IMG/VR virus record: IMGVR_UViG_651053023_000013
Coordinates: 1-13,199 of that record
Source: a virus
Taxonomy: Duplodnaviria > Heunggongvirae > Uroviricota > Caudoviricetes
DNA length: 13,199 nt
Strand: one strand, 5' to 3'
Part shown: piece after piece, positions 1 to 13,199 of the stretch
Numbering within the stretch: position 1 is the first letter of the stretch
How the letters are laid out: each line of letters begins with the position of its first letter
Notes under the pieces: model-generated
What the model saw: the letters and a program-made list of their open reading frames with translations, nothing else
Told to the model about the DNA's origin: nothing
Database searches by the model: none
Program-made: the position numbers and the translations under genes

Positions 1-160
1 AGTTTGCTCCTGCCATAACGTGAAGAAGCAATGACCTGGTGGTCCGTGACTTCCCTACGCTGGCATTATCCAGATCAGGTGATACGGGTATTTCTTACTG
101 ATTTTTGTTATCAGTTGATAATTAATAAGTTTTTCAGCAAACAAGAATTAAAAACTTCAA

Positions 161-184
161 AACTGACCACACAACTGACCACAC
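161..184. repeat. Perfect tandem direct repeat AACTGACCACAC x2 in an A/C-rich non-coding stretch
   Basis: Read directly: aactgaccacac at 161-172 and again at 173-184; no coding context. Confidence 0.6.
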
Positions 185-408
185 ATTTTGTTGAAGCTCT
201 ACGAACAAAGACGAACAATAACAAACAAAAGGGAAATTTGCTGGCAGTTTTGCTTAACCGTTATCATTTTTCGGCTATCCGTTATCAAGCTGGTGGATGA
301 TCACGGATAACCCGTTATGGGAATCCCCATATCGGCATCATGCCCACCAGCATGAAGTATTTTTCGCGGATGTAAAAATTTGACGGGGCGGGCGGTCCCA
401 TAAGCAAT

Positions 409-440
409 GGGGGGGTAGGGATTCCGCTCCCCCCCCTCCC
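409..440. other. G7 ... C8 homopolymer pair able to form a GC-rich stem-loop; T5 run follows about 10 nt downstream
   Basis: ggggggg (409-415) - tagggattccgct - cccccccc (429-436) - tccc, then gaatgcaattttt. Possible plus-strand intrinsic terminator or slippage-prone tract. Confidence 0.35.
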
Positions 441-474
441 GAATGCAATTTTTCTTATATATATACAAAACAGT

Positions 475-627
475 GCGGGTTATGCGGGTTAGCGGGTTAT
501 CTTCGCGTGCTAAGTATTTTTTATTCTTTAATATCAATGCGTTAAAAAATGATATGTTTGAATATTAGCCAAAACGTAACCCGCAAGACATTCAAAATAA
601 CCCGCAAATACCCCCCAAATAACCCAC
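475..627. repeat. Origin-like iteron module A: three abutting GCGGGTTAT copies, AT-rich spacer, three inverted ATAACCC(G/A)C copies at 21-22 bp phasing
   Basis: Direct copies at 475-483, 484-491, 492-500; AT-rich 501-574; inverted copies at 577-584, 597-605, 619-627. Same 9-mer and mirror-image layout as module B at 9640-9771. Confidence 0.6.
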
Positions 628-915
628 AACCCCATCAGGAAAATGGGGCCAGTGATGCCACCGAACGGCTGAATCTGGTAACGTTCTGTTGCCTGGTTGC
701 AGTTTGCGGGTCAGCAATACTGACGCACAAAGTTAGCCGTATGTGGCTGTGCGTCCACCAGCTACGCCGGAATGGGGTATTCCGTTTCAACGGAACAGGT
801 ATGACGAATATGATCGCACCTTCTCCCGAAAACGGGTTTGCCTGTTTCGGGAAAACGGGCACATGAAGCTGCATAGACATTTTCACTATTCAGGATCTGG
901 CGGGGGAGTTTCTCA

Positions 916-1085
916 ATTTCCACCGTTGGTGGAAATTAAACGAATACAGCGAGTTAGGACAAGGTGACTAATGGTCACTCTGTTGCTGCGTCACCATATT
1001 GATGATCCAGCCCTGTAGTCGCGCCACTTTTCCACCAATGGTGGAAAAGCCCACAGCAGGCCGCCCAGCCTCCCCCAATGGGGGA
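916..1085. repeat. Cluster of perfect palindromes sharing CCACC/GGTGG-type half-sites (candidate protein-binding sites)
   Basis: ATTTCCACC-gtt-GGTGGAAAT (916-936); GTGAC-aatg-GTCAC (965-978); CTTTTCCACCA-a-TGGTGGAAAAG (1027-1049); TCCCCCA-a-TGGGGGA (1071-1085). All read directly. Confidence 0.6.
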
Positions 1086-1190
1086 TTGTGGAAGAATCAA
1101 CGGGTTAGGCCTTAATCATCTGCGTAATCATAAGTAATCATAATGTTCATTCATCCAGCGCAATTTTGCGTTATCGGGAATATCAGCAAG

Positions 1191-1475
1191 TTACCGCCGC
1201 AACCGCTCCGGCTTCTTCCAGTGGTAAGTTATTTTTTCCTTCTCCCGGTACATCTCCACGCGGCGACGATATGACAACAACTCCAGAACTCTGATCCGTA
1301 TGTCGCGCATATCCACGCCGTTAAGCTCAATACCGTCACGGCGCATCACCTCAGCCACCACACGCGCGTAATTTTCGGCTATCACGCTGTCCGGCTGCGT
1401 GGCCTCCTGTTTGCCTGCTTCCTGGCTGATTCCGGTAATGCGGCGGATTATTTTTAGTAGTTCGGTTTCGCTCAC
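1191..1475 (-). CDS. Hypothetical small basic protein (94 aa) immediately downstream of the large terminase
   Basis: ORF starts with GTG 5 nt after the terL stop, with only a weak GGGG upstream; basic C-terminus; no recognisable motif. Confidence 0.35.
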   Translation of the reverse strand: MSETELLKIIRRITGISQEAGKQEATQPDSVIAENYARVVAEVMRRDGIELNGVDMRDIRIRVLELLSYRRRVEMYREKEKITYHWKKPERLRR

Positions 1476-1480
1476 TCTCG

Positions 1481-3142
1481 TTATACCCCATCAAACGCCG
1501 CAAGCCGCTCTTTGTGGCTGTCGCTCATATCGAATGCAAATTCCTCATGTTCTGCCTGGAATGTGCCAAACGCCATCAGCGCCGCAACGCTCGGGTCTAT
1601 CTTGTTGGATGATTTTTTCTTGTTCGGCTTGATATTGGCGTTCGCGTCACTCTGCATCACAACATTACTCATTGACCAGGCCAGCACCGGATCGCCACGA
1701 TGCACAATCACCTTCCGGTTAACAAAAACTTCGAACGATTTCGCCGCCGGACTGAAACGAAGGTATGTTTGCGGGAACGGCTCCACCTCAAATCCTGCCC
1801 CCTGTAGCTGCGTCCTCAGGTGCGTGGCGTTCCATGTATCGAAGCCCACCAGCCTGATATTGAAATTCTCTGCATCCGCCATGATGTCATCACGGATACG
1901 GTCATAATCAATGCAGTCACCCGGTGTTGTGCGTATCCAGCCCGCCTTTACCCACTGGCGATAGATGGCGCGGTTTTTATTGGCGGGGTTCTGTAGCTGA
2001 AACTCCGGCAGATAGTGACGGGAAACCAGCATAATCTTTTTACCGACCGGAAAGGCATAGCACACGCTGGAAATATCGCTGGTTGATGATAAGTCCAGCC
2101 CCGCGTAGCACTCCTGCCCGTATAAATCCGCCTCCGCGAACGTTCCGGCGCACTCCGCCCATGCACCGTTACCCATCCACGGCGTGGCCCCCTGACACCA
2201 GATATTGAATCGCTTGGTGAGCATTTCCACCCACTGCGACGGAATACCCCGCGCTTTCTGGATGGTTGAGGCCAGTTTTTCACGATCGACGGAAACATCG
2301 ATATTGGGATTCGCCTTTATCCACATCGCCGGATCGTCAACCTCGCTTTCATCATCCAGCTCGTAAATCAGCACGAACATGGATTCGTTCACCTCTTCAC
2401 CATCCAGTATCTGGCAGCAATAGTCGTAGTGTTGTTTACAGGCTGAAACAACGTTGCTCCCCGATGTGGTGATGGCAAATAATAACCCCTCCGGACGCGC
2501 CCCCATTCCCAGTTCAAGCGCGGAATAAACCCCGTTGTCAGGGTGCAGGTGATATTCATCCACAATGGCAAGACTCGGGTTTGTACCTTCAATGGTTGCC
2601 GCTTTTGCTGCCAGTGGCTTTAACAGGCTGTTGGTTTTCGGGTGTATCACCTTGTGTGCCTGAATATTTACCCGCTTTCGCAACGGTCGGGATAAAAGGC
2701 ACATCTGACGCGCATCATCAAACACGATCCGCGCCTGATCACGACTCACGGCGGCGGTGTAAATATCCTGCTGCCCGTTTTCCATAACCAGAAACCAGTT
2801 AGCCAGGATAGCGGCGACCGTGGATTTGGCATTTTTTCGCGGCACTTCAATGAATGCGCTGGTGTATTTGCGCCGTCCGGTGGCCTTAACCTTAAAGCCC
2901 AGGATGCACGCAAAGGCGAACTGCTGCCACGGCTCCAGCTCAATGGGGCTACCGCGCATTGCGCCTTTTACGTGCGGACACACCCTGGAAAAGGCAATAA
3001 ACCGCTCCACGACCTCCGGATCGAACGTGTAAAGGGGGTTTTCAAGGTCAGAAAAATACCGTTTAACGGCCTGTTTCAGTCGTTTACAGGCCGTAATTTT
3101 GCCGTTTTTTACGCCTTCTGCGTACTCATGCCAGGCGGTCAA
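1481..3142 (-). CDS. terL: Terminase large subunit (HK97-type, Terminase_1-like ATPase/nuclease)
   Basis: 553-aa ORF with a P-loop-like VPRKNAKST and conserved acidic blocks (LAIVDEYH, VLIYELDDESEVDD). Apparent TTG start at 3140-3142, preceded by GAGGA at 5-nt spacing and overlapping the terS stop by 17 nt. Confidence 0.9.
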   Translation of the reverse strand: MTAWHEYAEGVKNGKITACKRLKQAVKRYFSDLENPLYTFDPEVVERFIAFSRVCPHVKGAMRGSPIELEPWQQFAFACILGFKVKATGRRKYTSAFIEVPRKNAKSTVAAILANWFLVMENGQQDIYTAAVSRDQARIVFDDARQMCLLSRPLRKRVNIQAHKVIHPKTNSLLKPLAAKAATIEGTNPSLAIVDEYHLHPDNGVYSALELGMGARPEGLLFAITTSGSNVVSACKQHYDYCCQILDGEEVNESMFVLIYELDDESEVDDPAMWIKANPNIDVSVDREKLASTIQKARGIPSQWVEMLTKRFNIWCQGATPWMGNGAWAECAGTFAEADLYGQECYAGLDLSSTSDISSVCYAFPVGKKIMLVSRHYLPEFQLQNPANKNRAIYRQWVKAGWIRTTPGDCIDYDRIRDDIMADAENFNIRLVGFDTWNATHLRTQLQGAGFEVEPFPQTYLRFSPAAKSFEVFVNRKVIVHRGDPVLAWSMSNVVMQSDANANIKPNKKKSSNKIDPSVAALMAFGTFQAEHEEFAFDMSDSHKERLAAFDGV

Positions 3143-3481
3143 GCTCGTCCTCTTCCTCTGTTTCCGGTGGATTTCTGCGGCGACTTACCGGGTCAAAACC
3201 CAGCAAAGAAGCCATTTTGATCATTATTCTTTCCGCGTCAGCCTTTGCGCTCAGGGCGGGGTTTCTGCTCTCGCTGCCCTGACTGTTAACAATGCTGAAC
3301 CCGCGCGTGGCAAGGTCTTCGACGGCTTTGCGGTATATGGAGTAGTTAACGCAATAAGCTCCAGATTGCTCCAGTCGGCGGGGGTAAGGTCTTCCCGTCC
3401 GGAAAGCTGGCGCGATTTTTCCTTCCACTGCCTGACCGCGATTTCATCCAGGTAAGCGGGGGCTTTTGGTGGTCTTGCCAT
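3126..3481 (-). CDS. terS: Terminase small subunit, P27-like family, split across two reading frames (apparent -1 frameshift near 3345-3365)
   Basis: N-terminal part (ATG at 3479-3481, MARPPKAPAYLDEIAVRQWKE...LTPADWSNLEL) is in one frame and stops at 3251. The family-typical C-terminal part (AYCVNYSIYRKAVEDLATRG...MASLLGFDPVSRRRNPPETEEEDELDRLA) is in the adjacent frame and ends at 3126 overlapping terL. No slippery heptamer at the junction. Confidence 0.6.
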
Positions 3482-3599
3482 GTTCTTTTTTCGCCCAATT
3501 ATTTTCAAAAAAAATCCCGTGCACAAAAATTTGAGGAGGCGGTCGGTGTCCGGCAGGGACGGTTTGTCCTGAAAACCTCCCCCACCCCCTCTGACAGCC

Positions 3600-3785
3600 T
3601 CACCAGCGATTGCGAAAACATTCCATGACCTCGCGGTCACGGTCGGTTAATTGCTTCGCTGTGGTGCGTTCTGTGCGCCCTGTCCTGTTGGCTTTGTGCC
3701 CTGTCTCCTGTGTCTTCCATAAGTCACGCTGCCTTATCAGTCCACGTATCAGCCTGTTTTGCTCCTGTTCAGTCATCATCGCCAT
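3600..3785 (-). CDS. Hypothetical small basic protein (61 aa) between HNH and terS
   Basis: ATG at 3783-3785, 9 nt after the HNH stop; weak ribosome-binding site; no recognisable motif. Confidence 0.3.
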   Translation of the reverse strand: MAMMTEQEQNRLIRGLIRQRDLWKTQETGHKANRTGRTERTTAKQLTDRDREVMECFRNRW

Positions 3786-3796
3786 ACATCCAGTCG

Positions 3797-4210
3797 TTAC
3801 GGTGTGCCGCCCGTTCTTCCTGCTCGCGATACATGACCCGCCTTACGGTTCGCTTTCGTGGCTGGATCTTCCCGTGTCGTCTTACGGTTGTGGCACGTCT
3901 GGCACAATGCCTGGTGATTCCACTCAGGCCAGAAGAGAACATCACCGCCGCCATTGATGGGAATGATGTGATCCACCACAAGAGCTGGCGTATAAATCCC
4001 CTTAGCCAGACAACGCACGCATAACGGGTTTTTGCTCAGGTACAGGGCGCGGTATTTGTCCCACTGTCGGGAATACCCGCGCGCGCGGCGGTGTCCCCGT
4101 CTGGCATCCTCTGCACGCCATGCAGCCCGCCTGTGCTCTTCACACTTTCCGGACTTCACGCGCTTATTACAGCCCGGCTCAGTGCAGCGCCTTAATGGTT
4201 GCCACGGCAT
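3797..4210 (-). CDS. HNH endonuclease (packaging-associated)
   Basis: N-terminal Cys cluster CTEPGCNKRVKSGKCEEH, then HNH core VVDHIIPINGGGD ... WNHQALCQTCHNRKT. ATG at 4208-4210 overlaps the adaptor stop (ATGA). Confidence 0.9.
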   Translation of the reverse strand: MPWQPLRRCTEPGCNKRVKSGKCEEHRRAAWRAEDARRGHRRARGYSRQWDKYRALYLSKNPLCVRCLAKGIYTPALVVDHIIPINGGGDVLFWPEWNHQALCQTCHNRKTTREDPATKANRKAGHVSRAGRTGGTP

Positions 4211-4509
4211 CAGTACACCCCCACATCACGATAAACCGACCAGAGCGCAGAAATAGCCATAGGCAGTTCAGACTGCTCCACAGGTGAAACCGCTTCCCTG
4301 TTCTCGTACAGGAAAGCGATGTACATCAGGCAACCAACACGTATTGCCGGGGTAAATTCCAGCCCGTCTTCAAAACGTTTCCCGATATGCTTCTGGCAGG
4401 CTTCCAGCGCCGCATCGGTATACATTTTCAGAAGTTCGCCTTCTCCGGAAAAGTCATCAAGGCGAAGATGTGCCCTGACTTCATCAGGTGTAATTTTGTC
4501 TTCACTCAT
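4210..4509 (-). CDS. Head-tail adaptor/connector protein (HK97 gp6-like)
   Basis: MSEDKITPDEVRAHLRLDD...AIRVGCLMYIAFLYENRE matches the gp6-like pattern. ATG at 4507-4509 has an AGGTG Shine-Dalgarno and overlaps the portal stop by 8 nt. The tracked ORF start at 4596 is a GTG lying 95 nt inside the portal gene and is rejected. Confidence 0.7.
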   Translation of the reverse strand: MSEDKITPDEVRAHLRLDDFSGEGELLKMYTDAALEACQKHIGKRFEDGLEFTPAIRVGCLMYIAFLYENREAVSPVEQSELPMAISALWSVYRDVGVY

Positions 4510-5716
4510 CTTTTTCACCTTTAATTTCCACAGTCTGCTTCCATGCCTGGCTGAACTCGTCGCCACCTTCACGCGGCGGCATTCCCTCACGCTCACGGGC
4601 TTCGTTCGGATTCATGATCCCGTTCTTAATCCCTTTCTCATACGTGGCGTAACGTTCAGTAGGTGTGGCGCGCAGTAAATCGGCTGAATCAAACTCAACC
4701 AGATAACGGGTACCAGGTACGGGAGAAGCCACCAGCAAAGCGGCCTTGATTTGCTGTTCGAAGTTCGCCAGCCACGGACGCATTGTCATAGTCAGAAACG
4801 CGCGGCTTGCCTCACTGAAATTGCTGTAGGTGCTGTTGCTGTATTCCTGCAGAAAAATCGGCGACACGTTGAACATCCGGGCGATGTCTTCAATGGAGAA
4901 GCGACGGGAGGCCAGCCATTCCGCATCCTGGTTACTCATCCCCAGTTGCTTGTAATCCATGCCCCCTTCAAGGATTGGCGTTTTTCCGGCATTTTTCGCC
5001 CCCTTGTAGCGTTCCAGTGCGTCTAATGCCTGTTTACCTTTCACGCCGTCCAGCCATTCGCCTGACGTGATAATCCCTGCCGCCATCATGCCATCTTTCA
5101 TAATGCTGGCTCCGTGACGCTGTTGAGCAAGGCCAAGCCCCAGCGCCTCACGGCAAATCGTGATGGGGGAGCGTCCCAGAAAGCCATCATCCGAGGCATA
5201 GCGGAGATGCAGAACTTCTTCCTGTAAATACGTGCGCACCGTTCCTGTACAGGGTTCGGTGATGGTATAGCGGTATTTGTGTGCGCCTGTGCGTTCCGGT
5301 ACAACACACCCCGGCGCATAAGGATGAAGTGATTTTGGCTGACCGTCCCGCCCCCATTCAATAACCGCATAGGCGTTACCGTTCAGCAGGCAGTGACGCA
5401 TCATTGTGCGTTTAAACTGGTAAGGTGTCTGGCACGAATTAGGCTGCTCATTCAGCAGAATATCTACCGGATGACTGTCCAGCCATTCCCGCGCCTCCCT
5501 GCCCTTGTCATTACGTACCAGATACAGATAACACGGCATCGTGGCCACCGCCTCAGCGATGACGGAAACCGCGTTCATCACTGCGGGCAATGATTCAGCC
5601 GTCCCGGCAGAAACATATTCTCCGGATCCGGTATTCGGTACGCCGGACAGCACCAGAAAATCATCAATGGACAGGTTACGTTGCTCGCTTTTTTTACGAC
5701 TAAAAGGCCACCACAT
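4502..5716 (-). CDS. Portal protein (HK97 family)
   Basis: About 405 aa from ATG at 5714-5716 (MWWPFSRKK...), which follows the protease stop by one base (TGA-T-ATG). The longer tracked ORF begins at a TTG inside the protease gene. Confidence 0.85.
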   Translation of the reverse strand: MWWPFSRKKSEQRNLSIDDFLVLSGVPNTGSGEYVSAGTAESLPAVMNAVSVIAEAVATMPCYLYLVRNDKGREAREWLDSHPVDILLNEQPNSCQTPYQFKRTMMRHCLLNGNAYAVIEWGRDGQPKSLHPYAPGCVVPERTGAHKYRYTITEPCTGTVRTYLQEEVLHLRYASDDGFLGRSPITICREALGLGLAQQRHGASIMKDGMMAAGIITSGEWLDGVKGKQALDALERYKGAKNAGKTPILEGGMDYKQLGMSNQDAEWLASRRFSIEDIARMFNVSPIFLQEYSNSTYSNFSEASRAFLTMTMRPWLANFEQQIKAALLVASPVPGTRYLVEFDSADLLRATPTERYATYEKGIKNGIMNPNEAREREGMPPREGGDEFSQAWKQTVEIKGEKDE

Positions 5717-5717
5717 A

Positions 5718-6278
5718 TCACAACCCCGCCAGCTCTGCCCAGCGATGACGATTATTTCCTGCCGGGCGTAATTCAGGGTGCTGTGCAAACAACGAACGGT
5801 GGGCAATCTCCACGCCAGATTCGGGATAAGCAGGCATCGACGTGATCGTGATTTCCCTGAGTTCTGCAGCGGTAACAGTACGCAGATACGGTTTTTGCGC
5901 GATATTCCACTCTTCGCATAATGCGCGAAAGCCAAAGCTCATCCCTGTAATGTCGCCACGCTCCACCAGCGTAAGCACATCTTTTCCAAGCTGGGTATCA
6001 GGCGGTGTCAGTTCAAAACGTAGCCCGGTGTTGTCCTCAGTCAGTACCAGAGTGCCGGATTTGGTGCGCCCCAGCAGTTGGGTATAGTCATGCTCATACA
6101 GGCAGCGCACATCATTACCCGCCGCCAGATAGTCAGCAAAAGCCCCCGGCGTGAACTGTTCGCGGAATTCGTCCCAGATAATTTCTGAAAGGCTGTTCCA
6201 GCGAACGGCATACCCCACCAGCTTTTTATTGCTGGCGGTCAGTTCAGATGTGCGGATTTCAAAATCGGTGTTTTTCAT
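5718..6278 (-). CDS. Prohead maturation protease (HK97 family, S78/U35-like)
   Basis: 186 aa, placed between capsid and portal; typical HK97 protease length and sequence character. ATG at 6276-6278. Confidence 0.85.
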   Translation of the reverse strand: MKNTDFEIRTSELTASNKKLVGYAVRWNSLSEIIWDEFREQFTPGAFADYLAAGNDVRCLYEHDYTQLLGRTKSGTLVLTEDNTGLRFELTPPDTQLGKDVLTLVERGDITGMSFGFRALCEEWNIAQKPYLRTVTAAELREITITSMPAYPESGVEIAHRSLFAQHPELRPAGNNRHRWAELAGL

Positions 6279-6332
6279 CGGTGTACTCCATAAAGCTGAA
6301 AAAGGAGGCCGCAGCCTCCTCCTTACTCATGA

Positions 6333-7502
6333 CTAGCCAGCTTTCATTTCCAGAATTTTGATGGCGTTTGAATCCACCACACCACCGCCCAGATATTTAT
6401 CCGTGTGGACCTTGTAGAATCCGGGTTCAGTAATGTTGTCCGGTCGGGTGCGAATCCCTGTTACATGATCAACGATGAAATAACCACGACTGAAATCGCC
6501 AACCGCTAGCGGTGCTTTTCCTGCGCCGATGTCCGGCATGGACTCCAGGCAGAAAACAGGACGACCAAGCAACATATCCGGCGCACCTTCTTTAAGGCTG
6601 TCGCGCCAGATATAATCGCCATTCTCATTTTTCAGCTTCTGTAGTGTCCCTGCCGTGCCCGAGTTCATCACCCAGACGGCATTTTTGCGGTATTTCGCTT
6701 TCAGCTTGTAGAGAATGTCGATCAGTTCGTCCGCTGTAATGGCGGTTCCACTTGCCGCTACCACTTTTTCAATGGTGCCAAAAGCGCGGGTTTTGTCACT
6801 GGTCGCCGCACGGGTGTAAGCCATGAAGCCTTTCGGCTTGCCGTTACCGTCGCCATTAACAAAATCATCCTCTTCGGTGCTGGCGAACGTGTCGGCAATT
6901 TCGGAGGATAACCAGCCCAAAATATCCACCTCTGAAAAATCCAGGATTTCCTGCGTGGTTTTCGGGTAGGCGTAGATCTGATTCAGCTTGATGGTTACAC
7001 GTTCAATTTTCGGGGTGTTGGTTTCACTACGTGCGCTGCCTTCTGTGCCTCGTCCTACAGTTGCGCCGCCAGTGGAAACCAGTTTCTGAAACTCATTTGA
7101 TTTTGCGGTCTTCACGGTCGCGATCACGCGCATAACACTGTCATCCTGTAGCTGGCGCATGACTTCGCGATCAAGCTCAGGAATTACGGTATATCCGCCA
7201 TCCCTGCCGCTGTCAGTGCTGGTGGACAGTGATCGCACATCTCCGGTTACGATGTAGTTACGCAATTCATCAGATGATAATTTCTGGATGCCCGTTCCTG
7301 GCTTGCTGCGTTCTTCATCAGCCACAGACTCGAGGCGGTAAATTTCTGTGTCGAGGGAATCGGCTTTTGCACGCAGTTCATCAAACTGTTTGCCCTCGTC
7401 ATCGTTCAGGCTGCGGTTTTCACTGTCGGCTTTTTCCAGCAGGGATCGCATCTGGTTTTTCAGGGCGGTTTTTTGCTGGCGGAGTTCGATTAATTTCTTC
7501 AT
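6333..7502 (-). CDS. Major capsid protein (HK97 fold) with N-terminal coiled-coil delta/scaffold domain
   Basis: 389 aa; N-terminal heptad-rich region (MKKLIELRQQKTALKNQMRSLLEKADSENRSL...) followed by an HK97-type capsid body. ATG at 7500-7502. Confidence 0.9.
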   Translation of the reverse strand: MKKLIELRQQKTALKNQMRSLLEKADSENRSLNDDEGKQFDELRAKADSLDTEIYRLESVADEERSKPGTGIQKLSSDELRNYIVTGDVRSLSTSTDSGRDGGYTVIPELDREVMRQLQDDSVMRVIATVKTAKSNEFQKLVSTGGATVGRGTEGSARSETNTPKIERVTIKLNQIYAYPKTTQEILDFSEVDILGWLSSEIADTFASTEEDDFVNGDGNGKPKGFMAYTRAATSDKTRAFGTIEKVVAASGTAITADELIDILYKLKAKYRKNAVWVMNSGTAGTLQKLKNENGDYIWRDSLKEGAPDMLLGRPVFCLESMPDIGAGKAPLAVGDFSRGYFIVDHVTGIRTRPDNITEPGFYKVHTDKYLGGGVVDSNAIKILEMKAG

Positions 7503-7572
7503 GAAGGTTTTCTCGTATTGGTTAAGATTCAGGACGTGAAACCAACACGGAGGGAGCGCCGCCCGACACTCT

Positions 7573-7621
7573 CGGCATCTCGCAGATCAACCCGGCATCG
7601 CGCAGGGGGTCAGGCGGCATT
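7573..7621. promoter_or_regulatory. Three direct CGGCAT(C) repeats at 20-22 bp phasing upstream of the capsid operon (candidate activator sites for a late promoter)
   Basis: cggcatctcgcag (7573-7585), cggcatcgcgcag (7593-7605), cggcatt (7615-7621), in a GC-rich block 70-120 bp upstream of the capsid ATG. No good sigma70 -35/-10 lies between the block and the ATG. Confidence 0.35.
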
Positions 7622-7726
7622 GTGGCGGCTCACGTCTGAGTGCCACACGCCAACATATACATAAAAATCAGTATGTAAACATCAGCCAGAATCACCGAAC
7701 AACCTGGAACAACCACGAACAAATAA

Positions 7727-7757
7727 TTTACAAAACCTGAAAAAAATGGCCTATTAT
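7727..7757 (+). promoter_or_regulatory. Putative sigma70 promoter of the AT-rich accessory gene
   Basis: TTTACA (7727-7732), 19-bp spacer, TATTAT (7752-7757); AGGA ribosome-binding site 6 nt before the ATG at 7789. Spacer is longer than optimal. Confidence 0.3.
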
Positions 7758-7788
7758 TGCTACCTCTGACTACAACAAAGGACGCATC

Positions 7789-8295
7789 ATGAATTTAAGC
7801 GCAATGGTATACCCTGATACTTTCATAATTAATGGCGAATCATTTAAAGGTAAAAGAAACGCAAAAGAAAACAAGGTATTAATTCCATATACAAATGAAC
7901 CGGAAGTAACTATTGGTCAACACATTATCCAGTGTGTCGGTAAAAACGAGATAAATCTAAAAATTATAGATATGAAGTTGCTTCCCAATGGAACCCTCAG
8001 ACAGGGAACCAACCATCCAAATATGTTGACGCTCTATATTGAAAATATCACGGGAAATGAACATATGACGCCACCTAAAAGTAATACATTTAACATTGGT
8101 TCAATTAGTGGTAATCAAGTGCAGATAGGTGAGCATAACCATATGCTGGTAAACATCAGCATCACTGAACTGGTTGAAAAAGTCTCTAAATCGGGGGATG
8201 TACAAGCCAAATCAGTATTAAAGCAGTTACTGGAAAACAGTACCGTTGCCAGCATTGTTGGGGCTGGCGCAAGTGCCTTAATAGGCTTACTGTAA
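7789..8295 (+). CDS. Unrecognised 168-aa protein with C-terminal hydrophobic glycine-zipper segment; AT-rich accessory gene (moron)
   Basis: Only credible plus-strand gene inside the island. Roughly one-third GC by eye against about half in neighbouring genes. Own promoter, ribosome-binding site and terminator. C-terminal ...NSTVASIVGAGASALIGLL is a likely membrane anchor. Internal NIGSISGNQVQIGEHNH is not assignable from memory. Confidence 0.7.
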   Translation: MNLSAMVYPDTFIINGESFKGKRNAKENKVLIPYTNEPEVTIGQHIIQCVGKNEINLKIIDMKLLPNGTLRQGTNHPNMLTLYIENITGNEHMTPPKSNTFNIGSISGNQVQIGEHNHMLVNISITELVEKVSKSGDVQAKSVLKQLLENSTVASIVGAGASALIGLL

Positions 8296-8303
8296 AAAAA
8301 TGA

Positions 8304-8320
8304 CCTGGAGAAAATCCAGG
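8304..8320. terminator. Bidirectional intrinsic terminator between convergent genes
   Basis: Stem CCTGGA (8304-8309), loop gaaaa, stem TCCAGG (8315-8320). On the minus strand it is followed by T7 (complement of A7 at 8294-8300); on the plus strand by an interrupted T-rich run. Confidence 0.5.
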
Positions 8321-8331
8321 CCTTTATCGCT

Positions 8332-8580
8332 TTATTGTTTCACTGGATCCCGCATTCTGCGTCTTATTTTCCACAGATATTCGATCATCGCTTCCACCTG
8401 CTCACGATTGGTTGCGAAAATTTCCCCGGTCAGTGAGCTGCGCAGAAAATCATGATGATCCACAACAAACAACGCATCGGAAGAAAGCAGACGGCGATAT
8501 TTTTTTGCTGTCGTGGTTTCCAGATCATCAAAACCATGAAACTTTTTATGTTGCTGGACTTCTTCAAATGTCACTGGCAT
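8332..8580 (-). CDS. Hypothetical protein (82 aa), translationally coupled to the ProQ/FinO-like gene
   Basis: ATG at 8578-8580 overlaps the stop of the upstream ORF by 10 nt; no recognisable motif. Confidence 0.45.
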   Translation of the reverse strand: MPVTFEEVQQHKKFHGFDDLETTTAKKYRRLLSSDALFVVDHHDFLRSSLTGEIFATNREQVEAMIEYLWKIRRRMRDPVKQ

Positions 8581-9113
8581 GTATCCCCCTTTGCTGCCCG
8601 GCGCTGGCGCTTGTGCTTCTCATTCAGCGCCATCAGCCGCGTTTCTGCCTCCTGCTGTTCCTGTGGTGTCACTTCCCCACATGGCTGGCCTTTCAGGTCG
8701 TATCGTACCCCACCAGCAACCAGGGCGCGGTAATAGCGCGGAGACTGCGCATAAGATGCCAGCGTCGCACGTAATGCCCCCGGCCCGAATGCCAGCCCCC
8801 TGACGGCGAGATCCTGCATCAGGTCGTCGAATATCCCCACCTTAAGCGGCTTCGGTGCTTCCCTGTTGAATAAGTCAGGCCACATCTCAGTGAGGCGGTT
8901 AACGCGCCTGCGGTTTTTGCGCTGGCGTTTGGTCATATGCCGCCACGGTGTCACCCCTGTGGGCTGCCCTTTGCGGCTCTGCTGTGCGTTCTGATTGCCG
9001 GGTATCACTTTATGCGCCGATGTGGTTTTATCCCGCTCTTGCGCCGCCTGCGTCGTTTTCTGCGGCGTGCCGTAAATGCCTTTCGGTTTTCGGTTAATGG
9101 TCAGCTTTGTCAT
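8571..9113 (-). CDS. ProQ/FinO-domain RNA-binding protein with an N-terminal basic, Q-rich extension of about 75 aa
   Basis: PLKVGIFDDLMQDL...LRATLASYAQSPRYYRALVAGGVRYDLKGQPCGEVTPQEQQEAETRL aligns by eye to the N-terminal FinO domain of E. coli ProQ (PLKIGIFQDL...LRSALRLYTSSWRYLYGV...[24 protein letters not shown]). ATG at 9111-9113 with a GGGGAAGG ribosome-binding site. Confidence 0.75.
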   Translation of the reverse strand: MTKLTINRKPKGIYGTPQKTTQAAQERDKTTSAHKVIPGNQNAQQSRKGQPTGVTPWRHMTKRQRKNRRRVNRLTEMWPDLFNREAPKPLKVGIFDDLMQDLAVRGLAFGPGALRATLASYAQSPRYYRALVAGGVRYDLKGQPCGEVTPQEQQEAETRLMALNEKHKRQRRAAKGDTCQ

Positions 9114-9149
9114 GCCTTCCCCTGTAATTACTCTGTTCGCTGTTGTGAA

Positions 9150-9575
9150 TTAAAACGGTATGTTATCCCCGTACAGGTCATCGTGCTGGCCTGTCTGTTG
9201 TTTTGCCCTGTTCAGTGCGTCAGTGGCCTGCCCCTGTTGGCCTTTTTTGCCGCCCGGTCGCGCCGTTCTCGCACTGATTACGCTGTCTGCGATGACCTGC
9301 CAGCCCTGCCGCGTTTCGCCGTTCTGCCCTGTCCACTGGCTTACCTGCATGTTACCCGCCACGTTCACCAGTTCGCCTTTGCGGTGTTTTGCCAGTGCGT
9401 CGGCCTGTCTGCCAAACGCCAGGACGGATAACCACATCGTCGCCGTTCCGTCATCTGCCTGGCTGCATGGCAGGGGAACCGCCATACTCGCCATCGCCAT
9501 TTGTGTTCCCTTGCTGGTGGTCTTTAACTGCGGGTCAGCCACCAGCCGCCCGTAAGCCGCTATCTGTGCTGTCAT
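9150..9575 (-). CDS. ssb: Single-stranded DNA-binding protein (short, divergent SSB)
   Basis: 141 aa; OB-fold-like N-terminal pattern (GRLVADPQL ... WLSVLAFGRQADALAKHRKGELVNVAGNMQVSQWTGQNGETRQGWQVIADSV), Gly/Gln-rich linker and acidic tail ending DDLYGDNIPF (compare DDDIPF in E. coli SSB). Confidence 0.75.
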   Translation of the reverse strand: MTAQIAAYGRLVADPQLKTTSKGTQMAMASMAVPLPCSQADDGTATMWLSVLAFGRQADALAKHRKGELVNVAGNMQVSQWTGQNGETRQGWQVIADSVISARTARPGGKKGQQGQATDALNRAKQQTGQHDDLYGDNIPF

Positions 9576-9639
9576 GCTGTCTGCTCTCCGGTTTTAACGT
9601 TGATGGTTACGCTTGTTTACACCCTTACGGTGAAATTCT

Positions 9640-9771
9640 GCGGGTTATAATCGCACTTTTGCGGGTTATAACTGCCGTTTTGCGGGTTACGTGCGGGTTA
9701 TTGATTTCCTTTTTATTCATACAGTTAATGCACTTATATACATGATAACCCGCATAACCCGCATAACCCGC
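9640..9771. repeat. Origin-like iteron module B: four GCGGGTTA(T/C) copies at 21/21/11 bp phasing, AT-rich spacer, three abutting ATAACCCGC copies; immediately downstream of the primase-helicase gene
   Basis: Direct copies at 9640-9648, 9661-9669, 9682-9690, 9693-9701; AT-rich 9702-9744; inverted copies at 9745-9753, 9754-9762, 9763-9771. The primase stop is at 9795-9797. Confidence 0.7.
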
Positions 9772-9794
9772 AACTTTTCACCTCACACAGGGGG

Positions 9795-11918
9795 TTAATC
9801 TTCTGCCTCAGGCTGGAACATCAGCACGTAAAAAACATGCTGCTTCCCCCCAATTTTGCCGAGCGCCTTTTTCTTGTAACGGCGATCGTTACCCGCTTCC
9901 AGCATTCCGGCAGCACTCAACGCGCGGGCAAAGTGAGACGGATTAAATCCCTGTGCTATCTCACCCTCAAATACATGCGGGAACGTGTAAAAACGGAACT
10001 CGTCATCTTCGTTTCTGATACTCCCCTTTCTGTATCCGGCAAGCTCTTTAATCGGTAAATCACGCTCGTCGGTGTTGGGCCACGGAAGGTATCTGCTGAA
10101 TCCGAACGACGCTAAAAAAGCCTCTGCCTGTTCAACCATCTGTTTAAACTCCCTGTTACCCGTGCCGAACTCCTTCACCCAGGCATTAAAATTATGCTGA
10201 ATGGCATCGCGGCACGCCTGAACATCCCAACCAGTAATATGGACGGAAAGCACCAGCGCCGACTCCAGCATGGCGAATCGTTCCCCCACACGGTGAACCT
10301 GTTCGCCGTAACTCTCCGGTATCAGGTTGCGCCACCGTTCACGGCATGCCCTTACCGTATCCTTTGCCTCCTGCTGGTGGTCTGCCAGCCATTTAACCCA
10401 TTCACGCCCCGCCGCCCCGTGATTTTCTGTCCAGGCATCCTTTAACGCGTCTGCGTGTGCCTTTCCGGTGCTGTATTCGTGAAACTGCGTGGCTTTTTCC
10501 ATTGGCACGTTAAGCAGGCGGACAAGCTGCCCCGCCTTGACTTTTATCCCCTCCGTTTTGAGGAATGTCTCAACGTCCATTTCTCCGGTGCTGATTGCCA
10601 CCGTGCGCCAGTGTTTGATCTCCCTGTTGCCGCCGTCCTTCGCCCCCTGTAATTTCCCCGAACCGTTAAACAGCGTATAAGCCGACGTGGACACTTCCCG
10701 CGCGTTTCCGGCCTGACCTATTTCATCCAGGGGTAATAGCCCGTCATTGTGCGCCTCTGCCTCGTTGGCGATGCCTAACGCTGTACCGTACCAGGTCAGC
10801 CGTTGCGCGTCCGGCTCTCCCCATAAACTGGATGCGATGTTCTGTGTGGTGGTTTTCCCTGCCGATGACTGTTCGAAAAGATGTACCCCGAAGCCGTCAG
10901 CACCCACCAGCCCGATTAATGGTGCGGATAACGATACCGCCACACCCAGCATCATGGACGGATTACCACCAGCCAGCCGCGCAACGATATCGCGCCAGCC
11001 CTCCGCCGTTCCTGCCACGGAATAGCCATTAACAGCAGCCGTTTTTCCGGTAAACAGGACTGGCTTTTCGCAATCACCAATGACCGAACCGTCCGGCATG
11101 ATGTACGCGCCAAAATGCCAGCCCGTTGTTGTGCTTAACTGCCATTCCTCATGGCTTCCGCTTAACTGCATCCAGTCAGCCAGGATAGCCCTGTATTTAC
11201 CGTTGGTTGTTACGTTCAGTCCGTGGTCTTTCAGCAACCGCCAGCCGTCACGGTCGCCAATGCCACCGCACGGAACCGCCATTGTGATGACTTCATGGTT
11301 TGCTAATTTTTTCCAGCGCATCACGCGGTAATGCTCTTTACCGATTGTCCCCGTTCCCAGTAGTTCAAGCGGGGAACATAACCACGTCTCAGGCCGGATA
11401 ATTTCGCCTGACTGCTTATCCACTTTTGGCGTTACCCAGAAAACACCATCGGCGCGACTTTCAACGCGGGGCTTTAATTCATCATCGCCCTGGATTTCTG
11501 TGATTTTTTTCTTTAAGGGCAACACCAGACTTTCCCCGCGCTCGTATTCGTCTTTGAGGCGAGGCAACTGGTCGGATAAATCCGCCGGGCTGATGTCAGT
11601 TATCCCCGCGTATTCGTATACGGTCTTCACGCCAGCCACAGCCAGCAACGTGACGATCTGTGTAAGGCTACGTTCAGTGATGTGCCCTGCGCGGTAAACA
11701 CGCACACACTGACGGCTATCATCAATAATTTGATAACCGGTAATATCTTTCAGGTGTTCATCTGACAGAACGACAGGCGGCACATTGTCGGCGGCAATAT
11801 GCTTACCTGCCCATTCCTGCCACTCTTTCGCATGGCTCCACGCATCACTACCCGCAAAGATGATAACCTCCGTCATTTTGTCGGCTGGCTGGTGCTTTAA
11901 GTTTGGTGCGCGCTTCAT
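9795..11918 (-). CDS. Replication initiator: Toprim-like primase N-terminus plus DUF927/SF3-type helicase-like domain
   Basis: 707 aa; P-loop FEQSSAGKTTTQNIASSLWG and Walker B-like LLPLDEIGQAG; N-terminal region resembles a Toprim primase fold. ATG at 11916-11918 overlaps the upstream stop (ATGA). The iteron module follows directly. Confidence 0.8.
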   Translation of the reverse strand: MKRAPNLKHQPADKMTEVIIFAGSDAWSHAKEWQEWAGKHIAADNVPPVVLSDEHLKDITGYQIIDDSRQCVRVYRAGHITERSLTQIVTLLAVAGVKTVYEYAGITDISPADLSDQLPRLKDEYERGESLVLPLKKKITEIQGDDELKPRVESRADGVFWVTPKVDKQSGEIIRPETWLCSPLELLGTGTIGKEHYRVMRWKKLANHEVITMAVPCGGIGDRDGWRLLKDHGLNVTTNGKYRAILADWMQLSGSHEEWQLSTTTGWHFGAYIMPDGSVIGDCEKPVLFTGKTAAVNGYSVAGTAEGWRDIVARLAGGNPSMMLGVAVSLSAPLIGLVGADGFGVHLFEQSSAGKTTTQNIASSLWGEPDAQRLTWYGTALGIANEAEAHNDGLLPLDEIGQAGNAREVSTSAYTLFNGSGKLQGAKDGGNREIKHWRTVAISTGEMDVETFLKTEGIKVKAGQLVRLLNVPMEKATQFHEYSTGKAHADALKDAWTENHGAAGREWVKWLADHQQEAKDTVRACRERWRNLIPESYGEQVHRVGERFAMLESALVLSVHITGWDVQACRDAIQHNFNAWVKEFGTGNREFKQMVEQAEAFLASFGFSRYLPWPNTDERDLPIKELAGYRKGSIRNEDDEFRFYTFPHVFEGEIAQGFNPSHFARALSAAGMLEAGNDRRYKKKALGKIGGKQHVFYVLMFQPEAED

Positions 11919-12229
11919 TTTGCCTTTCCCCGTTCACGAATAATTTCACGTACTGCCTTAATGCGTTCCATTCCTGTAACGCGCATGATTCTGTCGATGT
12001 CGCTTAATTCTGCTGGTGGTGCTTTACTTACCAAGGTGAACTCCCTGTCAAAGCGCATATGTGACGACACGCAGGGATGCGCATAACCTTCGCGGATATA
12101 GGTCACACGAAAATCATCGACGGTTTTGATCGTTATCGTGCTGCCGTATTTATCCTGGAAAATATCGCCGGGGCGGATTTCAGGCCGAGCGGGGCCGCTG
12201 GCAGTAAAGCCAGAATTTTTCTTTTTCAT
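11915..12229 (-). CDS. Hypothetical protein (104 aa), translationally coupled to the primase-helicase
   Basis: ATG at 12227-12229 with GGAG at 8-nt spacing; stop overlaps the primase start; no recognisable motif. Confidence 0.5.
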   Translation of the reverse strand: MKKKNSGFTASGPARPEIRPGDIFQDKYGSTITIKTVDDFRVTYIREGYAHPCVSSHMRFDREFTLVSKAPPAELSDIDRIMRVTGMERIKAVREIIRERGKAK

Positions 12230-12234
12230 GTTTT

Positions 12235-12453
12235 TTACTCCAGAGGCAGCTTTTTAGCGGCGAGCTCAATATCAGATGTCAGAGAAACCTGTGTATTTGC
12301 CAGGTCTAACAACAAAGAAATAAGAATTTCTTCTCTGCTATCGGATTTATCGGTGCTAAGGCTGTTCATCCACATATTGACGACTTCCCTGATTTTTTTC
12401 GCAGAGTGCAGGGCTTCAAATGCCAGGTCTTCAATATCATGTTTATTTCGCAT
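12235..12453 (-). CDS. Hypothetical small protein (about 72 aa)
   Basis: Preferred ATG at 12451-12453 (MRNKHDIEDL...) with a GGGGG ribosome-binding site, overlapping the upstream stop by 11 nt. The tracked ORF start at 12483 is TTG. Confidence 0.4.
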   Translation of the reverse strand: MRNKHDIEDLAFEALHSAKKIREVVNMWMNSLSTDKSDSREEILISLLLDLANTQVSLTSDIELAAKKLPLE

Positions 12454-12805
12454 AATCGCCCCCGCCATTTTCACAATCAGCAATCAGGATGGCTTTTGCC
12501 TCATTCAGCGCCATATCAGCACTAAATTGCATAACAGCCAGTGAGTGAGGAACGAAAGCCCCGGCATATTCTGTTTCGCTGGTGGCCTCAATGGTAATCA
12601 CACGCGGTTGTGCCGTGCTCAGGGCGATAAAACGCCAGATGTATTTATTCAGGTTGTGCAAGTCCCGCCCTTGCGGGTGTGTGGTATGATTTAACATAGC
12701 TACCTCGATAATCTTGCTATCGTTGGTGGTTAGAAGCCCGGTTAGTGTTAGCGCACTGCCGGGTTTCGTCGTTTGTATTTCAATAAAACCATTGGTGTGT
12801 TTCAT
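12443..12805 (-). CDS. Hypothetical protein, first gene of the replication-side operon (120 aa from ATG 12805; alternative start 12697 gives 84 aa)
   Basis: ATG at 12803-12805 sits inside an operator-like inverted repeat and has no Shine-Dalgarno. An internal ATG at 12695-12697 has a GAGGT ribosome-binding site. The tracked extension to 13186 is Ser/Thr-rich and antisense to the plus-strand regulator. Confidence 0.45.
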   Translation of the reverse strand: MKHTNGFIEIQTTKPGSALTLTGLLTTNDSKIIEVAMLNHTTHPQGRDLHNLNKYIWRFIALSTAQPRVITIEATSETEYAGAFVPHSLAVMQFSADMALNEAKAILIADCENGGGDYAK

Positions 12806-12875
12806 GTTATTTTGGAGTGAAACACACGTCAAGCCTTTTTTGTATTTCTTTTTTGTGTATACTGAAACACACCAA
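12792..12875. promoter_or_regulatory. Divergent control region with three copies of TGAAACACAC (one inverted, two direct) and a -10-like TATACT
   Basis: GTGTGTTTCA (12795-12804, overlapping the minus-strand ATG), TGAAACACAC (12818-12827) and TGAAACACACCAA (12863-12875). The first and third share 13 bp in opposite orientation. TATACT at 12858-12863. Confidence 0.5.
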
Positions 12876-12893
12876 ATTTGAGGAGTTTCAGTT

Positions 12894-13199
12894 ATGGCGA
12901 CTACCAACAAAAACGCTAAATCACAATTGACCACCGTCAGAGTCCCCCACGATGTTATGGAGGGCATGGAATCCGTAAAACTGGACGGCGAAAGCAACGC
13001 CGGATTCATAGTAACCGCCATGCGCGGTGAGATCGCCCGCCGCCAGGCAGAAGGAAGCGGAGAAAATCCCCTGGTTTCTTCGCTCGATGCACTGGCGCAG
13101 GTGGAAAAAATTGGAGTCAAGGCTGCCGAGGAGATCGGGCAACTCGTCGCCGTCGCGCGTGAAGAACTCCAGCGCCGCAAGGCCAAAGAATCAGAATAA
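12894..13199 (+). CDS. Putative ribbon-helix-helix-type DNA-binding regulator (101 aa), divergent from the replication operon
   Basis: Strong ribosome-binding site GAGGAG (12880-12885), 8 nt before the ATG. N-terminus LTTVRVPHDVMEGMESVKL...NAGFIVTAMRGEIARRQ fits a beta-strand/helix/helix pattern; helical C-terminal extension. Fold assignment is by pattern only. Confidence 0.45.
   Translation: MATTNKNAKSQLTTVRVPHDVMEGMESVKLDGESNAGFIVTAMRGEIARRQAEGSGENPLVSSLDALAQVEKIGVKAAEEIGQLVAVAREELQRRKAKESE

Follow-up and report, generated by a model that had tools for sequence, protein, structure and literature searches.

A mirror-image iteron unit, probably a displaced half of the replication origin, at the far end of a capsid-forming PICI of Escherichia coli

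The origins of PICIs have been described as single iteron/AT-rich units located just after the rep gene (PMC6092414). The window analyzed here, a stretch of 13,199 nucleotides that corresponds to positions 2530495 to 2543693 of the E. coli UMNF18 chromosome, contains one such unit next to rep (module B) and a second cluster of the same iterons (module A, positions 475 to 627) close to its other end, beyond the terminase genes. The question raised by this locus is what such a cluster could be doing so far from rep and whether it belongs to the replication system of the island that carries it.

The island and its two iteron units

In the RefSeq annotation of the surrounding 33 kb, the window falls within a single island located between thiM and rcnR. 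On the minus strand, the island genes follow in the order integrase (beyond the window), hypothetical gene, HTH regulator, Icd-like gene, DUF4222, and rep; after module B come the genes for SSB, ProQ/FinO, capsid, protease, portal, connector, HNH, TerS, and TerL, the HNH/TerS/TerL packaging region ending in TerL at positions 1481 to 3142 (minus strand). Beyond TerL lie a gene for a 94-aa hypothetical protein and then 1.1 kb of noncoding DNA that holds module A. With its int, alpA-like HTH, and rep genes, its own set of genes from capsid to TerL, and no tail genes, all according to RefSeq, the UMNF18 island is a capsid-forming PICI (cf-PICI), and its gene set matches the one published for such elements (10.1101/2022.09.08.507074). 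The TerS (P27 family) and HNH genes, at positions 3126 to 3481 and 3769 to 4210, are annotated as frameshifted pseudogenes in UMNF18, and these frameshifts may have cost the island self-packaging by its own terminase.

The left boundary of the island is marked by the 14-bp att core ATACGGGTATTTCT at positions 82 to 95, inside the TPP riboswitch of thiM; comparison with the empty K-12 site located the same core again beyond the integrase gene. Module A is thus inside the island, 380 bp from its att boundary. A direct repeat of ∼55 bp (AAAACTGACCACACAACTGACCACACATTT.GTTGAAGC.CTACGAACA) is also found near both ends (window positions 161 to 215 and about 30875 to 30930 of locus L001) and probably represents arm-type sites of the integrase; islands with other integrases have different repeats there, such as ACTACACC, which occurs twice in L003 and in L004. 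The insertion has disrupted the riboswitch aptamer (window positions 1 to 126): with Rfam family RF00059, the score drops from 71 bits for the intact K-12 site to 31.7 bits, under the gathering score, for what is left beside thiM in UMNF18. Since the 5′ half has been moved ∼16 kb away, to beyond the integrase gene, the regulation of thiMD is probably altered. Rfam and tRNA scans of the window gave no match at gathering thresholds.

Module A comprises six copies of the 9-mer GCGGGTTAT, each with no more than one mismatch. Its outer arm (positions 475 to 500, plus strand) consists of three abutting iterons, GCGGGTTAT, GCGGGTTA, and GCGGGTTAT, that start at positions 475, 484, and 492, with spacings of 9 and 8; in nine E. 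coli islands it is invariant except for one variable column. The A+T-rich spacer that follows (positions 501 to 575) is 75 bp long, is presumed to be the unwinding region, and has an A+T content of 73%, versus 49% for the whole window. The inner arm (positions 576 to 627, minus strand) contains three inverted iterons at positions 576, 597, and 619, phased at 21 and 22 bp; the third of these has a G-to-A change that sets UMNF18 apart from the other eight E. coli copies compared. Within the window, GCGGGTTAT is matched 21 times with at most one mismatch (3.2 matches expected), a number reached by none of the 200 dinucleotide shuffles of this sequence, and 13 of these 21 matches sit in the two clusters that make up modules A and B.

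Module B (positions 9640 to 9771), located 24 bp 3′ of rep, includes four phased iterons on the plus strand at positions 9640, 9661, 9682, and 9693, a 43-bp spacer with 74% A+T (positions 9702 to 9744), and three abutting iterons on the minus strand at positions 9745, 9754, and 9763. This is exactly the published description of a PICI origin, namely, two iteron sets that flank an A+T-rich region immediately 3′ of rep (PMC6092414). Module A shares the opposed iteron sets around an A+T-rich region, with three copies on either side, and, through the 9-mer it has in common with module B, indirectly the iterons of the island's own Rep, but it lies 9.2 kb from the rep stop codon. In an alignment of module A with the reverse complement of module B, the iterons pair copy for copy. 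The original prediction had described this swapped, mirror-image layout correctly, apart from giving the spacer as 74 bp. It had also stated that the two modules bracket the replication and packaging region, which is true of the genes from SSB through TerL but not of rep, which lies outside this interval.

The rep gene (positions 9795 to 11918, minus strand) codes for a 707-aa primase-helicase of the DUF927 family (Pfam, 5.9e-46) that matches PHROG 1139 (DNA primase). Among solved structures, it is similar to chains 8tch_A, “Pathogenicity island protein” (E = 8.8e-14), and 5dgk_A, “Active helicase” (E = 0.0017), which, together with the DUF927 assignment, places it among the self-loading helicases of the SaPI-Rep/MCM-like kind. 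SaPI Reps recognize their iterons with a winged helix at the C terminus and are self-loading at origins of this layout (PMC9371898). In the UMNF18 Rep, the putative iteron-reading domain is formed by residues 612 to 707 (positions 9798 to 10085, minus strand), which diverge in step with the iteron (see below). An AlphaFold2 model of Rep, built from a 14-sequence alignment, had a pLDDT of 46, too low to show whether the C-terminal domain is a winged helix.

Adjacent and displaced units in related islands

A search with a profile of Rep homologues yielded 80 loci, with rare exceptions from genomes of Enterobacterales species, sampled at one genome per species with 10-kb flanks. The iteron of each locus was identified de novo in the 500 bp after rep, and the locus was then scanned for its own iteron. 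This allowed classification of 70 of the 80 DUF927-Rep loci, the classes being approximate, as they are based on hit counts. In 43 of these 70 islands, which come from many genera, a B-type and an A-type unit adjoin each other 3′ of rep, forming a composite origin with ∼12 iterons, a count in which kinship among the loci inflates the apparent independence of the cases. The B-type unit of such an origin contains two or three abutting copies, an A+T spacer, and three or four phased inverted copies; the A-type unit is its mirror image and ends in three abutting copies followed by a TTTT..TATATATA..AAAA edge. The iteron itself varies by lineage (GTTGGTTCA, ACGGGTTAT, AGTGGGTTA, TGTTGTCCC, GTGTTGTCT, TCGTGGTTC, GTTGTACCA, GGTCGGGTA, TAGTGTGTC, and others) and is always the same in both halves.

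The remaining 27 islands have a B-type unit alone beside rep. When only loci whose downstream flank spans 9 kb or more are counted, 7 of 19 single-unit islands have a distal unit downstream, as opposed to none of 34 composite ones (Fisher P = 3e-4). The original prediction had proposed checking whether related islands keep both modules; they do so side by side in the 43 composite cases and at a distance in these seven. The other 12 of the 19 single-unit islands showed no distal unit within 10 kb, which makes the second unit dispensable for some relatives. All seven distal units are of the A type, in mirror orientation, and carry the iteron of their own island, CTTGTCCCA in Escherichia albertii and GTTGGTTCA in Serratia (two loci), Rosenbergiella, Lonsdalea, Chimaeribacter, and Pantoea. 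Together with the six E. coli islands described below, the distal unit uses the island's own iteron in 13 of 13 cognate split islands; scanning the 70 loci with 15 motifs revealed a single, weak noncognate cluster. No second rep is encoded in the loci with distal units. In islands whose ends could be placed by att repeats, 0.4 to 3 kb separate the distal unit from the island end; in the split islands of other genera, these repeats are clear in L033 (29 bp) and L042 (19 bp) and weak elsewhere. Two loci have additional clusters: in Yersinia pekkanenii L028, three large clusters, all of one iteron, fall into a 6-kb stretch and rep is partially duplicated, and Symbiopectobacterium L088 has an extra six-iteron unit (positions 784 to 904) 11 kb upstream of rep.

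Among 5,426 complete E. coli genomes, 300 contain DNA similar to module A and 252 contain DNA similar to module B; a search of a plasmid collection with window positions 360 to 680 returned no match. The split arrangement was found in six E. coli islands with DUF927 Reps (L001, L005, L006, L007, L091, and L093), which have module B beside rep and module A at the far end, 6 to 10 kb away, both with GCGGGTTAT iterons. These six islands occupy four integration sites and differ in their cargo, which is of the cf-PICI or Rpp type or consists of genes for very large hypothetical proteins. The last variant is seen at the ygeQ site, where three very large genes (about 600 to 935 aa; L006 positions 17206 to 24553 and L093 positions 14383 to 21469), unnamed in L006 and generically named in L093, replace the packaging module between B and A; these may constitute an anti-phage or other cargo system. 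In the O157:H7 island of the EcCIEDL933 type, the equivalents of both units (A′ and B′), again with GCGGGTTAT iterons, lie side by side immediately downstream of rep, oriented to each other as they are in UMNF18, and the island end lacks a module A.

Module A also occurs, with intact GCGGGTTAT iterons, as an orphan at the ends of three other islands. L003 encodes an unrelated Rep of the D5_N/Pox_D5 type and has GGTAGACAG iterons next to rep, L092 encodes an unrelated Rep of the AAA_25 RepA type with rep-adjacent iterons CCTCACTTT, and L002 is a degenerate island. The orphan of L092 (ETEC1747, positions 13034 to 13194) contains four abutting iterons rather than three. The copies in L003 and L092, each beside an unrelated Rep that is paired with different iterons, imply that the presence of module A does not always mean its use by the resident Rep.

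Comparison of the Rep proteins points to the part of the protein that is likely to read the iteron. The Reps of L004 to L007, which share GCGGGTTAT iterons with UMNF18, are only 26 to 58% identical to the UMNF18 Rep over much of the N-terminal ∼150 residues, whereas their last ∼100 residues are 84 to 100% identical to it. The E. albertii Rep shows the opposite gradient, with 97 to 100% identity up to about residue 545, 72 to 73% from residue 545 to 611, and 38 to 39% from residue 612 to 686, and the iteron of both its rep-adjacent and its distal unit is CTTGTCCCA. The outer flank of the E. albertii distal unit, cos included, is roughly 85 to 90% identical to that of UMNF18, as estimated by eye from the alignment, and the iteron block within it cannot be aligned to the UMNF18 block. 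In these comparisons, the iteron type goes with the sequence of the C-terminal ∼100 residues of Rep, in the distal unit as well, and the C-terminal swap in E. albertii points to a specificity domain of ∼100 residues. The two E. albertii units are only 2.3 kb apart, so that a single recombination tract of ∼3 kb, rather than two selected events, could explain their joint switch.

The nine E. coli copies of module A also differ little in their iterons. Variable positions account for 3 of 53 iteron columns versus 39 of the other 100 (Fisher P = 3e-6), the latter being distributed between the spacer (30 of 75) and the gaps between the phased copies (9 of 25). In the three orphans taken alone, none of the 53 iteron columns varies, compared with 10 of the 100 others (P = 0.015). 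As judged from this pattern of substitutions, the module A iterons are under purifying selection.

The terminal cos and the role of module A

Module A is not the only conserved feature of the island end. Positions 362 to 399 (plus strand) are 97.4% identical to the annotated cos-site region of the Stx2e phage phiP27, which in the phage genome lies between the HNH and TerS genes, and include the 10-nt cohesive-end sequence GGGGCGGGCG at positions 385 to 394, 80 bp from the first iteron of module A. A diverged member of the same family, also found in other cf-PICIs, occupies positions 3525 to 3550 (plus strand) of the HNH-TerS intergenic region. Thus, the UMNF18 island carries two predicted cos sites of the phiP27/HNH-dependent family, one internal and one terminal. 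The terminal type is present in Rpp-type and cargo-only PICIs as well, which suggests that these might be packaged by phiP27-like helpers; the occurrence of module A in the same islands shows that it is not tied to the island's own terminase. An alternative assignment, in which GACGGGGCGG at position 383 was taken for a lambda-like cos2 of the EcCICFT073 type and module A for its cosB, was rejected, as this sequence aligns poorly with the lambda cos junction and belongs to the phiP27-type cos, and as the actual lambda-like cos1 and cos2 of the CFT073-type island are found at other places, on the opposite strand.

Between this cos and module A, abutting the outer arm, is an A+T-rich near-palindrome, TTTTTCTTATATATATACAAAAC (positions 445 to 474). 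A TTTT..TATATATA..AAAA near-palindrome forms the edge of every A-type unit examined, whether composite or displaced, including those in L010 to L083, and in the composite islands the start codon of the next gene follows 10 to 40 bp past it. This element may serve as a promoter, as a further site of unwinding, or as a target for a protein; a scan of window positions 1 to 1500 with the sigma-70 consensus found no promoter. Terminal cos, TATATATA element, and module A together make up a block of ∼340 bp (positions of about 340 to 680) whose copies are spread over five integration sites, accompany Reps of three unrelated families, and have unrelated outer flanks. The same type of cos accompanies the distal unit in E. 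albertii and lies about 300 bp from it in Lonsdalea, and the distal units of Serratia, Rosenbergiella, Chimaeribacter, and Pantoea are found without a phiP27-type cos.

Some 70 to 135 bp from the terminal cos, on its TerS-proximal side, a 19-nt element is directly repeated at a 21-bp interval (TTTTGCTTAACCGTTATCA and TTTCGGCTATCCGTTATCA at positions 248 to 266 and 269 to 287), and an inverted CCGTTAT is present at positions 312 to 318. The CCGTTAT motifs at positions 258 to 318, previously interpreted as weaker half-copies of the iteron, are indeed present, but they are members of this separate repeat family. Their reading as degenerate iterons was discarded, since the repeats vary independently of the iteron in related islands; some islands that retain module A lack them. 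They could represent a terminase-binding (cosB-like) array.

Taken together, these data indicate that module A is probably a cognate Rep-binding origin unit, one of the two mirror-image halves of a PICI origin, which has been displaced from its partner. This interpretation draws on its architecture, its complementarity with the composite origins, the constant mirror orientation, the use of cognate iterons in at least three specificities, the tracking of the Rep C terminus by the iterons, and the purifying selection on the latter. In most relatives, the two halves adjoin each other 3′ of rep; in UMNF18, the A-type half lies ∼9 kb from module B, at the other end of the island, and the accessory and capsid/terminase genes occupy the interval. 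The C-terminal domain of Rep is expected to bind the three abutting and three helically phased 9-mers, after which the 75-bp A+T-rich spacer would melt and Rep could load itself as a helicase, as SaPI Rep does at its single “iterons-AT-rich-iterons” origin; Rep bound to module A might also pair with Rep bound to module B. By analogy with SaPIs, in which one unit is a complete origin, module A most likely acts as a second full initiation site. The same choice is favored by the consideration that a separated half-origin firing a single fork could not replicate a circle.

Some chance, albeit a clearly smaller one, should be given to module A binding Rep without initiating replication, as an auxiliary or regulatory partner of module B. 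It could then be required in cis for Rep-mediated looping, in the way that P4 crr works with ori or the gamma iterons of R6K with the alpha and beta origins, serve as a negative handcuffing or titration site, or act as an operator for the adjacent TATATATA element. The evidence for cognate binding applies equally to such a partner, phage P4 provides a precedent with primase-helicase iterons in two arrays 4.5 kb apart, and, with the TATATATA edge 10 to 40 bp before the next gene in composite origins, bound Rep could control transcription. However, module A has the full layout of an origin, including a spacer as A+T rich as that of module B, which a mere binding array would not need, and no sigma-70-like promoter was found at positions 1 to 1500. 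Besides, pairing and initiation are compatible with each other.

The recurrence of the block at positions ∼340 to 680 in unrelated surroundings and its near-exact phiP27 cos allow for another reading, in which module A is a passenger of a terminal cassette that spreads via cos, and its iterons are idle for the resident replicon. This is improbable: even in the orphans, the iterons are far better conserved than the spacers, and in L005 it is the cos core that has decayed (two mismatches), with all six iterons intact. Further, E. albertii and Lonsdalea have the same type of cos beside a different iteron, that of their own island, and distal units of other genera do without this cos. Selection on the iterons and their switching inside a conserved flank thus make a pure passenger role unlikely. 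A related, somewhat less doubtful, but still speculative idea is that the ∼340-bp block is a portable replicate-and-package cassette acting in cis and used in trans by the DUF927 Rep of a coresident satellite. An island that acquired it could be amplified by the Rep of another satellite and packaged by the terminase of a phiP27/HK97-like helper. If so, satellites would be hitchhiking on other satellites, which would explain the orphans with intact iterons in islands with unrelated Reps.

The proximity of module A to the cohesive-end sequence and the recurrence of this linkage in E. coli, E. albertii, and (at about 300 bp) Lonsdalea could also be taken to mean that module A is an accessory of the packaging site that helps the terminase at cos or couples replication to packaging. 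This is very unlikely, given that A-type units are mostly found beside rep, far from any cos, as in the 43 composite origins. In addition, cf-PICIs have a cos of their own in the HNH-TerS gap, the iterons covary with the Rep C terminus and not with the terminase, and module A is on the HNH side of cos, with the TerS gene on the other side. Finally, module A is close to the edge of the window, and the original prediction had considered that it might be the origin of an adjacent tandem element with an initiator just outside. The DNA left of position 1, which was to be checked for this reason, contains thiM, thiD, yegX, and other host genes, with no initiator gene in the annotation and no sign of a second element. 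The att core and the ∼55-bp arm-type repeats delimit one island that extends from positions 82 to 95 to beyond the integrase gene, and the empty K-12 site confirms the junction, leaving hardly any likelihood for a neighboring element.

Resemblance to other replicons

The displaced-unit arrangement combines features of several known systems. As in the origins of SaPIs and other PICIs, the Rep is a self-contained primase-helicase homologous to the solved pathogenicity island Rep, module B follows rep after 24 bp, modules A and B each consist of opposed iterons around an A+T-rich spacer, and the iteron specificity maps to the Rep C terminus, as it does in SaPI Reps. The differences are that the UMNF18 units are doubled in mirror orientation, that each is asymmetric (abutting iterons on one side and 21-bp phased ones on the other), and that the second unit is located at the island end, 9 kb from rep. 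EcCICFT073 encodes a Rep of another family, and in that system a fragment carrying only rep and ori is sufficient to maintain a plasmid (PMC6092414). The same PICI has two cos sites (PMC6092414, PMC6739421) and so resembles the UMNF18 island, with its internal cf-PICI cos and terminal phage-type cos, in having more than one cos per element. However, the UMNF18 sites are of the phiP27/HNH-dependent rather than the lambda type, and the terminal one is linked to an origin unit. The papers searched, an incomplete set covered by text only, do not describe any PICI origin that is doubled or split.

Similarly to P4 ori and crr, modules A and B are iteron arrays for the same initiator, located kilobases apart on a satellite of ∼12 to 16 kb, with one array directly 3′ of the initiator gene (alpha in P4) and near att and with both repeat orientations in each array. 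The earlier suggestion of a second cis-acting replication region like P4 crr captures well how module A may work: in evolution, it behaves as a cis-acting site, and it carries origin iterons of its own initiator at a distance on the same replicon. Yet the UMNF18 Rep is not homologous to P4 alpha: the BLASTP comparison gave E = 0.067, with no sequence similarity, and the domains of alpha are Zn_Ribbon_Prim, Toprim, D5_N, DUF5906, and Pox_D5, as opposed to DUF927. Moreover, crr consists of two direct 120-bp repeats and is not a mirror copy of ori, whereas module A is a single unit that mirrors module B. In P4, crr has been demonstrated to be required in cis.

Distant initiator-binding sites are also known in iteron plasmids, such as R6K, with its alpha, beta, and gamma origins, and P1, with incA-incC handcuffing. 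There, too, separated initiator repeats on one replicon could communicate through initiator-mediated looping, but the initiators are unrelated to the UMNF18 Rep, and none of the distant sites mirrors the origin completely.

The survey of related islands indicates that the origins of DUF927-Rep islands in Enterobacterales are normally double and mirror symmetric and that, in several lineages of iteron specificity, the second unit resides at the opposite end of the island. In Escherichia, this unit appears to be linked to a cos of the helper phage type and exchanged among islands with unrelated replication proteins. Should the distal unit fire or pair with module B, the models of satellite replication, copy control, and concatemer formation would change. 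In addition, a cognate iteron cluster could serve as a simple sequence marker for the far boundary of the variable cargo region.

Two minor features of the intervening DNA deserve mention. The segment from positions 7600 to 8300, with a G+C content of 33 to 38%, contains the sole plus-strand gene inside the island (positions 7789 to 8295), which codes for a 168-aa protein of PHROG 5789 and is probably a recently acquired accessory gene. At positions of about 900 to 1200, and at positions 5780 to 6210 of L004, there is a repeated short G+C-rich hairpin, such as TTTCCACCGTTGGTGGAAA at positions 917 to 935 and 1029 to 1047, followed by the pattern ATCAAC/ATCAGC..GTTA..C. These repeat units are located 3′ of the gene for the 94-aa protein in several types of islands.

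Follow-up and report, generated by a model that had tools for sequence, protein, structure and literature searches.

Several long inverted repeats crowd into about 170 bp of non-coding DNA near one end of an Escherichia coli phage satellite, which raises the questions what these dyads are, where they stem from and whether they serve the element that carries them. The initial annotation of the locus had proposed sites for a dimeric DNA-binding protein, with cos/pac or TerS recognition and a repressor array as possible roles. We analyzed the complete DNA stretch of 13,199 nucleotides available for this element (IMG/VR record IMGVR_UViG_651053023_000013, positions 1 to 13,199), referred to as the window in the following, together with related islands, complete E. 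coli genomes and phage genes.

The satellite island and its genes

The window represents an E. coli capsid-forming PICI-like (cf-PICI) phage satellite. Its positions 1–95 are core chromosome, present in 5424 of 5426 E. coli genomes, and the island starts at about position 96. A chromosomal feature annotated as 'riboswitch' adjoins the junction at ~95. As the junction lies there and the dyads are found 820–990 bp inside the island, an interpretation of the dyads as att core of the integrase (tyrosine recombinase, 7-7-7 geometry) was rejected. Near the junction, there are tandem 12-nt repeats that look like integrase arm-type sites, i.e., two copies of AACTGACCACAC at 158–186 of the window and two copies of ATTAACTACACC in other islands (L001 7343–7366; L016 1546–1570). 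A tRNA scan of the window returned nothing.

The island genes are listed in Table 1; a Rha/Roi gene is absent from the island within the 13.2 kb seen. On the DNA level (window 1500–3200), the TerL gene is 78–79% identical to genes of Klebsiella phage P12620-1 (106.5 kb), the annotation of which is uninformative, and of Escherichia phage vB_KppS-Ant, a 16.5-kb 'induced prophage' and possibly a cf-PICI in its own right. The dyads had been placed in a non-coding region beyond the terminase end. Non-coding the region is, but a 94-aa gene (phrog_1561) separates it from TerL. In most relatives, this gene adjoins the dyad array, and it is always located beside the island/cos end, downstream of the packaging genes, across differing capsid/terminase modules. 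The 965 homologue clusters of its product are all annotated as hypothetical and stem almost exclusively from E. coli, Shigella or Salmonella. Matches in Pfam, NCBIfam or PDB sequences were not found for the protein, and its AF2 model, of low confidence (pLDDT 59), consists of three helices. The protein was also considered as the binder of the array or as an Rpp-like factor and was rejected: it has no domain match, and a Salmonella island (L151) contains the gene without the array, so that the link between gene and array is not obligatory.

Table 1. Features of the window, with positions in nucleotides from its first letter
Feature	Position	Strand	Description
cos-like sequence	362–399		97% identity to the phage phiP27 region with the annotated cos-site
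cosB-like block	474–629		GCGGGTTA three times, AT-rich segment, then four inverted repeats of the AACCCGCAA type
Fragment A	902–964	+	reads GGVSQFPPLVEIKRIQRVRTR; from tblastn with sampled Rha N-domains; carries dyad A
Dyad A	915–937		10-bp arms AATTTCCACC/GGTGGAAATT around GTT; direct reading and dyad scan
Weak dyad	964–978		GTGAC (964–968)-TAATG-GTCAC (974–978), CTAATGG core; direct reading, core scan
Fragment B	1026–1073	+	reads TFPPMVEKPTAGRPAS; carries dyad B
Dyad B	1027–1049		CTTTTCCACCA-A-TGGTGGAAAAG, perfect 11+1+11 palindrome; direct reading
Fragment D	1060–1131	+	reads AAQPPPMGDCGRINGLGLNHLRNH, like Roi residues 44–58; carries dyad D
Dyad D	1071–1085		TCCCCCA-A-TGGGGGA, perfect 7+1+7 palindrome; direct reading
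IHF consensus after dyad D	1095–1107	+	AATCAACGGGTTA (consensus WATCAANNNNTTR), 9 nt past the dyad
Unit E	1159–1193	+	dyad CGCAA-TT-TTGCG (1159–1170), IHF-like TATCAGCAAGTTA (1181–1193) with one mismatch
94-aa gene, phrog_1561	1191–1475	−	last gene of the leftward packaging operon
TerL	1481–3142	−	
P27-type TerS, HNH endonuclease, connector, portal, protease, major capsid protein		−	island genes
ProQ/FinO-family RNA-binding protein	8571–9113	−	adjoins SSB and DUF927 primase
SSB, DUF927 primase, DUF4222		−	island genes

Symmetry of the dyads

The inverted repeats in the initial annotation had been given as perfect palindromes. This holds true for dyad B with its 23 bp and for dyad D, while in dyad A, described as a 21-bp palindrome at 916–936 (ATTTCCACC-GTT-GGTGGAAAT), the arms are perfect and the 3-nt centre is asymmetric, rendering the element an inverted repeat. 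A fourth pair, given as GTGAC-N4-GTCAC at 965–978, exists, but it starts one position earlier, has a spacer of five nucleotides and is weak, as its 5-bp arms are by themselves not significant; it may represent a decayed unit. Unit E, which reaches into the phrog_1561 gene at its 3' end, was recognized via comparison with other islands and has homologous counterparts in L149 and L150. Between units D and E, at 1124–1143, the window contains a perfect tandem repeat (two copies of GTAATCATAA), and the palindrome TAATCATAATGATTA occupies the homologous place in L148 and L150.

The dyads at 915–1085 are real, non-random and far beyond chance expectation. Six perfect dyads with arms of at least 7 nt and loops of at most 4 nt occur in the whole 13.2-kb window, four of them within 780–1085. 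In first-order Markov simulations, which follow the dinucleotide transition frequencies of the window and are not exact dinucleotide-preserving shuffles, two dyads with arms of at least 10 nt arose in none of 300 simulated windows, and three or more dyads with arms of at least 7 nt in none of 5000 simulated 170-bp regions. The earlier expectation that such dyads do not arise by chance is thus in agreement with the simulations, and sites for a dimeric DNA-binding protein are the most plausible reading of these non-random elements. No island-encoded repressor is linked to the dyads.

Origin from phage Rha/Roi/Ant genes

Judged from sequence comparison, the dyads are very probably pieces of Rha/Roi/Ant genes that are centred on a dyad residing inside the genes of this family. 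Fragments A, B and D all lie on the plus strand, in three differing frames; they are frame-broken, 50–70 nt long and mutually overlapping. All translated fragments cover the same codons of the Phage_pRha N-terminal domain (~residues 27–52), stem from different subfamilies and show flank homology to Phage_pRha genes around the codons for '(L/F)P(P/Q)x(V/E)E'. Fragment B matches residues 23–38 of an Ant/Rha-like protein from Salmonella phage SSU5 in 15 of 16 positions; on the DNA level, positions 1026–1057 are 100% identical to a part of the Ant gene of this 103-kb phage, a match that extends to 1069 at 91%. A DNA search of the phage collection revealed that positions 1065–1118 match roi and anti-repressor genes of lambdoid phages, with Roi consisting of Phage_pRha plus ANT by Pfam. 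E. coli matches to the fragment B stretch are annotated as 'Rha family transcriptional regulator' and those to the fragment D stretch as 'phage antirepressor KilAC domain-containing protein'. The exact 17-mer TTCCACCAATGGTGGAA, which encodes (L/F)PPMVE, or LPPLVE on the opposite strand, is present in 58 IMG/VR contigs, in ~30 of which it resides in full-length Rha-family ORFs of 250–400 aa reading 'RHDSVKRTIERLAE.GVIQLPPMVE'. The window cores CCACCA and CCCCCA are both found at the homologous site of sampled real genes.

A compensated dyad inside Rha/Roi/Ant genes

The parent genes were studied on a sample of 80 Rha/Roi-family loci, drawn with the peptide patterns LVDRW[QR]EL and [VI]VAQL[SC]PE, neither of which touches the dyad. 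In most sampled lineages, the DNA at codon 35 constitutes a perfect dyad, with arms of up to 14 nt (TTCAATTTCCTCAA-A-TTGAGGAAATTGAA). Across the 80 loci, perfect arms average 5.9 at codon 35 vs. 0.94 ± 0.6 at other positions of the domain, and resampling of synonymous codons with the protein kept yields a mean arm of 2.04 with a maximum of 2.44 (200 runs). At least six fully compensated cores are present, namely CCACCA/TGGTGG, CCACAG/CTGTGG, CCTCAA/TTGAGG, CCTGCA/TGCAGG, CCCCCA/TGGGGG and CCTCCA/TGGAGG. Both sides are changed at nine of 13 pairs (33 cells; 25 distinct sequences), and the covariation score amounts to 0.292 as compared to 0.103 ± 0.017 in shuffles, none of 500 of which reaches this value; slid partners score at most 0.136. 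Compensation requires in part amino-acid changes, i.e., P to Q paired with M to I, or V, E or G paired with the third position of a Pro codon, so that the constraint does not act on the protein alone.

An RNA hairpin of the sense strand was considered for this dyad and rejected. Just three one-sided cells are of the G-U type, vs. 33 two-sided ones, A:C mismatches of the sense strand exceed G:T mismatches (24 vs. 5) and one-sided changes are rare. Taken together with loops of 1–3 nt, these counts suggest recognition of the site as duplex DNA by a dimeric protein. The intragenic dyad is a selected DNA feature of Rha/Roi/Ant genes and most probably serves the dimeric helix-turn-helix protein encoded there as its autogenous operator. 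A search for a solved structure of the Rha/Roi family found none.

Link to IHF sites and the precedent of HK022 Roi

For one member of the family, an intragenic site of Roi has been known since 1996. Roi of phage HK022, as Clerget and Boccard are said to have described in that year, binds a site inside its own gene that is closely linked to an IHF site, and IHF reportedly stabilizes this binding. The HK022 roi gene contains a CTGCA-T-TGCAG dyad, followed after 11 nt by the IHF consensus AATCAATGATTTA, which makes CTGCATTGCAG a candidate for the Roi site; we infer the identity of dyad and Roi site. The layout is not restricted to this gene, as genes of the subfamily characterized by 'INxLG' carry a perfect IHF consensus WATCAANNNNTTR 9–11 nt after the dyad, with the IHF motif itself encoding these residues. 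The roi genes of both JLK-2012 and HK022 conform to this arrangement.

The WATCAANNNNTTR consensus has only three matches on both strands of the window. One of them, at 1095, follows dyad D, with the layout and a similar spacing as in real genes and other islands. About 10 nt downstream of the dyad, the IHF motif is exact in unit D, has one mismatch in unit E, is degenerate in unit A (943–958) and absent in unit B, the parent subfamily of which (SSU5 type, 'KPTAGRP') also lacks the consensus. The window thus resembles the HK022 case in containing fragments homologous to the roi/ant/rha stretch with a dyad followed by an IHF site, and differs from it in that this module lies outside any gene, in tandem copies with different cores, and in a satellite without a Rha/Roi gene.

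Distribution among genomes and related islands

Of 5426 complete E. coli genomes, 883 contain the segment 850–1110, at a median copy number of one and a maximum of six, always in island or phage context. A ubiquitous host repeat family, the finding that the initial annotation had named as speaking against its proposal, can therefore be dismissed, and its statement that the dyads do not resemble REP elements proved correct. REP/BIME sequences are likewise clusters of palindromes, perfect or not, that follow the final gene of an operon, but every E. coli genome has hundreds of copies scattered over its chromosome. The window dyads are not dispersed over the chromosome, are unrelated in sequence and very probably derive from phage genes.

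Related E. coli and Shigella islands at phoQ, yejO, caiA and clpS feature 3–10 perfect dyads or dyad-plus-IHF units, arranged in the stretch from the phrog_1561 gene to the island end, and the packaging modules of these islands differ. The cores vary (CCTCAA, CCACAG, CCACCA, CCCCCA, CGCAA and others), the units are homologous to the segment of the real genes and the spacing between dyad and IHF motif is kept. Island L149 contains ~10 perfect dyads, among them a 12+1+12 element (CGACCTCCTCAA-A-TTGAGGAGGTCG) and cores CCTCAA, CCACAG, CGCAA and TTCGCCG, with six IHF-type motifs (four exact consensus) after dyads in the layout dyad, 10 nt, IHF motif, 'ccgcgcc'; where consecutive, its units are 48–54 nt apart. 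Eight island termini, 4.3 kb altogether, hold 46 perfect dyads with arms of at least 6 nt, ten-fold more than the 4.4 expected. TRF called no repeat on the arrays, the units of which are too diverged, and other palindromes of the L150 array had no match in the phage collection.

With regard to conservation, islands L001 and L061 show two substitutions in the arms of dyad A, dyads B and D each have a single-arm change in a few relatives, and 10 of 11 island relatives possess an intact dyad B although their left flanks differ. Compensated changes were not seen among the island relatives compared. L004 has no array, nor has Salmonella island L151, which retains the phrog_1561 gene and the cos-like sequence; the array is thus dispensable. 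L004 is inserted in the terminase large-subunit gene of a prophage, the halves of which flank the island (L004 3038–3781 and 18824–19625), and in this respect resembles helper-embedded satellites (bioRxiv 10.1101/2022.07.18.500453).

The surroundings of the cos-like sequence exhibit some further features. In L001 (7469–7495) and L037 (294–325), the core of dyad B and its right flank (CCACCAATGGTGGAAAAGCCCAC) occur once more, ~50 bp away on the other side of the cos-like site, and the window contains unrelated sequence at that place (300–343). Directly to the right of the cos-like site, at 405–432, the window has an inverted pair of a G7 and a C8 tract (AATGGGGGGGTAGGGATTCCGCTCCCCCCCC), in a region that varies in L001 and L004 and is shorter there. 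Near their end, several island types (L016 1676–1691, L149 1066–1081, L005 3354–3369 and, from Salmonella, L151 3119–3134) share a conserved perfect 8+8 palindrome, TATGGGGATCCCCATA, which might be related to cos or att. An imperfect copy (TATGGGAATCCCCATA) is found at 316–333 of the window, and the half-site is a permuted form of dyad D.

Packaging, RNA and recombination as alternative explanations

That the dyads are cosB- or pac-type sites bound by the TerS of the island or by an HNH-terminase complex appears highly improbable to us, even though they share the intergenic end region with cos, at most ~700 bp away, and islands of the L001/L037 type possess an additional CCACCAATGGTGG copy ~50 bp from the cos-like site. 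The annotated 10-nt cos-site of phiP27 maps to ~385–394 in the window (GGGGCGGGCG), and the sequence at 362–399 is the likelier site of packaging cleavage in the island. Downstream of it, the cosB-like block shows the canonical succession of repeats, IHF site and inverted repeats, with a perfect IHF consensus (TATCAATGCGTTA) at 532–544 in its AT-rich segment, and is conserved in L001 and L004; alternatively, it could be an iteron-type origin. The cosB of phage lambda is organized as R3-I1-R2-R1, with TerS sites arranged around an IHF bend. It has in common with the window dyads that protein-binding repeats and an IHF site occur near a cos end, but the dyads are palindromes and not oriented R repeats, and they lie 520–690 bp from the cos-like site instead of beside it. 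The block at 474–629 is a far better counterpart. Nor are the dyads inherited together with the terminase: L004, the closest island overall with TerS and TerL 98% identical, retains positions 415–629 and lacks window positions 630–1478, a gap that takes in the 94-aa gene and every dyad. As L004 keeps terminase and cos, this terminase does not need the dyads, which renders a cos/pac role unlikely. Moreover, the same dyads are present in islands with TerS-only, ClpP/MCP fusion and lambda-type capsid packaging modules, and the dyads very probably stem from anti-repressor genes and not from packaging regions.

Two further explanations are a role at the RNA level and recombination scars. The dyads are located immediately downstream of the last operon gene, each of them gives, on both strands, a hairpin with a folding energy of −10 to −17 kcal/mol and many unrelated palindromes gather at the same place in relatives, all of which would suit a transcript of the leftward packaging operon whose 3' end carries REP- or terminator-like stem-loops, stabilizing the mRNA or insulating cos, att and int from read-through. 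We nevertheless regard this as improbable: no stem is followed by a U-tract, the sole terminator-like site in a scan of 600–1300 is located at 651–627 on the minus strand and none at the dyads, and an Rfam scan of the whole window at gathering score gave no matches. The parent genes exhibit the pattern of typical duplex-DNA sites as laid out above, and neither the gene-specific origin nor the IHF consensus linked to the dyads would be accounted for. Both the RNA hairpin or terminator role and the packaging role are less likely than binding sites or scars. The latter constitute the main rival, according to which the dyads are inert recombination scars without present function: a junk or accessory zone at the island end beside cos, prone to recombination, would repeatedly have exchanged DNA with prophage rha/roi/ant genes, with the dyad as microhomology or break-prone site. 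The broken frames and mutual overlap of the fragments are in line with this, as are the great differences in array content among islands, some of which have no array, and the uncompensated arm changes in relatives. Furthermore, dyad B combines a constant right flank with at least three different left flanks and thus behaves as a mosaic breakpoint. Random scars, on the other hand, should sample many genes and positions, whereas every identifiable fragment covers the same ~50 nt of one family, comprising the dyad with or without the IHF site, in several subfamilies. Such repeated capture of a single short segment makes random gene decay hard to invoke. In addition, ~7 of 12 distinct IHF-anchored units keep arms of at least 6 nt, vs. 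41% of the sampled real genes, and the ten-fold enrichment of dyads at eight island termini likewise speaks against scars. Inert scars are a possibility that deserves serious attention but that we rather doubt.

Proposed function of the captured dyads

Our best reading of the dyads, which we consider to have about an even chance of being right, is that they are captured sites at which dimeric Rha/Roi-type regulators encoded by co-resident phages would bind. Short frame-broken fragments of Rha/Roi/Ant genes, three or four in the window, lie in the accessory region between the last gene of the packaging operon and cos. The island copies would then be bound by IHF and by Rha/Roi-type proteins that co-resident or helper phages make, and the island end could act as a landing pad of multiple specificities, be it as a decoy or titration site, as a helper sensor or as a roadblock, the latter at the end of the late operon and ahead of cos, att and int.

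Whether the captured sites function in the island is evenly balanced in our judgment. The capture of only this segment, repeatedly and from several subfamilies, favours a retained function, and the same is indicated by the fact that the reading frame is lost while the symmetry of the dyads is as good as in real genes. Several observations argue against it. No phage-gene source was found for several array palindromes in other islands, fragments A and B have no good IHF consensus, arm changes in relatives are uncompensated and the array is dispensable. A promoter scan of 600–1300 detected no promoter-like site near the dyads, so that an obvious regulated target is missing. Arrays of operator or decoy sites that titrate regulators in plasmids and phages are similar in that several dimer sites of high symmetry cluster in non-coding DNA of a mobile element. 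In the window, however, each site has a different core, the cores apparently matching alleles of one regulator family that is encoded elsewhere, and titration is our proposal.

These considerations can be combined into two claims: that Rha/Roi/Ant regulators carry a co-evolving intragenic operator, a dyad of 13–29 bp that is compensated even at amino-acid cost in the encoded segment, and that enterobacterial PICIs and cf-PICIs captured arrays of such operators, often with IHF sites and in many specificities, to sense, titrate or roadblock regulators of their helpers. We put the two forward jointly as a tentative model that is rather unlikely to hold in full. In the literature searched, neither the family-wide compensated dyad nor its capture as arrays in PICIs is described. 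The portions of the cf-PICI literature covered by a limited text search hold nothing that ties Rha/anti-repressors or IHF to cf-PICIs, and palindromes, dyads or inverted repeats are not mentioned in a review of enteric PICI packaging.

Implications

For the annotation of such islands, it follows that packaging signals should be sought at 362–629 and not at the palindromes. Independently of the island, the family-wide compensated dyad provides a testable operator for a very common and poorly understood class of phage 'anti-repressors', and it is a clean example of how constraint on a DNA site shapes protein-coding sequence. If the captured dyads are functional, they would represent a new kind of satellite–helper interaction, in which the satellite does not employ a protein that binds a helper protein but holds a library of the binding sites of its helpers' own regulators, and this might be relevant to the fact that cf-PICIs are so widely distributed among species and genera.

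Follow-up and report, generated by a model that had tools for sequence, protein, structure and literature searches.

The DNA analysed here, a stretch of 13,199 bp referred to as the window, carries a series of head and packaging genes which are all located on the minus strand and were all assigned by Pfam, PHROGs, and NCBIfam profiles. They are arranged in the order capsid, protease, portal, adaptor, HNH, TerS, and TerL, and a DUF927 Rep helicase gene, an SSB gene, and iterons are located upstream of them. The major capsid protein (389 aa, 6333-7502; PF05065 Phage_capsid, 7.5e-72; TIGR01554, 6.5e-102) has the HK97 fold, and its best match among solved structures is the capsid protein of EcCIEDL933 (PDB 9GYI, E 9.7e-154), the prototype of those phage-inducible chromosomal islands that form capsids (cf-PICIs) and the equivalent of Sakai Sp7 in E. 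coli O157:H7. An N-terminal delta (scaffolding) domain, as proposed in an earlier sequence-only reading, is plausible: the Pfam capsid domain does not begin until residue 102, and the preceding residues 1-100 can be aligned with the N-terminal segment that the EcCIEDL933 protein loses by cleavage at residue 93. The capsid gene is followed by those for an HK97-type (S78) prohead serine protease (186 aa, 5718-6278; PF04586, 5.3e-46), the portal (404 aa, 4502-5716; PF04860, 4.6e-93), and the gp6-like head-tail adaptor Ad1 (99 aa, 4210-4509; phrog_40, 1e-27; TIGR01560, 1.1e-19). Ad1, which scores 20.0 bits with Pfam Phage_connect_1 and thus stays under the cutoff of that profile, is the sole head-completion gene of the island, and a head-closure gene was not found in the window.

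The packaging genes proper begin with an HNH endonuclease gene (3797-4210; PF01844, 1e-09) and an ORF of 61 aa (3600-3785, minus strand; phrog_3173, 2.3e-28), which is 80% identical to the Sp7 region and, by synteny, would correspond to 'hypothetical gene 1792' of EcCIEDL933. The P27-family small terminase gene terS (3126-3482) had been recognised in the sequence-only reading and is indeed present, but it is split into two frames by a 1-bp deletion at about position 3356 compared to every relative examined, and Terminase_4 (2.6e-16) matches the C-terminal frame only; relatives encode an uninterrupted protein of 118 aa. In the spacer between the 61-aa ORF and terS (3483-3599), a conserved G-rich non-coding motif, GGGGGTGGGGGAGGTTTTCAGGAC, is found at 3566-3589 on the minus strand just upstream of terS. 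Its conservation extends from E. coli as far as the Pasteurella element Pmp8, and the linear, virion-derived record of vB_KppS-Ant ends exactly after it and starts 22 bp before terS, which makes the motif a candidate cos site. TerL (553 aa, 1481-3142; TerL_ATPase, 4.3e-26; TerL_nuclease, 1.8e-52) is followed by an ORF of 94 aa (1191-1475, minus strand; phrog_1561, 5.3e-50), which is 77% identical to the equally placed ECs_1599 of Sp7 and missing in sister islands integrated in terL. All head and packaging genes named in the sequence-only reading, terS in its frameshifted form, are present in the stated order, and no tail, lysis, or integrase genes were found in the window, as that reading had also reported.

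The replication initiator-helicase ('pri-rep'; 707 aa, 9795-11918, minus strand; PF06048, 5.9e-46; phrog_1139, 7.7e-173) had been interpreted as a Toprim/DUF927 primase-helicase. The DUF927 domain is confirmed, but neither a Toprim nor a primase domain was found at E<=0.01, and of the 895 positions in the 'DNA primase' PHROG profile, the protein matches just 285-894. Among solved structures, it is related to a staphylococcal 'pathogenicity island protein' (8tch, 8.8e-14) and the Cch helicase (5dgk). The origin and SSB (141 aa, 9150-9575, minus strand; PF00436, 7.9e-16) expected next to it are both present: between the two genes, at 9636-9772, four TGCGGGTTA iterons on the plus strand and three on the minus strand surround a spacer of 76% A+T, their number being variable (one 9-bp unit fewer in the relative L015). 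In the entire window, TGCGGGTTA occurs 16 times with at most one mismatch, compared to 3.2 +/- 1.9 expected occurrences, and none of 200 shuffled sequences reached 16. A distal cluster at 434-633, composed of three TGCGGGTTA-type iterons at 474-499 (plus strand) and three at 577-628 (minus strand) around a spacer of 73% A+T, forms a second origin-like site 9 kb from the Rep-proximal one. All sister islands retain it at 88-92% with the same 3+3 arrangement, having kept nothing else of the distal non-coding DNA, and it aligns at 80% with an iteron cluster adjoining the Sp7 rep gene; one iteron cluster lies at the far island end in the window and beside the rep gene in Sp7. Satellite P4 likewise possesses two separated clusters of one initiator-binding iteron (ori and crr), but the window shows no sequence relationship to P4 and contains no P4 marker genes.

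The remaining genes are accessory or regulatory. Between the capsid gene and the SSB gene, a gene for a protein of 168 aa is located on the opposite strand (7789-8295, plus strand), for which phrog_5789 was the only match and nothing was found in Pfam, NCBIfam, or PADLOC. The GC content of this stretch is about 42% compared to 51-57% in the neighbouring island DNA, a hairpin follows at 8302-8322, and a 548-bp segment (7747-8294) is missing in L001, L014, L015, and Sp7. Exact copies of the protein are indexed in 822 collection blocks, and all eight listed ones lie in this slot of the island. It is followed by an ORF of 82 aa conserved in all relatives (8332-8580, minus strand; phrog_1957, 1.6e-36) and by a gene for a ProQ/FinO-family RNA-binding protein (180 aa, 8571-9113, minus strand; PF04352, 9.2e-25), whose slot is variable and is occupied by PerC or PchE in L003-L010 and Sp7. 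Beyond the DUF927 gene are located genes for a DUF4222 protein (104 aa, 11915-12229, minus strand; PF13973, 3.4e-18), for a 72-aa protein also called in relatives (12235-12453, minus strand; weak match to phrog_2196), and for a 120-aa fusion of an Icd-like N-terminus with the C-terminus of an 81-aa gene product (12443-12805, minus strand; NCBIfam phage_ICD_like, 2.3e-06). The Icd-like gene is separated by a divergent control region with a promoter-like site (12792-12892), which contains perfect 13-nt inverted repeats at 12792-12804 and 12863-12875, from the gene of a YlcI/YnfO-family protein (101 aa, 12894-13199, plus strand; NCBIfam YlcI_YnfO_N, 3.6e-19; phrog_6522, 2.6e-62).

At the opposite end, 3' of the 94-aa ORF, 1190 bp contain no convincing gene. 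The 1.2 kb of non-coding DNA noted previously at this place does follow a single small ORF, but it is composed of 95 bp of chromosome and about 1.1 kb of island DNA, which comprises an att arm, the second iteron cluster, and three palindromes. Positions 1-95 represent the chromosomal 5' leader of thiM (minus strand), i.e. the 3' half of the thiM TPP riboswitch, with position 1 abutting the thiM start; the native leader sequence stops at 95 and, save for the shared att core, is not island DNA. In about 5,300 of the 5,426 complete E. coli genomes, the match to the window is confined to 40-95, which is annotated as 'riboswitch' there, and the Rfam TPP model scores 31.7 bits compared to a gathering score of 54.3, just the 3' half being native. 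The att core of 14 bp (AGAAATACCCGTAT on the minus strand) at 82-95 occurs once in the window and marks the terL-side island end; it is located in the TPP riboswitch, which is split by the island. The same 14-mer is found at both ends of the complete islands L008, L014, L015, L023, and L002, 7.6-15.6 kb apart. The adjoining att arm (96-433), in which short repeats occur in both direct and inverted orientation, is restricted to elements at the thiM site (L002, L008, L014, and L015), whereas islands integrated in prophage terL have a different arm. Its repeats, CTGACCACA in two copies at 158-181 and the CCGTTATCA family at 248-312, are candidate integrase arm sites, and a repeat of about 70 bp with CTGACCACA recurs adjoining int at the opposite end of L008 and L002. 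The three palindromes in 917-1085 (TTTCCACCGTTGGTGGAAA at 917, TTTCCACCAATGGTGGAAA at 1029, and TCCCCCAATGGGGGA at 1071) are found in L008 and missing in Sp7 and the terL-integrated sisters.

What lies beyond the right edge can be judged from L015, which is 99.87% identical to the window over 1-7746 and 99.68% identical over the last 625 bp. In L015, genes for a 64-aa protein, AlpA, a 239-aa protein, and a tyrosine integrase come next, after which rcnR is reached, and this flank contains no tail or lysis genes up to rcnR. From this relative, the alpA and int genes and the other att site are expected about 2.8 kb past the right edge. Of the earlier proposal that the island ends and the integrase lie outside the window, the part on the integrase and the second att site stands, while the terL-side end is inside. 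As that proposal had foreseen, extension in either direction reveals no contiguous tail or lysis genes: the left side ends at thiM, and the right side carries alpA, int, and att in the relative. Between their two cores, complete relatives at this site span 15.2-15.6 kb; they possess int and AlpA but no tail or lysis genes, and near-identical sister islands are located inside terL of HK97-like prophages.

Among 50,697 phage records, capsid and TerL matches above 60% were mostly of satellite size (10.7-16.5 kb) and reached 60-83%, namely vB_KppS-Ant (16.5 kb), Pmp8 (15.3 kb), and Pmp7 (10.7 kb); the others were one 3.8-kb fragment and one 106-kb record. In true phages, capsid and TerL are at most about 37% identical, so the head proteins side with satellites rather than with phages. 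The element vB_KppS-Ant (LR881103.1), recorded as an induced prophage, shares the order of the head and packaging genes, has TerL, portal, protease, and capsid identities of 83, 87.7, 85, and 75%, respectively, and also carries GGGGGTGGGGGAGGTTTTCAGGAC upstream of terS. It differs by having both head-closure and adaptor genes, a different, shorter replication protein, and a large extra gene after terL, and it contains no TGCGGGTTA iteron clusters. Pmp8 and Pmp7 (OR544139 and OR544138) come from Pasteurella, i.e. a different bacterial family; in Pmp8, the genes run capsid, protease, portal, head-closure, adaptor, HNH, TerS, TerL, capsid and TerL are 61 and 70% identical, respectively, and the motif upstream of terS is conserved, but a head-closure gene is present and the genes for regulation and replication differ.

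The closest characterised system is EcCIEDL933/Sp7. Sp7 (15.5 kb compared to about 16 kb for the complete island here) has the order int, rep, SSB, PerC, capsid, protease, portal, head-closure, adaptor, HNH, small ORF, TerS, TerL, 93-aa ORF, about 850 bp of non-coding DNA, and att, which it shares with the window, starting at rep and reaching past terL to the small ORF and the subsequent long non-coding tail. The iteron sequence TGCGGGTTA is also common to both, and identities amount to 93% for TerL, 88% for TerS and HNH, 82% for Rep, 80.6% for the portal, 68% for SSB, 63% for capsid and protease, and 57% for Ad1. Differences concern the PerC-family PchE gene in place of the ProQ/FinO gene, the opposite-strand 168-aa gene that is extra in the window, the integrase and its attachment site (thiM riboswitch in the window, roxA-phoQ in Sp7), terS, which is frameshifted in this copy, and the head-closure gene, which is absent from the window lineage; this 'connector' is one of 11 core cf-PICI components in SatelliteFinder. 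Classical Gram-negative PICIs such as EcCICFT073 and EcCIED1a have the int, alpA, rep layout, AlpA-dependent induction, and iteron origins in common with the island, and the cf-PICI paper states that the two types can have an identical left part. They lack capsid, portal, adaptor, and terL genes and remodel or redirect helper capsids instead. L002, a capsid-less element of 7.6 kb, has the same thiM att site and arm as the window.

Positions 82-13199 thus very probably constitute the larger part of a cf-PICI of the EcCIEDL933/Sp7 family, inserted between thiM and rcnR of E. coli, and the cf-PICI-like satellite suspected in the sequence-only reading is borne out by the gene order shared with Sp7 and the capsid match to 9GYI. 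This DNA directly shows which genes are present and in what order, the att core with its junction, the iterons, and the homology to an experimentally characterised element. Less favourable to this assignment are that int, alpA, and a second att copy had to be taken from relatives, that a head-closure gene is missing, that the capsid is just 63% identical to that of the prototype, and that the copy is damaged and may be inert. The island is of a kind already described, which builds its own small heads and packaging machine and borrows the tails of helper phages. From EcCIEDL933 we infer induction, capsid size, cos position, and tail dependence as follows. A helper phage would turn on the activator AlpA encoded just outside the window, and the tyrosine integrase would excise the island at the 14-bp core within the thiM riboswitch. 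The Rep helicase would bind the TGCGGGTTA iterons and replicate the circle with the island SSB, and the long minus-strand gene block would be expressed. Portal, delta-domain capsid protein, and S78 protease would then build a small prohead, presumably T=4 as solved for EcCIEDL933 in contrast to T=7 of HK97, from which the protease would remove the delta domain, probably after L92. TerS, TerL, and HNH would find the island's own cos, cleave it, and package a single unit-length genome into the head, Ad1 would cap the portal, and attachment of siphovirus-helper tails would yield an infective particle.

HK97 and HK97-like lambdoid prophages share with the island the HK97-fold delta-domain capsid, the S78 protease, portal, and gp6-type adaptor as well as the HNH, P27-TerS, and TerL set for cos packaging, and sister copies adjoin HK97-like prophage genes; tail, lysis, and immunity genes are absent from the island. 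A defective prophage of this type, stripped of its tail, lysis, and immunity modules, is nevertheless very unlikely and is contradicted by several findings. The same att-bounded architecture of about 15 kb is found at four or more different attachment sites, its integrase modules being exchangeable and 42% identical, and records of 15-16.5 kb with this layout, one of them labelled 'induced prophage', were submitted as genomes of entire phages. Identities to true phages, among them the prophage hosting the L001 sister island (portal, 32.8%), amount to only 33-37% for capsid, TerL, and portal, and Ad1 is 33% identical to the adaptor of this prophage compared to 59% to that of L004. The order capsid, protease, portal is clade-wide and the reverse of the phage order, in agreement with the reversal described in the sequence-only reading, and replication is driven by a PICI-type Rep with iterons. 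A GTA-like or domesticated capsid module that packages host DNA instead of itself can practically be dismissed: the Rhodobacter capsulatus GTA capsid (6tb9, E 2.5e-56) is second among the solved capsid matches, but the element has its own integrase and att, Rep and origin, and TerS/HNH/cos-type packaging set, is mobile between sites and genomes, and has a prototype that packages itself only.

A reading that rivals only the functional part of the cf-PICI interpretation, and not the family assignment, is that this copy is an immobilised, decaying remnant whose packaging initiation has been destroyed and which spreads no further; we rate it slightly below an even chance. Compared to every relative examined, three 1-bp indels, none of them in a homopolymer run, fall within 480 bp, namely the deletion in terS, a deletion at 3565 adjoining the candidate cos motif, and an insertion at about 3836, which replaces the last 21 or so residues of HNH (137 aa with a different tail compared to 146 aa in relatives) and leaves the HNH motif itself intact. 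For three random points within 480 of 13,199 bp, a rough estimate is ~0.004. In EcCIEDL933, transfer required helper tail genes and every mutated gene of the packaging module, including terS, terL, and HNH, with the exception of gene 1792, whose mutation severely reduced it. The terS frameshift, the cos-side deletion, and the altered HNH tail may therefore render the copy as sequenced unable to package its own DNA. On the other hand, the remaining genes are all full length, and over 1-7746 there are only six substitutions and four 1-bp indels relative to L015 (the fourth, and only other one, in a poly-C run at 436), a high indel share that could reflect a local assembly error. Also in favour of decay, the Icd-like fusion arose by a 175-bp deletion that joined two genes of the regulatory region; in L015 and L001, these genes are separate and 175 extra bases are present, and a 12-bp segment (12575-12586) aligns on both sides of the gap. 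Decay is also seen elsewhere in the family, SSB being frameshifted in L001, HNH split in L005, and terS uncalled in L017.

The element in the window is a capsid-forming phage-inducible chromosomal island (cf-PICI), an ordinary though diverged member of a family that has already been described. Profile searches against Pfam, PHROGs, and NCBIfam bore out the gene list and gene order of the sequence-only reading. The minus-strand genes form a single block running from about 12805 down to 1191, in which genes were found for an HK97-fold major capsid protein (6333-7502; PF05065, 7.5e-72), an S78 prohead serine protease (5718-6278; PF04586, 5.3e-46), a portal protein (4502-5716; PF04860, 4.6e-93), the gp6-like head-tail adaptor Ad1 (4210-4509; phrog_40, 1e-27; TIGR01560, 1.1e-19), an HNH endonuclease with an intact motif (3797-4210; PF01844, 1e-09), a P27-family small terminase (TerS; 3126-3482; Terminase_4, 2.6e-16), a large terminase in which both TerL domains were detected (1481-3142), and a 94-aa protein (orf94) after terL (1191-1475). 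An ORF of 61 aa (3600-3785) is located between the HNH gene and terS. Upstream of the head genes and on the same strand lies rep, coding for a 707-aa DUF927 protein (5.9e-46), and the further co-directional upstream genes comprise an Icd-like ORF, two small ORFs, and genes for a DUF4222 protein, a single-stranded DNA-binding protein (SSB), a ProQ/FinO-family protein, and an 82-aa protein. Two genes are oriented on the strand opposite to the main block, a YlcI/YnfO-family gene at the right edge of the window and a low-GC gene for a 168-aa protein (7789-8295). The proposal of a Toprim/DUF927 primase-helicase module held with respect to the DUF927 protein Rep, the adjacent iterons, and the SSB, but searches with Pfam and NCBIfam revealed neither a Toprim nor a primase domain in Rep, whose relatives of solved structure are the Cch helicase and 8tch, a "pathogenicity island protein" from a staphylococcus.

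The same three profile collections revealed no tail, holin, lysis, or integrase genes within the window, and the window contains no tRNA or tmRNA gene as integration target. At the gathering threshold of Rfam no match was obtained in the window, and at a relaxed threshold there were only a sub-threshold TPP match, which corresponds to the split riboswitch described below, and a chance-level "drum" match. Defence-system models gave no match on the other small ORFs of the window. A scan for sigma-70 promoters was uninformative, with 4 sites compared to 13 expected.

The relationship to the prototype rests on the capsid and on the architecture. The best solved-structure match of the capsid protein is 9GYI (E 9.7e-154), the T=4 capsid of the prototype cf-PICI EcCIEDL933, and Sp7 of the Sakai strain (15.5 kb), an element of the same type, shares the architecture of the island from gene to gene, down to the small ORF that follows terL and the long non-coding tail before att. 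Identities to Sp7 range from 93% for TerL, 88% for TerS (taken from an intact relative) and HNH, 82% for Rep, and 81% (80.6%) for the portal down to 77% for the orf94 product, 68% for SSB, 63% for both capsid and protease, and 57% for Ad1. In a comparison with 50,697 phage records, capsid and TerL homologues of 60-83% identity were present only in the satellite-sized records vB_KppS-Ant (16.5 kb), Pmp8 (15.3 kb), and Pmp7 (10.7 kb), in a 3.8-kb fragment, and in one record of 106 kb, whereas all remaining phages reached at most 37%. In the 106-kb record (PQ569648.1, Klebsiella phage P12620-1), about 11 kb separate the homologues of TerL (83%) and capsid (76%) within 90984-103419, which points to a cf-PICI that is either embedded in this record or was assembled together with it. 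Even the HK97-like prophage that hosts a near-identical sister island (L001) has a portal protein only 33% identical to that of the island. The order capsid, protease, portal is maintained across the clade and runs opposite to that customary in phages, as had been proposed. Among 5,426 complete E. coli genomes, 107 have a capsid gene at least 95% identical to that of the window, and 530 have a member of the wider capsid family.

As a yardstick for the class assignment, the cf-PICI definition of Alqurainy et al. 2022 and the cfPICI model of SatelliteFinder (PMC10085698) were used. The window holds capsid, protease, portal, adaptor, HNH, and TerL genes and a pri-rep gene with an iteron origin, tail and lysis genes are absent, and the head and packaging proteins are distant from phage homologues and group with cf-PICIs. 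A discrete, att-bounded island of roughly 14-16 kb is likewise indicated by the attachment core at the native junction and by the size of complete relatives. The gene for a second head-completion protein (connector or head closure, Hc1) is missing, so that in SatelliteFinder terms the element would be a 10-of-11 "Type B", the commonest class. This gene, of the PF05521 type and 112-113 codons long, is present in the related locus L004 (6077-6708 region), in Sp7, vB_KppS-Ant, and Pmp8, which thus have two head-completion genes, as against Ad1 alone in the lineage of the window, where it is missing from the window and from most sister islands. In the window, the first 8 bp of the Ad1 gene are shared with the portal gene, and its last base is also the first of the HNH gene. 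The head-completion locus has been reported to set tail compatibility, and the absence of the head-closure gene from this lineage bears on how this compatibility is set.

Three other types of element were considered. A classical PICI would rely on capsids made by the helper, and portal, head-tail, and terL genes are forbidden components of this class in SatelliteFinder; the presence of portal, adaptor, capsid, and terL genes in the window contradicts it. An HK97-like temperate phage or prophage would share the type of head module found here but is contradicted by the lack of tail, lysis, and immunity modules both in the window and in complete relatives. Of the marker genes of a P4-like satellite (sid, psu, delta, alpha-type primase), none had a family among the matches in Pfam, PHROGs, and NCBIfam. 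Neither tail, lysis, or immunity genes contiguous with the module nor head proteins nested within a prophage clade were found, and the interpretation as cf-PICI therefore stands. The element class as such is not a discovery; gene transfer by cf-PICIs, which were recognised only recently, is common in enterobacteria, and their correct recognition from raw sequence is useful for annotation. The interest of the island lies in its secondary features.

The island is inserted at thiM. The window is DNA of E. coli, and nearly every complete E. coli genome has matches to parts of it. Position 1 directly follows the thiM start codon; positions 40-95, annotated in the genomes as a riboswitch, occur in about 5,400 of the 5,426, but the sequence past position 95 in only 75, which carry an element with the same arm at the thiM site. 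The 14-mer att core AGAAATACCCGTAT is found at both junctions of the complete thiM-site islands L008, L014, L015, and L023, at core-to-core distances of 15.2-15.6 kb, and occurs once in the window, at 82-95. Hence, one end of the island lies inside the window, contrary to the sequence-only reading, which had placed both ends outside; the second core and the integrase are predicted to lie beyond the right edge, as was expected. The closest relative, L015 (99.87% identical over positions 1-7746 and 99.68% over the last 625 bp), continues past this edge for about 2.8 kb with a 64-aa gene, alpA, a 239-aa gene, a gene for a 406-aa tyrosine integrase, the second core, and rcnR, and between the att cores of the complete relatives there are no tail or lysis genes. 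The AlpA gene (74 aa, PF05930) is present in all four of these islands, at a position outside the window, and the integrase gene adjoins rcnR in L015 and also in L014, the two being 99.7-99.9% identical to the corresponding flanking parts of the window. With a 548-bp accessory insertion added and a 175-bp deletion subtracted, the size of the copy studied here is estimated at about 16 kb.

The att core lies inside the TPP aptamer of thiM, the halves of which score 31.7 and 20.3 bits on their own, compared to an Rfam threshold of 54.3 (split coordinates: window 1-126, L015 2858-2953, L008 17814-17827). After integration, the 3' half is all of the aptamer that thiMD retains, while the promoter and the 5' half come to lie about 15.5 kb away beside int, and thiMD is then located downstream of, and co-directional with, the late genes of the island. 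Where the native leader has the P3 stem and CUGAGA, the integrated form has an island-derived hairpin and, after it, UAAGA, but the hybrid scores only 31.7 bits against the threshold of 54.3. Given what is known of the thiM switch, TPP control would be expected to be lost upon insertion. Nothing relevant on thiM as an attachment site of PICIs was found in the literature. The same att core and arm are used by a capsid-less element (L002, 9001-16716) with a core-to-core distance of 7.6 kb, which encodes an integrase, an HTH regulator, Icd-like and PerC proteins, and an orf94 homologue, and which matches positions 1-933 of the window at 91%.

The island core is associated with several different integrase and att modules. 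Besides the thiM riboswitch (window, L008, L014, L015, L023), the sites include roxA-phoQ (Sp7 and the related locus L021) and a position beside fadL (L016), and the commonest site among the matches listed is the interior of the large-terminase gene of HK97-like prophages. The islands at the latter site have head and packaging genes 98-99% identical to those of the window and a different integrase, 42% identical to the thiM type. They interrupt terL of HK97/P27-type lambdoid prophages at the codons N-F-F-T-K, with a junction core of about 10 bp, TT(T/C)TTACCAA, and the attB in the intact prophage is GTGAATTTTTTTACCAAACACATG; judged from these junctions, excision would restore the 586-aa TerL ORF of the prophage. 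In the set of 5,426 complete genomes, 35 contain the interrupted junction; in about 240 others, the match to the junction query is confined to its terL-derived part. Junctions are covered by L001 (11038-27852), L020 (1930-3123 and 17560-18344), and L024 (551-2308), and some assemblies annotate a single 807-aa ORF that spans the 5' part of terL together with the island int. No paper describing a cf-PICI inserted in a prophage terL was found. The sister islands that interrupt a terminase gene and the riboswitch attachment site are both of value beyond the class assignment.

The iteron TGCGGGTTA occurs in 16 copies (with at most 1 mismatch) in the window, compared to 3.2 expected, and forms two clusters about 9 kb apart, one beside rep (about 9636-9772) and one at the far end (474-628, within 434-633). 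Both are built alike, inverted iteron sets flanking a spacer of 73-76% A+T. The distal cluster aligns at 80% with an iteron cluster adjoining rep in Sp7, where the homologous clusters lie side by side next to rep, whereas in the window they are far apart, and it is the sole piece kept in those sisters that have lost the other distal non-coding DNA. These two origin-like clusters are a further detail of value. We regard it as rather unlikely that the lineage favours sites that are broken by insertion and restored by precise excision, and that the two clusters constitute a two-site origin like P4 ori/crr. Should such interruption be regulated, not incidental, it would give the satellite reversible control over thiamine salvage in the host and over whether a resident phage, a potential source of its tails, can package DNA.

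Helper induction, self-made small capsids, exclusive self-packaging, and dependence on helper tails have been demonstrated for EcCIEDL933 only. Combining these experiments with the anatomy of the window, a helper phage would activate AlpA, and the island would excise and replicate from the Rep-bound iterons with its own SSB. The long minus-strand block would then be expressed and a small prohead built, in which the protease would trim the delta domain of the capsid protein; the cleavage context around L92/S93 is kept in the alignment with the 9GYI capsid. TerS, TerL, and HNH would start from the cos site of the island itself and package DNA of unit length, Ad1 would cap the portal, and helper tails would complete the particle. 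A candidate cos site is the non-coding motif GGGGGTGGGGGAGGTTTTCAGGAC at 3566-3589, between the 61-aa ORF and terS, which is shared with a Pasteurella element and is also the final sequence of the linear vB_KppS-Ant record, the start of which lies 22 bp before terS.

The copy in the window is damaged in this region. Over positions 1-7746, it differs from L015 by six substitutions and four 1-bp indels, three of which fall within 480 bp, at 3356 in terS, at 3565 beside the candidate cos, and at 3836 in the HNH tail; the remaining one lies in a poly-C run at 436, and the window has no further single-base indel relative to its relatives. The 1-bp deletion at about 3356 splits terS into two frames and is found in no relative; the gene had been recognised correctly in the sequence-only reading but is not intact. 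A 1-bp insertion changes the C-terminal 21 or so residues of HNH. Since terS and HNH are both essential for the transfer of EcCIEDL933, the sequenced form of this copy probably cannot package DNA. A local assembly error may account for the three clustered indels, which are unique relative to all relatives; none of them lies in a homopolymer run. Concentrated around terS, cos, and the HNH gene, this damage may be an example of the way in which such islands come to be fixed in a chromosome. In addition, the 175-bp deletion has joined the Icd-like gene, in frame, to the neighbouring 81-aa gene; it lies at a 12-bp segment (12575-12586) which aligns on either side of the gap.

The 88 bp between the divergent Icd-like and YlcI/YnfO genes (region 12792-12892) contain a promoter-like site as well as inverted repeats of 13 nt without mismatches and are likely to serve as operator and control switch. 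Downstream of orf94, at 917-1085, there are three palindromes of the form TCC(A/C)CC-NN-(T/G)GG(T/G)GGA, which are also present in L008 and missing from Sp7 and the terL-integrated sisters. The 548-bp low-GC insertion (7747-8294) with the 168-aa gene is missing from L001, L014, L015, and Sp7; L015 lacks the indels as well. The 168-aa protein matched phrog_5789 as its only family and gave no match in Pfam, NCBIfam, or PADLOC, and its AlphaFold single-sequence model (mean pLDDT 43.6) was set aside. Its C-terminus is hydrophobic and glycine-rich, the insertion carries a terminator-like hairpin, and the exact protein occurs in 822 blocks of the collection, in the same island slot in all eight of the eight cases among the matches listed. 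The slot after SSB (8571-9113) is a swappable accessory position, occupied by a ProQ/FinO-family RNA chaperone in the window and by a PerC/PchE-family regulator in other copies.

Follow-up and report, generated by a model that had tools for sequence, protein, structure and literature searches.

EcCIEDL933 is the prototype of the capsid-forming PICIs (cf-PICIs). Helper-phage induction and transfer in small, island-made capsids with helper tails have been shown for this element only (bioRxiv 10.1101/2022.09.08.507074). Mutating each gene of its packaging module abolished transfer with the helper phage present, save for one hypothetical gene whose mutation caused a severe reduction only, and replication was left unaffected (bioRxiv 10.1101/2022.09.08.507074). 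The packaging of the island and that of the helper were described as mutually exclusive and independent (Alqurainy et al., bioRxiv 10.1101/2022.09.08.507074). A further system of reference is that of HK97, in which the small terminase gp1 (PDB 8POP) takes part in HNH-dependent cos packaging (PNAS 2024, PMC11331095).

Gene content of the island

The window, i.e. the whole stretch of 13,199 nucleotides analysed here, carries a cf-PICI, an E. coli phage-satellite island of a well-known kind, inserted upstream of thiM, with the unique thiM flank at window positions 1-330. The island context assumed in the original prediction is thus correct. The element encodes its own packaging and capsid proteins, as recognised from Pfam matches and annotations in the window and in near-identical relatives. 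These include the major capsid protein (6333-7502), prohead protease (5718-6278), portal protein (about 4502-5716), head-tail connector (about 4210-4509), HNH endonuclease (3797-4210, minus strand), and the small (TerS) and large (TerL) terminase subunits. The terL gene (1481-3142, minus strand) has a TTG start and is intact; its 553-aa product, a widely distributed protein, was found in exact form in 1788 collection blocks and is annotated as terminase large subunit in the relatives. An intact, conserved ORF of 61 aa (3600-3785, minus strand) is located between hnh and terS; it is identical to the 61-aa product of locus L008 and is called in most relatives.

The replication genes coding for DUF927, SSB and DUF4222 proteins, together with iteron-like repeats, are present inside the window. 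The alpA and integrase genes lie past its right end and were found at the matching place in relatives L022, L043 and L046. Tail and lysis genes are absent both from the 13.2-kb window and from its annotated relatives. The size taken as characteristic of cf-PICIs is that of a satellite, about 15 kb. Neither the Rfam search at the gathering threshold nor the tRNA scan of the window gave hits, and PADLOC returned none for four unannotated ORFs, including an accessory ORF of 168 aa.

Structure of the terS locus

The terS gene is located downstream of hnh on the minus strand, and its stop codon (3126-3128) lies within the 17-nt overlap with the terL start at 3142; this hnh-terS-terL layout matches that of the annotated relatives. 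In the sequence as given, terS (3481 to 3126) is divided between two reading frames, and both pieces belong to one TerS. The frame that starts with the ATG at 3481 encodes MARPPKAPAYLDEIAVRQWKEKSRQLSGREDLTPADWSNLEL followed by 34 out-of-frame residues and is closed by a premature TGA at 3253-3251, which gives a product of 76 aa. The -1 frame, without a stop from 3443 onwards, contains AYCVNYSIYRKAVEDL and ends with DELDRLA before the stop codon at 3128-3126.

The change of frame falls between window bases 3357 and 3356, where pairwise and multiple alignments with relatives reveal a gap of one base. The 5' part of the gene (3357-3481), comprising codons 1-41 and the first two bases of the codon for Leu42, is identical to that of intact relatives, and the 3' part (3126-3356), comprising codons 43-118 and the stop, is now in frame -1 relative to the start codon. 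The missing base is the third position of the Leu42 codon (CTR), which reads GAGCT[G]TATTGC on the minus strand in the alignment with the closest complete genome; across positions 3100-3520 (421 bases) it is the sole difference from that genome. Most relatives have G here and the closest have A, corresponding to C and T, respectively, on the plus strand. Restoring it yields a P27-family TerS of 118 aa. An uninterrupted terS ORF of about 118 codons, absent from the window owing to the -1 change at 3356/3357, occurs as an intact single frame in every close relative. The original prediction had recognised two adjacent frames of one TerS, with a switch near 3345-3365; translations, profile matches and the alignment gap agree with this, and the junction falls inside the interval.

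Features of the TerS protein

The assignment to the P27 family, which had also been predicted, is supported by two profiles. The Pfam profile Terminase_4 (PF05119) matched the C-terminal frame over profile positions 28-97 of 98 (E=2.6e-16, 60.3 bits) and the one-base-repaired protein over positions 3-97 (E=2.8e-21, 76.2 bits; cut-off 24.7). NCBIfam TIGR01558 (sm_term_P27; cut-off 45.6 bits) gave 64.8 bits for the repaired protein, over model positions 1-99 of 116, and 45.0 bits for the C-terminal fragment, which is 0.6 bits below the cut-off. The N-terminal product had no match to PF05119 and no score with TIGR01558.

Residues A35, D36, W37, L40, E41 and L42 do not vary among 20 homologues, which come from several enterobacterial genera, so that the junction falls where the protein is most conserved. 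An AlphaFold2 model of the TerS monomer, of only moderate overall confidence (mean pLDDT 63.8), places the break in the second long helix (predicted H34-59) of a confidently modelled N-terminal hairpin, with a block-mean pLDDT of about 69-85. By functional analogy with HK97 gp1, a TerS truncated at residue 42 would be devoid of the ring core and the C-terminal helix. Searches of PDB sequences with TerS (phmmer with the single protein, and a 20-sequence profile) revealed no relative. The Foldseek comparison of the model with the PDB gave nothing significant; the HK97 TerS (8POP) ranked third (E=3.9, TM 0.36).

Differences from related islands

The closest relatives, L019, L022 and L025, share 99.93% identity with the window over positions 334-7746 (7.4 kb). 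The differences are limited to two substitutions, at 2216 and 3596, and three single-base indels, at 3356/3357, 3565/3566 and 3836. All three indels fall within 481 bp, namely in terS, in the spacer between the 61-aa ORF and terS, and at the 3' end of hnh; such clustering within 7.4 kb has a p of about 0.012 for the three indels and of about 0.005 for four of the five differences. The rest of the window is free of further private indels. In its right half, the differences make up a single clean patch of recombinant, L004-like sequence within the DUF927 gene. A chimeric consensus in that half was considered and set aside: the patch contains no indels and speaks neither for nor against an artefact.

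The spacer indel is a private deletion of a base that is T or C in the relatives. In hnh, an extra base is present at 3835/3836, where the window reads CATGACCC and the relatives have CATGCCC or CATACCC. The hnh product is therefore 137 instead of 146 aa long, with the last 21 residues swapped for 12 others; the HNH catalytic region upstream is unchanged. Some relatives carry lesions of their own, such as a split hnh in L009 and L040 and a frameshifted ssb in L002.

Each of the three indels is located on a site that is bi-allelic among the relatives (C/T, C/T and G/A, respectively), and at 3835/3836 the window holds both alleles in tandem ('GA'). Only about 4-6% of the alignment columns have a minor allele in at least two relatives. 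Substitution 3596 likewise occupies a bi-allelic site. The L001-type (C, C, A, A) and L019-type (T, T, G, G) haplotypes differ at precisely these four sites. Two of the three indels are outside homopolymer runs and are therefore not typical replication-slippage mutations. An origin from methylation motifs or homopolymers was dropped, since no Dam or Dcm motif was seen in the sequence at the three sites and only the spacer deletion touches a homopolymer.

Occurrence of the deletion allele

Of the fetched loci, 37 cover the junction, and 36 of these have the additional base of terS. The exception, L029 (P0001), is a contig of 76% identity with two single-base deletions in terS; the first gap lies in a T run, and the second deletion, 80 nt downstream, is uncompensated. 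L029 was regarded as unrelated noise or decay rather than as something the two sequences share. Of the 501 complete E. coli genomes carrying the gene, none matched the deletion allele at 100%; the best reached 99.8% identity, which corresponds to one gap. A 26-mer across the deletion had no exact match in genome, viral or metagenome collections; the intact allele had 18 matches in IMG/VR. No exact record of terS products of 76, 129 or 100 aa was found among 153 billion gene positions, and the exact-product look-up gave no match for the 137-aa HNH and 707-aa DUF927 proteins. The exact 20-mer of the spacer deletion was absent from 47 fetched loci and from IMG/VR, and the exact 21-mer of the hnh insertion was absent from the fetched loci and from genome and metagenome collections. 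A homology search with the 76-aa product did retrieve other truncated or frameshifted terS variants (P0001, P0002, P0006 and P0007), each with a different lesion.

L026, a draft contig of 228 kb with 99.9% identity, ends at ...AATCTGGAGCT, the base right before the one missing in the window, and 12 contigs of other draft assemblies stop 5-6 nt beyond it, directly in front of the following SNP. Assembly graphs behave in this way when they branch between repeat copies. In complete E. coli genomes, up to five places per genome match this region, and CP100025.1 contains two island copies with the same capsid protein.

Origin of the split terS

When repeat copies are collapsed, indels can enter the consensus or assembly at the sites where the copies differ; this is a known class of assembly artefact. 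Judging from the sequence comparisons, the split in terS is probably an error of this kind, made in a consensus across two co-resident island copies, and not a biological feature. The evidence leans this way because the allele is unique, the indels are clustered and lie on bi-allelic sites, and a near-identical contig ends at the same base. The location of the junction in an invariant block, the absence of homopolymers at two of the indels and the known occurrence of several island copies in one genome also speak for it. The true gene would then be an intact 118-aa terS of the P27 family, whose product, like TerS in cf-PICIs generally, would recognise the DNA of its own island and, together with the HNH protein and TerL, initiate cos-type packaging into island-made capsids. 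One base may have been dropped during consensus building where two near-identical copies differ; the same process would have dropped the base at 3565/3566 and written both alleles at 3835/3836. Read mixing or a contig join is the presumed cause, and the source genome would have to contain a second copy of the island. A copy of L001 type does not fit this role in a simple two-copy mixture, because positions 3652, 3690 and 3802, where heterozygosity would be expected, show the clean L019-type allele. The original prediction had preferred a single-base indel, either a sequencing or assembly error or an inactivating mutation, to programmed frameshifting. The comparison with relatives upholds this preference and now favours the first of the two branches.

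A genuine private deletion is a possible, though doubtful, explanation. The gene would in that case be a pseudogene with a 76-aa product, in which only the first 42 residues are native, and the 3' two-thirds would be untranslated. The frameshift is indeed in the sequence as given, and a real lesion would be inactivating, as suggested by the position of the break in a predicted helix and an invariant block. Apart from the three indels the 13-kb window has no private indels, its other genes are intact, and its overall quality looks good; it is therefore not a generally low-quality sequence, which counts against an error. The rare disrupted terS alleles of other kinds in public assemblies also count against an error, since they indicate that real terS lesions are possible; the split hnh and frameshifted ssb genes of relatives point the same way. 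On the other hand, three private indels against two substitutions, all of the indels within 481 bp, are very atypical of natural divergence, and each of them sits on a bi-allelic site, one holding both alleles. Known mutational processes, including mismatch repair of a recombination heteroduplex, do not yield such an indel pattern. A near-identical assembly, moreover, breaks at exactly this base, and the allele was seen nowhere else in the collections searched.

The phenotype of a real terS lesion is well defined by the EcCIEDL933 mutants, in which transfer was lost and replication kept. With the altered C-terminus of the HNH protein, the island would still be induced, replicate and make capsids and would be unable to package its own DNA. 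According to the original prediction, a broken island might rely on the TerS of a helper. This conflicts with the experiments on EcCIEDL933, in which transfer was abolished with the helper present (bioRxiv 10.1101/2022.09.08.507074). Rescue would instead need a cognate terS supplied in trans, e.g. by a second co-resident cf-PICI; otherwise the island would be immobilised. It is unlikely that all three lesions are real, which would leave a cf-PICI copy that has lost DNA recognition and cos cleavage and retains intact genes for capsid, portal, protease, TerL and replication.

Two explanations that would preserve TerS function were rejected. Programmed -1 ribosomal frameshifting, or another form of recoding, could join the frames so that full-length TerS is still made: the C-terminal frame is the -1 frame, and ribosomes that slipped back by one base right after CTT would produce the wild-type sequence. 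The zone in which a shift gives a continuous product (3443-3253), however, contains no in-phase X-XXY-YYZ heptamer. As the original prediction had noted, the junction lacks a slippery heptamer; a scan of 3481-3126 revealed only two heptamer-type strings, AAACCCC (3264-3258) and GGGTTTT (3201-3195), neither of which is in phase or close to the junction. By codon-anticodon rules, a tRNA-Leu that has read CUU would not be able to pair again with GCU in the -1 frame. No close relative has the two-frame layout; the gene is read in a single frame in 20 aligned homologues, in 501 complete genomes and in all but one of the 37 informative loci. The gap of L029 in the same column, accompanied by the second deletion and the T run, does not mark a conserved recoding site. 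Since an in-phase slippery site is lacking and the layout is not conserved, recoding is highly improbable. The pieces might also be expressed separately and work together as a small terminase in two parts; starting from a GTG at 3428, the C-terminal frame runs for 100 codons without a stop. This ORF, however, begins with 21 out-of-frame residues, and no credible Shine-Dalgarno sequence was seen before the GTG. The N-terminal product bears a nonsense tail of 34 aa, no homologue is organised in this way, and the break interrupts a helix predicted for the conserved core. On such anatomy and conservation, a functional split TerS is scarcely credible.

The main value of these observations lies in quality control. 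Neither terS nor the shortened hnh of this window should be annotated as a pseudogene or recoding site without support from reads. Assembly-based counts of 'defective' cf-PICIs can be inflated, because several near-identical islands often share one genome and terS is a place where assemblies break or are joined wrongly. If real, the terS deletion would be another private inactivating mutation in an already described family of mobile elements, and the island would be predicted to replicate without transfer. Should all three lesions be real, the island would be an immobilised capsid producer that spreads only with TerS and HNH proteins borrowed from a second co-resident cf-PICI, i.e. a satellite of a satellite, or a persisting decoy that uses up helper tails.

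Comparison with known systems

The repaired TerS is WP_001353110.1, a RefSeq protein of 118 aa annotated in several complete E. coli genomes; in contrast to it, the ORF of the window breaks after codon 41/42 and its N-terminal product is without any profile match. HK97 gp1 has no detectable sequence relationship to this TerS and the structural match is not significant, so that the likeness is one of functional context only: in both cases a cos site is acted upon by TerS together with TerL and an HNH protein.

Among cf-PICIs, the prototype EcCIEDL933 serves for comparison. Both islands share the gene order capsid, protease, portal, connector, hnh, (61-aa ORF), terS, terL, and both have the DUF927 replication gene, SSB and DUF4222 and are devoid of tail and lysis genes. 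With the TerS of an O157:H7 island adjoining phoQ, which we take to be of the EcCIEDL933 type, the repaired protein shares 88% identity over 108 aa. The island of the window nevertheless belongs to another lineage. The differences include a nucleotide identity of only about 86% in terS, the presence of ProQ/FinO instead of PerC, the lack of a head-closure gene, and insertion upstream of thiM and not next to phoQ.

The lesions themselves resemble the artefacts of collapsed repeats. Like these, they are private single-base indels at bi-allelic sites, one of them a tandem of both alleles, and they cluster where related draft assemblies break into short repeat contigs.

Structure of the terS gene

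The window comprises most of a capsid-forming PICI (cf-PICI), a well-described kind of E. coli phage-satellite island. Its small terminase gene, terS (3481 to 3126, minus strand), is distributed over two reading frames. The start-codon frame extends from an ATG at 3481 to a TGA at 3253–3251 and reads MARPPKAPAYLDEIAVRQWKEKSRQLSGREDLTPADWSNLEL, followed by 34 unrelated residues. The second piece lies in the -1 frame, which stays open from 3443 to the stop 3128–3126 and reads ...AYCVNYSIYRKAVEDLATRGF...EEEDELDRLA. In a profile search of the unrepaired frames, the C-terminal frame alone matched Pfam Terminase_4 (E = 2.6e-16), and a one-base repair gave a match to the near-complete model (E = 2.8e-21). 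Against NCBIfam TIGR01558 (sm_term_P27; cut-off 45.6 bits), the repaired protein scored 64.8 bits and the C-terminal fragment 45.0 bits; the N-terminal product had no match to this profile. Since the repaired protein matches nearly the whole profile while the fragments match it less or not at all, both pieces belong to one TerS, which by its profile matches is a member of the well-described P27 family. The open reading frames and profile alignments thus bear out the original prediction of a single P27-family TerS split across two frames.

Alignment to the best-matching complete genome, that of E. coli 2014C-3075, revealed one missing base as the sole difference over window positions 3100–3520. 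This base (minus strand, GAGCT[G]TATTGC) is lost between 3357 and 3356. E. coli 2014C-3075 encodes an intact 118-aa TerS (WP_001353110.1), and the comparison with this ortholog agrees with the single-base indel that had been proposed as the cause of the split. The codon for Leu42 thereby lacks its third base. In an alignment of 20 TerS homologs from E. coli, Salmonella, Klebsiella, Lelliottia, and Erwinia, the junction falls in the most conserved block, with A35, D36, W37, L40, E41, and L42 invariant in all 20. In the AlphaFold model (overall mean pLDDT only 63.8) it lies inside H34-59, the second helix of a confidently modelled N-terminal helical hairpin.

A programmed -1 shift giving a continuous TerS must fall between 3443 and 3253. 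The scan of the gene revealed two X-XXY-YYZ-type strings, neither in phase nor near the junction, so that the earlier statement on slippery heptamers stands. The two-frame layout was sought among the close relatives and occurs in none of them. On these two grounds, programmed frameshifting was excluded. A divergent cf-PICI-like contig with 76% identity (L029:3001-3365; Logan ERR12018951) carries two single-base deletions in its terS. One falls in the alignment column of the window's deletion, within a T run; the second, which follows, is uncompensated. The hnh and portal calls of this contig look degraded too, so that it reflects noisy reads or else decay of this island copy.

Distribution of the deletion allele

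This terS is carried by 501 of 5426 complete E. coli genomes, among which the best match has 99.8% identity, equivalent to the one gap. The extra base is present in 36 of the 37 fetched loci covering the site (30 C and 6 T, plus strand). A 26-mer across the deletion had no exact match in GTDB representative genomes, IMG/VR, or JGI metagenomes; for the intact allele, IMG/VR yields 18. The truncated TerS products that could arise were looked up among 153 billion called genes, and none is on record.

Single-base indels relative to the closest relatives

The three closest relatives, public contigs L019, L022, and L025, share 99.93% identity with window positions 334–7746. Across this region they differ from the window in only five places, two substitutions (2216 and 3596) and three single-base indels, namely the terS deletion (3356/3357), a deletion in the spacer upstream of terS (3565/3566; T or C in the relatives), and an extra base at the 3' end of hnh (3835/3836 in 3797–4210, minus strand). 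All three indels (p ~0.012), and four of the five differences (p ~0.005), are confined to 481 bp of 7.4 kb. Each indel affects a site that is bi-allelic among the relatives (C/T, C/T, and G/A), and columns with a minor allele common to at least two relatives make up only ~4–6%. Both deletions take out exactly the variable base. At 3835/3836, the window reads CATGACCC versus CATGCCC or CATACCC in the relatives, i.e. both alleles stand in tandem. The spacer and hnh indel alleles were seen in no other sequence examined. For natural divergence, a ratio of three indels to two substitutions would be highly unusual.

The hnh insertion shortens the HNH protein from 146 to 137 aa, with HVSRAGRTGGTP in place of the acidic C-terminus of 21 residues (MYREQEERAAHRNDWMYGDDD); hnh also no longer overlaps the downstream 61-aa ORF, as it normally does by 17 nt. 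In CP024978.1 (L009/L040), hnh is broken into 39 and 82 aa. The 61-aa ORF and terS are separated by a 118-bp spacer, and the deletion at 3565/3566 sits in a G-rich stretch of it, GGGGGTGGGGGAGG (minus strand). Judging from gene order, this stretch might contain the cos or TerS-binding site of the island.

Origin of the deletion

From these sequence comparisons, we think that the terS deletion is probably an assembly artefact, because the indels cluster and each hits a bi-allelic site, one of them with both alleles. A consensus builder merging reads or contigs of two slightly different copies would yield such a pattern; replication slippage and mismatch repair of recombination heteroduplexes would not. 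Contig ends in other assemblies fit this reading. The draft contig AASZZQ010000001.1 (L026; 228 kb, 99.9% identical) terminates at ...AATCTGGAGCT, which is window position 3357, the base immediately before the missing one. Twelve contigs of other draft assemblies stop 5–6 nt further on, just before the next SNP (ends of L030-L037 at window ~3352). Contig ends inside terS in 13 independent draft E. coli assemblies show that short-read assemblies break at a repeat boundary in this gene, which is a recurrent branch point of assembly graphs, since genomes often hold several island copies (up to five matching places per genome). The complete E. coli genome CP100025.1, with islands at 1.98 Mb (L020) and 4.96 Mb (L021) encoding identical capsid proteins, shows that co-resident near-identical copies exist.

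A genuine private mutation is the less likely reading in our estimate, given the excess of indels over substitutions and their clustering at bi-allelic sites, but several observations speak for it. Private indels are absent from the rest of the window, which otherwise departs from the closest relatives in the accessory cassette 7747–8289 and in the DUF927 gene, where there is a clean recombinant patch. A simple mixture with a copy of the type of the related locus L001 would predict ambiguity at 3652, 3690, and 3802, and the window shows none. Disrupted terS, hnh, and ssb alleles also turn up sporadically in relatives. If the mutation were real, only the first 42 residues of TerS would be left, and translation would end 109 nt before the TTG at which terL starts; were terS and terL translationally coupled, terL expression could fall too. 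We see in the deletion an assembly artefact or else an ordinary private mutation that makes terS a pseudogene; neither is novel.

Island organization and integration sites

The genes for DUF4222, the DUF927 replication protein, SSB, and ProQ/FinO lie first from the right end of the window. They are followed leftward by those for the major capsid protein, HK97-type prohead protease, portal, and head-tail connector, and then by the leftmost group, HNH endonuclease, the conserved 61-aa ORF, terS, terL, and a 94-aa ORF, all on the minus strand. TerL has 553 aa, and its gene overlaps terS by 17 nt. No tail or lysis genes were found in the window. The ssb gene of NZ_OZ282453.1 (L002) is annotated as 'frameshifted'.

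Between the ProQ/FinO and capsid genes, a 543-bp accessory cassette (7747–8289), absent from the closest relatives and common elsewhere, carries a 168-aa ORF (7789–8295, plus strand). This exact protein, which had no match in Pfam or PADLOC, appears in 822 blocks of the collection. Iteron-like repeats at 9636–9772, between ssb and the DUF927 gene, consist of four units TGCGGGTTAT (spacing 21, 21, and 11) and three inverse units ATAACCCGCA in tandem, and are probably the replication origin of the island. Most relatives have one 9-bp unit fewer; the count in the window is shared by L022 and L026. The DUF927 gene contains a recombinant patch (~10050–10900) of the allele type of locus L004, with flanks of L022 type; three substitutions in it (10737, 10752, and 10773) are private to the window. 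An exact look-up of the 707-aa protein found no record.

The island sits upstream of thiM (window 1–333), and the left 330 bases of the window are chromosomal sequence from there. Near-identical islands at other places (compared in the set L001-L005, L006, L007, L010) lie next to phoQ, inside yifB (comM), near a DUF413 gene, or immediately adjoining a prophage terL lacking its N-terminus. In this last case, the island may have inserted into another HK97-like element or stand in tandem with it. The O157:H7 island beside phoQ encodes a TerS that shares 88% identity with the repaired one.

Comparison with known systems

Among the TerS proteins of HNH-dependent cos systems, only HK97 gp1 has a solved structure. 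It displays no detectable sequence similarity to the repaired TerS, and its structural match to the model of this protein is not significant; the likeness would be a functional analogy only.

In the prototype cf-PICI, EcCIEDL933, single mutation of each packaging-module gene abolished transfer in all but one case, a hypothetical-gene mutant with severely reduced transfer; replication was unaffected, and helper-phage genes were no substitute (bioRxiv 10.1101/2022.09.08.507074). By analogy, an island with a genuine terS mutation would replicate but not transfer. Its dependence on a helper TerS, suggested in the original prediction, is unlikely, since helper-phage genes did not substitute in EcCIEDL933. 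Rescue could come from another co-resident cf-PICI that supplies a cognate terS. A truly immobilised, capsid-producing island that needs the TerS and HNH of a sibling island appears improbable to us.

What the first reader, a model, noticed from the sequence alone, without database searches (positions are those of the whole stretch)
7573..7621. Phased CGGCAT direct repeats upstream of the capsid operon
Three copies at 20-22 bp spacing lie on one helix face, 70-120 bp upstream of the capsid ATG, and no good sigma70 -35/-10 is present. This suggests an activator-dependent late promoter, possibly responding to a helper-phage or island activator. A minus-strand terminator at 8304-8320 also insulates the capsid operon from upstream transcription.
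Basis: inference. Interest (0 to 1): 0.45.

Follow-up and report, generated by a model that had tools for sequence, protein, structure and literature searches.

The report
Repeats inside a structured capsid-operon leader
The three CGGCAT copies are real, but they lie downstream of the likely promoter, inside a conserved folded 5' leader RNA in front of the capsid gene of a capsid-forming phage satellite, so they are not activator sites; the leader itself appears to be an undescribed RNA motif.

Summary
The window is a capsid-forming PICI (EcCIEDL933 family) next to thiM. CGGCAT occurs at 7573, 7593 and 7615, as reported. The triple alone is not statistically notable, and it is absent from 84 of 94 related leaders.

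It is conserved across genera, so the repeats fall at about +25 to +72 of the transcript.

That transcript starts with a conserved structured leader, found upstream of a capsid gene in 138 of 138 readable loci:
- **P1:** a nearly invariant hairpin, 7646-7622.
- **P2:** a variable three-way junction. Its basal stem has compensatory changes in 9 of 10 pairs, plus G-U pairs.
- **Capsid-proximal end:** a hairpin next to the ribosome-binding site, and a long-range pairing to the P1 loop.

The hexamers are by-products of this fold. Two come from the 3' arms of a duplicated small hairpin, and one from the 5' arm of the P2 stem. No Rfam family matches.

Better candidates for activator sites are three TTGTTC repeats at 10-bp phase (7697-7722) beside a conserved TTTTGTAAAT block. 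The terminator at 8302-8322 is confirmed and conserved. The leader's function is inferred, probably an expression switch, and is untested.

The parts
7573..7620 (+). The three CGGCAT copies (7573-78, 7593-98, 7615-20). On the capsid (minus) strand they read AUGCCG, at about +25 to +72 of the predicted transcript.
   Evidence: Found only in the window-type P2 variant: 10 of 94 distinct leaders have 2-3 copies and 84 have none.
7572..7586 (-). Small hairpin unit 2, UCUGC-GAGAU-GCCGA. It is homologous to the family's P2b hairpin CUGC-GAGAU-GCAG, with a U.C mismatch. It contains CGGCAT copy 1.
   Evidence: The covariance-model alignment places it on the P2b consensus. P2b is 94% paired with 2 compensatory pairs, and the window type is the mismatch class at columns 71:81.
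7591..7608 (-). Small hairpin unit 1, CCC-CUGC-GCGAU-GCCG-GG, in the P2a position. It contains CGGCAT copy 2. Together with unit 2 it forms the 13-nt direct repeat.
   Evidence: The same 18-nt unit recurs in an otherwise different leader (L245).
7558..7618 (-). P2. Basal stem GCCGCCUGAC (7618-7609) pairs with GUCGGGCGGC (7567-7558) and encloses the two small hairpins. CGGCAT copy 3 overlaps the 5' arm.
   Evidence: Inverted repeat I1. In the alignment, 9 of 10 basal pairs have compensatory changes: 177 double-change cells against 47 in shuffles and 6-59 in slid controls. G-U/U-G pairs number 51 against 11 A.C/C.A, which favours the capsid-sense strand.
7622..7646 (-). P1, the nearly invariant 5'-terminal hairpin GUGGC-A-CUCA-GACG-UGAG-CC-GCCAC.
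   Evidence: 99.8% paired, with 3 pairs showing compensatory change. The motif is in at least 119 IMG/VR contigs. A capsid gene lies downstream in 138 of 138 readable loci.
7652..7679 (-). Predicted sigma70-type promoter: -35 TTTACA (7679-7674), 16-nt spacer, -10 TATGTT (7657-7652). The predicted start is at about 7646-7644, the first bases of P1.
   Evidence: The -10 (TATATCTT/TATATGTT) and its spacing to P1 are conserved in 111 distinct upstream regions across genera. The start site is inferred, not mapped.
7697..7735 (-). Conserved upstream module: TTTTGTAAAT block plus three TTGTTC repeats at exactly 10-bp phase (GAACAA on + at 7697, 7707, 7717), about -52 to -90. Candidate activator, UP-like or curved-DNA module.
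   Evidence: A 50-bp piece is 90-100% identical in about 400 E. coli genomes, including O157:H7, where it also lies upstream of the capsid gene. The binding factor is unknown.
7533..7539 (-). UCACGUC, complementary to the P1 loop region GACGUGA (7636-7630). This is a long-range pairing that is mutually exclusive with the upper stem of P1.
   Evidence: 97% paired across 94 leaders, with one compensatory pair. The EDL933-type leader carries a different complementary pair, CCAGGACGC/GCGUCCUGG. Duplex energy is -11 to -20 kcal/mol.
7503..7549 (-). Capsid-proximal part of the leader: hairpin GUGUUGGUU/AACCAAUACG (7549-7540 with 7523-7514), GGUUU/AAACC complementarity, and a weak Shine-Dalgarno (GAGAAA) before the capsid ATG 7502-7500.
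   Evidence: Inverted repeat I2. In the common type the minimum-energy fold buries ACGGAAACC in hairpin P3. P3 shows no covariation.
8302..8322 (-). Intrinsic terminator ending the upstream (replication/accessory) operon.
   Evidence: It is conserved directly upstream of the TTTTGTAAAT block in relatives without the cargo ORF.
7789..8295 (+). Divergent AT-rich cargo ORF (168 aa) inserted between the terminator and the promoter module.
   Evidence: Homology with many relatives breaks at about 7746. phrog_5789, unknown function; no Pfam or PADLOC hit.
6333..7502 (-). HK97-fold major capsid gene, the first gene of the packaging operon (protease, portal, connectors, HNH, TerS and TerL follow).
   Evidence: Pfam results.

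Best explanation
The window carries a capsid-forming phage-inducible chromosomal island (cf-PICI). Its packaging operon appears to be transcribed from its own sigma70-type promoter (-35 at 7679-7674, -10 at 7657-7652). That promoter sits behind a terminator (8302-8322) and a conserved upstream module (7697-7735).

The CGGCAT copies are not promoter elements. They lie in the transcribed 5' leader (about 7646-7503), which folds into a conserved RNA:
- an invariant 5' hairpin, P1;
- a three-way junction, P2, variable in sequence but conserved in structure;
- a C-rich linker;
- a hairpin next to the ribosome-binding site.

In this lineage the interior of P2 holds two copies of one small hairpin, and AUGCCG is the loop end plus the 3' arm of each copy. 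The third hexamer is part of the 5' arm of the P2 basal stem. The apparent phased repeat is therefore a by-product of RNA-structure duplication.

Inferred mechanism: the P1 loop region can pair with the sequence at the 5' side of the hairpin next to the ribosome-binding site. P1, this long-range helix and the RBS hairpin then form mutually exclusive alternatives that set capsid translation. In the EDL933-type relative, where the proximal hairpin is followed by U8, they would also set transcription termination.

Shown: location, conservation, covariation, association with the capsid gene. Inferred: the start site, the switch and its trigger.
For: **Identity of the element.** Pfam finds capsid, S78 protease, portal, HNH, TerL, DUF927 primase and SSB. 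Gene order matches the EDL933-like island and the cf-PICI literature (bioRxiv 10.1101/2022.09.08.507074).

**Promoter.** Searches find it. The -10 and its distance to P1 are conserved in 19 species and in 111 distinct upstream sequences.

**Leader structure.**
- RNAalifold predicts P1 and the P2 base, with compensatory changes in 12 of 19 predicted pairs.
- Pair counts: 94% of cells paired against 34-45% in slid controls; 177 double-change cells against 47 in shuffles.
- P2a and P2b hairpins are supported.
- G-U pairs outnumber A.C (51 against 11), which points to the sense strand.
- Covariance model R1 scores the window at 105.6 bits, E = 3e-27.

**Specificity.** 138 of 138 loci with the P1 motif and a readable downstream ORF have a capsid homologue there. 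No Rfam family matches the window or three relatives.

**Non-conservation of the hexamers.** None in the 80 loci from other species, apart from one stray copy. 84 of 94 leaders have none. Near relatives change single copies, in two cases through G-U-compatible changes.

**Switch.**
- The long-range helix is 97% paired, with a compensatory change shared with P1.
- The EDL933-type leader has the same logic in different sequence, plus a terminator-like hairpin and U8 before the AUG; its fold has z = -5.15.
- The minimum-energy fold of the common type buries the Shine-Dalgarno.
Against: - No transcription start site or transcript data were available, so the promoter is only a 9 of 12 consensus match.
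- The window sequence alone folds no better than shuffles (z = -1.56 sense, -1.45 antisense). The case rests on comparative data.
- P1 is nearly invariant and palindromic, so a DNA operator at +1 would give similar covariation.
- The long-range helix has one compensatory position in four sequences of probably one clade (L003, L019, L027, L245). EDL933-type leaders are too alike to test.
- P3 shows no covariation.
- The alternative fold is 6-10 kcal/mol above the minimum-energy fold when modelled without a pseudoknot.
- No trigger for a switch is identified.
- Read-through from the island's upstream operon cannot be excluded.
Confidence: 0.7

Rival explanations
1. The three CGGCAT copies are binding sites on one helix face for an activator (helper-phage or island encoded) that recruits RNA polymerase to a weak promoter between the repeats and the capsid ATG.
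For: The copies exist with 20 and 22 bp spacing. Two of them extend to a 13-nt repeat.
Against: - No -35/-10 match lies between 7573 and 7503.
- The only conserved promoter is upstream of the repeats.
- 84 of 94 related leaders lack the hexamer.
- The flanking sequence covaries as RNA stems with G-U pairs.
- The triple is not statistically unusual.
- cf-PICIs make capsids without a helper phage (bioRxiv 10.1101/2025.02.11.637232).
Confidence: 0.04
2. There is no internal promoter. The capsid operon is expressed by read-through from the island's upstream (alpA-driven) operon, past the 8302-8322 terminator and antisense through the cargo ORF. The conserved leader then acts as an internal processing, stability or translation element of a long transcript.
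For: - Gram-negative PICIs are described as unidirectionally transcribed, and AlpA alone induces the cycle (PMC6092414).
- An alpA-overexpressing strain is used to produce EcCIEDL933 particles (bioRxiv 10.1101/2025.02.11.637232).
- 'Noncontiguous operons' with a divergent immune gene are known in phages (PMC11364771).
- In type-A relatives a hairpin plus T-run replaces the -35.
Against: - A strong intrinsic terminator is conserved immediately upstream of the module.
- The -10, and in type B the -35, are conserved at fixed distance from P1.
- P1 begins exactly where a start site is predicted.
- PICI AlpA proteins (62-92 aa) lack the large N-terminal part that residue numbering implies for the Pseudomonas AlpA antiterminator (PMC9371919).
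Confidence: 0.15
3. The leader is transcribed and structured but is not a switch. It could act as a processive antitermination RNA (put-like) that lets polymerase traverse the 6-kb operon, or as a 5' stabiliser that protects the mRNA from RNase E. The long-range complementarity would then be incidental or purely architectural.
For: - Two adjacent stem-loops lie right at the 5' end, separated by 1-3 nt.
- The invariant P1 suggests recognition by a conserved host machine.
- 5'-terminal hairpins are known mRNA stabilisers (established knowledge, for example ompA).
Against: - No sequence or model similarity to HK022 putL or putR.
- No strong intrinsic terminators were found inside the operon.
- This model does not explain the conserved UCACGUC element or the EDL933-type terminator-like hairpin before the AUG.
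Confidence: 0.2
4. DNA-level operator. P1 (an imperfect palindrome at +1 to +25), and possibly the CGGCAT units, are binding sites for a repressor that blocks initiation or elongation of capsid transcription until induction.
For: P1 is palindromic and almost invariant, loop included. Concerted changes in the two half-sites would mimic stem covariation.
Against: - The P2 sequence is hypervariable while its pairing is kept, with many G-U pairs. That pattern fits RNA, not an operator.
- The CGGCAT units are lineage-specific.
- No island DNA-binding protein tracks the element: clusters of AlpA and of the 82-aa ORF family mix promoter types.
Confidence: 0.06
5. Leader-peptide attenuation. The first and third AUGCCG are in frame and open a 32-codon upstream ORF (7620 to about 7522) whose translation controls the downstream structure.
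For: Read directly from the sequence: AUG at 7620 and an in-frame AUG at 7578, with a stop just before the ribosome-binding region.
Against: There is no Shine-Dalgarno before 7620. The AUGs lie inside stems. 84 of 94 related leaders have no such AUG or ORF.
Confidence: 0.02

Closest known systems
Packaging-operon upstream region of cf-PICI EcCIEDL933 (E. coli O157:H7)
   Same: Same kind of element and same gene order. The 50-bp upstream module TTTTGTAAATTATTTGTTCGTGGTTGTTCCA(C/G)GTTGTTC is shared at 92% identity. It has a similar -35/-10 geometry, a P1-like hairpin with a GACG loop, a P2 stem and a long-range complement of P1.
   Different: The leader sequence is too diverged for model R1 to detect. 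The EDL933 type has an extra hairpin and a terminator-like hairpin plus U8 directly before the AUG. It has no CGGCAT triple in the leader. No publication found describes this region.
Lambda-type late promoter PR' with 6S leader and tR' (Q antitermination)
   Same: A promoter in front of structural genes is followed by a short structured leader. In the EDL933 type a terminator lies about 165 nt downstream. The phages that supply tails to cf-PICIs are lambdoid.
   Different: No Q gene is in the island. No Q-binding element or -10-like pause element was tested or seen. The window type has no terminator in the leader. cf-PICIs express capsids without a helper (bioRxiv 10.1101/2025.02.11.637232).
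HK022 put RNAs (cis-acting antitermination RNA)
   Same: Two adjacent stem-loops in the nascent transcript just downstream of a promoter.
   Different: No sequence similarity. Model R1 finds nothing in the HK022 genome. Sizes and loops differ. Function was not tested.
P2/P4 late promoters activated by Ogr/Delta
   Different: The defining TGT-N12-ACA dyad near -55 is absent from 7503-7790. A recognisable -35 is present.
Transcription or translation attenuators and riboswitch expression platforms
   Same: Mutually exclusive helices: the P1 upper stem, the P1-loop to downstream pairing, and the RBS or terminator hairpin.
   Different: No ligand pocket, leader peptide or trans factor is identified. 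Covariation for the switching helices is thin.
P4 immunity RNA system (CI RNA pairing with seqA/seqC in the leader)
   Same: A satellite leader in which intramolecular RNA-RNA pairing is proposed to decide expression of downstream genes.
   Different: It sits in a different place in the element (the Bro/eta zone according to PMC10111431). No sequence relation was tested or seen.

Membership tests
Capsid-forming PICI (cf-PICI, EcCIEDL933 family) | Island encoding its own HK97-type capsid, protease, portal, connectors, HNH, TerS and TerL, together with PICI-type primase/replicase genes, and no tail or lysis genes | tested here: met
   Pfam results. The gene order is collinear with the O157:H7 island. 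int and alpA lie outside the window but are present in near-identical relatives.
   The repeats lie downstream of the only conserved -35/-10. The -35 is TTTACA (5 of 6).
   84 of 94 related leaders have no ATGCCG. None in the loci from other species, apart from one stray copy.
P2/P4 Ogr/Delta-type late promoter | TGT-N12-ACA dyad centred near -55 | tested here: not met
   No match in 7503-7790.
Any Rfam 15 RNA family | Covariance-model match at E of 1 or below | tested here: not met
   No hit at 7500-7650 in the window, nor in the leaders of L007, L001 or L032.
HK022 put antitermination RNA | Homology to putL or putR stem-loops | tested here: not met
   The sequences were read. R1 finds no match in HK022.
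HK022 put antitermination RNA | Makes RNA polymerase terminator-resistant in cis | not testable with these tools
   Needs in vitro or in vivo read-through assays.
Structured cis-regulatory 5' leader RNA (new motif) | Helices supported by compensatory changes beyond controls | tested here: met
   P1 and P2. P2a and P2b.
Structured cis-regulatory 5' leader RNA (new motif) | Fixed position relative to one gene family | tested here: met
   138 of 138 loci with a readable downstream ORF have a capsid homologue there.
Structured cis-regulatory 5' leader RNA (new motif) | The region is transcribed, with its 5' end at P1 | not testable with these tools
   Only a consensus promoter match is available. 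No transcript data.
Attenuator or switch | Mutually exclusive helices, each supported by covariation | tested here: inconclusive
   The long-range helix has 1 compensatory pair in 4 sequences, plus an analogous pairing in the EDL933 type. P3 has none.
Replication-origin iterons | Multiple copies of a repeat next to the replicase gene | tested here: not met
   The true iterons (TGCGGGTTA and ATAACCCGCA) are at 9636-9772, next to the primase gene. CGGCAT is unrelated and lies 2 kb away.
Pseudomonas AlpA- or Q-type loading site | Binding element between -35 and -10, plus a -10-like pause element at +1 to +6 | not tested
   PICI AlpA proteins are only 62-92 aa. The Pseudomonas element GGGACG (PMC9371919) was not searched for.

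The most novel reading that the evidence does not exclude
The 145-nt leader (P1, P2, long-range helix, RBS hairpin) is a previously undescribed class of cis-regulatory RNA that gates capsid-operon expression in capsid-forming phage satellites. It would act as a pseudoknot or attenuator switch: the invariant 5' hairpin is the sensor for a conserved host or island factor, and the output is translation in the window type or termination in the EDL933 type.
Probability: 0.3. Interest if true: 0.65.

Novelty: new member of a known kind. Interest (0 to 1): 0.45.

Why it matters
How cf-PICIs control their capsid and packaging operon is not described in any paper I could find. The question is topical because these satellites make DNA-filled, tail-less capsids even without a helper phage. 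Locating the likely promoter, a conserved upstream module and a covarying leader RNA gives concrete, mutable targets for testing that control. The leader is also a compact sequence signature for finding cf-PICI capsid operons: it preceded a capsid gene in 138 of 138 readable loci. For the finding as submitted, the result is corrective. The CGGCAT repeat is a lineage-specific by-product of RNA-structure duplication, not a regulatory DNA site.

Tried and rejected
- **Rfam.** Searches of the window and of three relatives found nothing at the leader.
- **put-like RNA.** HK022 putL and putR were read, and the HK022 genome was searched with model R1. No relation.
- **Trans factor for the phased TTGTTC/TGTTTAC repeats.** AlpA alleles and the conserved 82-aa ORF family were clustered at 70% identity and compared with repeat type. 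The largest clusters mix both types, so neither is implicated. Comparing all proteins of the EDL933-like island with those of a near-identical relative of the window (L202) showed that only TerL, TerS, HNH, portal and Pri-Rep are highly similar. No obvious regulator emerged.
- **More P1 variants to test the long-range helix.**
  - One viral scan returned unrelated coding sequence.
  - A second viral scan returned one true member, L245.
  - The single metagenome scan returned 87 chance matches; none of the 80 tested with R1 scored.
- **EDL933-type leaders.** Thirty-four loci are nearly identical, so no covariation test was possible.
- **Origin iterons.** Rejected: the real iterons are at 9636-9772.
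- **cos site.** Rejected for this region: a match to the phiP27 cos site lies at 362-399.
- **Sigma54 promoter.** P1 contains TGGCAC, but reading the sequence shows no GC element at the required spacing, and the stem covaries.
- **IHF site in the TTTTGTAAAT block.** Two mismatches in the core consensus by eye. Not pursued.
- **P2/P4 dyad.** Absent.
- **Leader peptide.** Not conserved.
- **Helper-embedded configuration.** Two relatives, L202 and L002, sit inside a prophage terL gene. The window copy abuts thiM, so read-through from helper late transcription does not apply here.
- **Single-sequence folding.** It does not discriminate between strands, nor from shuffles.

Full report
**What the window is.** On the minus strand it encodes a DUF4222 protein, a DUF927 primase/replicase (9795-11918), SSB, a ProQ/FinO-domain protein and an 82-aa ORF. 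After a divergent AT-rich ORF (7789-8295, + strand) it encodes an HK97-type major capsid (6333-7502), an S78 protease, a portal, HNH, TerS and TerL. The order is collinear with the island of E. coli O157:H7 that the literature calls EcCIEDL933, the prototype capsid-forming PICI (bioRxiv 10.1101/2022.09.08.507074). The left end of the window abuts thiM.

**The observation.**
- CGGCAT occurs at 7573, 7593 and 7615 on the + strand, which is 71-118 nt upstream of the capsid ATG at 7502.
- The hexamer is not enriched in the window: 15 copies against 11.1 expected.
- Some hexamer repeated three times within 50 bp arises 0.65 times per shuffled window.
- Two of the copies belong to a real 13-nt direct repeat, 92% identical.
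- The statement that no sigma70 promoter is present is wrong. TTTACA-N16-TATGTT lies at 7679-7652 on the capsid strand. It is one of only four such matches in 13.2 kb, where shuffles give 13. It is upstream of the repeats.

**Comparative evidence.**
- I collected 80 capsid homologues from other species and at least 119 viral contigs carrying the motif GGCACTCAGACGTGAGCCGCCA.
- None of the other-species loci has the CGGCAT repeats, apart from one stray copy.
- The alignment of upstream regions shows a fixed architecture:
  - a TTTTGTAAAT block followed by three 6-mers at exactly 10-bp phase (TTGTTC x3 here, at 7697-7722 as GAACAA on the + strand; TTGTAC/GTTTAC/GATTAC in another type);
  - then a -35 of the form (G/A)TTTAC, or in the other type a hairpin plus T-run;
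  - then a conserved -10, TATATCTT or TATATGTT;
  - then, 5 nt later, an almost invariant 25-nt hairpin, P1.
- In every locus where the downstream ORF could be read (138 of 138), that ORF is a capsid homologue.

**The leader is a structured RNA.**
- I aligned 94 distinct leaders, from P1 to the ATG. RNAalifold predicts P1 and the basal stem of a second element, P2.
- Pair counting gives 94% of cells paired, against 34-45% when partners are slid. There are 177 cells with changes on both sides, against 47 in shuffles. Nine of ten P2 basal pairs, and three P1 pairs, have compensatory changes.
- G-U pairs (51) far outnumber A.C (11), which indicates selection on the capsid-sense strand.
- In the common type, the interior of P2 is a three-way junction with two small hairpins, P2a and P2b. 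Both are supported.
- Covariance model R1, built from the alignment, scores the window at 105.6 bits (E = 3e-27). It also finds a 16.5-kb record deposited as a phage whose gene content is that of a cf-PICI. It does not find HK022 or the EDL933-type, Xenorhabdus-type or Pasteurellaceae-type leaders.
- Rfam 15 has no matching family.

**Where the CGGCAT copies sit in this structure.**
- In capsid sense the hexamer reads AUGCCG.
- The model alignment places UCUGC-GAGAU-GCCGA (7586-7572) on the conserved P2b hairpin CUGC-GAGAU-GCAG. CCUGC-GCGAU-GCCGG (7606-7592) occupies the P2a position.
- This lineage therefore carries two copies of one small hairpin. AUGCCG is the end of the loop plus the 3' arm of each.
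- The A-to-C difference from the family consensus creates the U.C mismatch class seen at columns 71:81.
- The third hexamer is part of the 5' arm of the P2 basal stem: AAUGCCGCCUGAC pairs with GUCGGGCGGC.
- Only the 10 window-type leaders have the hexamer; 84 of 94 have none.
- Close variants alter single copies:
  - L128 loses the first copy, with a compensated stem;
  - L109 (AUGUCG) and L171 keep pairing through G-U;
  - L100 (AUUCCG) breaks a pair.
- The same 18-nt unit CCCCUGCGCGAUGCCGGG recurs in an otherwise different leader, L245.

**Possible mechanism of the leader.**
- The P1 loop region (A)GACGUGA is complementary to the conserved UCACGUC(U), at 7533-7539 in the window. This helix is 97% paired. 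It changes together with P1 in four sequences, where column 15 goes U to G, column 10 goes A to C and column 132 goes A to C.
- The helix excludes the upper stem of P1. It also overlaps the 5' arm of the hairpin next to the ribosome-binding site, GGUUUC...GAAACC, which buries the weak Shine-Dalgarno in the minimum-energy fold of the common type.
- The EDL933-type leader uses different sequence but the same logic. Its P1 is CCAG-GACG-CUGG. CCAGGACGC is complementary to GCGUCCUGG. That segment is the 5' arm of a hairpin, GUCCUGG...CCAGGAC, followed by U8 and the AUG, so it is terminator-like and covers the AGGA Shine-Dalgarno. The fold has z = -5.15.
- I therefore favour an attenuator or switch that sets capsid translation, and termination in the EDL933 type.
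- This is inference. P3 does not covary. The alternative fold is 6-10 kcal/mol above the minimum-energy fold without pseudoknot modelling. No trigger is known.

**What controls the promoter.**
- The 50-bp module with TTTTGTAAAT and TTGTTC x3 is 90-100% identical in about 400 E. coli genomes, and 92% identical to the EDL933-like island. Yet capsid identity between those two island types is only 63% and AlpA identity 58%. The module is therefore under strong constraint.
- I could not assign a binding protein. Clusters of AlpA and of the 82-aa ORF family both mix repeat types.
- Published work shows that AlpA is required for induction (PMC6092414), that an alpA-overexpressing strain is used to produce EcCIEDL933 particles, and that cf-PICIs produce packaged tail-less capsids without a helper (bioRxiv 10.1101/2025.02.11.637232). 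This argues against an obligatory helper-phage activator. An island or host factor, or read-through from the alpA operon, remains possible.
- In relatives without the cargo ORF, the terminator abuts the module directly. That supports a separate transcription unit and shows that the 168-aa ORF was inserted between the terminator and the promoter.

**Verdict.**
- The repeats exist but are not regulatory DNA sites. They are a lineage-specific consequence of a duplicated hairpin inside a conserved and apparently undescribed 5' leader RNA of cf-PICI capsid operons.
A different set of phased repeats is the better activator-site candidate.
- The terminator observation holds.
- Firmly supported: the location of the repeats relative to a conserved promoter-like element, RNA-type covariation, and the strict association with capsid genes.
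- Inferred: the start site, the switch mechanism and its trigger.

Noticed in passing
window 7697-7735 (minus strand): A TTTTGTAAAT block plus three TTGTTC repeats at exact 10-bp phase lie just upstream of the -35. The module is conserved across Enterobacterales and Pasteurellaceae cf-PICIs. The three repeats change in concert between island types (TTGTTC type and T(G/T)TTAC type). The binding factor is unknown.
   Followed up: partly
window 9636-9772: Replication-origin-like iterons lie just downstream of the DUF927 primase gene: TGCGGGTTA(T) x4 at 21/21/11-bp spacing, and ATAACCCGCA x3 at 9-bp spacing.
   Followed up: partly
window 362-629: A second, mirror-image set of the same iterons (TGCGGGTTA x3 at 474-499; AAATAACCCGCAA-like x4 at 574-629) lies next to a 38-bp match (97%) to the annotated cos site of phage phiP27 at 362-399. 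This suggests that cos and a second Rep-binding region sit at the island end downstream of terL.
   Followed up: partly
window 35-126 (minus strand): A partial TPP-riboswitch match (31.7 bits, below the gathering score of 54.3) lies directly upstream of thiM. The 3' half is the canonical THI-box, and the 5' half (P2/P3) is replaced by island-end sequence. The island therefore seems to be integrated inside the thiM riboswitch aptamer. Other PICI-like elements occupy the same site in other E. coli.
   Followed up: partly
window 7789-8295 (+): A 168-aa AT-rich ORF (34% GC) is inserted between the terminator and the capsid promoter module, divergent to the island genes. It matches phrog_5789 (unknown function) and has no Pfam or PADLOC hit. 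The literature expects immune systems in this variable region.
   Followed up: partly
window 8571-9113 (minus strand): A ProQ/FinO-domain protein (an RNA chaperone fold) sits where close relatives (E. coli 042, EDL933) carry a PerC-family regulator. An island-encoded RNA-binding protein next to a structured leader is suggestive, but it is present in only some islands.
   Followed up: no
window 8332-8580 (minus strand): An 82-aa ORF (phrog_1957, unknown function) is 43% identical to the 74-aa ORF at the same position in the EDL933-like island. It is found upstream of the capsid promoter in 93 of about 140 loci.
   Followed up: partly
L001 6785-6950 (minus strand; EDL933-like island): The EDL933-type leader ends in a hairpin GUCCUGG...CCAGGAC followed by U8 and the capsid AUG. 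This is terminator-like and also covers the Shine-Dalgarno. The 5' hairpin contains an identical CCAGGAC that can compete for the same partner.
   Followed up: partly
L032, L063, L065 (Xenorhabdus/Photorhabdus loci), about 150 nt upstream of the capsid ATG: A third, unrelated leader type precedes homologous capsid genes. It too has 5'-to-3' long-range complementarity (ACAUGUAGG ... CCUACAUG) ending next to the ribosome-binding site.
   Followed up: no
L202 1828-2571 and 17469-18347; L002 1-572: Near-identical islands in E. coli OkiPb01706 and strain 042 are inserted in a prophage terminase large-subunit gene, co-directional with it. This is the helper-embedded PICI configuration of PMC10111431. 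The window copy instead sits at thiM.
   Followed up: partly
window 12698-12770 (+): A weak SymR-antitoxin-like RNA match (33.6 bits, gathering score 61) lies antisense to the 247-aa ORF (12443-13186), whose C-terminal part matches phage transcriptional-repressor PHROGs.
   Followed up: no
type-A relatives, e.g. L008 and L150, -60 to -15 relative to P1: In many relatives the -35 position is occupied by a GC-rich hairpin followed by a T-run (for example CCCCTG...CGGGGGTTTTCTTTATATTTTT). This looks like an intrinsic terminator placed between the phased repeats and the -10.
   Followed up: no

Follow-up and report, generated by a model that had tools for sequence, protein, structure and literature searches.

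Why does a cf-PICI carry a lone AT-rich gene between two of its working modules, and what might the product of that gene do? The stretch of DNA analysed here (the window, 13,199 nt) comes from a capsid-forming PICI (cf-PICI) of E. coli UMNF18, an island of about 15 kb and 53% GC situated between thiM and rcnR. Pfam searches and the RefSeq annotation identified an integrase, regulators, a primase/replication module and head genes of the island's own (HK97-type capsid, prohead protease, portal, head-tail connector, HNH and TerS/TerL), and the same two sources, taken over the whole island, gave no tail or lysis genes. The TerS and HNH genes of the island are flagged as frameshifted by PGAP. The gene in question, which encodes a 168-aa protein, has on one side the replication module, with a DUF927 primase/helicase, an SSB, a ProQ/FinO protein and an 82-aa ORF, and on the other side the head module, with the HK97 capsid, protease, portal, HNH and TerL.

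A variable cargo slot and its expression signals

When compared to islands in which the site is empty, the gene is found to lie in a sharply bounded AT-rich insertion (Table 1) made up of 42 nt, then the ORF, then 6 nt, which falls between the terminator of the replication module and the region upstream of the capsid operon. The insertion has 37.5% GC, as against roughly 53% in its flanks, and the ORF itself has 37.3% GC and 36% GC3, as against 53% GC and 56-68% GC3 in both flanking modules. These values and boundaries bear out a preliminary description of this DNA, which had called the gene markedly AT-rich relative to its neighbours and a horizontally acquired moron. A comparison of allelic islands, which that description had proposed as a check, reveals a variable slot with three states on related backbones: of the related E. 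coli islands, those of about 80 genomes have nothing in the slot, those of 51 have the 168-aa gene alone and those of 20 have a two-gene form (A+B). The identical slot is also occupied in Kluyvera, Pluralibacter, Enterobacter, Klebsiella, Citrobacter, Kosakonia, Yersinia and Pectobacterium. The gene is therefore not conserved at this position across all related islands, the slot being empty in those roughly 80 E. coli genomes; its presence or absence at one position in close relatives and its deviant composition are the marks by which a moron is recognised. Together, these observations strongly support the 168-aa gene being horizontally acquired accessory cargo of the cf-PICI, outside its replication and packaging machinery. 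In the literature searched, we found no account of cf-PICIs having a cargo hotspot where their replication and capsid modules adjoin, and, whatever the mechanism of the protein, such a hotspot is now defined, with empty, one-gene and two-gene states.

The picture of a stand-alone gene with its own promoter and terminator, as first described, was overstated. The good ribosome-binding site reported there is present, with AAGGA 6 nt before the ATG. The promoter-like hexamers also exist, but the TTTACA/TATTAT pair falls below the criteria of our scan, which detected no sigma-70-like site on the plus strand at its threshold; the candidate -35 hexamer is backbone DNA common to empty islands, the -10 hexamer is insert DNA, and the 19-nt gap that separates them is a suboptimal spacer. 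Likewise, the hairpin taken for the gene's terminator exists, but it scores on the minus strand alone and belongs to the backbone, because it is found at empty sites. Read on the plus strand, it has a broken T-tract and a fold z-score of -1.5. As a minus-strand terminator this hairpin serves the replication operon, and it may also stop the cargo gene, in a bidirectional role. The gene had further been called the only plus-strand gene of the island, which holds for the interval between the two modules but not beyond it, as a YlcI/YnfO-like gene starting at 12894 is on the plus strand and another lies past the end of the window. An Rfam scan of positions 7300-8700 gave no credible match, and an accession search of the literature found no paper that mentions WP_001053661.

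Table 1. Features of the cargo gene, its product and its immediate surroundings, in coordinates of the window.
Feature	Position	Strand	Basis
Weak candidate promoter: TTTACA 7727-7732, 19-nt spacer, TATTAT 7752-7757	7727..7757	+	read from sequence
AT-rich cargo insertion, 555 bp	7747..8301	+	uninterrupted alignment gap vs O177:H21, FDAARGOS_1249 and EDL933 islands
Shine-Dalgarno AAGGA	7778..7782	+	6 nt 5' of ATG, read from sequence
CDS, 168 aa (WP_001053661.1)	7789..8295, stop included	+	ORF list, ATG start, RefSeq annotation
N-terminal domain, aa 1-92, small β-barrel, presumed sensor/specificity module	7789..8064	+	
RHIM-like β-segment FNIGSISGNQVQIGEHNHMLVNISI, aa 101-125	8089..8163	+	Pfam RHIM similarity, conservation
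Two amphipathic helices, aa ~125-149, conserved D137, A140, K141, L144	8161..8235	+	AF2 secondary structure, conservation table
Gly/Ala/Ser-rich hydrophobic helix, aa 151-168, candidate membrane-inserting glycine-zipper	8239..8292	+	hydropathy, conservation
Backbone hairpin GACCTGGAGAAAATCCAGGCC	8302..8322	.	scored solely as minus-strand terminator; also in empty-slot islands

A modular family in integrons, satellites and prophages

The 168-aa protein belongs to PHROG 5789 (E 3.5e-86), for which PHROG lists the function as unknown, and it has no family match in Pfam, NCBIfam (2026) or PADLOC. In PADLOC-DB v2.0 it retrieved no match at E <= 1, and the partner gene A and eight N-domain variants retrieved none either, bar one at E 0.05. 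The preliminary description had named a confident match to a housekeeping or structural phage family as one finding that would overturn its view, and none of our sequence, profile and structure searches gave such a match.

Same-length homologs with 48-90% identity are found across Gammaproteobacteria and also in Campylobacterota, Thermodesulfobacteriota and Kiritimatiellales MAGs. Integron gene cassettes account for 13 of the 20 species-level loci of the family, and these have an R' core site (G|TTATGC) 22-35 nt upstream of the ATG, the stop codon being followed directly by an attC. A covariance model recovered 55 attC-like sites, 54 of them on the gene's strand and all confined to the 13 cassette loci; the counts are those of the covariance model, three home-made detectors having been too strict and having found almost nothing. 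The same model found no attC in the window, and the copy in the window is therefore not an integron cassette. At a Marinobacterium locus of the family, a divergent tyrosine recombinase gene lies directly upstream of the family gene.

Distant homologs of the protein are morons of lambdoid and P2-like prophages, and the lambdoid positions adjoin lysis and terminase genes. For instance, the homolog of Escherichia phage vB_EcoM-689R6 comes immediately after Rz, and that of Cronobacter phage ENT39118 has Q on one side and the lysis genes on the other, and is encoded on the other strand from these lysis genes. This proximity to lysis cassettes in both phages, combined with the terminal hydrophobic helix of the protein, could be taken to indicate a lysis-timing accessory (holin-, antiholin- or spanin-like) added to the lysis programme of the helper. 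We consider such a role highly improbable, as the ENT39118 homolog is on the wrong strand for it, the protein shows neither a holin-like topology nor a charged C-terminal tail, and the integron and non-phage contexts make a function in phage lysis unlikely.

Near the family gene at the end of a Pseudomonas P2-like prophage are genes for a protein with a weak HEPN RiboL-PSP domain, an S8 peptidase and a D12 methylase, and further neighbours of family genes encode a KAP NTPase, a DUF5677 protein and a YhcG nuclease. No partner gene recurs among the family loci outside Enterobacterales, and no paralog arrays were seen beside the family gene in Shewanella. A second homolog search, run with a profile of the conserved module, returned short fragments alone and no informative fusions.

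Comparison across the family places one conserved C-module behind at least 33 unrelated N-termini, and these many alternative N-domains amount to a ready-made collection of candidate sensors. Adjacent A and B genes with a common motif occur at eight loci in seven genera, the gene in the present window being a lone one. Gene A lies upstream and has another N-domain; in seven of the eight A+B loci it lacks the terminal helix. No obvious co-variation between the A and B motifs was seen at these loci. The preliminary description made no mention of the modular construction, the life as an integron cassette, the RHIM-like motif or the two-gene form.

What emerges is an undescribed modular protein family that spreads as a bare ORF in integron cassettes, cf-PICI slot inserts and prophage morons. 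The integron-cassette members are those of marine and environmental Proteobacteria, and the one- or two-gene cf-PICI inserts are those of Enterobacterales. Whatever the mechanism, one ORF family moves among integron arrays, satellites and prophages across phyla, which is a concrete example of small accessory genes being exchanged among kinds of mobile element.

Many non-defence functions are also borne by integron cassettes and morons. The gene could be a non-defence accessory, for instance an adaptor with a membrane or stress role, a small toxin-like addiction gene that keeps the mobile element stably maintained, or a gene with some other adaptive role that shares the niches of defence genes. 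Among integron cassettes of unknown function that have been tested, a third or more are phage-defence genes, and about a third of such defence cassettes have TM helices (10.1101/2024.07.02.601719), which we counted in favour of defence. Most integron cassettes and morons are functionally unassigned, and only a fraction of them are defence genes (10.1101/2024.07.02.601719; 10.64898/2026.03.17.712381), which favours a non-defence role, as do the lack of similarity to any defence family in PADLOC and the good conservation of the N-domain across distant phyla, as expected of a conserved cellular ligand. We nevertheless find this role unlikely, given that there is no antitoxin-like partner, that distant homologs occupy lambdoid moron positions and full-length homologs satellite cargo slots, that defence-type neighbours are present, and that a sensor-plus-effector modularity is typical of conflict systems.

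Domains of the protein and a candidate mode of action

Between phyla, the N-domain keeps about 50% identity, an unusually high conservation that counts against its being a sensor of fast-evolving phage proteins. In a fold comparison, PilZ and split-barrel folds score nearly alike for the predicted β-barrel of this domain, and Foldseek searches of PDB and BFVD returned nothing significant. PilZ was rejected, there being no Pfam match and the RxxxR and DxSxxG motifs standing in the wrong order by inspection. The gene adjoins the capsid operon of an element that needs stolen tails (10.1101/2025.02.11.637232), and the barrel might on these grounds mimic a phage neck (stopper/head-closure) protein, capping the heads of the helper and sparing tails for the island's capsids. 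This form of interference with the helper strikes us as very unlikely. Besides the indecisive fold scores and the Foldseek result, an hhalign comparison to a cf-PICI head-closure protein gave a probability of 0.3%, with no robust fold match; capsid genes are lacking at most family loci, these being integron arrays or chromosomal islands, the gene is missing from most related islands, and the C-terminal module would be left unaccounted for.

Within the C-module, a weak PDB match (E 0.1) had raised the possibility of a CsrA-like fold for residues ~98-139, which we rejected because the hhalign probability against CsrA/RsmA reference sequences is 9.9%; the RNA-binding Arg is also not conserved. 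A weak NCBIfam csrA match in the homolog P0148 had pointed to CsrA as well.

Contrary to the preliminary description, which could assign no motif to the protein, residues ~101-125 make up an RHIM-like segment. Pfam RHIM (PF12721) matches the 168-aa protein with 16.2 bits (E 0.0079), below the gathering score of 20 bits. It is the most frequent match of the module, with hits in 6 of 28 sequences (the best at E 4.3e-6); two homologs score above the cut-off (P0197 with 24.9 bits and P0172 with 20.3 bits). When a profile of the module was compared to PDB, the best sequence matches were the RIPK1 RHIM peptides 8ib0 and 9m6m, at E ~0.5. In the conservation table of the family, I103, Q112, G114 and N117 are 97-100% conserved with a β-type alternation, and the φQφG..N core is near-invariant. 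The 168-aa protein, which reads S-G-N-Q-V-Q-I-G, has φQφG and the Asn after it, but its first Gly is shifted outward by two residues relative to G-φ-Q-φ-G. The motif is internal, at neither the N- nor the C-terminus, and neither the protein nor its neighbours contain an NLR or Bell domain. Because the RHIM model is short and rich in N, Q and G, the similarity could be driven by composition. Weak HET-S (PF17108) matches land on the same β-motif stretch, and HET-S was for this reason discarded as a marker of the terminal helix. The AF2 confidence is low at the RHIM-like segment (pLDDT 51-64), and we counted this low confidence exactly at the β-motif in favour of a switch.

The C-terminal TVASIVGAGASALIGLL is the sole strongly hydrophobic stretch of the protein (Kyte-Doolittle 1.91 over 17 aa and 1.48 over 19 aa) and corresponds to the hydrophobic Gly/Ala-rich end already remarked upon in the preliminary description. 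It offers 16-17 apolar or small residues, the tail-anchor criterion being about 18-22, and its Hessa-scale sum is about +1.4 kcal/mol. G158 is 100% conserved in the family. Small residues occupy positions 154/155/158-163/166 and hydrophobic ones positions 153/156/157/164/165/167/168, and in 112 of 150 members the helix is the exact end of the protein. With a terminal helix of only 16-17 residues that is marginally hydrophobic, anchoring of the 168-aa protein in the membrane is no more than plausible. We consider a constitutive tail anchor no likelier than conditional insertion of the helix, which could instead be a buried oligomerisation helix.

Were the protein constitutively tail-anchored in the inner membrane, it might act in superinfection exclusion on behalf of the lysogen or satellite host, e.g., by keeping DNA out or obstructing a step at the membrane, in which case there would be no amyloid-like switch and the φQφG..N segment would be a β-hairpin oligomerisation element. 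A hydrophobic helix at the extreme C-terminus with no signal peptide is consistent with this, as are the moron positions in prophages on the strand opposite to late genes. Members of the family are also expressed as promoterless cassettes from the integron Pc, a sign that cells tolerate their steady-state production, and TM-containing integron defence cassettes have been proposed to interfere directly with infection (10.1101/2024.07.02.601719). The short helix (16-17 aa) and its positive insertion energy argue the other way, and exclusion of this kind does not account for the many N-domains exchanged on a single conserved module, for the helix-less partner with a common motif, or for the extreme conservation of Q112, G114 and N117. 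We judge it to be rather unlikely.

Our preferred reading, held tentatively and with somewhat less than even confidence, is that the gene encodes a self-contained abortive-infection or exclusion protein with an RHIM-like homotypic assembly switch. The exchangeable N-terminal domain, here a small β-barrel, would recognise an infection-associated ligand or assembly, and this recognition would raise the local concentration of the φQφG..N β-segment. That segment, resembling the RHIM/BASS3 amyloid-signalling core, would drive homotypic β-assembly, which would in turn bundle the marginally hydrophobic Gly/Ala-zipper C-terminal helices. Once bundled, the helices would insert into and permeabilise the inner membrane, and the infected cell would be stopped. 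In the two-gene form, gene A would serve as an extra sensor that templates B. The pairing of an RHIM-like segment with a terminal membrane-type helix in a mobile cargo gene makes the gene a good candidate for a one-gene anti-phage cell-death switch; we infer the sensing, assembly, membrane action and anti-phage phenotype from sequence and context, the anti-phage role being a candidate drawn from context. In weighing this switch, we counted for it the cargo status, the mobility as a minimal unit, the defence-type neighbours, the single-gene nature, the modularity and the motif, and against it the RHIM score below the cut-off, the PDB E of ~0.5, the displaced first Gly and the positive Hessa sum.

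If this mechanism is true, the protein would provide a minimal portable model of amyloid-type (RHIM-like) death signalling in bacteria, with sensor, switch and executioner within 168 residues and tractable in E. coli, and the ties between animal necroptosis motifs, fungal prion signalling and phage defence would become more direct than those drawn by the known NLR/Bell pairs. A stronger proposal, to which we give a low probability, is that of an all-in-one prokaryotic RHIM-type switch, in which some 170 residues would unite an exchangeable sensor, an amyloid-forming RHIM-like segment and a glycine-zipper membrane helix. It would bring about necroptosis-like abortive infection by self-templated polymerisation and would also exist in a two-gene sensor/effector version. 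RHIM-like death signalling would then reach unicellular Proteobacteria and mobile elements without NLRs or Bell domains, and the family would be among the smallest defence units known, spread via integrons, phage satellites and prophages.

Comparison with known systems

Amyloid-motif signalling is known to drive Abi in the E. coli Bab/Agp system of ECOR25, through the BASS11 motif (Ibarlosa et al., 10.1101/2024.11.07.622273). Like Bab/Agp, the genes described here are E. coli genes on mobile elements, with a Gly/Asn-punctuated β-motif of ~20-25 aa plus a small helical part whose hydrophobic, Gly-bearing helix is the proposed agent of membrane attack; where the slot holds A+B, the motif is likewise common to two adjacent genes. 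In contrast to Bab/Agp, the 168-aa protein has neither a TPR-GreA/B-C-PIN sensor nor a Bell/Babybell domain, and the RefSeq annotation shows no TPR, GreA/B-C or PIN protein adjacent to the gene. The hydrophobic helix is C-terminal here and N-terminal there, the motif is central here and terminal there, and sensor, motif and helix would all be combined in one 168-aa protein. The motif also seems nearer to RHIM/BASS3 than to BASS11.

With the RHIMs of RIPK1, RIPK3, ZBP1 and TRIF, the fungal PP motif and BASS3, the segment shares φ-Q-φ-G followed by N at +3, and VQIGEHN in the 168-aa protein can be set beside IQIGNHN in the RIPK1 peptide 8ib0. The central signature of the RHIM/BASS3 motif is G-φ-Q-φ-G (Dyrka et al., 10.1101/2020.01.06.895854), from which the segment departs in its displaced first Gly and its score under the cut-off. 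Descriptions of BASS3 are confined to multicellular Actinobacteria and Cyanobacteria, where it occurs in NLR/Bell gene pairs (10.1101/2020.01.06.895854), whereas the present family is found in unicellular Proteobacteria, on mobile elements and without an NLR. Having no NLR and no Bell/HeLo domain, and with its motif in a central position, the protein differs in architecture from all validated amyloid-signalling systems.

As for the BRiC phage-defence cassettes, members of the family resemble them as single-ORF units (about 600 bp) that carry a canonical attC and reside in sedentary chromosomal integrons. They are like them, too, in being compact and often having a TM-type helix, and in having homologs outside integrons that lack attC, as defence cassettes do (10.1101/2024.07.02.601719). 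Unlike BRiCs, the copy in the window is not a cassette, and a search for peptides of the family in the supplementary data of two integron defence screens (10.1101/2024.07.02.601719, 10.64898/2026.03.17.712381) found none. Finally, the insertion has much in common with the hotspot cargo of PICIs and P4, being discrete and AT-rich, at a fixed position between modules, and subject to presence/absence as well as allelic variation; it differs from such cargo in being unusually minimal (42 nt, ORF, 6 nt).

An accessory gene in a variable slot

The window matches a stretch of the E. coli UMNF18 chromosome exactly, and in that chromosome the island hosting the 168-aa target protein WP_001053661.1 spans ~15 kb between thiM and rcnR. 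Per Pfam and RefSeq annotation, its minus-strand genes encode an integrase, an HTH regulator, an Icd-like protein, a DUF4222 protein, a DUF927 primase/helicase, an SSB, a ProQ/FinO-domain protein with an RNA-chaperone fold (in the replication module) and an 82-aa ORF which overlaps the latter gene by 10 nt, followed by a head module of HK97-type capsid, prohead protease, portal, head-tail connector, HNH, TerS and TerL genes. This gene set is that of a capsid-forming PICI (cf-PICI). The genes for the P27-family small terminase and the HNH endonuclease are annotated in RefSeq as frameshifted pseudogenes, so the UMNF18 satellite may be defective in packaging. The ~1.2 kb from thiM to the first island gene contains only short overlapping ORFs, with an 89-aa hypothetical protein as the sole annotation, and presumably holds the attachment-site end of the island.

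As the preliminary description stated, an AT-rich gene with a ribosome-binding site lies between the replication and head modules, the ORF having 37.3% GC and a GC3 of 36% versus ~53% GC and a GC3 of 56-68% in those modules. The insertion comprises 42 nt, the ORF and 6 nt. The gene is not, as had been claimed, the sole plus-strand gene of the island, since further plus-strand genes are present at the island's regulatory end, and the claim that it has its own promoter and terminator holds only in part: no plus-strand promoter passed our scan, the -35 previously noted being backbone DNA 19 nt from the insert's -10-like hexamer, and the terminator hairpin is backbone that scores solely as the minus-strand terminator of the replication operon.

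Comparison of related islands found the slot to be variable. Both flanks were present in 131 of 5,426 complete E. coli genomes, ~80 of them with an empty slot and 51 with the target gene, while another 20 E. coli genomes carry a two-gene insert of an upstream neighbour, A (254 aa), and a target-type gene, B (169 aa, 64% identical to the target). Outside E. coli, B occupies this slot by itself in Kluyvera, Pluralibacter and a ~17-kb Klebsiella "plasmid", and together with A in Enterobacter soli, Klebsiella, Citrobacter, Kosakonia, Yersinia and Pectobacterium. With empty, B-only and A+B states all occurring, the target, a real and mobile gene, is therefore accessory cargo, outside the island's core machinery. 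We consider it unlikely that this cargo is an accessory protein unrelated to defence.

Two Klebsiella records of 16-17 kb, CP018459.1 (L046) and NZ_CP069874.1, were deposited as non-mobilizable plasmids and, carrying a capsid gene, an integrase and a target homolog, look like circularised cf-PICIs. A cf-PICI-like segment with a homolog also occurs in PQ569648.1 (L007), a 106-kb record named Klebsiella phage P12620-1.

Two near-direct repeat copies, CTGAAAAAAATG and CTGTAAAAAAATG, border the insert, and short-homology recombination between them could remove or introduce the gene; empty slots resemble, but do not exactly equal, the predicted product of recombination between the repeats. Three copies of GAACAA(CC/AT) in exact 10-bp phasing lie within a ~50-bp element, which differs at only two positions from the EDL933-type cf-PICI intergenic region, otherwise diverged, and also matches ~330 more E. 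coli genomes. On the minus strand, this element sits just upstream of a promoter-like site preceding the capsid operon; it may be where an activator of the packaging operon binds.

Features of the window (nucleotides) and of the target protein (residues)
Feature	Position	Strand	Basis or remark
Target CDS	7789-8295	+	168 aa; ORF list
Ribosome-binding site AAGGA	6 nt upstream of target ORF	+	read from sequence
Cargo insertion, 555 bp	7747-8301		alignment with related islands without the gene
Repeat CTGAAAAAAATG	7737-7748
Repeat CTGTAAAAAAATG	8290-8302
Backbone hairpin	8302-8322	-	terminator score
GAACAA repeats	starts 7697, 7707, 7717
~50-bp element	7697-7746
Promoter-like site	7679..7652	-
thiM to first island gene	1-1190
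P27-family small terminase	~3126-3481		pseudogene; L001 (target island record) 5627-5982
HNH endonuclease	~3769-4210		pseudogene; L001 6270-6711
ProQ/FinO-domain gene	8571-9113	-
All-β N-domain	residues 1-90		confident in AlphaFold2 model
β-hairpin region (RHIM-like segment)	residues ~101-125		poorly defined; pLDDT 51-64
Two helices	residues 125-149		AlphaFold2 model
Terminal helix	residues 151-167		AlphaFold2 model

A small family carried by integrons and islands

The target returned no matches in Pfam, NCBIfam or PADLOC; its only family match is PHROG 5789, of no known function, and no family name was present in the literature and databases searched. Searched exhaustively, 1.84 billion representative proteins gave only 114 clusters, and full-length relatives are all 165-171 aa long.

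A species-level genome scan gave 20 family loci, three of them in cf-PICIs and 13 in integron cassette arrays of Shewanella, Marinomonas, Marinobacterium, Vreelandella, Pseudomonas, Azomonas, Thiopseudomonas and gammaproteobacterial MAGs (L012, L013, L018-L023, L025, L029-L032). In these 13 species the family members are genuine integron cassettes: a core site, G|TTATGC, lies 22-35 nt before the ATG, and an attC site (GCATAACAA ... GCGTTAT) directly follows the stop codon. A covariance model derived from 13 attC sites of this kind matched 55 times, in 54 cases on the strand of the gene, and only within the 13 integron loci. In Marinobacterium (L019), a divergent tyrosine recombinase (Phage_int_SAM_4 + Phage_integrase) is directly upstream of the family gene, which appears to be the first cassette of its array; the Vreelandella array (L020) has two family cassettes. 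Compact defence genes, often with TM helices, are abundant among integron cassettes (10.1101/2024.07.02.601719).

Elsewhere, a Pseudomonas locus lies at a P2-like prophage end beside a weak HEPN RiboL-PSP match, an S8 peptidase and a D12 methylase, and others lie in islands that also carry a KAP NTPase, or DUF5677 and YhcG nucleases. Members also occur in MAGs of Sulfurimonas, Helicobacteraceae, Thermodesulfobacteriota and Kiritimatiellales. Across the family loci, no recurring neighbour gene was found outside Enterobacterales. Distant homologs (27-30% identity) are morons of two lambdoid phages, adjoining lysis and terminase genes; that the target itself is a lysis accessory seems very improbable.

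Two rare proteins join the target's N-domain to other sequence: P0123 (326 aa) continues into a GNAT acetyltransferase, probably by read-through into the adjoining cassette, and P0135 (334 aa) into an unrelated 240-aa tail.

A constant module with an RHIM-like segment

The AlphaFold2 model of the target was built from a 46-sequence alignment (mean pLDDT 78.5). The conserved C-terminal module (residues ~98-168) is preceded, among the representative clusters, by at least 33 N-terminal regions unrelated to one another, a sensor-plus-constant-module pattern. We give little credence to the target being a neck-mimic interference factor. Over 150 members, I103, Q112, G114, N117, D137, A140, K141, L144, N150, T152, G158 and L168 are 95-100% conserved, and in 75% the C-terminus falls exactly at the end of the hydrophobic helix.

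No motif had previously been assigned to this protein, but its β-hairpin region, where hydrophobic and polar residues alternate as in a β-strand, is similar to the RHIM amyloid motif. When 28 module sequences were scanned singly against Pfam, RHIM (PF12721) was the commonest match (6 of 28, best E 4.3e-6). Two full-length homologs exceed the 20-bit cut-off (24.9 and 20.3 bits); the target falls under it (16.2 bits, E 0.008), and the similarity is short and compositionally biased. Among 177,635 PDB chain sequences, the two best matches to the module profile were RIPK1 RHIM amyloid-core peptides (IQIGNHNYM aligned to VQvGneNtq), at an E of ~0.5 that is non-significant alone. HET-S (PF17108), a second amyloid-signalling motif model, matches the same residues weakly. 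RHIM, the fungal PP motif and bacterial BASS3 have G-φ-Q-φ-G in common (10.1101/2020.01.06.895854). In the target, φQφG and the Asn after it are present; because the first Gly is shifted by two positions, we call the segment RHIM-like rather than a RHIM family member.

The two-gene form bears on this reading. Gene A (201-255 aa) lies directly upstream of a B homolog (L004:3263-4027; L016; L034-L044) in the 20 E. coli genomes mentioned above and in six further genera. Its N-domain differs from the target's and is common to the integron-type proteins P0158 and P0203, while it carries the same FNI...φQφG..N motif and helices as B. In seven of eight A+B loci (seven genera examined), a polar tail replaces the hydrophobic terminal helix, which Yersinia gene A keeps. 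Amyloid-signalling pairs were originally defined by a short β-motif common to adjacent genes, and we count the motif carried by both A and B as supporting context.

The membrane anchor attributed to the protein is plausible. A Gly/Ala-rich C-terminal helix is present, its last 16-17 residues combining Gly/Ala/Ser with Ile/Leu/Val and a small-xxx-small face, but it is only marginally hydrophobic. We doubt that the target is a constitutive exclusion protein.

Proposed action and known systems

From sequence, predicted structure and genomic context, we infer a possible route of sensing, assembly, membrane action and anti-phage effect. The exchangeable N-domain would sense an infection-linked ligand or assembly, prompting homotypic polymerisation of the RHIM-like segment, and the bundled Gly-zipper helices would then enter the membrane, so that the cell is killed or arrested (Abi) or a membrane step of infection is blocked. 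Published precedents bearing on it are the Bab/Agp system, described below, and the integron defence cassettes noted above. We hold this explanation tentatively, as plausible but short of probable.

Among described systems, the target comes nearest to Bab/Agp, the RHIM/PP/BASS3 motifs, integron defence cassettes and satellite cargo hotspots. Bab/Agp, an E. coli Abi system controlled by amyloid-motif signalling (10.1101/2024.11.07.622273), is set beside the target by its published description. Unlike all validated amyloid-signalling systems, the target lacks both an NLR and a Bell/HeLo domain, carries its motif internally and its hydrophobic helix at the C-terminus, and fits every part into one small protein. 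The strongest reading, that the target is an all-in-one prokaryotic RHIM-type death switch, is conceivable but unlikely.

Follow-up and report, generated by a model that had tools for sequence, protein, structure and literature searches.

A FinO-like protein gene as facultative cargo of a capsid-forming PICI of Escherichia coli, and an antisense RNA at the head of its replication operon as candidate ligand

The window analysed here, a stretch of 13,199 nucleotides of viral DNA, carries the gene for a 180-residue protein which, on the strength of profile matches and a structural model, belongs to the ProQ/FinO domain family and is of the RNA-binding type. The protein is probably an RNA-binding protein of the island, FinO-like in build and carried as facultative cargo of the operon, which would bind terminator hairpins and for which an un-annotated antisense RNA would be the likeliest ligand in cis. 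The domain assignment in itself is ordinary and already stands in RefSeq, and PICI-borne ProQ/FinO genes appear in recent papers; what is newly noticed here is the antisense RNA at 12696-12783 on the plus strand, and the interest lies in its possible link to the protein and in the linkage of the gene to PerC.

RESULTS

The host island and its replication operon

Across the tested 2.2 kb (7600-9800) the window is 100% identical to the chromosome of E. coli UMNF18 (NZ_AGTD01000001.1) and, according to the RefSeq feature table, it comprises most of an island between thiM and rcnR, the integrase and AlpA-type HTH genes of which lie just beyond the window. The island is a capsid-forming PICI (cf-PICI) of this strain: its gene content in the RefSeq feature table is that of a cf-PICI, related islands are known, and no tail genes were found among its open reading frames, Pfam matches or RefSeq features. 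Relative to intact relatives, terS (3357) and the HNH gene (3836) carry single-base indels and are frameshifted.

On the minus strand the order is Icd-like gene, a gene for an 82-residue hypothetical protein, DUF4222, DUF927 primase/helicase, origin, SSB, FinO-like gene, orf82 and terminator (Table 1). The sequence-only reading had placed the FinO-like gene within the replication operon of a satellite and this is borne out, the gene being distal and penultimate in that operon. The terminator which closes the operon after orf82 also closes a convergent gene for a 168-residue protein. The probable origin consists of iterons, three GCGGGTTAT copies in tandem and, beyond an AT-rich spacer, four in inverted orientation. 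Given the annotation of related islands, the ATG at 12697 is likely to be the true start of the Icd-like gene, and the promoter-like site upstream of it would yield a leader of ~100 nt that is covered by the antisense RNA. The gap between ssb and the FinO-like gene is 36 nt, includes a GGGGAAGG ribosome-binding site before the FinO-like start, and leaves little room for a promoter dedicated to the FinO-like gene.

Table 1. Positions of the operon features, the protein parts and the antisense RNA within the window
Feature	Position	Strand	Basis
Bidirectional intrinsic-terminator hairpin (GGCCTGGATTTTCTCCAGGTC), then T run	8302..8322	.	
orf82, small conserved protein (phrog_1957), 82 aa	8332..8580	-	
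Gene for the 180-aa FinO-domain protein	8571..9113	-	Pfam, PDB profile matches, AF2/Foldseek, RefSeq
Basic helix (RQRKNRRRVNRL), FinO domain and long C-terminal helix	8586..8945, codons 57-176	-	
Basic N-terminal extension, disordered at residues 10-54	8946..9113, codons 1-56	-	pLDDT, composition, conservation
SSB gene, directly upstream of the FinO-like gene	9150..9575	-	Pfam SSB
Probable replication origin, between primase and SSB genes	9636..9772	.	
DUF927 primase/helicase-type replication protein	9795..11918	-	Pfam DUF927, 157.8 bits
Icd-like gene (phrog_6196), first in operon	12443..12697	-	
Extended -10 element TGgTATGAT	12682..12690	+	Sequence, alignment; kept in 6/6 aligned islands
Un-annotated structured cis-antisense RNA, two stem-loops and U-rich tail	12696..12783	+	
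Promoter-like site TTGACG, 17 nt, TAACAT for the Icd-like/replication operon	12804..12832	-	

A FinO domain with conserved RNA-contact residues

The open reading frame corresponds to RefSeq WP_000164226.1, the product of which is already named 'ProQ/FINO family protein'. The sole Pfam domain reported in the protein is PF04352 (ProQ/FinO), which lies in its C-terminal two-thirds and is matched at E 9.2e-25 and 87.2 bits (gathering cut-off 27), with residues 68-172 aligned to profile positions 5-108 of 109. When a profile of the family made from 40 sequences was compared with the PDB, ProQ (5nb9, 4e-19), FinO (1dvo, 4e-17), RocC and NMB1681 were matched. The AlphaFold2 (AF2) model has mean pLDDT values of 87-94 for the 10-residue blocks from 61 to 170 and places helices at residues 62-77, 94-105, 111-122, 125-133 and 150-176 and strands at 136-138 and 144-147, giving the helical domain with a small beta-hairpin that characterises the FinO fold. 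Foldseek comparison of this model with the PDB (E <= 0.001) returned 26 matches, every one a FinO-domain structure, with target TM-scores of up to 0.85 and rmsd values of 2.1-2.4 Å. The sequence-only reading had claimed a ProQ/FinO-domain protein and proposed a profile search and a structure prediction; both were run, and the claim is upheld by the PF04352 score above cut-off, the PDB profile matches and the FinO fold of the model.

Residues K91, R115, Y127 and R137 are equivalent to ProQ K35, R58, Y70 and R80 and are conserved in 100%, 95%, 97% and 100% of 40 homologues, respectively. In ProQ, RNA binding is strongly lowered by R58A and R80A, binding of both tested RNAs is lowered by Y70S/F, and K35A affects chiefly SibB (PMC7192607). 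The equivalents of ProQ K54 and L71 are Pro and Tyr, respectively.

The protein scores 64.7 bits against the NCBIfam FinO model NF010317 (cut-off 136) and 58.6 bits against the NCBIfam ProQ equivalog model NF003434 (cut-off 127) and, given that both curated cut-offs are missed, it represents a separate subfamily. FinO sensu stricto was rejected on the first of these scores, on the chromosomal location of all E. coli copies and on the identity of ~30% with plasmid FinO over the domain only; ProQ sensu stricto was rejected on the second score and on the presence of a single Pfam domain, placed C-terminally.

The N-terminal extension

Residues 1-75 contain 19 Lys and Arg against two Asp and Glu and have a pI of 12, in agreement with the earlier description of a basic, low-complexity N-terminal extension, and the pLDDT of residues 10-54 is <50 in the AF2 model. 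The extension consists of 15 conserved first residues (MTKLTINRKPKGIYG) followed by a variable linker rich in Q, T and K. Mean identity is 0.76-0.79 both for residues 1-15 and for the basic stretch 56-75, which equals the level of the domain, and is 0.49 for residues 16-55; W57 is kept in 72% of homologues. The earlier description is refined in this respect, the extension not being variable throughout.

With its basic extension ahead of the domain, the layout resembles that of FinO rather than that of ProQ. The sequence-only reading had likened the protein to FinO-type plasmid regulators, and as regards layout the likeness holds: the domain starts at residue 71 of a 180-residue protein here and at residue 77 of the 187-residue FinO of pSLT. 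BLAST detected no homology between the extension and the N-terminal extension of FinO. A visual likeness (LT[LI]xRK close to the N terminus, and P-W-[KR] preceding the basic stretch) was discarded as weak.

Distribution of the FinO-like gene

DNA related to the FinO-like gene was found in 1168 of the 5426 complete E. coli genomes, with as many as nine places in a single genome, and the 1649 E. coli places are chromosomal without exception; the identity of plasmid FinO proteins, at ~30%, is restricted to the domain. The open reading frame in the window is intact and has identical copies in other genomes. The gene occurs in two contexts. The first is the replication module of PICIs, composed of a primase gene (DUF927 or other), SSB and the FinO-like gene, and this order is found in both cf-PICIs and classical PICIs of E. 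coli and also in E. albertii and Pantoea; in an E. ruysiae locus (L004), matches were obtained to DUF4222, the FinO-like gene and PerC but to neither SSB nor DUF927. The second comprises other integrative islands, in which the gene lies beside AlpA-like, H-NS-like and YagK/YfjJ genes and in which the copies are often N-terminally short (114 aa) or pseudogenes. A scan of genome contigs yielded six loci only.

Within PICIs the gene is optional, being present in 24 of the 127 loci that have the conserved Icd-leader (antisense-RNA) motif. The slot that follows ssb, distal in the early/replication operon, houses the FinO-like gene as facultative cargo; the slot ahead of the packaging module has been described as a variable region of cf-PICIs (bioRxiv 10.1101/2025.02.11.637232). 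A ProQ/FinO-family gene has been noted among the accessory or maintenance genes of the E. cloacae PICI AVS0889 and of the episomal cf-PISP (cf-PICI-like) elements of Vibrio, and a sister island has PerC as its alternative accessory gene (PMC13612085; PMC13230959). The reports on AVS0889 and the Vibrio elements give annotation only, with no target, mechanism or comparison.

orf82 and the PerC-like neighbour

The FinO-like gene and orf82 overlap by 10 nt (ATGCCAGTGA), and the sequence-only reading had taken orf82 for a possible partner. E. coli 042 carries the same orf82 (WP_001145405; by tblastn its product is 96% identical), but there it is preceded by a PerC-family gene that takes up exactly the place of the FinO-like gene: the two islands diverge across 8591-9149, and homology to the PerC-bearing island restarts at 8590, shortly before orf82 begins. 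Given this resumption of homology at 8590, and since orf82 is not tied to the FinO-like gene, the overlap is a cassette junction. The two genes also differ in frequency, orf82 occurring in 135 and the FinO-like gene in 1168 of the 5426 complete E. coli genomes, and among the 17 FinO-like-positive loci on viral contigs the gene immediately downstream is PerC-like in 13 and orf82 in two. Two of the 17 (L053 and L084) have a weaker PerC-like match ~0.45 kb downstream of the FinO-like gene, and in the P0050-type islands that they resemble a different open reading frame of 138 aa overlaps the FinO-like gene. In a further locus (L107) orf82 directly follows SSB, and there are loci besides 042 in which it follows PerC.

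The proposed partnership therefore fails, since orf82 follows PerC in 042, is much the rarer gene and is not the usual neighbour: orf82 is an independent neighbouring cassette and no dedicated partner of the FinO-like gene. A two-gene module of the FinO-like gene and orf82 was likewise rejected, as the arrangements in 042 and L107 and the counts of 135 and 1168 genomes speak against conserved co-occurrence. The habitual companion of the FinO-like gene, if any, is PerC, which the island analysed here does not have; in one E. coli locus (L138) the FinO-like and PerC-family genes overlap by 4 nt.

The product of orf82 belongs to a family of ~80-residue proteins that share the conserved motif DHH..LR..SGE..AT..EQ; a library of 50%-identity clusters yielded 49 representatives (E <= 0.001). 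Searches of Pfam, the PDB and PADLOC gave no assignment; the only marginal match is to N.BspD6I (E 0.0012 across 35 residues) and the AF2 model is poor (pLDDT 52).

A structured antisense RNA over the start of the operon

The sequence-only reading had inferred RNA-based control of the island or helper and had proposed a search for small RNAs or structured UTRs within the island. No RNA ligand dedicated to the protein and no RNA co-segregating with the FinO-like gene was found; a structured antisense RNA is well supported at 12696-12783. In a k-mer contrast of 17 FinO-like-positive with 64 negative islands, the sole large enriched block was 8588-9161, which is the gene with a short flank, and three other short runs all lay inside the coding sequences of DUF927 and DUF4222; the contrast revealed no separate, non-coding element that co-segregates with the gene. 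Among 136 windows covering both strands of 8250-9350, no unusually stable fold was found (best z-score -2.9). A terminator-like cluster on the plus strand inside the FinO-like gene was rejected, as it consists of antisense T runs facing Lys, Arg and Asn codons. No curated Rfam family was matched above threshold, the sub-threshold matches being symR (33.6 bits against 61) and TPP only, and no C4-type RNA was found despite the neighbouring Icd-like gene.

The RNA at 12696-12783 (+) is complementary to the leader of the Icd-like gene (~100 nt), its GAGG ribosome-binding site and its ATG (12697), a geometry which matches those of FinP/traJ and SymR/symE, and has a fold z-score of -5.8. In an alignment of 30 distinct variants, 95% of cells are paired and 10 pairs have compensatory double changes, values which none of 500 shuffles attained. 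In every one of the 73 variants compared the plus strand gives the better fold, and G-U cells outnumber A-C cells by 137 to 11. A covariance model of the RNA scores 80-98 bits in related islands. The extended -10 element (Table 1) is placed to start the RNA near 12696-12698, and the predicted 3' end lies near 12770-12785. Stem-loop 1 is near-invariant and bears an anti-SD sequence; stem-loop 2 (SL2) is hypervariable in sequence, retains its structure and is followed by the U-rich tail. The element was found in 1284 of the 5426 complete genomes, none of 25 records sampled across the ranking carries an RNA annotation for it, and literature searches on PICI antisense RNAs or on SymR-ProQ links returned nothing useful.

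The antisense RNA is a core PICI feature and is not specific to the FinO-like gene. Of the features expected from an autoregulatory pair of the FinOP or FopA/Inc kind, one is present, in that the island has a cis-antisense RNA with a terminator hairpin over the ribosome-binding site of one of its own regulatory genes; co-inheritance or co-adaptation of protein and RNA was not found, given the presence of the gene in 24 of 127 loci and the SL2 types common to islands with and without it. Two FinO-like-positive PICI loci (L005 and L139) have no covariance-model match for the RNA.

DISCUSSION

A possible mode of action

The protein is predicted to consist of a basic, mostly disordered N-terminal extension of ~55 residues, a basic helix, a FinO domain and a long C-terminal helix. 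Given the distal position of its gene in the early/replication operon, its expression would follow induction of the island. Intrinsic-terminator hairpins are ligands of FinO domains (PMC12001967) and, by analogy with the FinO-domain proteins that have been studied, the protein should grip the base and the 3' tail of a terminator-type hairpin, while the basic extension should promote RNA-RNA pairing or shield the RNA. As terminator hairpins that carry a 3' tail are what FinO domains bind, the antisense RNA is the best candidate for a ligand in cis and, as it covers the leader, the ribosome-binding site and the start of the first gene of the operon, its binding would place the replication operon under feedback control. 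That the antisense RNA is a specific target with such feedback is speculative and, on present evidence, unlikely. It is likewise unlikely that protein and RNA form a FinOP-like post-transcriptional switch which determines how strongly, or when, the replication operon is expressed following helper induction, with islands devoid of the protein relying on host ProQ.

In support of a ligand in cis, FinO, FopA and PcnR are all encoded by mobile elements and each acts on an antisense RNA or leader of its own element (PMC9977716). Several observations count against the preferred reading of an island RNA-binding protein with the antisense RNA as its likeliest cis ligand: first, the low frequency of the gene among antisense-RNA loci, the shared SL2 types and the lack of a co-segregating non-coding element in the k-mer contrast; second, the lack of a stable structure in the cassette and of an RNA match in L005 and L139; third, the replacement of K54 by Pro and of L71 by Tyr and the low NCBIfam scores. 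Furthermore, host ProQ could act on the antisense RNA in every island, with or without the gene.

Other explanations

It is possible, if rather doubtful, that the protein is instead trans-acting cargo of the moron type, which would bind host or helper RNAs or compete with host ProQ and would reshape physiology, virulence or helper expression, probably together with a PerC-like regulator, while the island itself would not be controlled. The variable slot ahead of the packaging module in which the gene sits (bioRxiv 10.1101/2025.02.11.637232), its restriction to a minority of the islands with the same core, the truncated copies in non-PICI islands and the failure to find a co-segregating cis element are all consistent with such a role, as is the uptake of prophage and island RNAs by ProQ (PMC9977716); the tight linkage to the PerC family, through adjacency in 13 of 17 loci and the 4-nt overlap in L138, points the same way. 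However, the little promoter room in the 36 nt after ssb suggests that expression is probably tied to island induction and not to the lysogenic state, the FinO-like proteins with N-terminal extensions that have been studied show high selectivity for RNAs of the element that encodes them (PMC9977716), and PADLOC gives no defence match.

A copy-number controller of the PcnR type would bind a stem-loop in the leader or in an origin transcript, without the antisense RNA, and would limit primase or SSB synthesis and so over-replication of the island. Such a role is improbable: no conserved structure was found near ssb or in the surroundings of the FinO-like gene, most islands with this replication module lack the gene, and satellites benefit from runaway replication after induction. 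In its favour are the position of the gene directly after primase, origin and ssb and the precedents of PcnR, which represses repA via a leader stem-loop independently of antisense RNA, and of FopA, which controls repZ (PMC9977716). Lastly, a decaying or neutral passenger without function in the present island, which the single-base indels in terS and HNH and the truncated or pseudogenised copies in other islands might suggest, is highly improbable given an intact open reading frame identical in other genomes, a domain and two N-terminal motifs conserved down to 54% identity, and RNA-contact residues that are invariant or nearly so.

Comparison with known systems

A close parallel to the preferred reading is FinO of the F-like plasmids, with which the protein has the FinO domain in common (30% identity across 100 residues). 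FinO is likewise encoded by a mobile element and likewise has a basic N-terminal extension of ~70 residues before the domain and, as with FinP and traJ, the island has a two-stem-loop antisense RNA over the ribosome-binding site of a regulatory gene, here the first of the operon. FinO differs in being plasmid-borne near tra genes, whereas the gene here lies in a chromosomal satellite with no tra genes; the link between protein and antisense RNA, moreover, is here only a candidate and non-exclusive. The candidate circuit pairs the protein with the antisense RNA, widespread and un-annotated, that lies over the start of the operon; if this circuit did act as a FinOP-like switch, it would be the first control circuit based on an RNA chaperone to be described in a PICI-type satellite. 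If, on the other hand, action in trans together with a PerC-like regulator were true, acquisition or induction of the satellite could alter RNA regulation or virulence of the host.

E. coli ProQ shares the FinO domain (5nb9, E 4e-19) and the equivalents of K35, R58, Y70 and R80, but begins with this domain and continues with a linker and a further, C-terminal domain, whereas the domain here is C-terminal to a basic extension. The best structural matches are RocC of Legionella and NMB1681, the minimal ProQ of Neisseria (target TM-score 0.81-0.85, rmsd ~2.1 Å); both differ in being chromosomal regulators, with 26-33% identity to the 180-residue protein. In RocC the extension is C-terminal, and NMB1681 is almost without one.

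Plasmid FinO-domain proteins set conjugation and copy number. Two of them, FopA of the IncI plasmid pCol1B9 and PcnR of IncI2 plasmids, control replication of their own element via an antisense RNA (Inc/repZ) or a leader stem-loop (repR/repA), respectively (PMC9977716), and the gene analysed here likewise belongs to the replication module of a mobile element. The element here differs in being a phage satellite with a primase-helicase and an iteron origin, and the likeness drawn here to FopA and PcnR is one of description. In summary, a conserved FinO-like subfamily, common in that it reaches about one-fifth of complete E. coli genomes, is found in the replication modules of satellites and extends the theme known from plasmids to a third class of mobile element.

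Regulatory elements of the replication operon

At the head of the replication operon, opposite the Icd-like gene's leader, RBS and start codon, a cis-antisense RNA of two stem-loops with strong covariation is predicted. Among 5426 complete E. coli genomes, 1284 contain it; its sole match in Rfam was symR, below threshold. A second class of the RNA was identified in the E. ruysiae locus (L004) and in a further related locus (L023), the latter of which contains both classes; stem-loop 1 of this class differs (AUAAUCGUUACCUCGUUUAACGGUU, its loop containing CCUC), whilst the architecture of stem-loop 2 is identical to that of the first class.

The operon's promoter-like site contains a perfect 10-bp inverted repeat. 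The equivalent position in related islands holds other repeats, which points to island-specific operators. The window's repeat touches both the -35 and the -10 of the site. In the iteron origin, GCGGGTTAT is repeated three times in tandem and, across an AT-rich spacer, four times in inverted orientation.

Features of the window and of related loci (L numbers)
Feature	Location	Strand	Remarks
ORF in segment 630-1478	1191-1475		94 aa; phrog_1561
168-aa gene	7789-8295	+	phrog_5789; convergent with operon
Iteron origin	9636-9772		between primase and SSB genes
Extended -10 of cis-antisense RNA	12682-12690	+	from sequence
Cis-antisense RNA (predicted)	12696-12783	+	two stem-loops; un-annotated
Inverted repeat, GTGTGTTTCA / TGAAACACAC	12795-12827		in spacer of operon's promoter-like site
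Cis-antisense RNA, second class	L004 6077-6159	-
Cis-antisense RNA, second class	L023 10475-10556	+
FinO-like gene and downstream PerC-family gene (examples)	L138 5001-5815; L139 5001-5818; L004-L006
FinO-like gene, short (114 aa) or pseudogenised	L010 9016-9360; L140 5016-5357; L141 4846-5360

Insertion sites, variable slots and packaging genes

In EC416 and 042 (flanks of L002 and L003), a near-identical capsid-forming PICI sits within the terminase large-subunit gene of a prophage, which is thereby split into two partial CDS, whereas the insertion site in UMNF18 is between thiM and rcnR. The thiM leader directly borders the island, and a TPP-riboswitch match upstream of thiM (35-126, minus strand) scored only 31.7 bits, below the gathering score of 54.3. 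The 168-aa gene is accessory cargo of a variable slot: it is shared by UMNF18 and 042 and missing from the otherwise near-identical island of EC416. PADLOC returned no match for it. A second variable slot is the segment of about 850 bp at 630-1478, between TerL and a conserved block (434-629) and beyond the packaging module, which is missing from both L002 and L003. Relative to two intact relatives, single-base indels at 3357 and 3836 shift the reading frames of terS and the HNH gene, respectively, and RefSeq flags these frameshifts; this copy of the island may be packaging-defective, or the indels may be errors in an old assembly.

Genomic context of the FinO-like gene

Of the PICIs carrying the FinO-like gene, most have a gene for a PerC-family regulator adjoining it downstream; among FinO-like-positive viral-contig loci it lies directly 3' in 13 of 17, and in L138 the two genes overlap by 4 nt. 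In the window's island PerC has either been lost or was never present, and in E. coli 042 PerC stands in place of the FinO-like gene. Most DNA matches to the FinO-like gene at 60-80% identity come from short or pseudogenised copies in non-PICI islands (L010, L140 and L141). These copies adjoin genes of the AlpA-like and YagK/YfjJ ('inovirus Gp2') kinds, and an H-NS-like gene is found at a distance of 0.9-4.3 kb.

Follow-up and report, generated by a model that had tools for sequence, protein, structure and literature searches.

Where does replication of a capsid-forming PICI (cf-PICI) of Escherichia coli begin, and what marks the place? The question is raised by a dense array of short repeats, at positions 9640–9771, which directly follows the replication gene in a 13,199-nt stretch of a viral record (IMG/VR IMGVR_UViG_651053023_000013; this whole stretch is called the window here). 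The first-pass annotation had taken the array for an iteron origin of PICI type behind a primase-helicase gene. The preprints on cf-PICIs that were consulted do not describe the origin, and the word "iteron" is absent from them. The locus offers a concrete candidate origin for the enterobacterial PICIs and cf-PICIs that carry a DUF927-type Rep, a replication module so far undissected.

The host island

The window covers one end of an E. coli island that resembles capsid-forming PICIs. According to Pfam, its minus-strand genes encode a DUF4222 protein, a 707-aa DUF927 protein (Rep), a single-stranded DNA-binding protein (SSB), a ProQ/FinO protein, an HK97-type capsid protein, a portal protein and the large terminase subunit TerL; the integrase of the element is located beyond the right end. 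A 98% identical island annotated in RefSeq (L001; E. coli GPT24-02, NZ_OZ282453.1) adds a protease, a head-tail connector, an HNH protein, TerS, an Icd-like protein, regulators and a tyrosine integrase, while tail genes are not found in its RefSeq annotation. Window domains and L001 annotation together give the set by which a cf-PICI is recognized, that is, integrase, regulators, rep and its own capsid and packaging genes, with no tail genes. The sole opposite-strand gene of the window (7789–8295, plus strand; 168 aa) belongs to PHROG 5789; a distant cf-PICI (L052) has an ORF of 168 aa at 7937–8443 in like position and orientation.

The repeat array downstream of rep

The rep gene occupies 9795–11918 on the minus strand, so that 23 nt (9772–9794) lie between the last repeat and the stop codon, which fits the 24 bp given by the first-pass annotation, and the array is found directly 3′ of the putative initiator gene. 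Distal to rep, four copies of GCGGGTTAY are present on the plus strand (9640–9701), pointing away from rep, namely GCGGGTTAT at 9640, 9661 and 9693 and GCGGGTTAC at 9682; their start-to-start distances are 21, 21 and 11 nt. They are followed by a 43-bp spacer (9702–9744; 74% A+T), a candidate melting region, and by three head-to-tail copies of ATAACCCGC (9745–9771; starts at 9745, 9754 and 9763, period 9), which are inverted relative to the spaced array. This anatomy had been described correctly to the base before. SaPI origins have an AT-rich centre flanked on either side by two or more iterons, those of one side being oriented opposite to those of the other; the helicase loads itself there, and SaPI Reps bind the iterons directly 3′ of rep via a C-terminal winged helix (PMC9371898, PMC7581432); here, oppositely pointing iterons flank the AT-rich region as four on one side and three on the other.

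The repeats are far from a chance occurrence: in 200 dinucleotide-preserving shuffles the expectation for exact GCGGGTTAY is 0.20 matches (maximum 2), but the window has 11, and these copies are confined to two clusters, with seven in 9640–9771 and four in 475–605. Neither cluster contains a DnaA box (even with a relaxed pattern), a 13-mer DUE or a GATC site; with no DnaA box, and with an initiator that is a helicase and not a RepA-type protein, the locus does not have the makings of a DnaA-dependent iteron-plasmid origin. A promoter and terminator scan of 9500–9900 called no site, and a tRNA scan found none.

Two minor points concern the array itself. The abutting 9-mer is present in three copies in the window (9745–9771) and in two in most relatives, including 99% identical ones, which suggests that the copy-number difference arose by slippage. 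An ORF overlapping the array on the plus strand (9389–9745) was considered and rejected as spurious; it is antisense to ssb and unannotated in RefSeq relatives.

Rep and its C-terminal domain

Rep belongs to the DUF927 helicase-initiators, the family of SaPIbov1 Rep and SCCmec Cch. In a full-length search Pfam reports DUF927 (E 5.9e-46) and no other family, and NCBIfam gives one weak match, Cch helicase. Among PDB sequences (phmmer) the SaPIbov1 replication initiator-helicase (8tch_A, E 8.8e-14) and also SCCmec Cch (5dgk) are matched. Foldseek with an AlphaFold model of Rep returned 5dgk (best) and 8tch as the sole significant matches, with E about 1e-9; the full-length model has a mean pLDDT of 59, with the ATPase core and the C-terminus below 50, and it served for this family match only. 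A tblastn search of a phage collection with Rep matched SaPIpT1028, and P4 was absent from the matches. Zn-ribbon, Toprim and D5 domains were found neither by Pfam nor by NCBIfam. Since the homology is to DUF927 proteins and a primase domain goes undetected, the protein is to be addressed as a Rep helicase-initiator, and the "primase" in the earlier label is unsupported. Judged by homology, then, the array would be served by a self-loading helicase of the SaPI Rep type, the kind of initiator that a SaPI-like origin calls for.

The C-terminal ~120 residues, encoded by 9795–10160 (minus strand) next to the array, likely form a winged HTH domain for iteron recognition. By themselves, the last 121 residues match a single Pfam family, HTH_56 ("Cch HTH domain"), with an E of 5.8e-4, which is below the Pfam cut-off; among 14 C-terminal variants, six match the same family, the best with an E of 2.9e-5. 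A profile of the Rep C-terminus gave no match among PDB sequences, and the AF2 model of the domain (pLDDT 47) was left out of the fold search.

The other end of the protein is variable too. The N-terminal ~160 residues (codons at 11439–11918) are a swapped module, with 42–100% identity among proteins in which the core is 94–99% identical; the module has no Pfam match and models as a small alpha/beta domain (pLDDT 65–87). In a 909-aa relative (L074), Zn_Ribbon_Prim and Toprim_3 stand in front of DUF927, that is, a true Zn-ribbon and Toprim primase takes the position of this module.

Iteron classes among relatives

For comparison, 80 IMG/VR loci with a Rep 57–99% identical to that of the window were used. 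A dense repeat array directly follows rep in every related locus with enough downstream sequence, and the repeat word falls into six classes: GCGGGTTA, the class of the window (37 loci), GAACCAAC (28 loci), GGGACAAC (seven loci), GTGGGTTA (four loci), TGGGAYAA (three loci) and CGTGGTTC (one locus). A contig from an E. coli EDL933 host, which is probably the prototype cf-PICI, has GTGGGTTA iterons. Within a class, the same base changes are found in every copy, that is, the copies change in concert, while the spacers drift.

Whatever the word, the layout is common to all six classes and can be written as > 9 > 53/65 < 11 < 21 < 21 < ... > 21 > 51-93 < 9 < (arrowheads, copies and their direction; numbers, distances in nt). 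The rep-proximal part consists in all classes of two or three abutting copies with a period of 9, an AT-rich spacer, and inverted copies spaced 11, 21 and 21; to this, most loci add a fifth inverted copy and then two forward copies 21 nt apart, which a second AT-rich spacer separates from two or three inverted copies that abut. The start-to-start distance across the spacer is 53 nt in the two GYGGGTTA classes and 63–65 nt in the others.

It is with the last ~110 residues of Rep, a probable Cch-type HTH, that the iteron class varies, and not with the helicase core. Within the GCGGGTTA class these residues are 89–100% identical to those of the window, even where the N-terminal 160 residues are as little as 42% identical; in the GGGACAAC class they are 47% identical while the core is at 82–97%; and in the GTGGGTTA class, the word of which differs by one base, they are 67–69% identical with a core at 74–75%. 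The pattern is that of natural domain swaps, as SaPI biology predicts, and it makes the Rep C-terminus a candidate for recognition of the iterons; because the iterons adjoin the codons of the C-terminus, the association could partly be linkage in mosaic recombination. The swaps provide a candidate specificity map, with six iteron classes and a putative determinant of ~110 residues, which might be used for typing of satellite incompatibility or to build orthogonal Rep/ori pairs.

A second unit at the island end

The module at 9640–9771 (unit 1) does not stand alone. A second cluster, absent from the first-pass annotation, is located at 475–627 (unit 2) and contains, besides four exact copies in 475–605, one-mismatch copies at 484 and 619. 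An abutting array (475–500) is made up of GCGGGTTAT at 475, GCGGGTTAG at 484 and GCGGGTTAT at 492; it is followed by a 75-bp spacer of 73% A+T (501–575) and by a spaced array on the minus strand (576–627) with copies at 576, 597 and 619, that is, with spacings of 21 and 22, the third being degenerate (GTGGGTTAT). Unit 2 is a mirror image of unit 1, and it, too, has opposed iterons, three and three, around an AT-rich spacer; each unit alone fits the published definition of a SaPI origin. These sequences are present in roughly 180–230 complete E. coli genomes. The earlier proposal of a PICI-type iteron origin is thus supported by position, anatomy and comparison as far as its nature is concerned, while 9640–9771 turns out not to be the whole module. 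No 30-mer duplex of the window is less stable than one in the spacer of unit 2, with which only one at 7950 ties. The spacer also has a match to the IHF consensus at 532–544, and its block adjoining the abutting array is shared by two iteron classes as a conserved feature.

About 10 bp beyond the last iteron of unit 2 lies a near-palindromic motif, GTTTTGTATATATA(A/C)GAAAA, at 448–471, and nearly all iteron classes have conserved it. Where the two units of a relative are adjacent, the first downstream gene directly follows this motif; in the window the motif faces the island end, and it would read towards attP and int after excision. A consensus promoter scan made no call on it. On the other side, a terminator-like hairpin (627–651, minus strand) closes the terL-side operon just before unit 2, which has no gene downstream and lies just beyond terL, about 350 bp or less from the island end. 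Bases 1–95 belong to the core chromosome (found in 5424 of 5426 E. coli genomes), so that the island must end no more than a few hundred bases from the second cluster.

Several features of the island end may be added. Bases 1–95 are annotated as a riboswitch in RefSeq, on which Rfam makes no call because the window edge cuts it. The DNA at 96–440 is specific to the integration site of the window; it contains a tandem AACTGACCACAC repeat at 162–186, three CCGTTATC-like motifs at 258–320, which are possible arm sites for an integrase or excisionase, and long G and C runs at 385–440. In L001 the large-terminase gene of a prophage is split by the island (4038–4781 and 19824–20852); there, homology to the window starts near 415, and the integrase differs from that of the window's element. 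About 770 bp between terL and unit 2 (window ~650–1450), including an ORF at 1191–1475 (PHROG 1561), are apparently missing from L001.

Split and contiguous units

In most relatives the two mirror-image units are side by side, ~310 bp in all, and are followed by the conserved near-palindrome, GTTTTGTATATATACGAAAA, and then by the next gene; the contig from the EDL933 host is of this contiguous form. In the lineage of the window the units are split, with ~9 kb between them that reach from ssb to terL and include proQ and the head and packaging genes. The junction can be located at 9620–9639: past the fourth spaced copy, similarity to the contiguous form breaks off at once, between 9636 and 9637, where in rep orientation TAACCCGCAGA|ATTTCACC (..|ATTTCAC) is read and the ssb leader follows.

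The split form is found in every related locus that reaches beyond terL, and it persists where the surroundings have changed. In L001, which sits inside a prophage terL and has another integrase, unit 2 is kept at the island end. The same holds for L084 (E. coli SCU-105, NZ_CP051738.1), a non-capsid PICI located at tRNA-Gly, in which 10.5 kb with other cargo separate the two units. Across split-form loci the iterons of unit 2 are invariant and the spacer varies. Because unit 2 is retained in three integration contexts (window, L001 and L084) with different cargo, the comparison argues that it is functional. Unit 2 may be dispensable for initiation, since L074 has a single unit, with no second one in the 19 kb retrieved from the rep-downstream side (excluding the last 2.5 kb of the contig). 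A distant second unit of another iteron class, which would set recognition apart from linkage, was sought in L074 and L108 and likewise not found over the 19 kb retrieved. In two further loci (L019 and L020) the right unit is reduced.

It is between the two units that cargo varies in the lineage of the window. In L084, which has the same Rep and iterons, three large hypothetical genes (843, 686 and 918 aa) lie there, at 11241–18588; they replace the capsid and packaging module and may be defence cargo.

Proposed function

We consider 9640–9771 to be a Rep-dependent replication origin unit of the cf-PICI and put the probability of this at roughly 80%. The way in which it could work is modelled on the homologous SaPI Rep. 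Once the island has been induced and excised, the C-terminal winged-HTH domain of Rep would bind the 9-bp iterons that flank the AT-rich spacer, three abutting ones on the rep side and four phased ones (11/21/21) on the other; Rep would then melt the spacer at 9702–9744 without DnaA (neither unit contains DnaA boxes or GATC sites); finally, it would load itself as a hexameric helicase, whereupon host replication proteins would take over.

We expect Rep to bind unit 2 as well as unit 1. Unit 2 may be a second origin, a helper that assists unit 1 through DNA looping in the manner of P4 crr and R6K gamma, or a copy-number limiter. A bolder idea, which we put forward tentatively and hold to be rather doubtful, is that the two units constitute a split origin bracketing exchangeable cargo, with Rep cooperating over 9–10 kb, either by looping or by placing one helicase per fork direction. 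In such an arrangement, which to our knowledge has not been described for PICIs, excision would bring unit 2 and the near-palindrome to a position just upstream of attP and int, and replication, possibly also transcription, would be coupled to the circular form. The layout poses the question of whether a self-loading helicase of the SaPI type can use origin units 9–10 kb apart.

It is less likely by far that the repeats are mainly a transcriptional operator or a copy-control site, which would govern transcription that runs on past rep into ssb and the late genes, or would handcuff copies, and not a start site. Plasmid iteron arrays serve both initiation and control, unit 1 lies between rep and ssb and has no terminator- or promoter-like site of its own, and in relatives with adjacent units, unit 2 and the near-palindrome are directly upstream of the next operon, all of which would suit such a role. 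Yet what defines the origins of SaPIs and PICIs is this very layout, in which the gene of a self-loading helicase-initiator is directly followed by inverted arrays with an AT-rich spacer between them (PMC9371898, PMC6092414), and no other iteron/AT-rich candidate origin is seen in the window beyond the two units; a control function would add to the origin role but would not replace it.

Still less probable is that the inverted repeats act, without binding of Rep, as a hairpin in RNA (attenuation, processing, stability) or single-stranded DNA, or as a cruciform. The predicted fold is indeed strong, with −66 kcal/mol as RNA and −38 kcal/mol as DNA (z = −5.9 and −6.2; none of 200 shuffles as stable), complementarity in the split lineage runs past the iterons (GGTGAAA/TTTCACC), and concerted change of all copies would preserve pairing as well. 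But any origin with inverted iterons yields such a fold, and a hairpin does not need the 11/21/21 helical phasing of direct copies with non-complementary spacers, which is kept in six classes; moreover, the same iterons recur in unit 2, which comes after a terminator-like hairpin and has no gene downstream, and Rfam matched no family over the whole window. That the clusters are packaging (cos/pac) or site-specific recombination sites, as the proximity of unit 2 to terL and to the island end might suggest, is hardly credible, for the same iterons and layout occur in L021 and L084 without capsid or terminase genes and together with three different integration sites, and the repeat class tracks Rep, not integrase or terminase.

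Comparison with known systems

The origins of SaPIbov1 and SaPI1 are a close model for the candidate origin: there, as here, the origin is directly 3′ of rep, opposed short iterons surround an AT-rich centre, Rep is a homologous DUF927 protein and DnaA boxes are lacking. The differences are the length of the iterons (9 bp here, 5–6 bp in SaPIs), the Gram-negative host, the presence of two mirror units, 9 kb apart, instead of one, and that no separate or fused primase is recognized here. SCCmec Cch, the best Foldseek match (5dgk), is a DUF927 MCM-like helicase with a C-terminal HTH (HTH_56), and Rep shares the DUF927 family and probably the HTH with it. Unlike the island, however, SCCmec is a staphylococcal cassette, and the putative origin there is ill-defined.

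For E. coli PICIs the same origin organization has been reported, and the rep-ori of EcCICFT073 was tested, in a study that also mentions P4 ori and crr (PMC6092414). EcCICFT073 is from the same host species, has the same island order (int, Icd-like, DUF4222, rep, ori, ssb), and its rep is followed by iteron groups in both orientations, which are within a 290-bp gap. Its origin is the only experimentally tested one of an E. coli PICI, but it belongs to another Rep family: the EcCICFT073 Rep is a D5_N/DUF5906/Pox_D5 protein, with 28% identity to the Rep studied here in the N-terminal half only, and its iterons, all in one place, are of the unrelated GTCTACC type.

Two further systems offer parallels to the layout. 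P4, an enterobacterial satellite, replicates by means of a multifunctional initiator-helicase, alpha, which has a C-terminal origin-binding domain, and it has the same iterons at two cis sites, ori and crr, several kb apart, both of which were shown to be required. In layout this resembles the two regions found here that have the same iterons kilobases apart (475–627 and 9640–9771, or 10.5 kb in the case of L084). P4, however, uses TGTTCACC as its iteron, and instead of a mirror-image origin unit its crr is built of direct 120-bp repeats; alpha combines a Zn-ribbon/Toprim primase and a D5-type helicase in one protein, unlike Rep, which is DUF927 only, shows no similarity to P4 by tblastn and hence is not an initiator of the P4 type. 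In R6K (gamma, alpha and beta origins), the iteron-bound initiator acts on distant origins by DNA looping, which is a precedent for the way in which a split origin could work. The R6K initiator, a winged-helix protein of the RepA/pi type, has no sequence relationship to Rep; it needs DnaA and DnaB of the host, whereas a self-loading helicase is of another kind. Taken together, the array is very probably a replication origin of a known kind, that of SaPIs and PICIs, and as such an ordinary feature of these satellites, while the split, mirror-image layout is, as read from the loci compared, a modest architectural novelty.

Follow-up and report, generated by a model that had tools for sequence, protein, structure and literature searches.

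The PICIs of Gram-negative bacteria require AlpA for their induction, and in EcCICFT073 AlpA is sufficient for both excision and replication (PMC6092414). What serves as the global repressor of these elements was stated to be unclear by Fillol-Salom et al. (2018; PMC6092414), whose paper makes no mention of a module made of YlcI and operators. A cf-PICI preprint and a paper on helper-embedded PICIs describe int/alpA, Bro, replication and late zones and immunity RNAs in such elements, and neither a YlcI protein nor operators like those reported below appear in them. Our literature searches on the function of YlcI/YnfO and on ribbon-helix-helix (RHH) repressors in PICIs found nothing relevant, and we found no description of the module in the prototype EcCICFT073.

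Here we describe a control region of one such element in which short repeats lie on the promoters of two divergent transcription units, one of them encoding a YlcI protein. Our reading of this region, to which we assign a probability of roughly 70%, is that the repeats are operator half-sites (TG-N4-ACAC(C)) of the island's own YlcI and that protein and sites together form an autoregulated repressor-operator switch. YlcI is thus a candidate for the repressor of Gram-negative PICIs.

The island and its divergent control region

Judged by its gene content, the stretch of DNA analysed here (13,199 nucleotides, called the window throughout) is a capsid-forming PICI-type phage satellite of E. coli. 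Its minus strand encodes the element's own TerL, HNH, connector, portal, prohead protease and major capsid proteins (Pfam matches), as expected of a cf-PICI, and there are no tail or lysis genes among the window ORFs. The same strand also encodes ProQ/FinO, SSB, DUF927 primase-helicase and DUF4222 proteins, a small hypothetical protein and an Icd-like protein. That int and alpA stand at one end, as in other cf-PICIs, is judged from a 99% identical E. coli record (L001), these genes being beyond the window; there the genes after ylcI are those for BRO-N, two HTH proteins (one AlpA-like) and the integrase, all on the minus strand. Since all of its neighbours are on the minus strand, ylcI is the lone opposite-strand unit in an otherwise co-directional element.

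12894..13199, plus strand: ylcI, encoding a 101-aa protein of the YlcI/YnfO family, the proposed operator-binding repressor; last gene in the window
12443..12697, minus strand: Icd-like gene, first of the minus-strand operon, 84 aa from its most likely start; SD GAGG at 12706..12703, 5 nt upstream of the ATG

A preliminary description of this DNA had placed a divergent control region between a replication operon and an RHH-like gene. This arrangement is borne out, with an Icd-like/DUF4222/DUF927 operon on the minus strand facing a YlcI/YnfO gene with RHH-like features on the plus strand.

Nearly every E. coli genome has a match to part of the window's first 1.5 kb, which is therefore probably chromosomal flank. 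Sequences related to the 800-bp region of the module occur in 1444 of 5426 complete E. coli genomes, about a quarter of them. A megablast search with the 131-bp operator region found only 2 genomes, a figure that gives no usable estimate of prevalence, since a 28-nt word exceeds the length of the conserved blocks. PADLOC returned no defence-system match for the regulators and accessory ORFs.

Repeats, promoters and the start of the Icd-like gene

The exact 10-mer TGAAACACAC has three perfect copies inside 81 bp and none elsewhere in the 13.2-kb window; with one mismatch allowed there is one extra, unrelated match, where about 0.95 would be expected over the whole window. The three-copy repeat is far beyond chance. 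Two of the copies extend to 13 bp, that at 12792-12804 (TTGGTGTGTTTCA) being the reverse complement of TGAAACACACCAA. The sites and the promoter elements on which they lie are the following.

12792..12804, minus strand: O1, the 13-bp TGAAACACACCAA read on the minus strand; about -7 to +6 of P_icd
12804..12809, minus strand: P_icd -10 hexamer TAACAT, which contains ATG 12805
12818..12827, plus strand: O2, the 10-bp TGAAACACAC; in the P_icd spacer, about -30 to -21
12827..12832, minus strand: P_icd -35 hexamer TTGACG; TTGACG, TTGACA or TTGACC in most loci
12840..12849, minus strand: O4, the degenerate TTGTATTTCT, 7/10 to GTGTGTTTCA; inverted relative to O3
12858..12863, plus strand: ylcI -10 hexamer TATACT; TAnnnT here in 92/94 distinct loci
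12863..12875, plus strand: O3, the 13-bp TGAAACACACCAA; about -7 to +6 of the ylcI promoter

The inverted and the direct 13-bp element and the 10-bp copy between them are all present as first described, and the direct copy does overlap TATACT, with which it has T12863 in common. The count of three sites holds for exact copies, but a degenerate fourth, O4, had been overlooked. In other site types the position of O4 is occupied by a good site (ATGTAAGACT against TGTCTTACAC, and TTGTGATTCT against TGAATCACAT). Two weaker look-alikes of the site are also seen at 12773-12782 and 12881-12890.

P_icd (TTGACG-17-TAACAT, minus strand, 12832..12804) is near-consensus and the only sigma-70-like promoter in 12400-13199, and an equivalent was found in 89 of 94 distinct related upstream regions; its transcription start is predicted near 12797 on the minus strand. 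The ylcI promoter has no recognisable -35, and a T-rich stretch lies upstream instead. The four sites are spaced 23, 22 and 23 bp from centre to centre. O2 is inverted relative to O1 with 13 bp between them, and the two flank the -10 of P_icd; O4 and O3 flank the -10 of the ylcI promoter in the same way, the position of O4 on that promoter mirroring that of O2. The control region is two mirror-image promoter-operator units.

The 10-bp arms of O1 and O2 are perfectly complementary across a 13-nt loop, so that they might be taken for an RNA hairpin (a terminator or attenuator) and not for protein-binding DNA. Of all the explanations discussed here we hold this the least credible: given the predicted start near 12797 O2 would not be transcribed from P_icd, O3 and O4 would be left unexplained, and in EcCICFT073 and two other loci (L008 and L015) O1 and O2 are direct repeats, which cannot pair. 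We have rejected the hairpin.

The minus-strand site had been described as overlapping the start codon of the first minus-strand gene. There is indeed an ATG overlapping O1 (minus strand, 12805..12803), which shares the frame of the Icd-like ORF, and the PGAP start in L001 is the equivalent ATG, but O1 sits on the -10/+1 region of the promoter and the functional start appears to be elsewhere. ATG 12805 lies inside the P_icd -10 hexamer and is unconserved among related loci, in many of which it is missing, is out of frame through a 1-nt indel, or has a stop codon in frame behind it. A different ATG, at a distance of some 181-209 nt from that of ylcI and with GAGG or GGAG in front of it, occurs in all related loci compared; in the window it is ATG 12697. 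ATG 12805 is thus probably not the real start; the Icd-like gene most likely begins at ATG 12697 with a leader of about 100 nt, and the longer PGAP call in L001 is probably an over-extension. In the window the Icd-like gene has been fused in frame to the next gene by a deletion.

Conservation of the sites and co-variation with YlcI

A YlcI alignment, searched against genomes, metagenomes and viral contigs, gathered about 180 loci, 95 of them distinct. Across site types (about 90 distinct loci) the sites keep their positions at -99 (O1), -76 (O2), -54 (O4) and -31 (O3) from the ylcI ATG, and these loci come from Escherichia, Xenorhabdus, Photorhabdus, Enterobacter, Yersinia, Serratia and others. 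The sequence of the site differs from locus to locus (TGAAACACAC, TGATATACAC, TGTCTTACAC, TGAATCACA, TGAAATACAC, TGTTGCACAC, GGTGTGTATTTA and others) within a frame common to all types, TG-N4-ACAC(C), and every change of site is paired with a change in YlcI residues 12-15 (and 17). EcCICFT073, which was located in NC_004431.1 by way of its capsid and decoration genes (c1499, c1500), contains this module too; there ylcI and an Icd-like gene are divergent, and the island has a site type of its own (GGTGTGGCCCAC twice and TGTCCCCCACCAA; YlcI strand KSQALKARV).

This co-variation was examined in pairs of distinct loci, sorted into 14 strand types, by comparing their O3 sites. The site was common to none of 1420 pairs whose C-terminal domains are at least 85% identical and whose strands differ, and to all 35 pairs that have the same strand and C-termini less than 60% identical. 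Site type follows neither the C-terminal domain of YlcI nor Icd, AlpA or the replicase. Sliding comparison of the window with four recombinant relatives (L172, L166, L056 and L074) found identity down to 45-75% only at about 12764-12943, between flanks of 86-100%, which delimits the following unit.

12764..12943, no strand: exchangeable specificity cassette, operators and ylcI codons 1-17; bounds to the nearest 30-nt bin

These comparisons bear on whether the sites might instead be bound by some other regulator (AlpA, the second HTH protein, BRO-N, the Icd-like protein or one of the helper phage's), with YlcI merely a neighbour. AlpA is a known activator of Gram-negative PICIs (PMC6092414), the family of the Icd-like protein (phrog_6196, E 8e-27) is labelled 'transcriptional repressor' in PHROGs, and as operators and codons 1-17 are adjacent in one cassette, part of the co-variation may be hitch-hiking. 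But locus L002 has the sites of the window, yet its replicase is of the RepA type and its AlpA only 48% identical, and L172 has different sites, yet BRO, hyp82 and DUF4222 proteins that are 93-98% identical, and Icd-like protein types combine freely with operator types. We have on these grounds set aside AlpA, the Icd-like protein and BRO as determinants of site specificity. A host factor is excluded by the many island-specific site types, and neither host nor helper factor can explain at least 14 of them. That the exchanged cassette stops just past the putative reading strand of YlcI, and that the pairing holds across deep divergence, indicates a functional link; it persists in Xenorhabdus, in Photorhabdus and in a locus with a different C-terminal class (L101). 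A regulator other than YlcI is in our judgement improbable.

A second possibility, that the repeats are replication-origin iterons bound by the DUF927 primase-helicase, might be suggested by short repeats beside a replication operon and by the iterons of which PICI origins are made (PMC6092414). PICI origins, however, are downstream of rep (PMC6092414) and the sites here are upstream of the operon; moreover, the identical sites of L002 accompany a RepA-family helicase in place of DUF927, and the co-variation of the sites is with YlcI, not with the replicase. This reading we consider very unlikely and have rejected.

An autoregulated switch, which the preliminary description had already suggested, is the reading these data strongly favour, with YlcI as its repressor, for the sites occupy -7 to +6 of both promoters as well as the P_icd spacer, their positions are conserved, and changes in their sequence go with changes in the protein's N-terminal strand. 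The switch may further control induction of the island, as the preliminary description had it.

The YlcI protein

The N-terminal 42-residue domain of the protein (residues 9-50) matches NCBIfam NF041551 with 68.5 bits against a cut-off of 30, and the full length matches phrog_6522 (E 2.6e-62). A tblastn search against 50,697 phage records gave no match. In some islands, EcCICFT073 among them, YlcI has only 59 aa and is without the C-terminal helix.

The YlcI fold is likely that of an RHH protein. The sequence has a putative polar/hydrophobic strand at about residues 11-17, with variable positions 12-15 and 17 around an invariant R16 and P18, so that R16-x-P18 stands at the strand end, and G32-E33-S34 falls at the inter-helix turn; this is the strand-helix-turn-helix order of RHH proteins with its G-x-S/T/N turn. 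An AF2 monomer model (pLDDT 78) is extended at 7-18 and forms no strand; its helices span 19-28 and 35-54 and are followed by a long one over 59-100. With hhalign, R16-P18 is put on R13-P15 of P22 Arc (E 0.0014-0.0044, probability 8-17%), and E for Mnt is 0.058. Pfam PSK_trans_fac is matched at E 0.016 and 16.6 bits, under its cut-off of 28.3, and 17 of 22 homologues match it likewise below threshold. PDB profile searches with full-length and N-terminal YlcI alignments found no RHH protein, and Foldseek with the YlcI model against PDB found nothing. On statistical grounds the RHH assignment is not secure, but the main conclusion is independent of it.

YlcI might also bind the repeats and have some main role other than repression of the replication operon, as a DNA-handling factor (ParG/omega-like, at a centromere or in packaging) or as an activator. 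Proteins of the RHH class that bind repeat arrays do include partition and plasmid-maintenance proteins, ylcI of E. coli K-12 directly adjoins the cos/nohD region of DLP12, and simple RHH operators do not usually have a 22-23 bp spacing. The same spacing, wider than the approximately 11 bp typical of tetrameric RHH operators, also counts against the switch itself, as do the 59-aa YlcI of some islands and the lack of a recognisable -35 at the ylcI promoter. On the other hand, four sites fixed to -10 and -35 boxes in mirror symmetry are arranged as for promoter occlusion, the K-12 protein has only 22% identity to YlcI of the window, and no gene for a partner NTPase or a terminase is adjacent. 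We take such a role to be slightly less probable still than binding of the sites by another regulator.

An antisense RNA over the icd leader

The leader of the Icd-like gene is overlapped by a predicted, conserved RNA of the opposite strand, with an extended -10 (TGGTATGAT) at 12682-12690.

12697..12778, plus strand: SymR-like cis-antisense RNA of about 80 nt; two hairpins, the second an intrinsic terminator with a U-tract

This RNA is complementary to the SD and start codon (12697..12695) of the Icd-like gene and to most of the approximately 100-nt leader, the cis-antisense cover of an opposite gene's SD and start that is typical of SymR. Its fold has a z of -6.0, and compensatory changes occur in 14 of 22 pairs, with none of 500 shuffles reaching the observed values. 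On the plus strand 96.7% of cells are paired, as against 37-45% in slid controls and 81.6% on the minus strand, and its 86 G-U cells mark the structure as plus-strand-specific.

Rfam SymR (RF01809) scores 33.6 bits in the window and in two related loci (L001 and L056), with a gathering score of 61. A covariance model built from 26 loci (R1) matches every other locus tested with at least 62 bits (EcCICFT073, 69.6 bits) and scores 28.3 bits (E about 1e-3) on the genuine symR of K-12, its match falling almost exactly on the annotated coordinates. As its score is under the threshold, the RNA is best called SymR-like and not a member of SymR as Rfam defines it. The C4 antisense RNA and its a/b target sites, as in P1 immI (RF01695, RF03163), have no match at E<=1 in 11800-13199 or at E<=0.1 in the whole window, and no isrK RNA is matched in the window; with Rfam scores absent or sub-threshold, membership in the C4 or SymR family was rejected. 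True C4 and a1b1 elements do occur in two sister islands (L082 and L096), where they lie further down the same operon. The antisense RNA would add a second layer of control on the Icd-like gene.

Proposed working of the switch

As we picture it, YlcI dimers would place an N-terminal beta-ribbon in the major groove; residues 12-15 would read the central N4 and the invariant R16 the invariant GTG/ACAC part, and dimers would fill neighbouring sites, possibly cooperatively through the C-terminal helix. P_icd is predicted to drive the Icd-like gene, DUF4222 and the DUF927 primase-helicase and, beyond them on that strand, the genes for SSB, ProQ/FinO, capsid and packaging; with O1 and O2 occupied, RNA polymerase would be blocked there and the replication and late genes would stay silent. 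Negative autoregulation of ylcI would come from O3 together with the weak O4. Leaky icd mRNA would be paired at its leader and ribosome-binding site by the 80-nt antisense RNA, presumed constitutive, and its translation thereby blocked.

How induction works is speculative; it would call for YlcI to be inactivated or bypassed. Since AlpA alone triggers excision and replication of EcCICFT073, repression by YlcI must be bypassable or may be weak, and the requirement for AlpA points to transcription that comes in from the int-alpA side. One possible route is therefore AlpA-dependent transcription from that side, running antisense through ylcI into the operon; an anti-repressor, perhaps expressed from the Bro zone, is an alternative.

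More tentatively, and with rather less expectation of being right than for the switch itself, we suggest that the YlcI family may be the master repressors of Gram-negative PICIs, in EcCICFT073-type prototypes as well as cf-PICIs. The strand and operator cassettes, exchangeable and of at least 14 kinds, would then define immunity or incompatibility groups among co-resident satellites, AlpA-driven transcription or an anti-repressor would bring about induction, and the SymR-related RNA would be a second lock on the Icd-like gene.

The interest of the locus is that it makes the question of the Gram-negative PICI repressor directly testable. If YlcI is that repressor, an uncharacterised protein family gains a function and the circuit that regulates a widespread class of phage satellites is opened to simple tests; the table of TG-N4-ACAC sites against residues 12-15 would be a natural recognition code, and could supply orthogonal repressor-operator pairs for engineering.

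Comparison with known systems

By analogy, the closest known system appears to be the P22 immI-type switch with Mnt and Arc (its layout is taken from the P22 record, its remaining features from general knowledge). There too a small RHH-type repressor is divergent from the operon it controls, the two promoters being Pant and Pmnt. The window has the same predicted geometry, its putative repressor gene being divergent with operators over the -10/+1 regions of both promoters. Mnt resembles YlcI in that its RHH domain is followed by a C-terminal helical oligomerisation region, and in both systems a small antisense RNA (sar in P22) adds, or here would add, translational control. The differences are that Mnt and Arc have no significant sequence similarity to YlcI (hhalign E 0.0014-0.058), that P22 has one 17-21 bp operator per repressor whereas four sites 22-23 bp apart are found here, that the controlled operon of P22 encodes the Ant antirepressor and that of the window an Icd-like protein and replication genes, and that the antisense RNA here covers the ribosome-binding site of the first gene.

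The immI of P1 and P7 (c4-icd-ant) and the CI immunity RNA of P4 are similar in that an Icd-family first gene is checked by an RNA acting on its leader or ribosome-binding site. The RNA of the window differs from these in being encoded in cis on the opposite strand and in matching neither C4 nor isrK, and a layer of protein repressor and operators appears to be added here. SymE/SymR of E. coli K-12 likewise has a 77-82-nt two-hairpin RNA that arises inside the 5' end of the opposite gene and covers its SD and start, and the two RNAs match each other weakly both ways, as the scores above indicate; the target here, however, is Icd-like and not SymE, and the context is the control region of a satellite.

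In SaPIs and Gram-positive PICIs the stl-str region also places a divergent regulator, Stl (Rpr), between the int side and the replication/packaging operon, but Stl is an HTH repressor without similarity to YlcI, and de-repression by helper-phage proteins is established for Stl. The plasmid RHH autoregulators CopG, omega and ParG bind arrays of short repeats. Like the proposed YlcI, they are small dimeric beta-ribbon proteins that act on repeats over their own promoters in negative autoregulation; their repeats are contiguous and 7-8 bp long, whereas those of the island are 10-13 bp long, recur every 22-23 bp and are disposed symmetrically on two promoters.

The Icd-like gene and its antisense RNA

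A conserved RNA is encoded on the strand opposite the Icd-like gene, the first gene of the minus-strand replication operon:

12682–12778 (including the extended −10), plus strand: SymR-like antisense RNA of ~80 nt

The covariation support is strong, and the matches to E. coli SymR are weak in both directions. Its extended −10 is TGGTATGAT, its terminator is intrinsic, and in the Icd-like gene it spans the leader, SD and start codon. In one metagenomic locus the antisense-RNA motif occurs a second time (L062 3173–3254, plus strand; 70.6 bits), ~370 bp 3′ of ylcI, possibly marking a tandem or adjacent island.

Comparison with L001, the 99%-identical E. coli record, shows that ~172–187 bp are missing from the window (window 12571–12586; L001 6188–6359), a deletion that leaves an in-frame fusion in which codons 1–41 of the Icd-like gene continue into the 3′ part of the gene that follows; the junction falls on a repeated ...ATSE(Q/T)E... 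motif. RefSeq starts the Icd-like CDS of L001 (6279–6593, WP_000683307.1) at a distal ATG inside the promoter −10 box (window 12805), and for the related locus L002 the annotation uses the SD-proximal ATG; the longer version in L001 has probably been extended too far. In the window, the minus-strand reading frame is open across the whole intergenic region and continues antisense to ylcI (ORF 12443–13186, 247 aa).

Surroundings of the operator array

Two weak look-alikes of the operator sites flank the array:

12773–12782: TTGTATTTCA, within the U-tract of the antisense RNA
12881–12890: AGGAGTTTCA, over the ylcI SD

In addition, TTTGTATTTC occurs twice without mismatch as a 10-nt direct repeat (12772–12781 and 12839–12848), and the segment 12861–12892 is an imperfect palindrome whose outer C-G pair is replaced by A-T in Xenorhabdus.

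YlcI and the gene downstream

The conserved C-terminal segment of YlcI, LVSSLDALAQVEKIGVKAAEEIGQLV (residues 60–88, window 13070–13160), is similar to a helix-hairpin-helix motif, and a PDB profile search matches it with the HhH domain of Hef (1x2i, E 0.014); AF2, however, gives residues 60–88 as one continuous helix. In some islands, among them the prototype PICI EcCICFT073 (L188, 35474–35653) and the related loci L017–L022, YlcI is only ~59 aa long and consists of the N-domain and an RRKAKEQE tail. Since these short forms are without residues ~52–93, the C-terminal helix is dispensable in those elements.

Just outside the window, 3′ of ylcI and on the same strand, lies a conserved ORF that is followed by two terminator-like hairpins and is probably co-transcribed with ylcI:

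L001 7046–7222, plus strand; L188 35243–35416, minus strand: very basic protein of 57–58 aa (..RKRRRKNI..ERFAPCSFALEKFLKE..)

Other features of the window

7789–8295, plus strand: 168-aa ORF between the capsid and ProQ/FinO genes, oriented against them
1–1480, especially 35–126, minus strand: left end, containing a sub-threshold TPP-riboswitch match (31.7 vs 54.3 bits)

Neither Pfam nor PADLOC gives a family for the 168-aa ORF, a possible accessory or cargo gene. Within the left end (1–1480), one part matches nearly every E. coli genome and therefore probably represents chromosomal flank or an att junction. No tRNA gene was found anywhere in the window.

Sister islands and island setting

In L001, the closest E. 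coli relative, the island integrase directly adjoins a truncated prophage terL, after which come terS, HNH, endolysin and holin genes (10176–12977); this arrangement looks like a helper-embedded PICI configuration (cf. PMC10111431). Two sister islands carry a genuine C4 antisense RNA (69–73 bits) with a1b1 target elements (L082 204–408 and L096 42–246, both minus strand), further downstream within the same operon: an immunity RNA of the P1 immI/P4 CI type, additional to the YlcI module.
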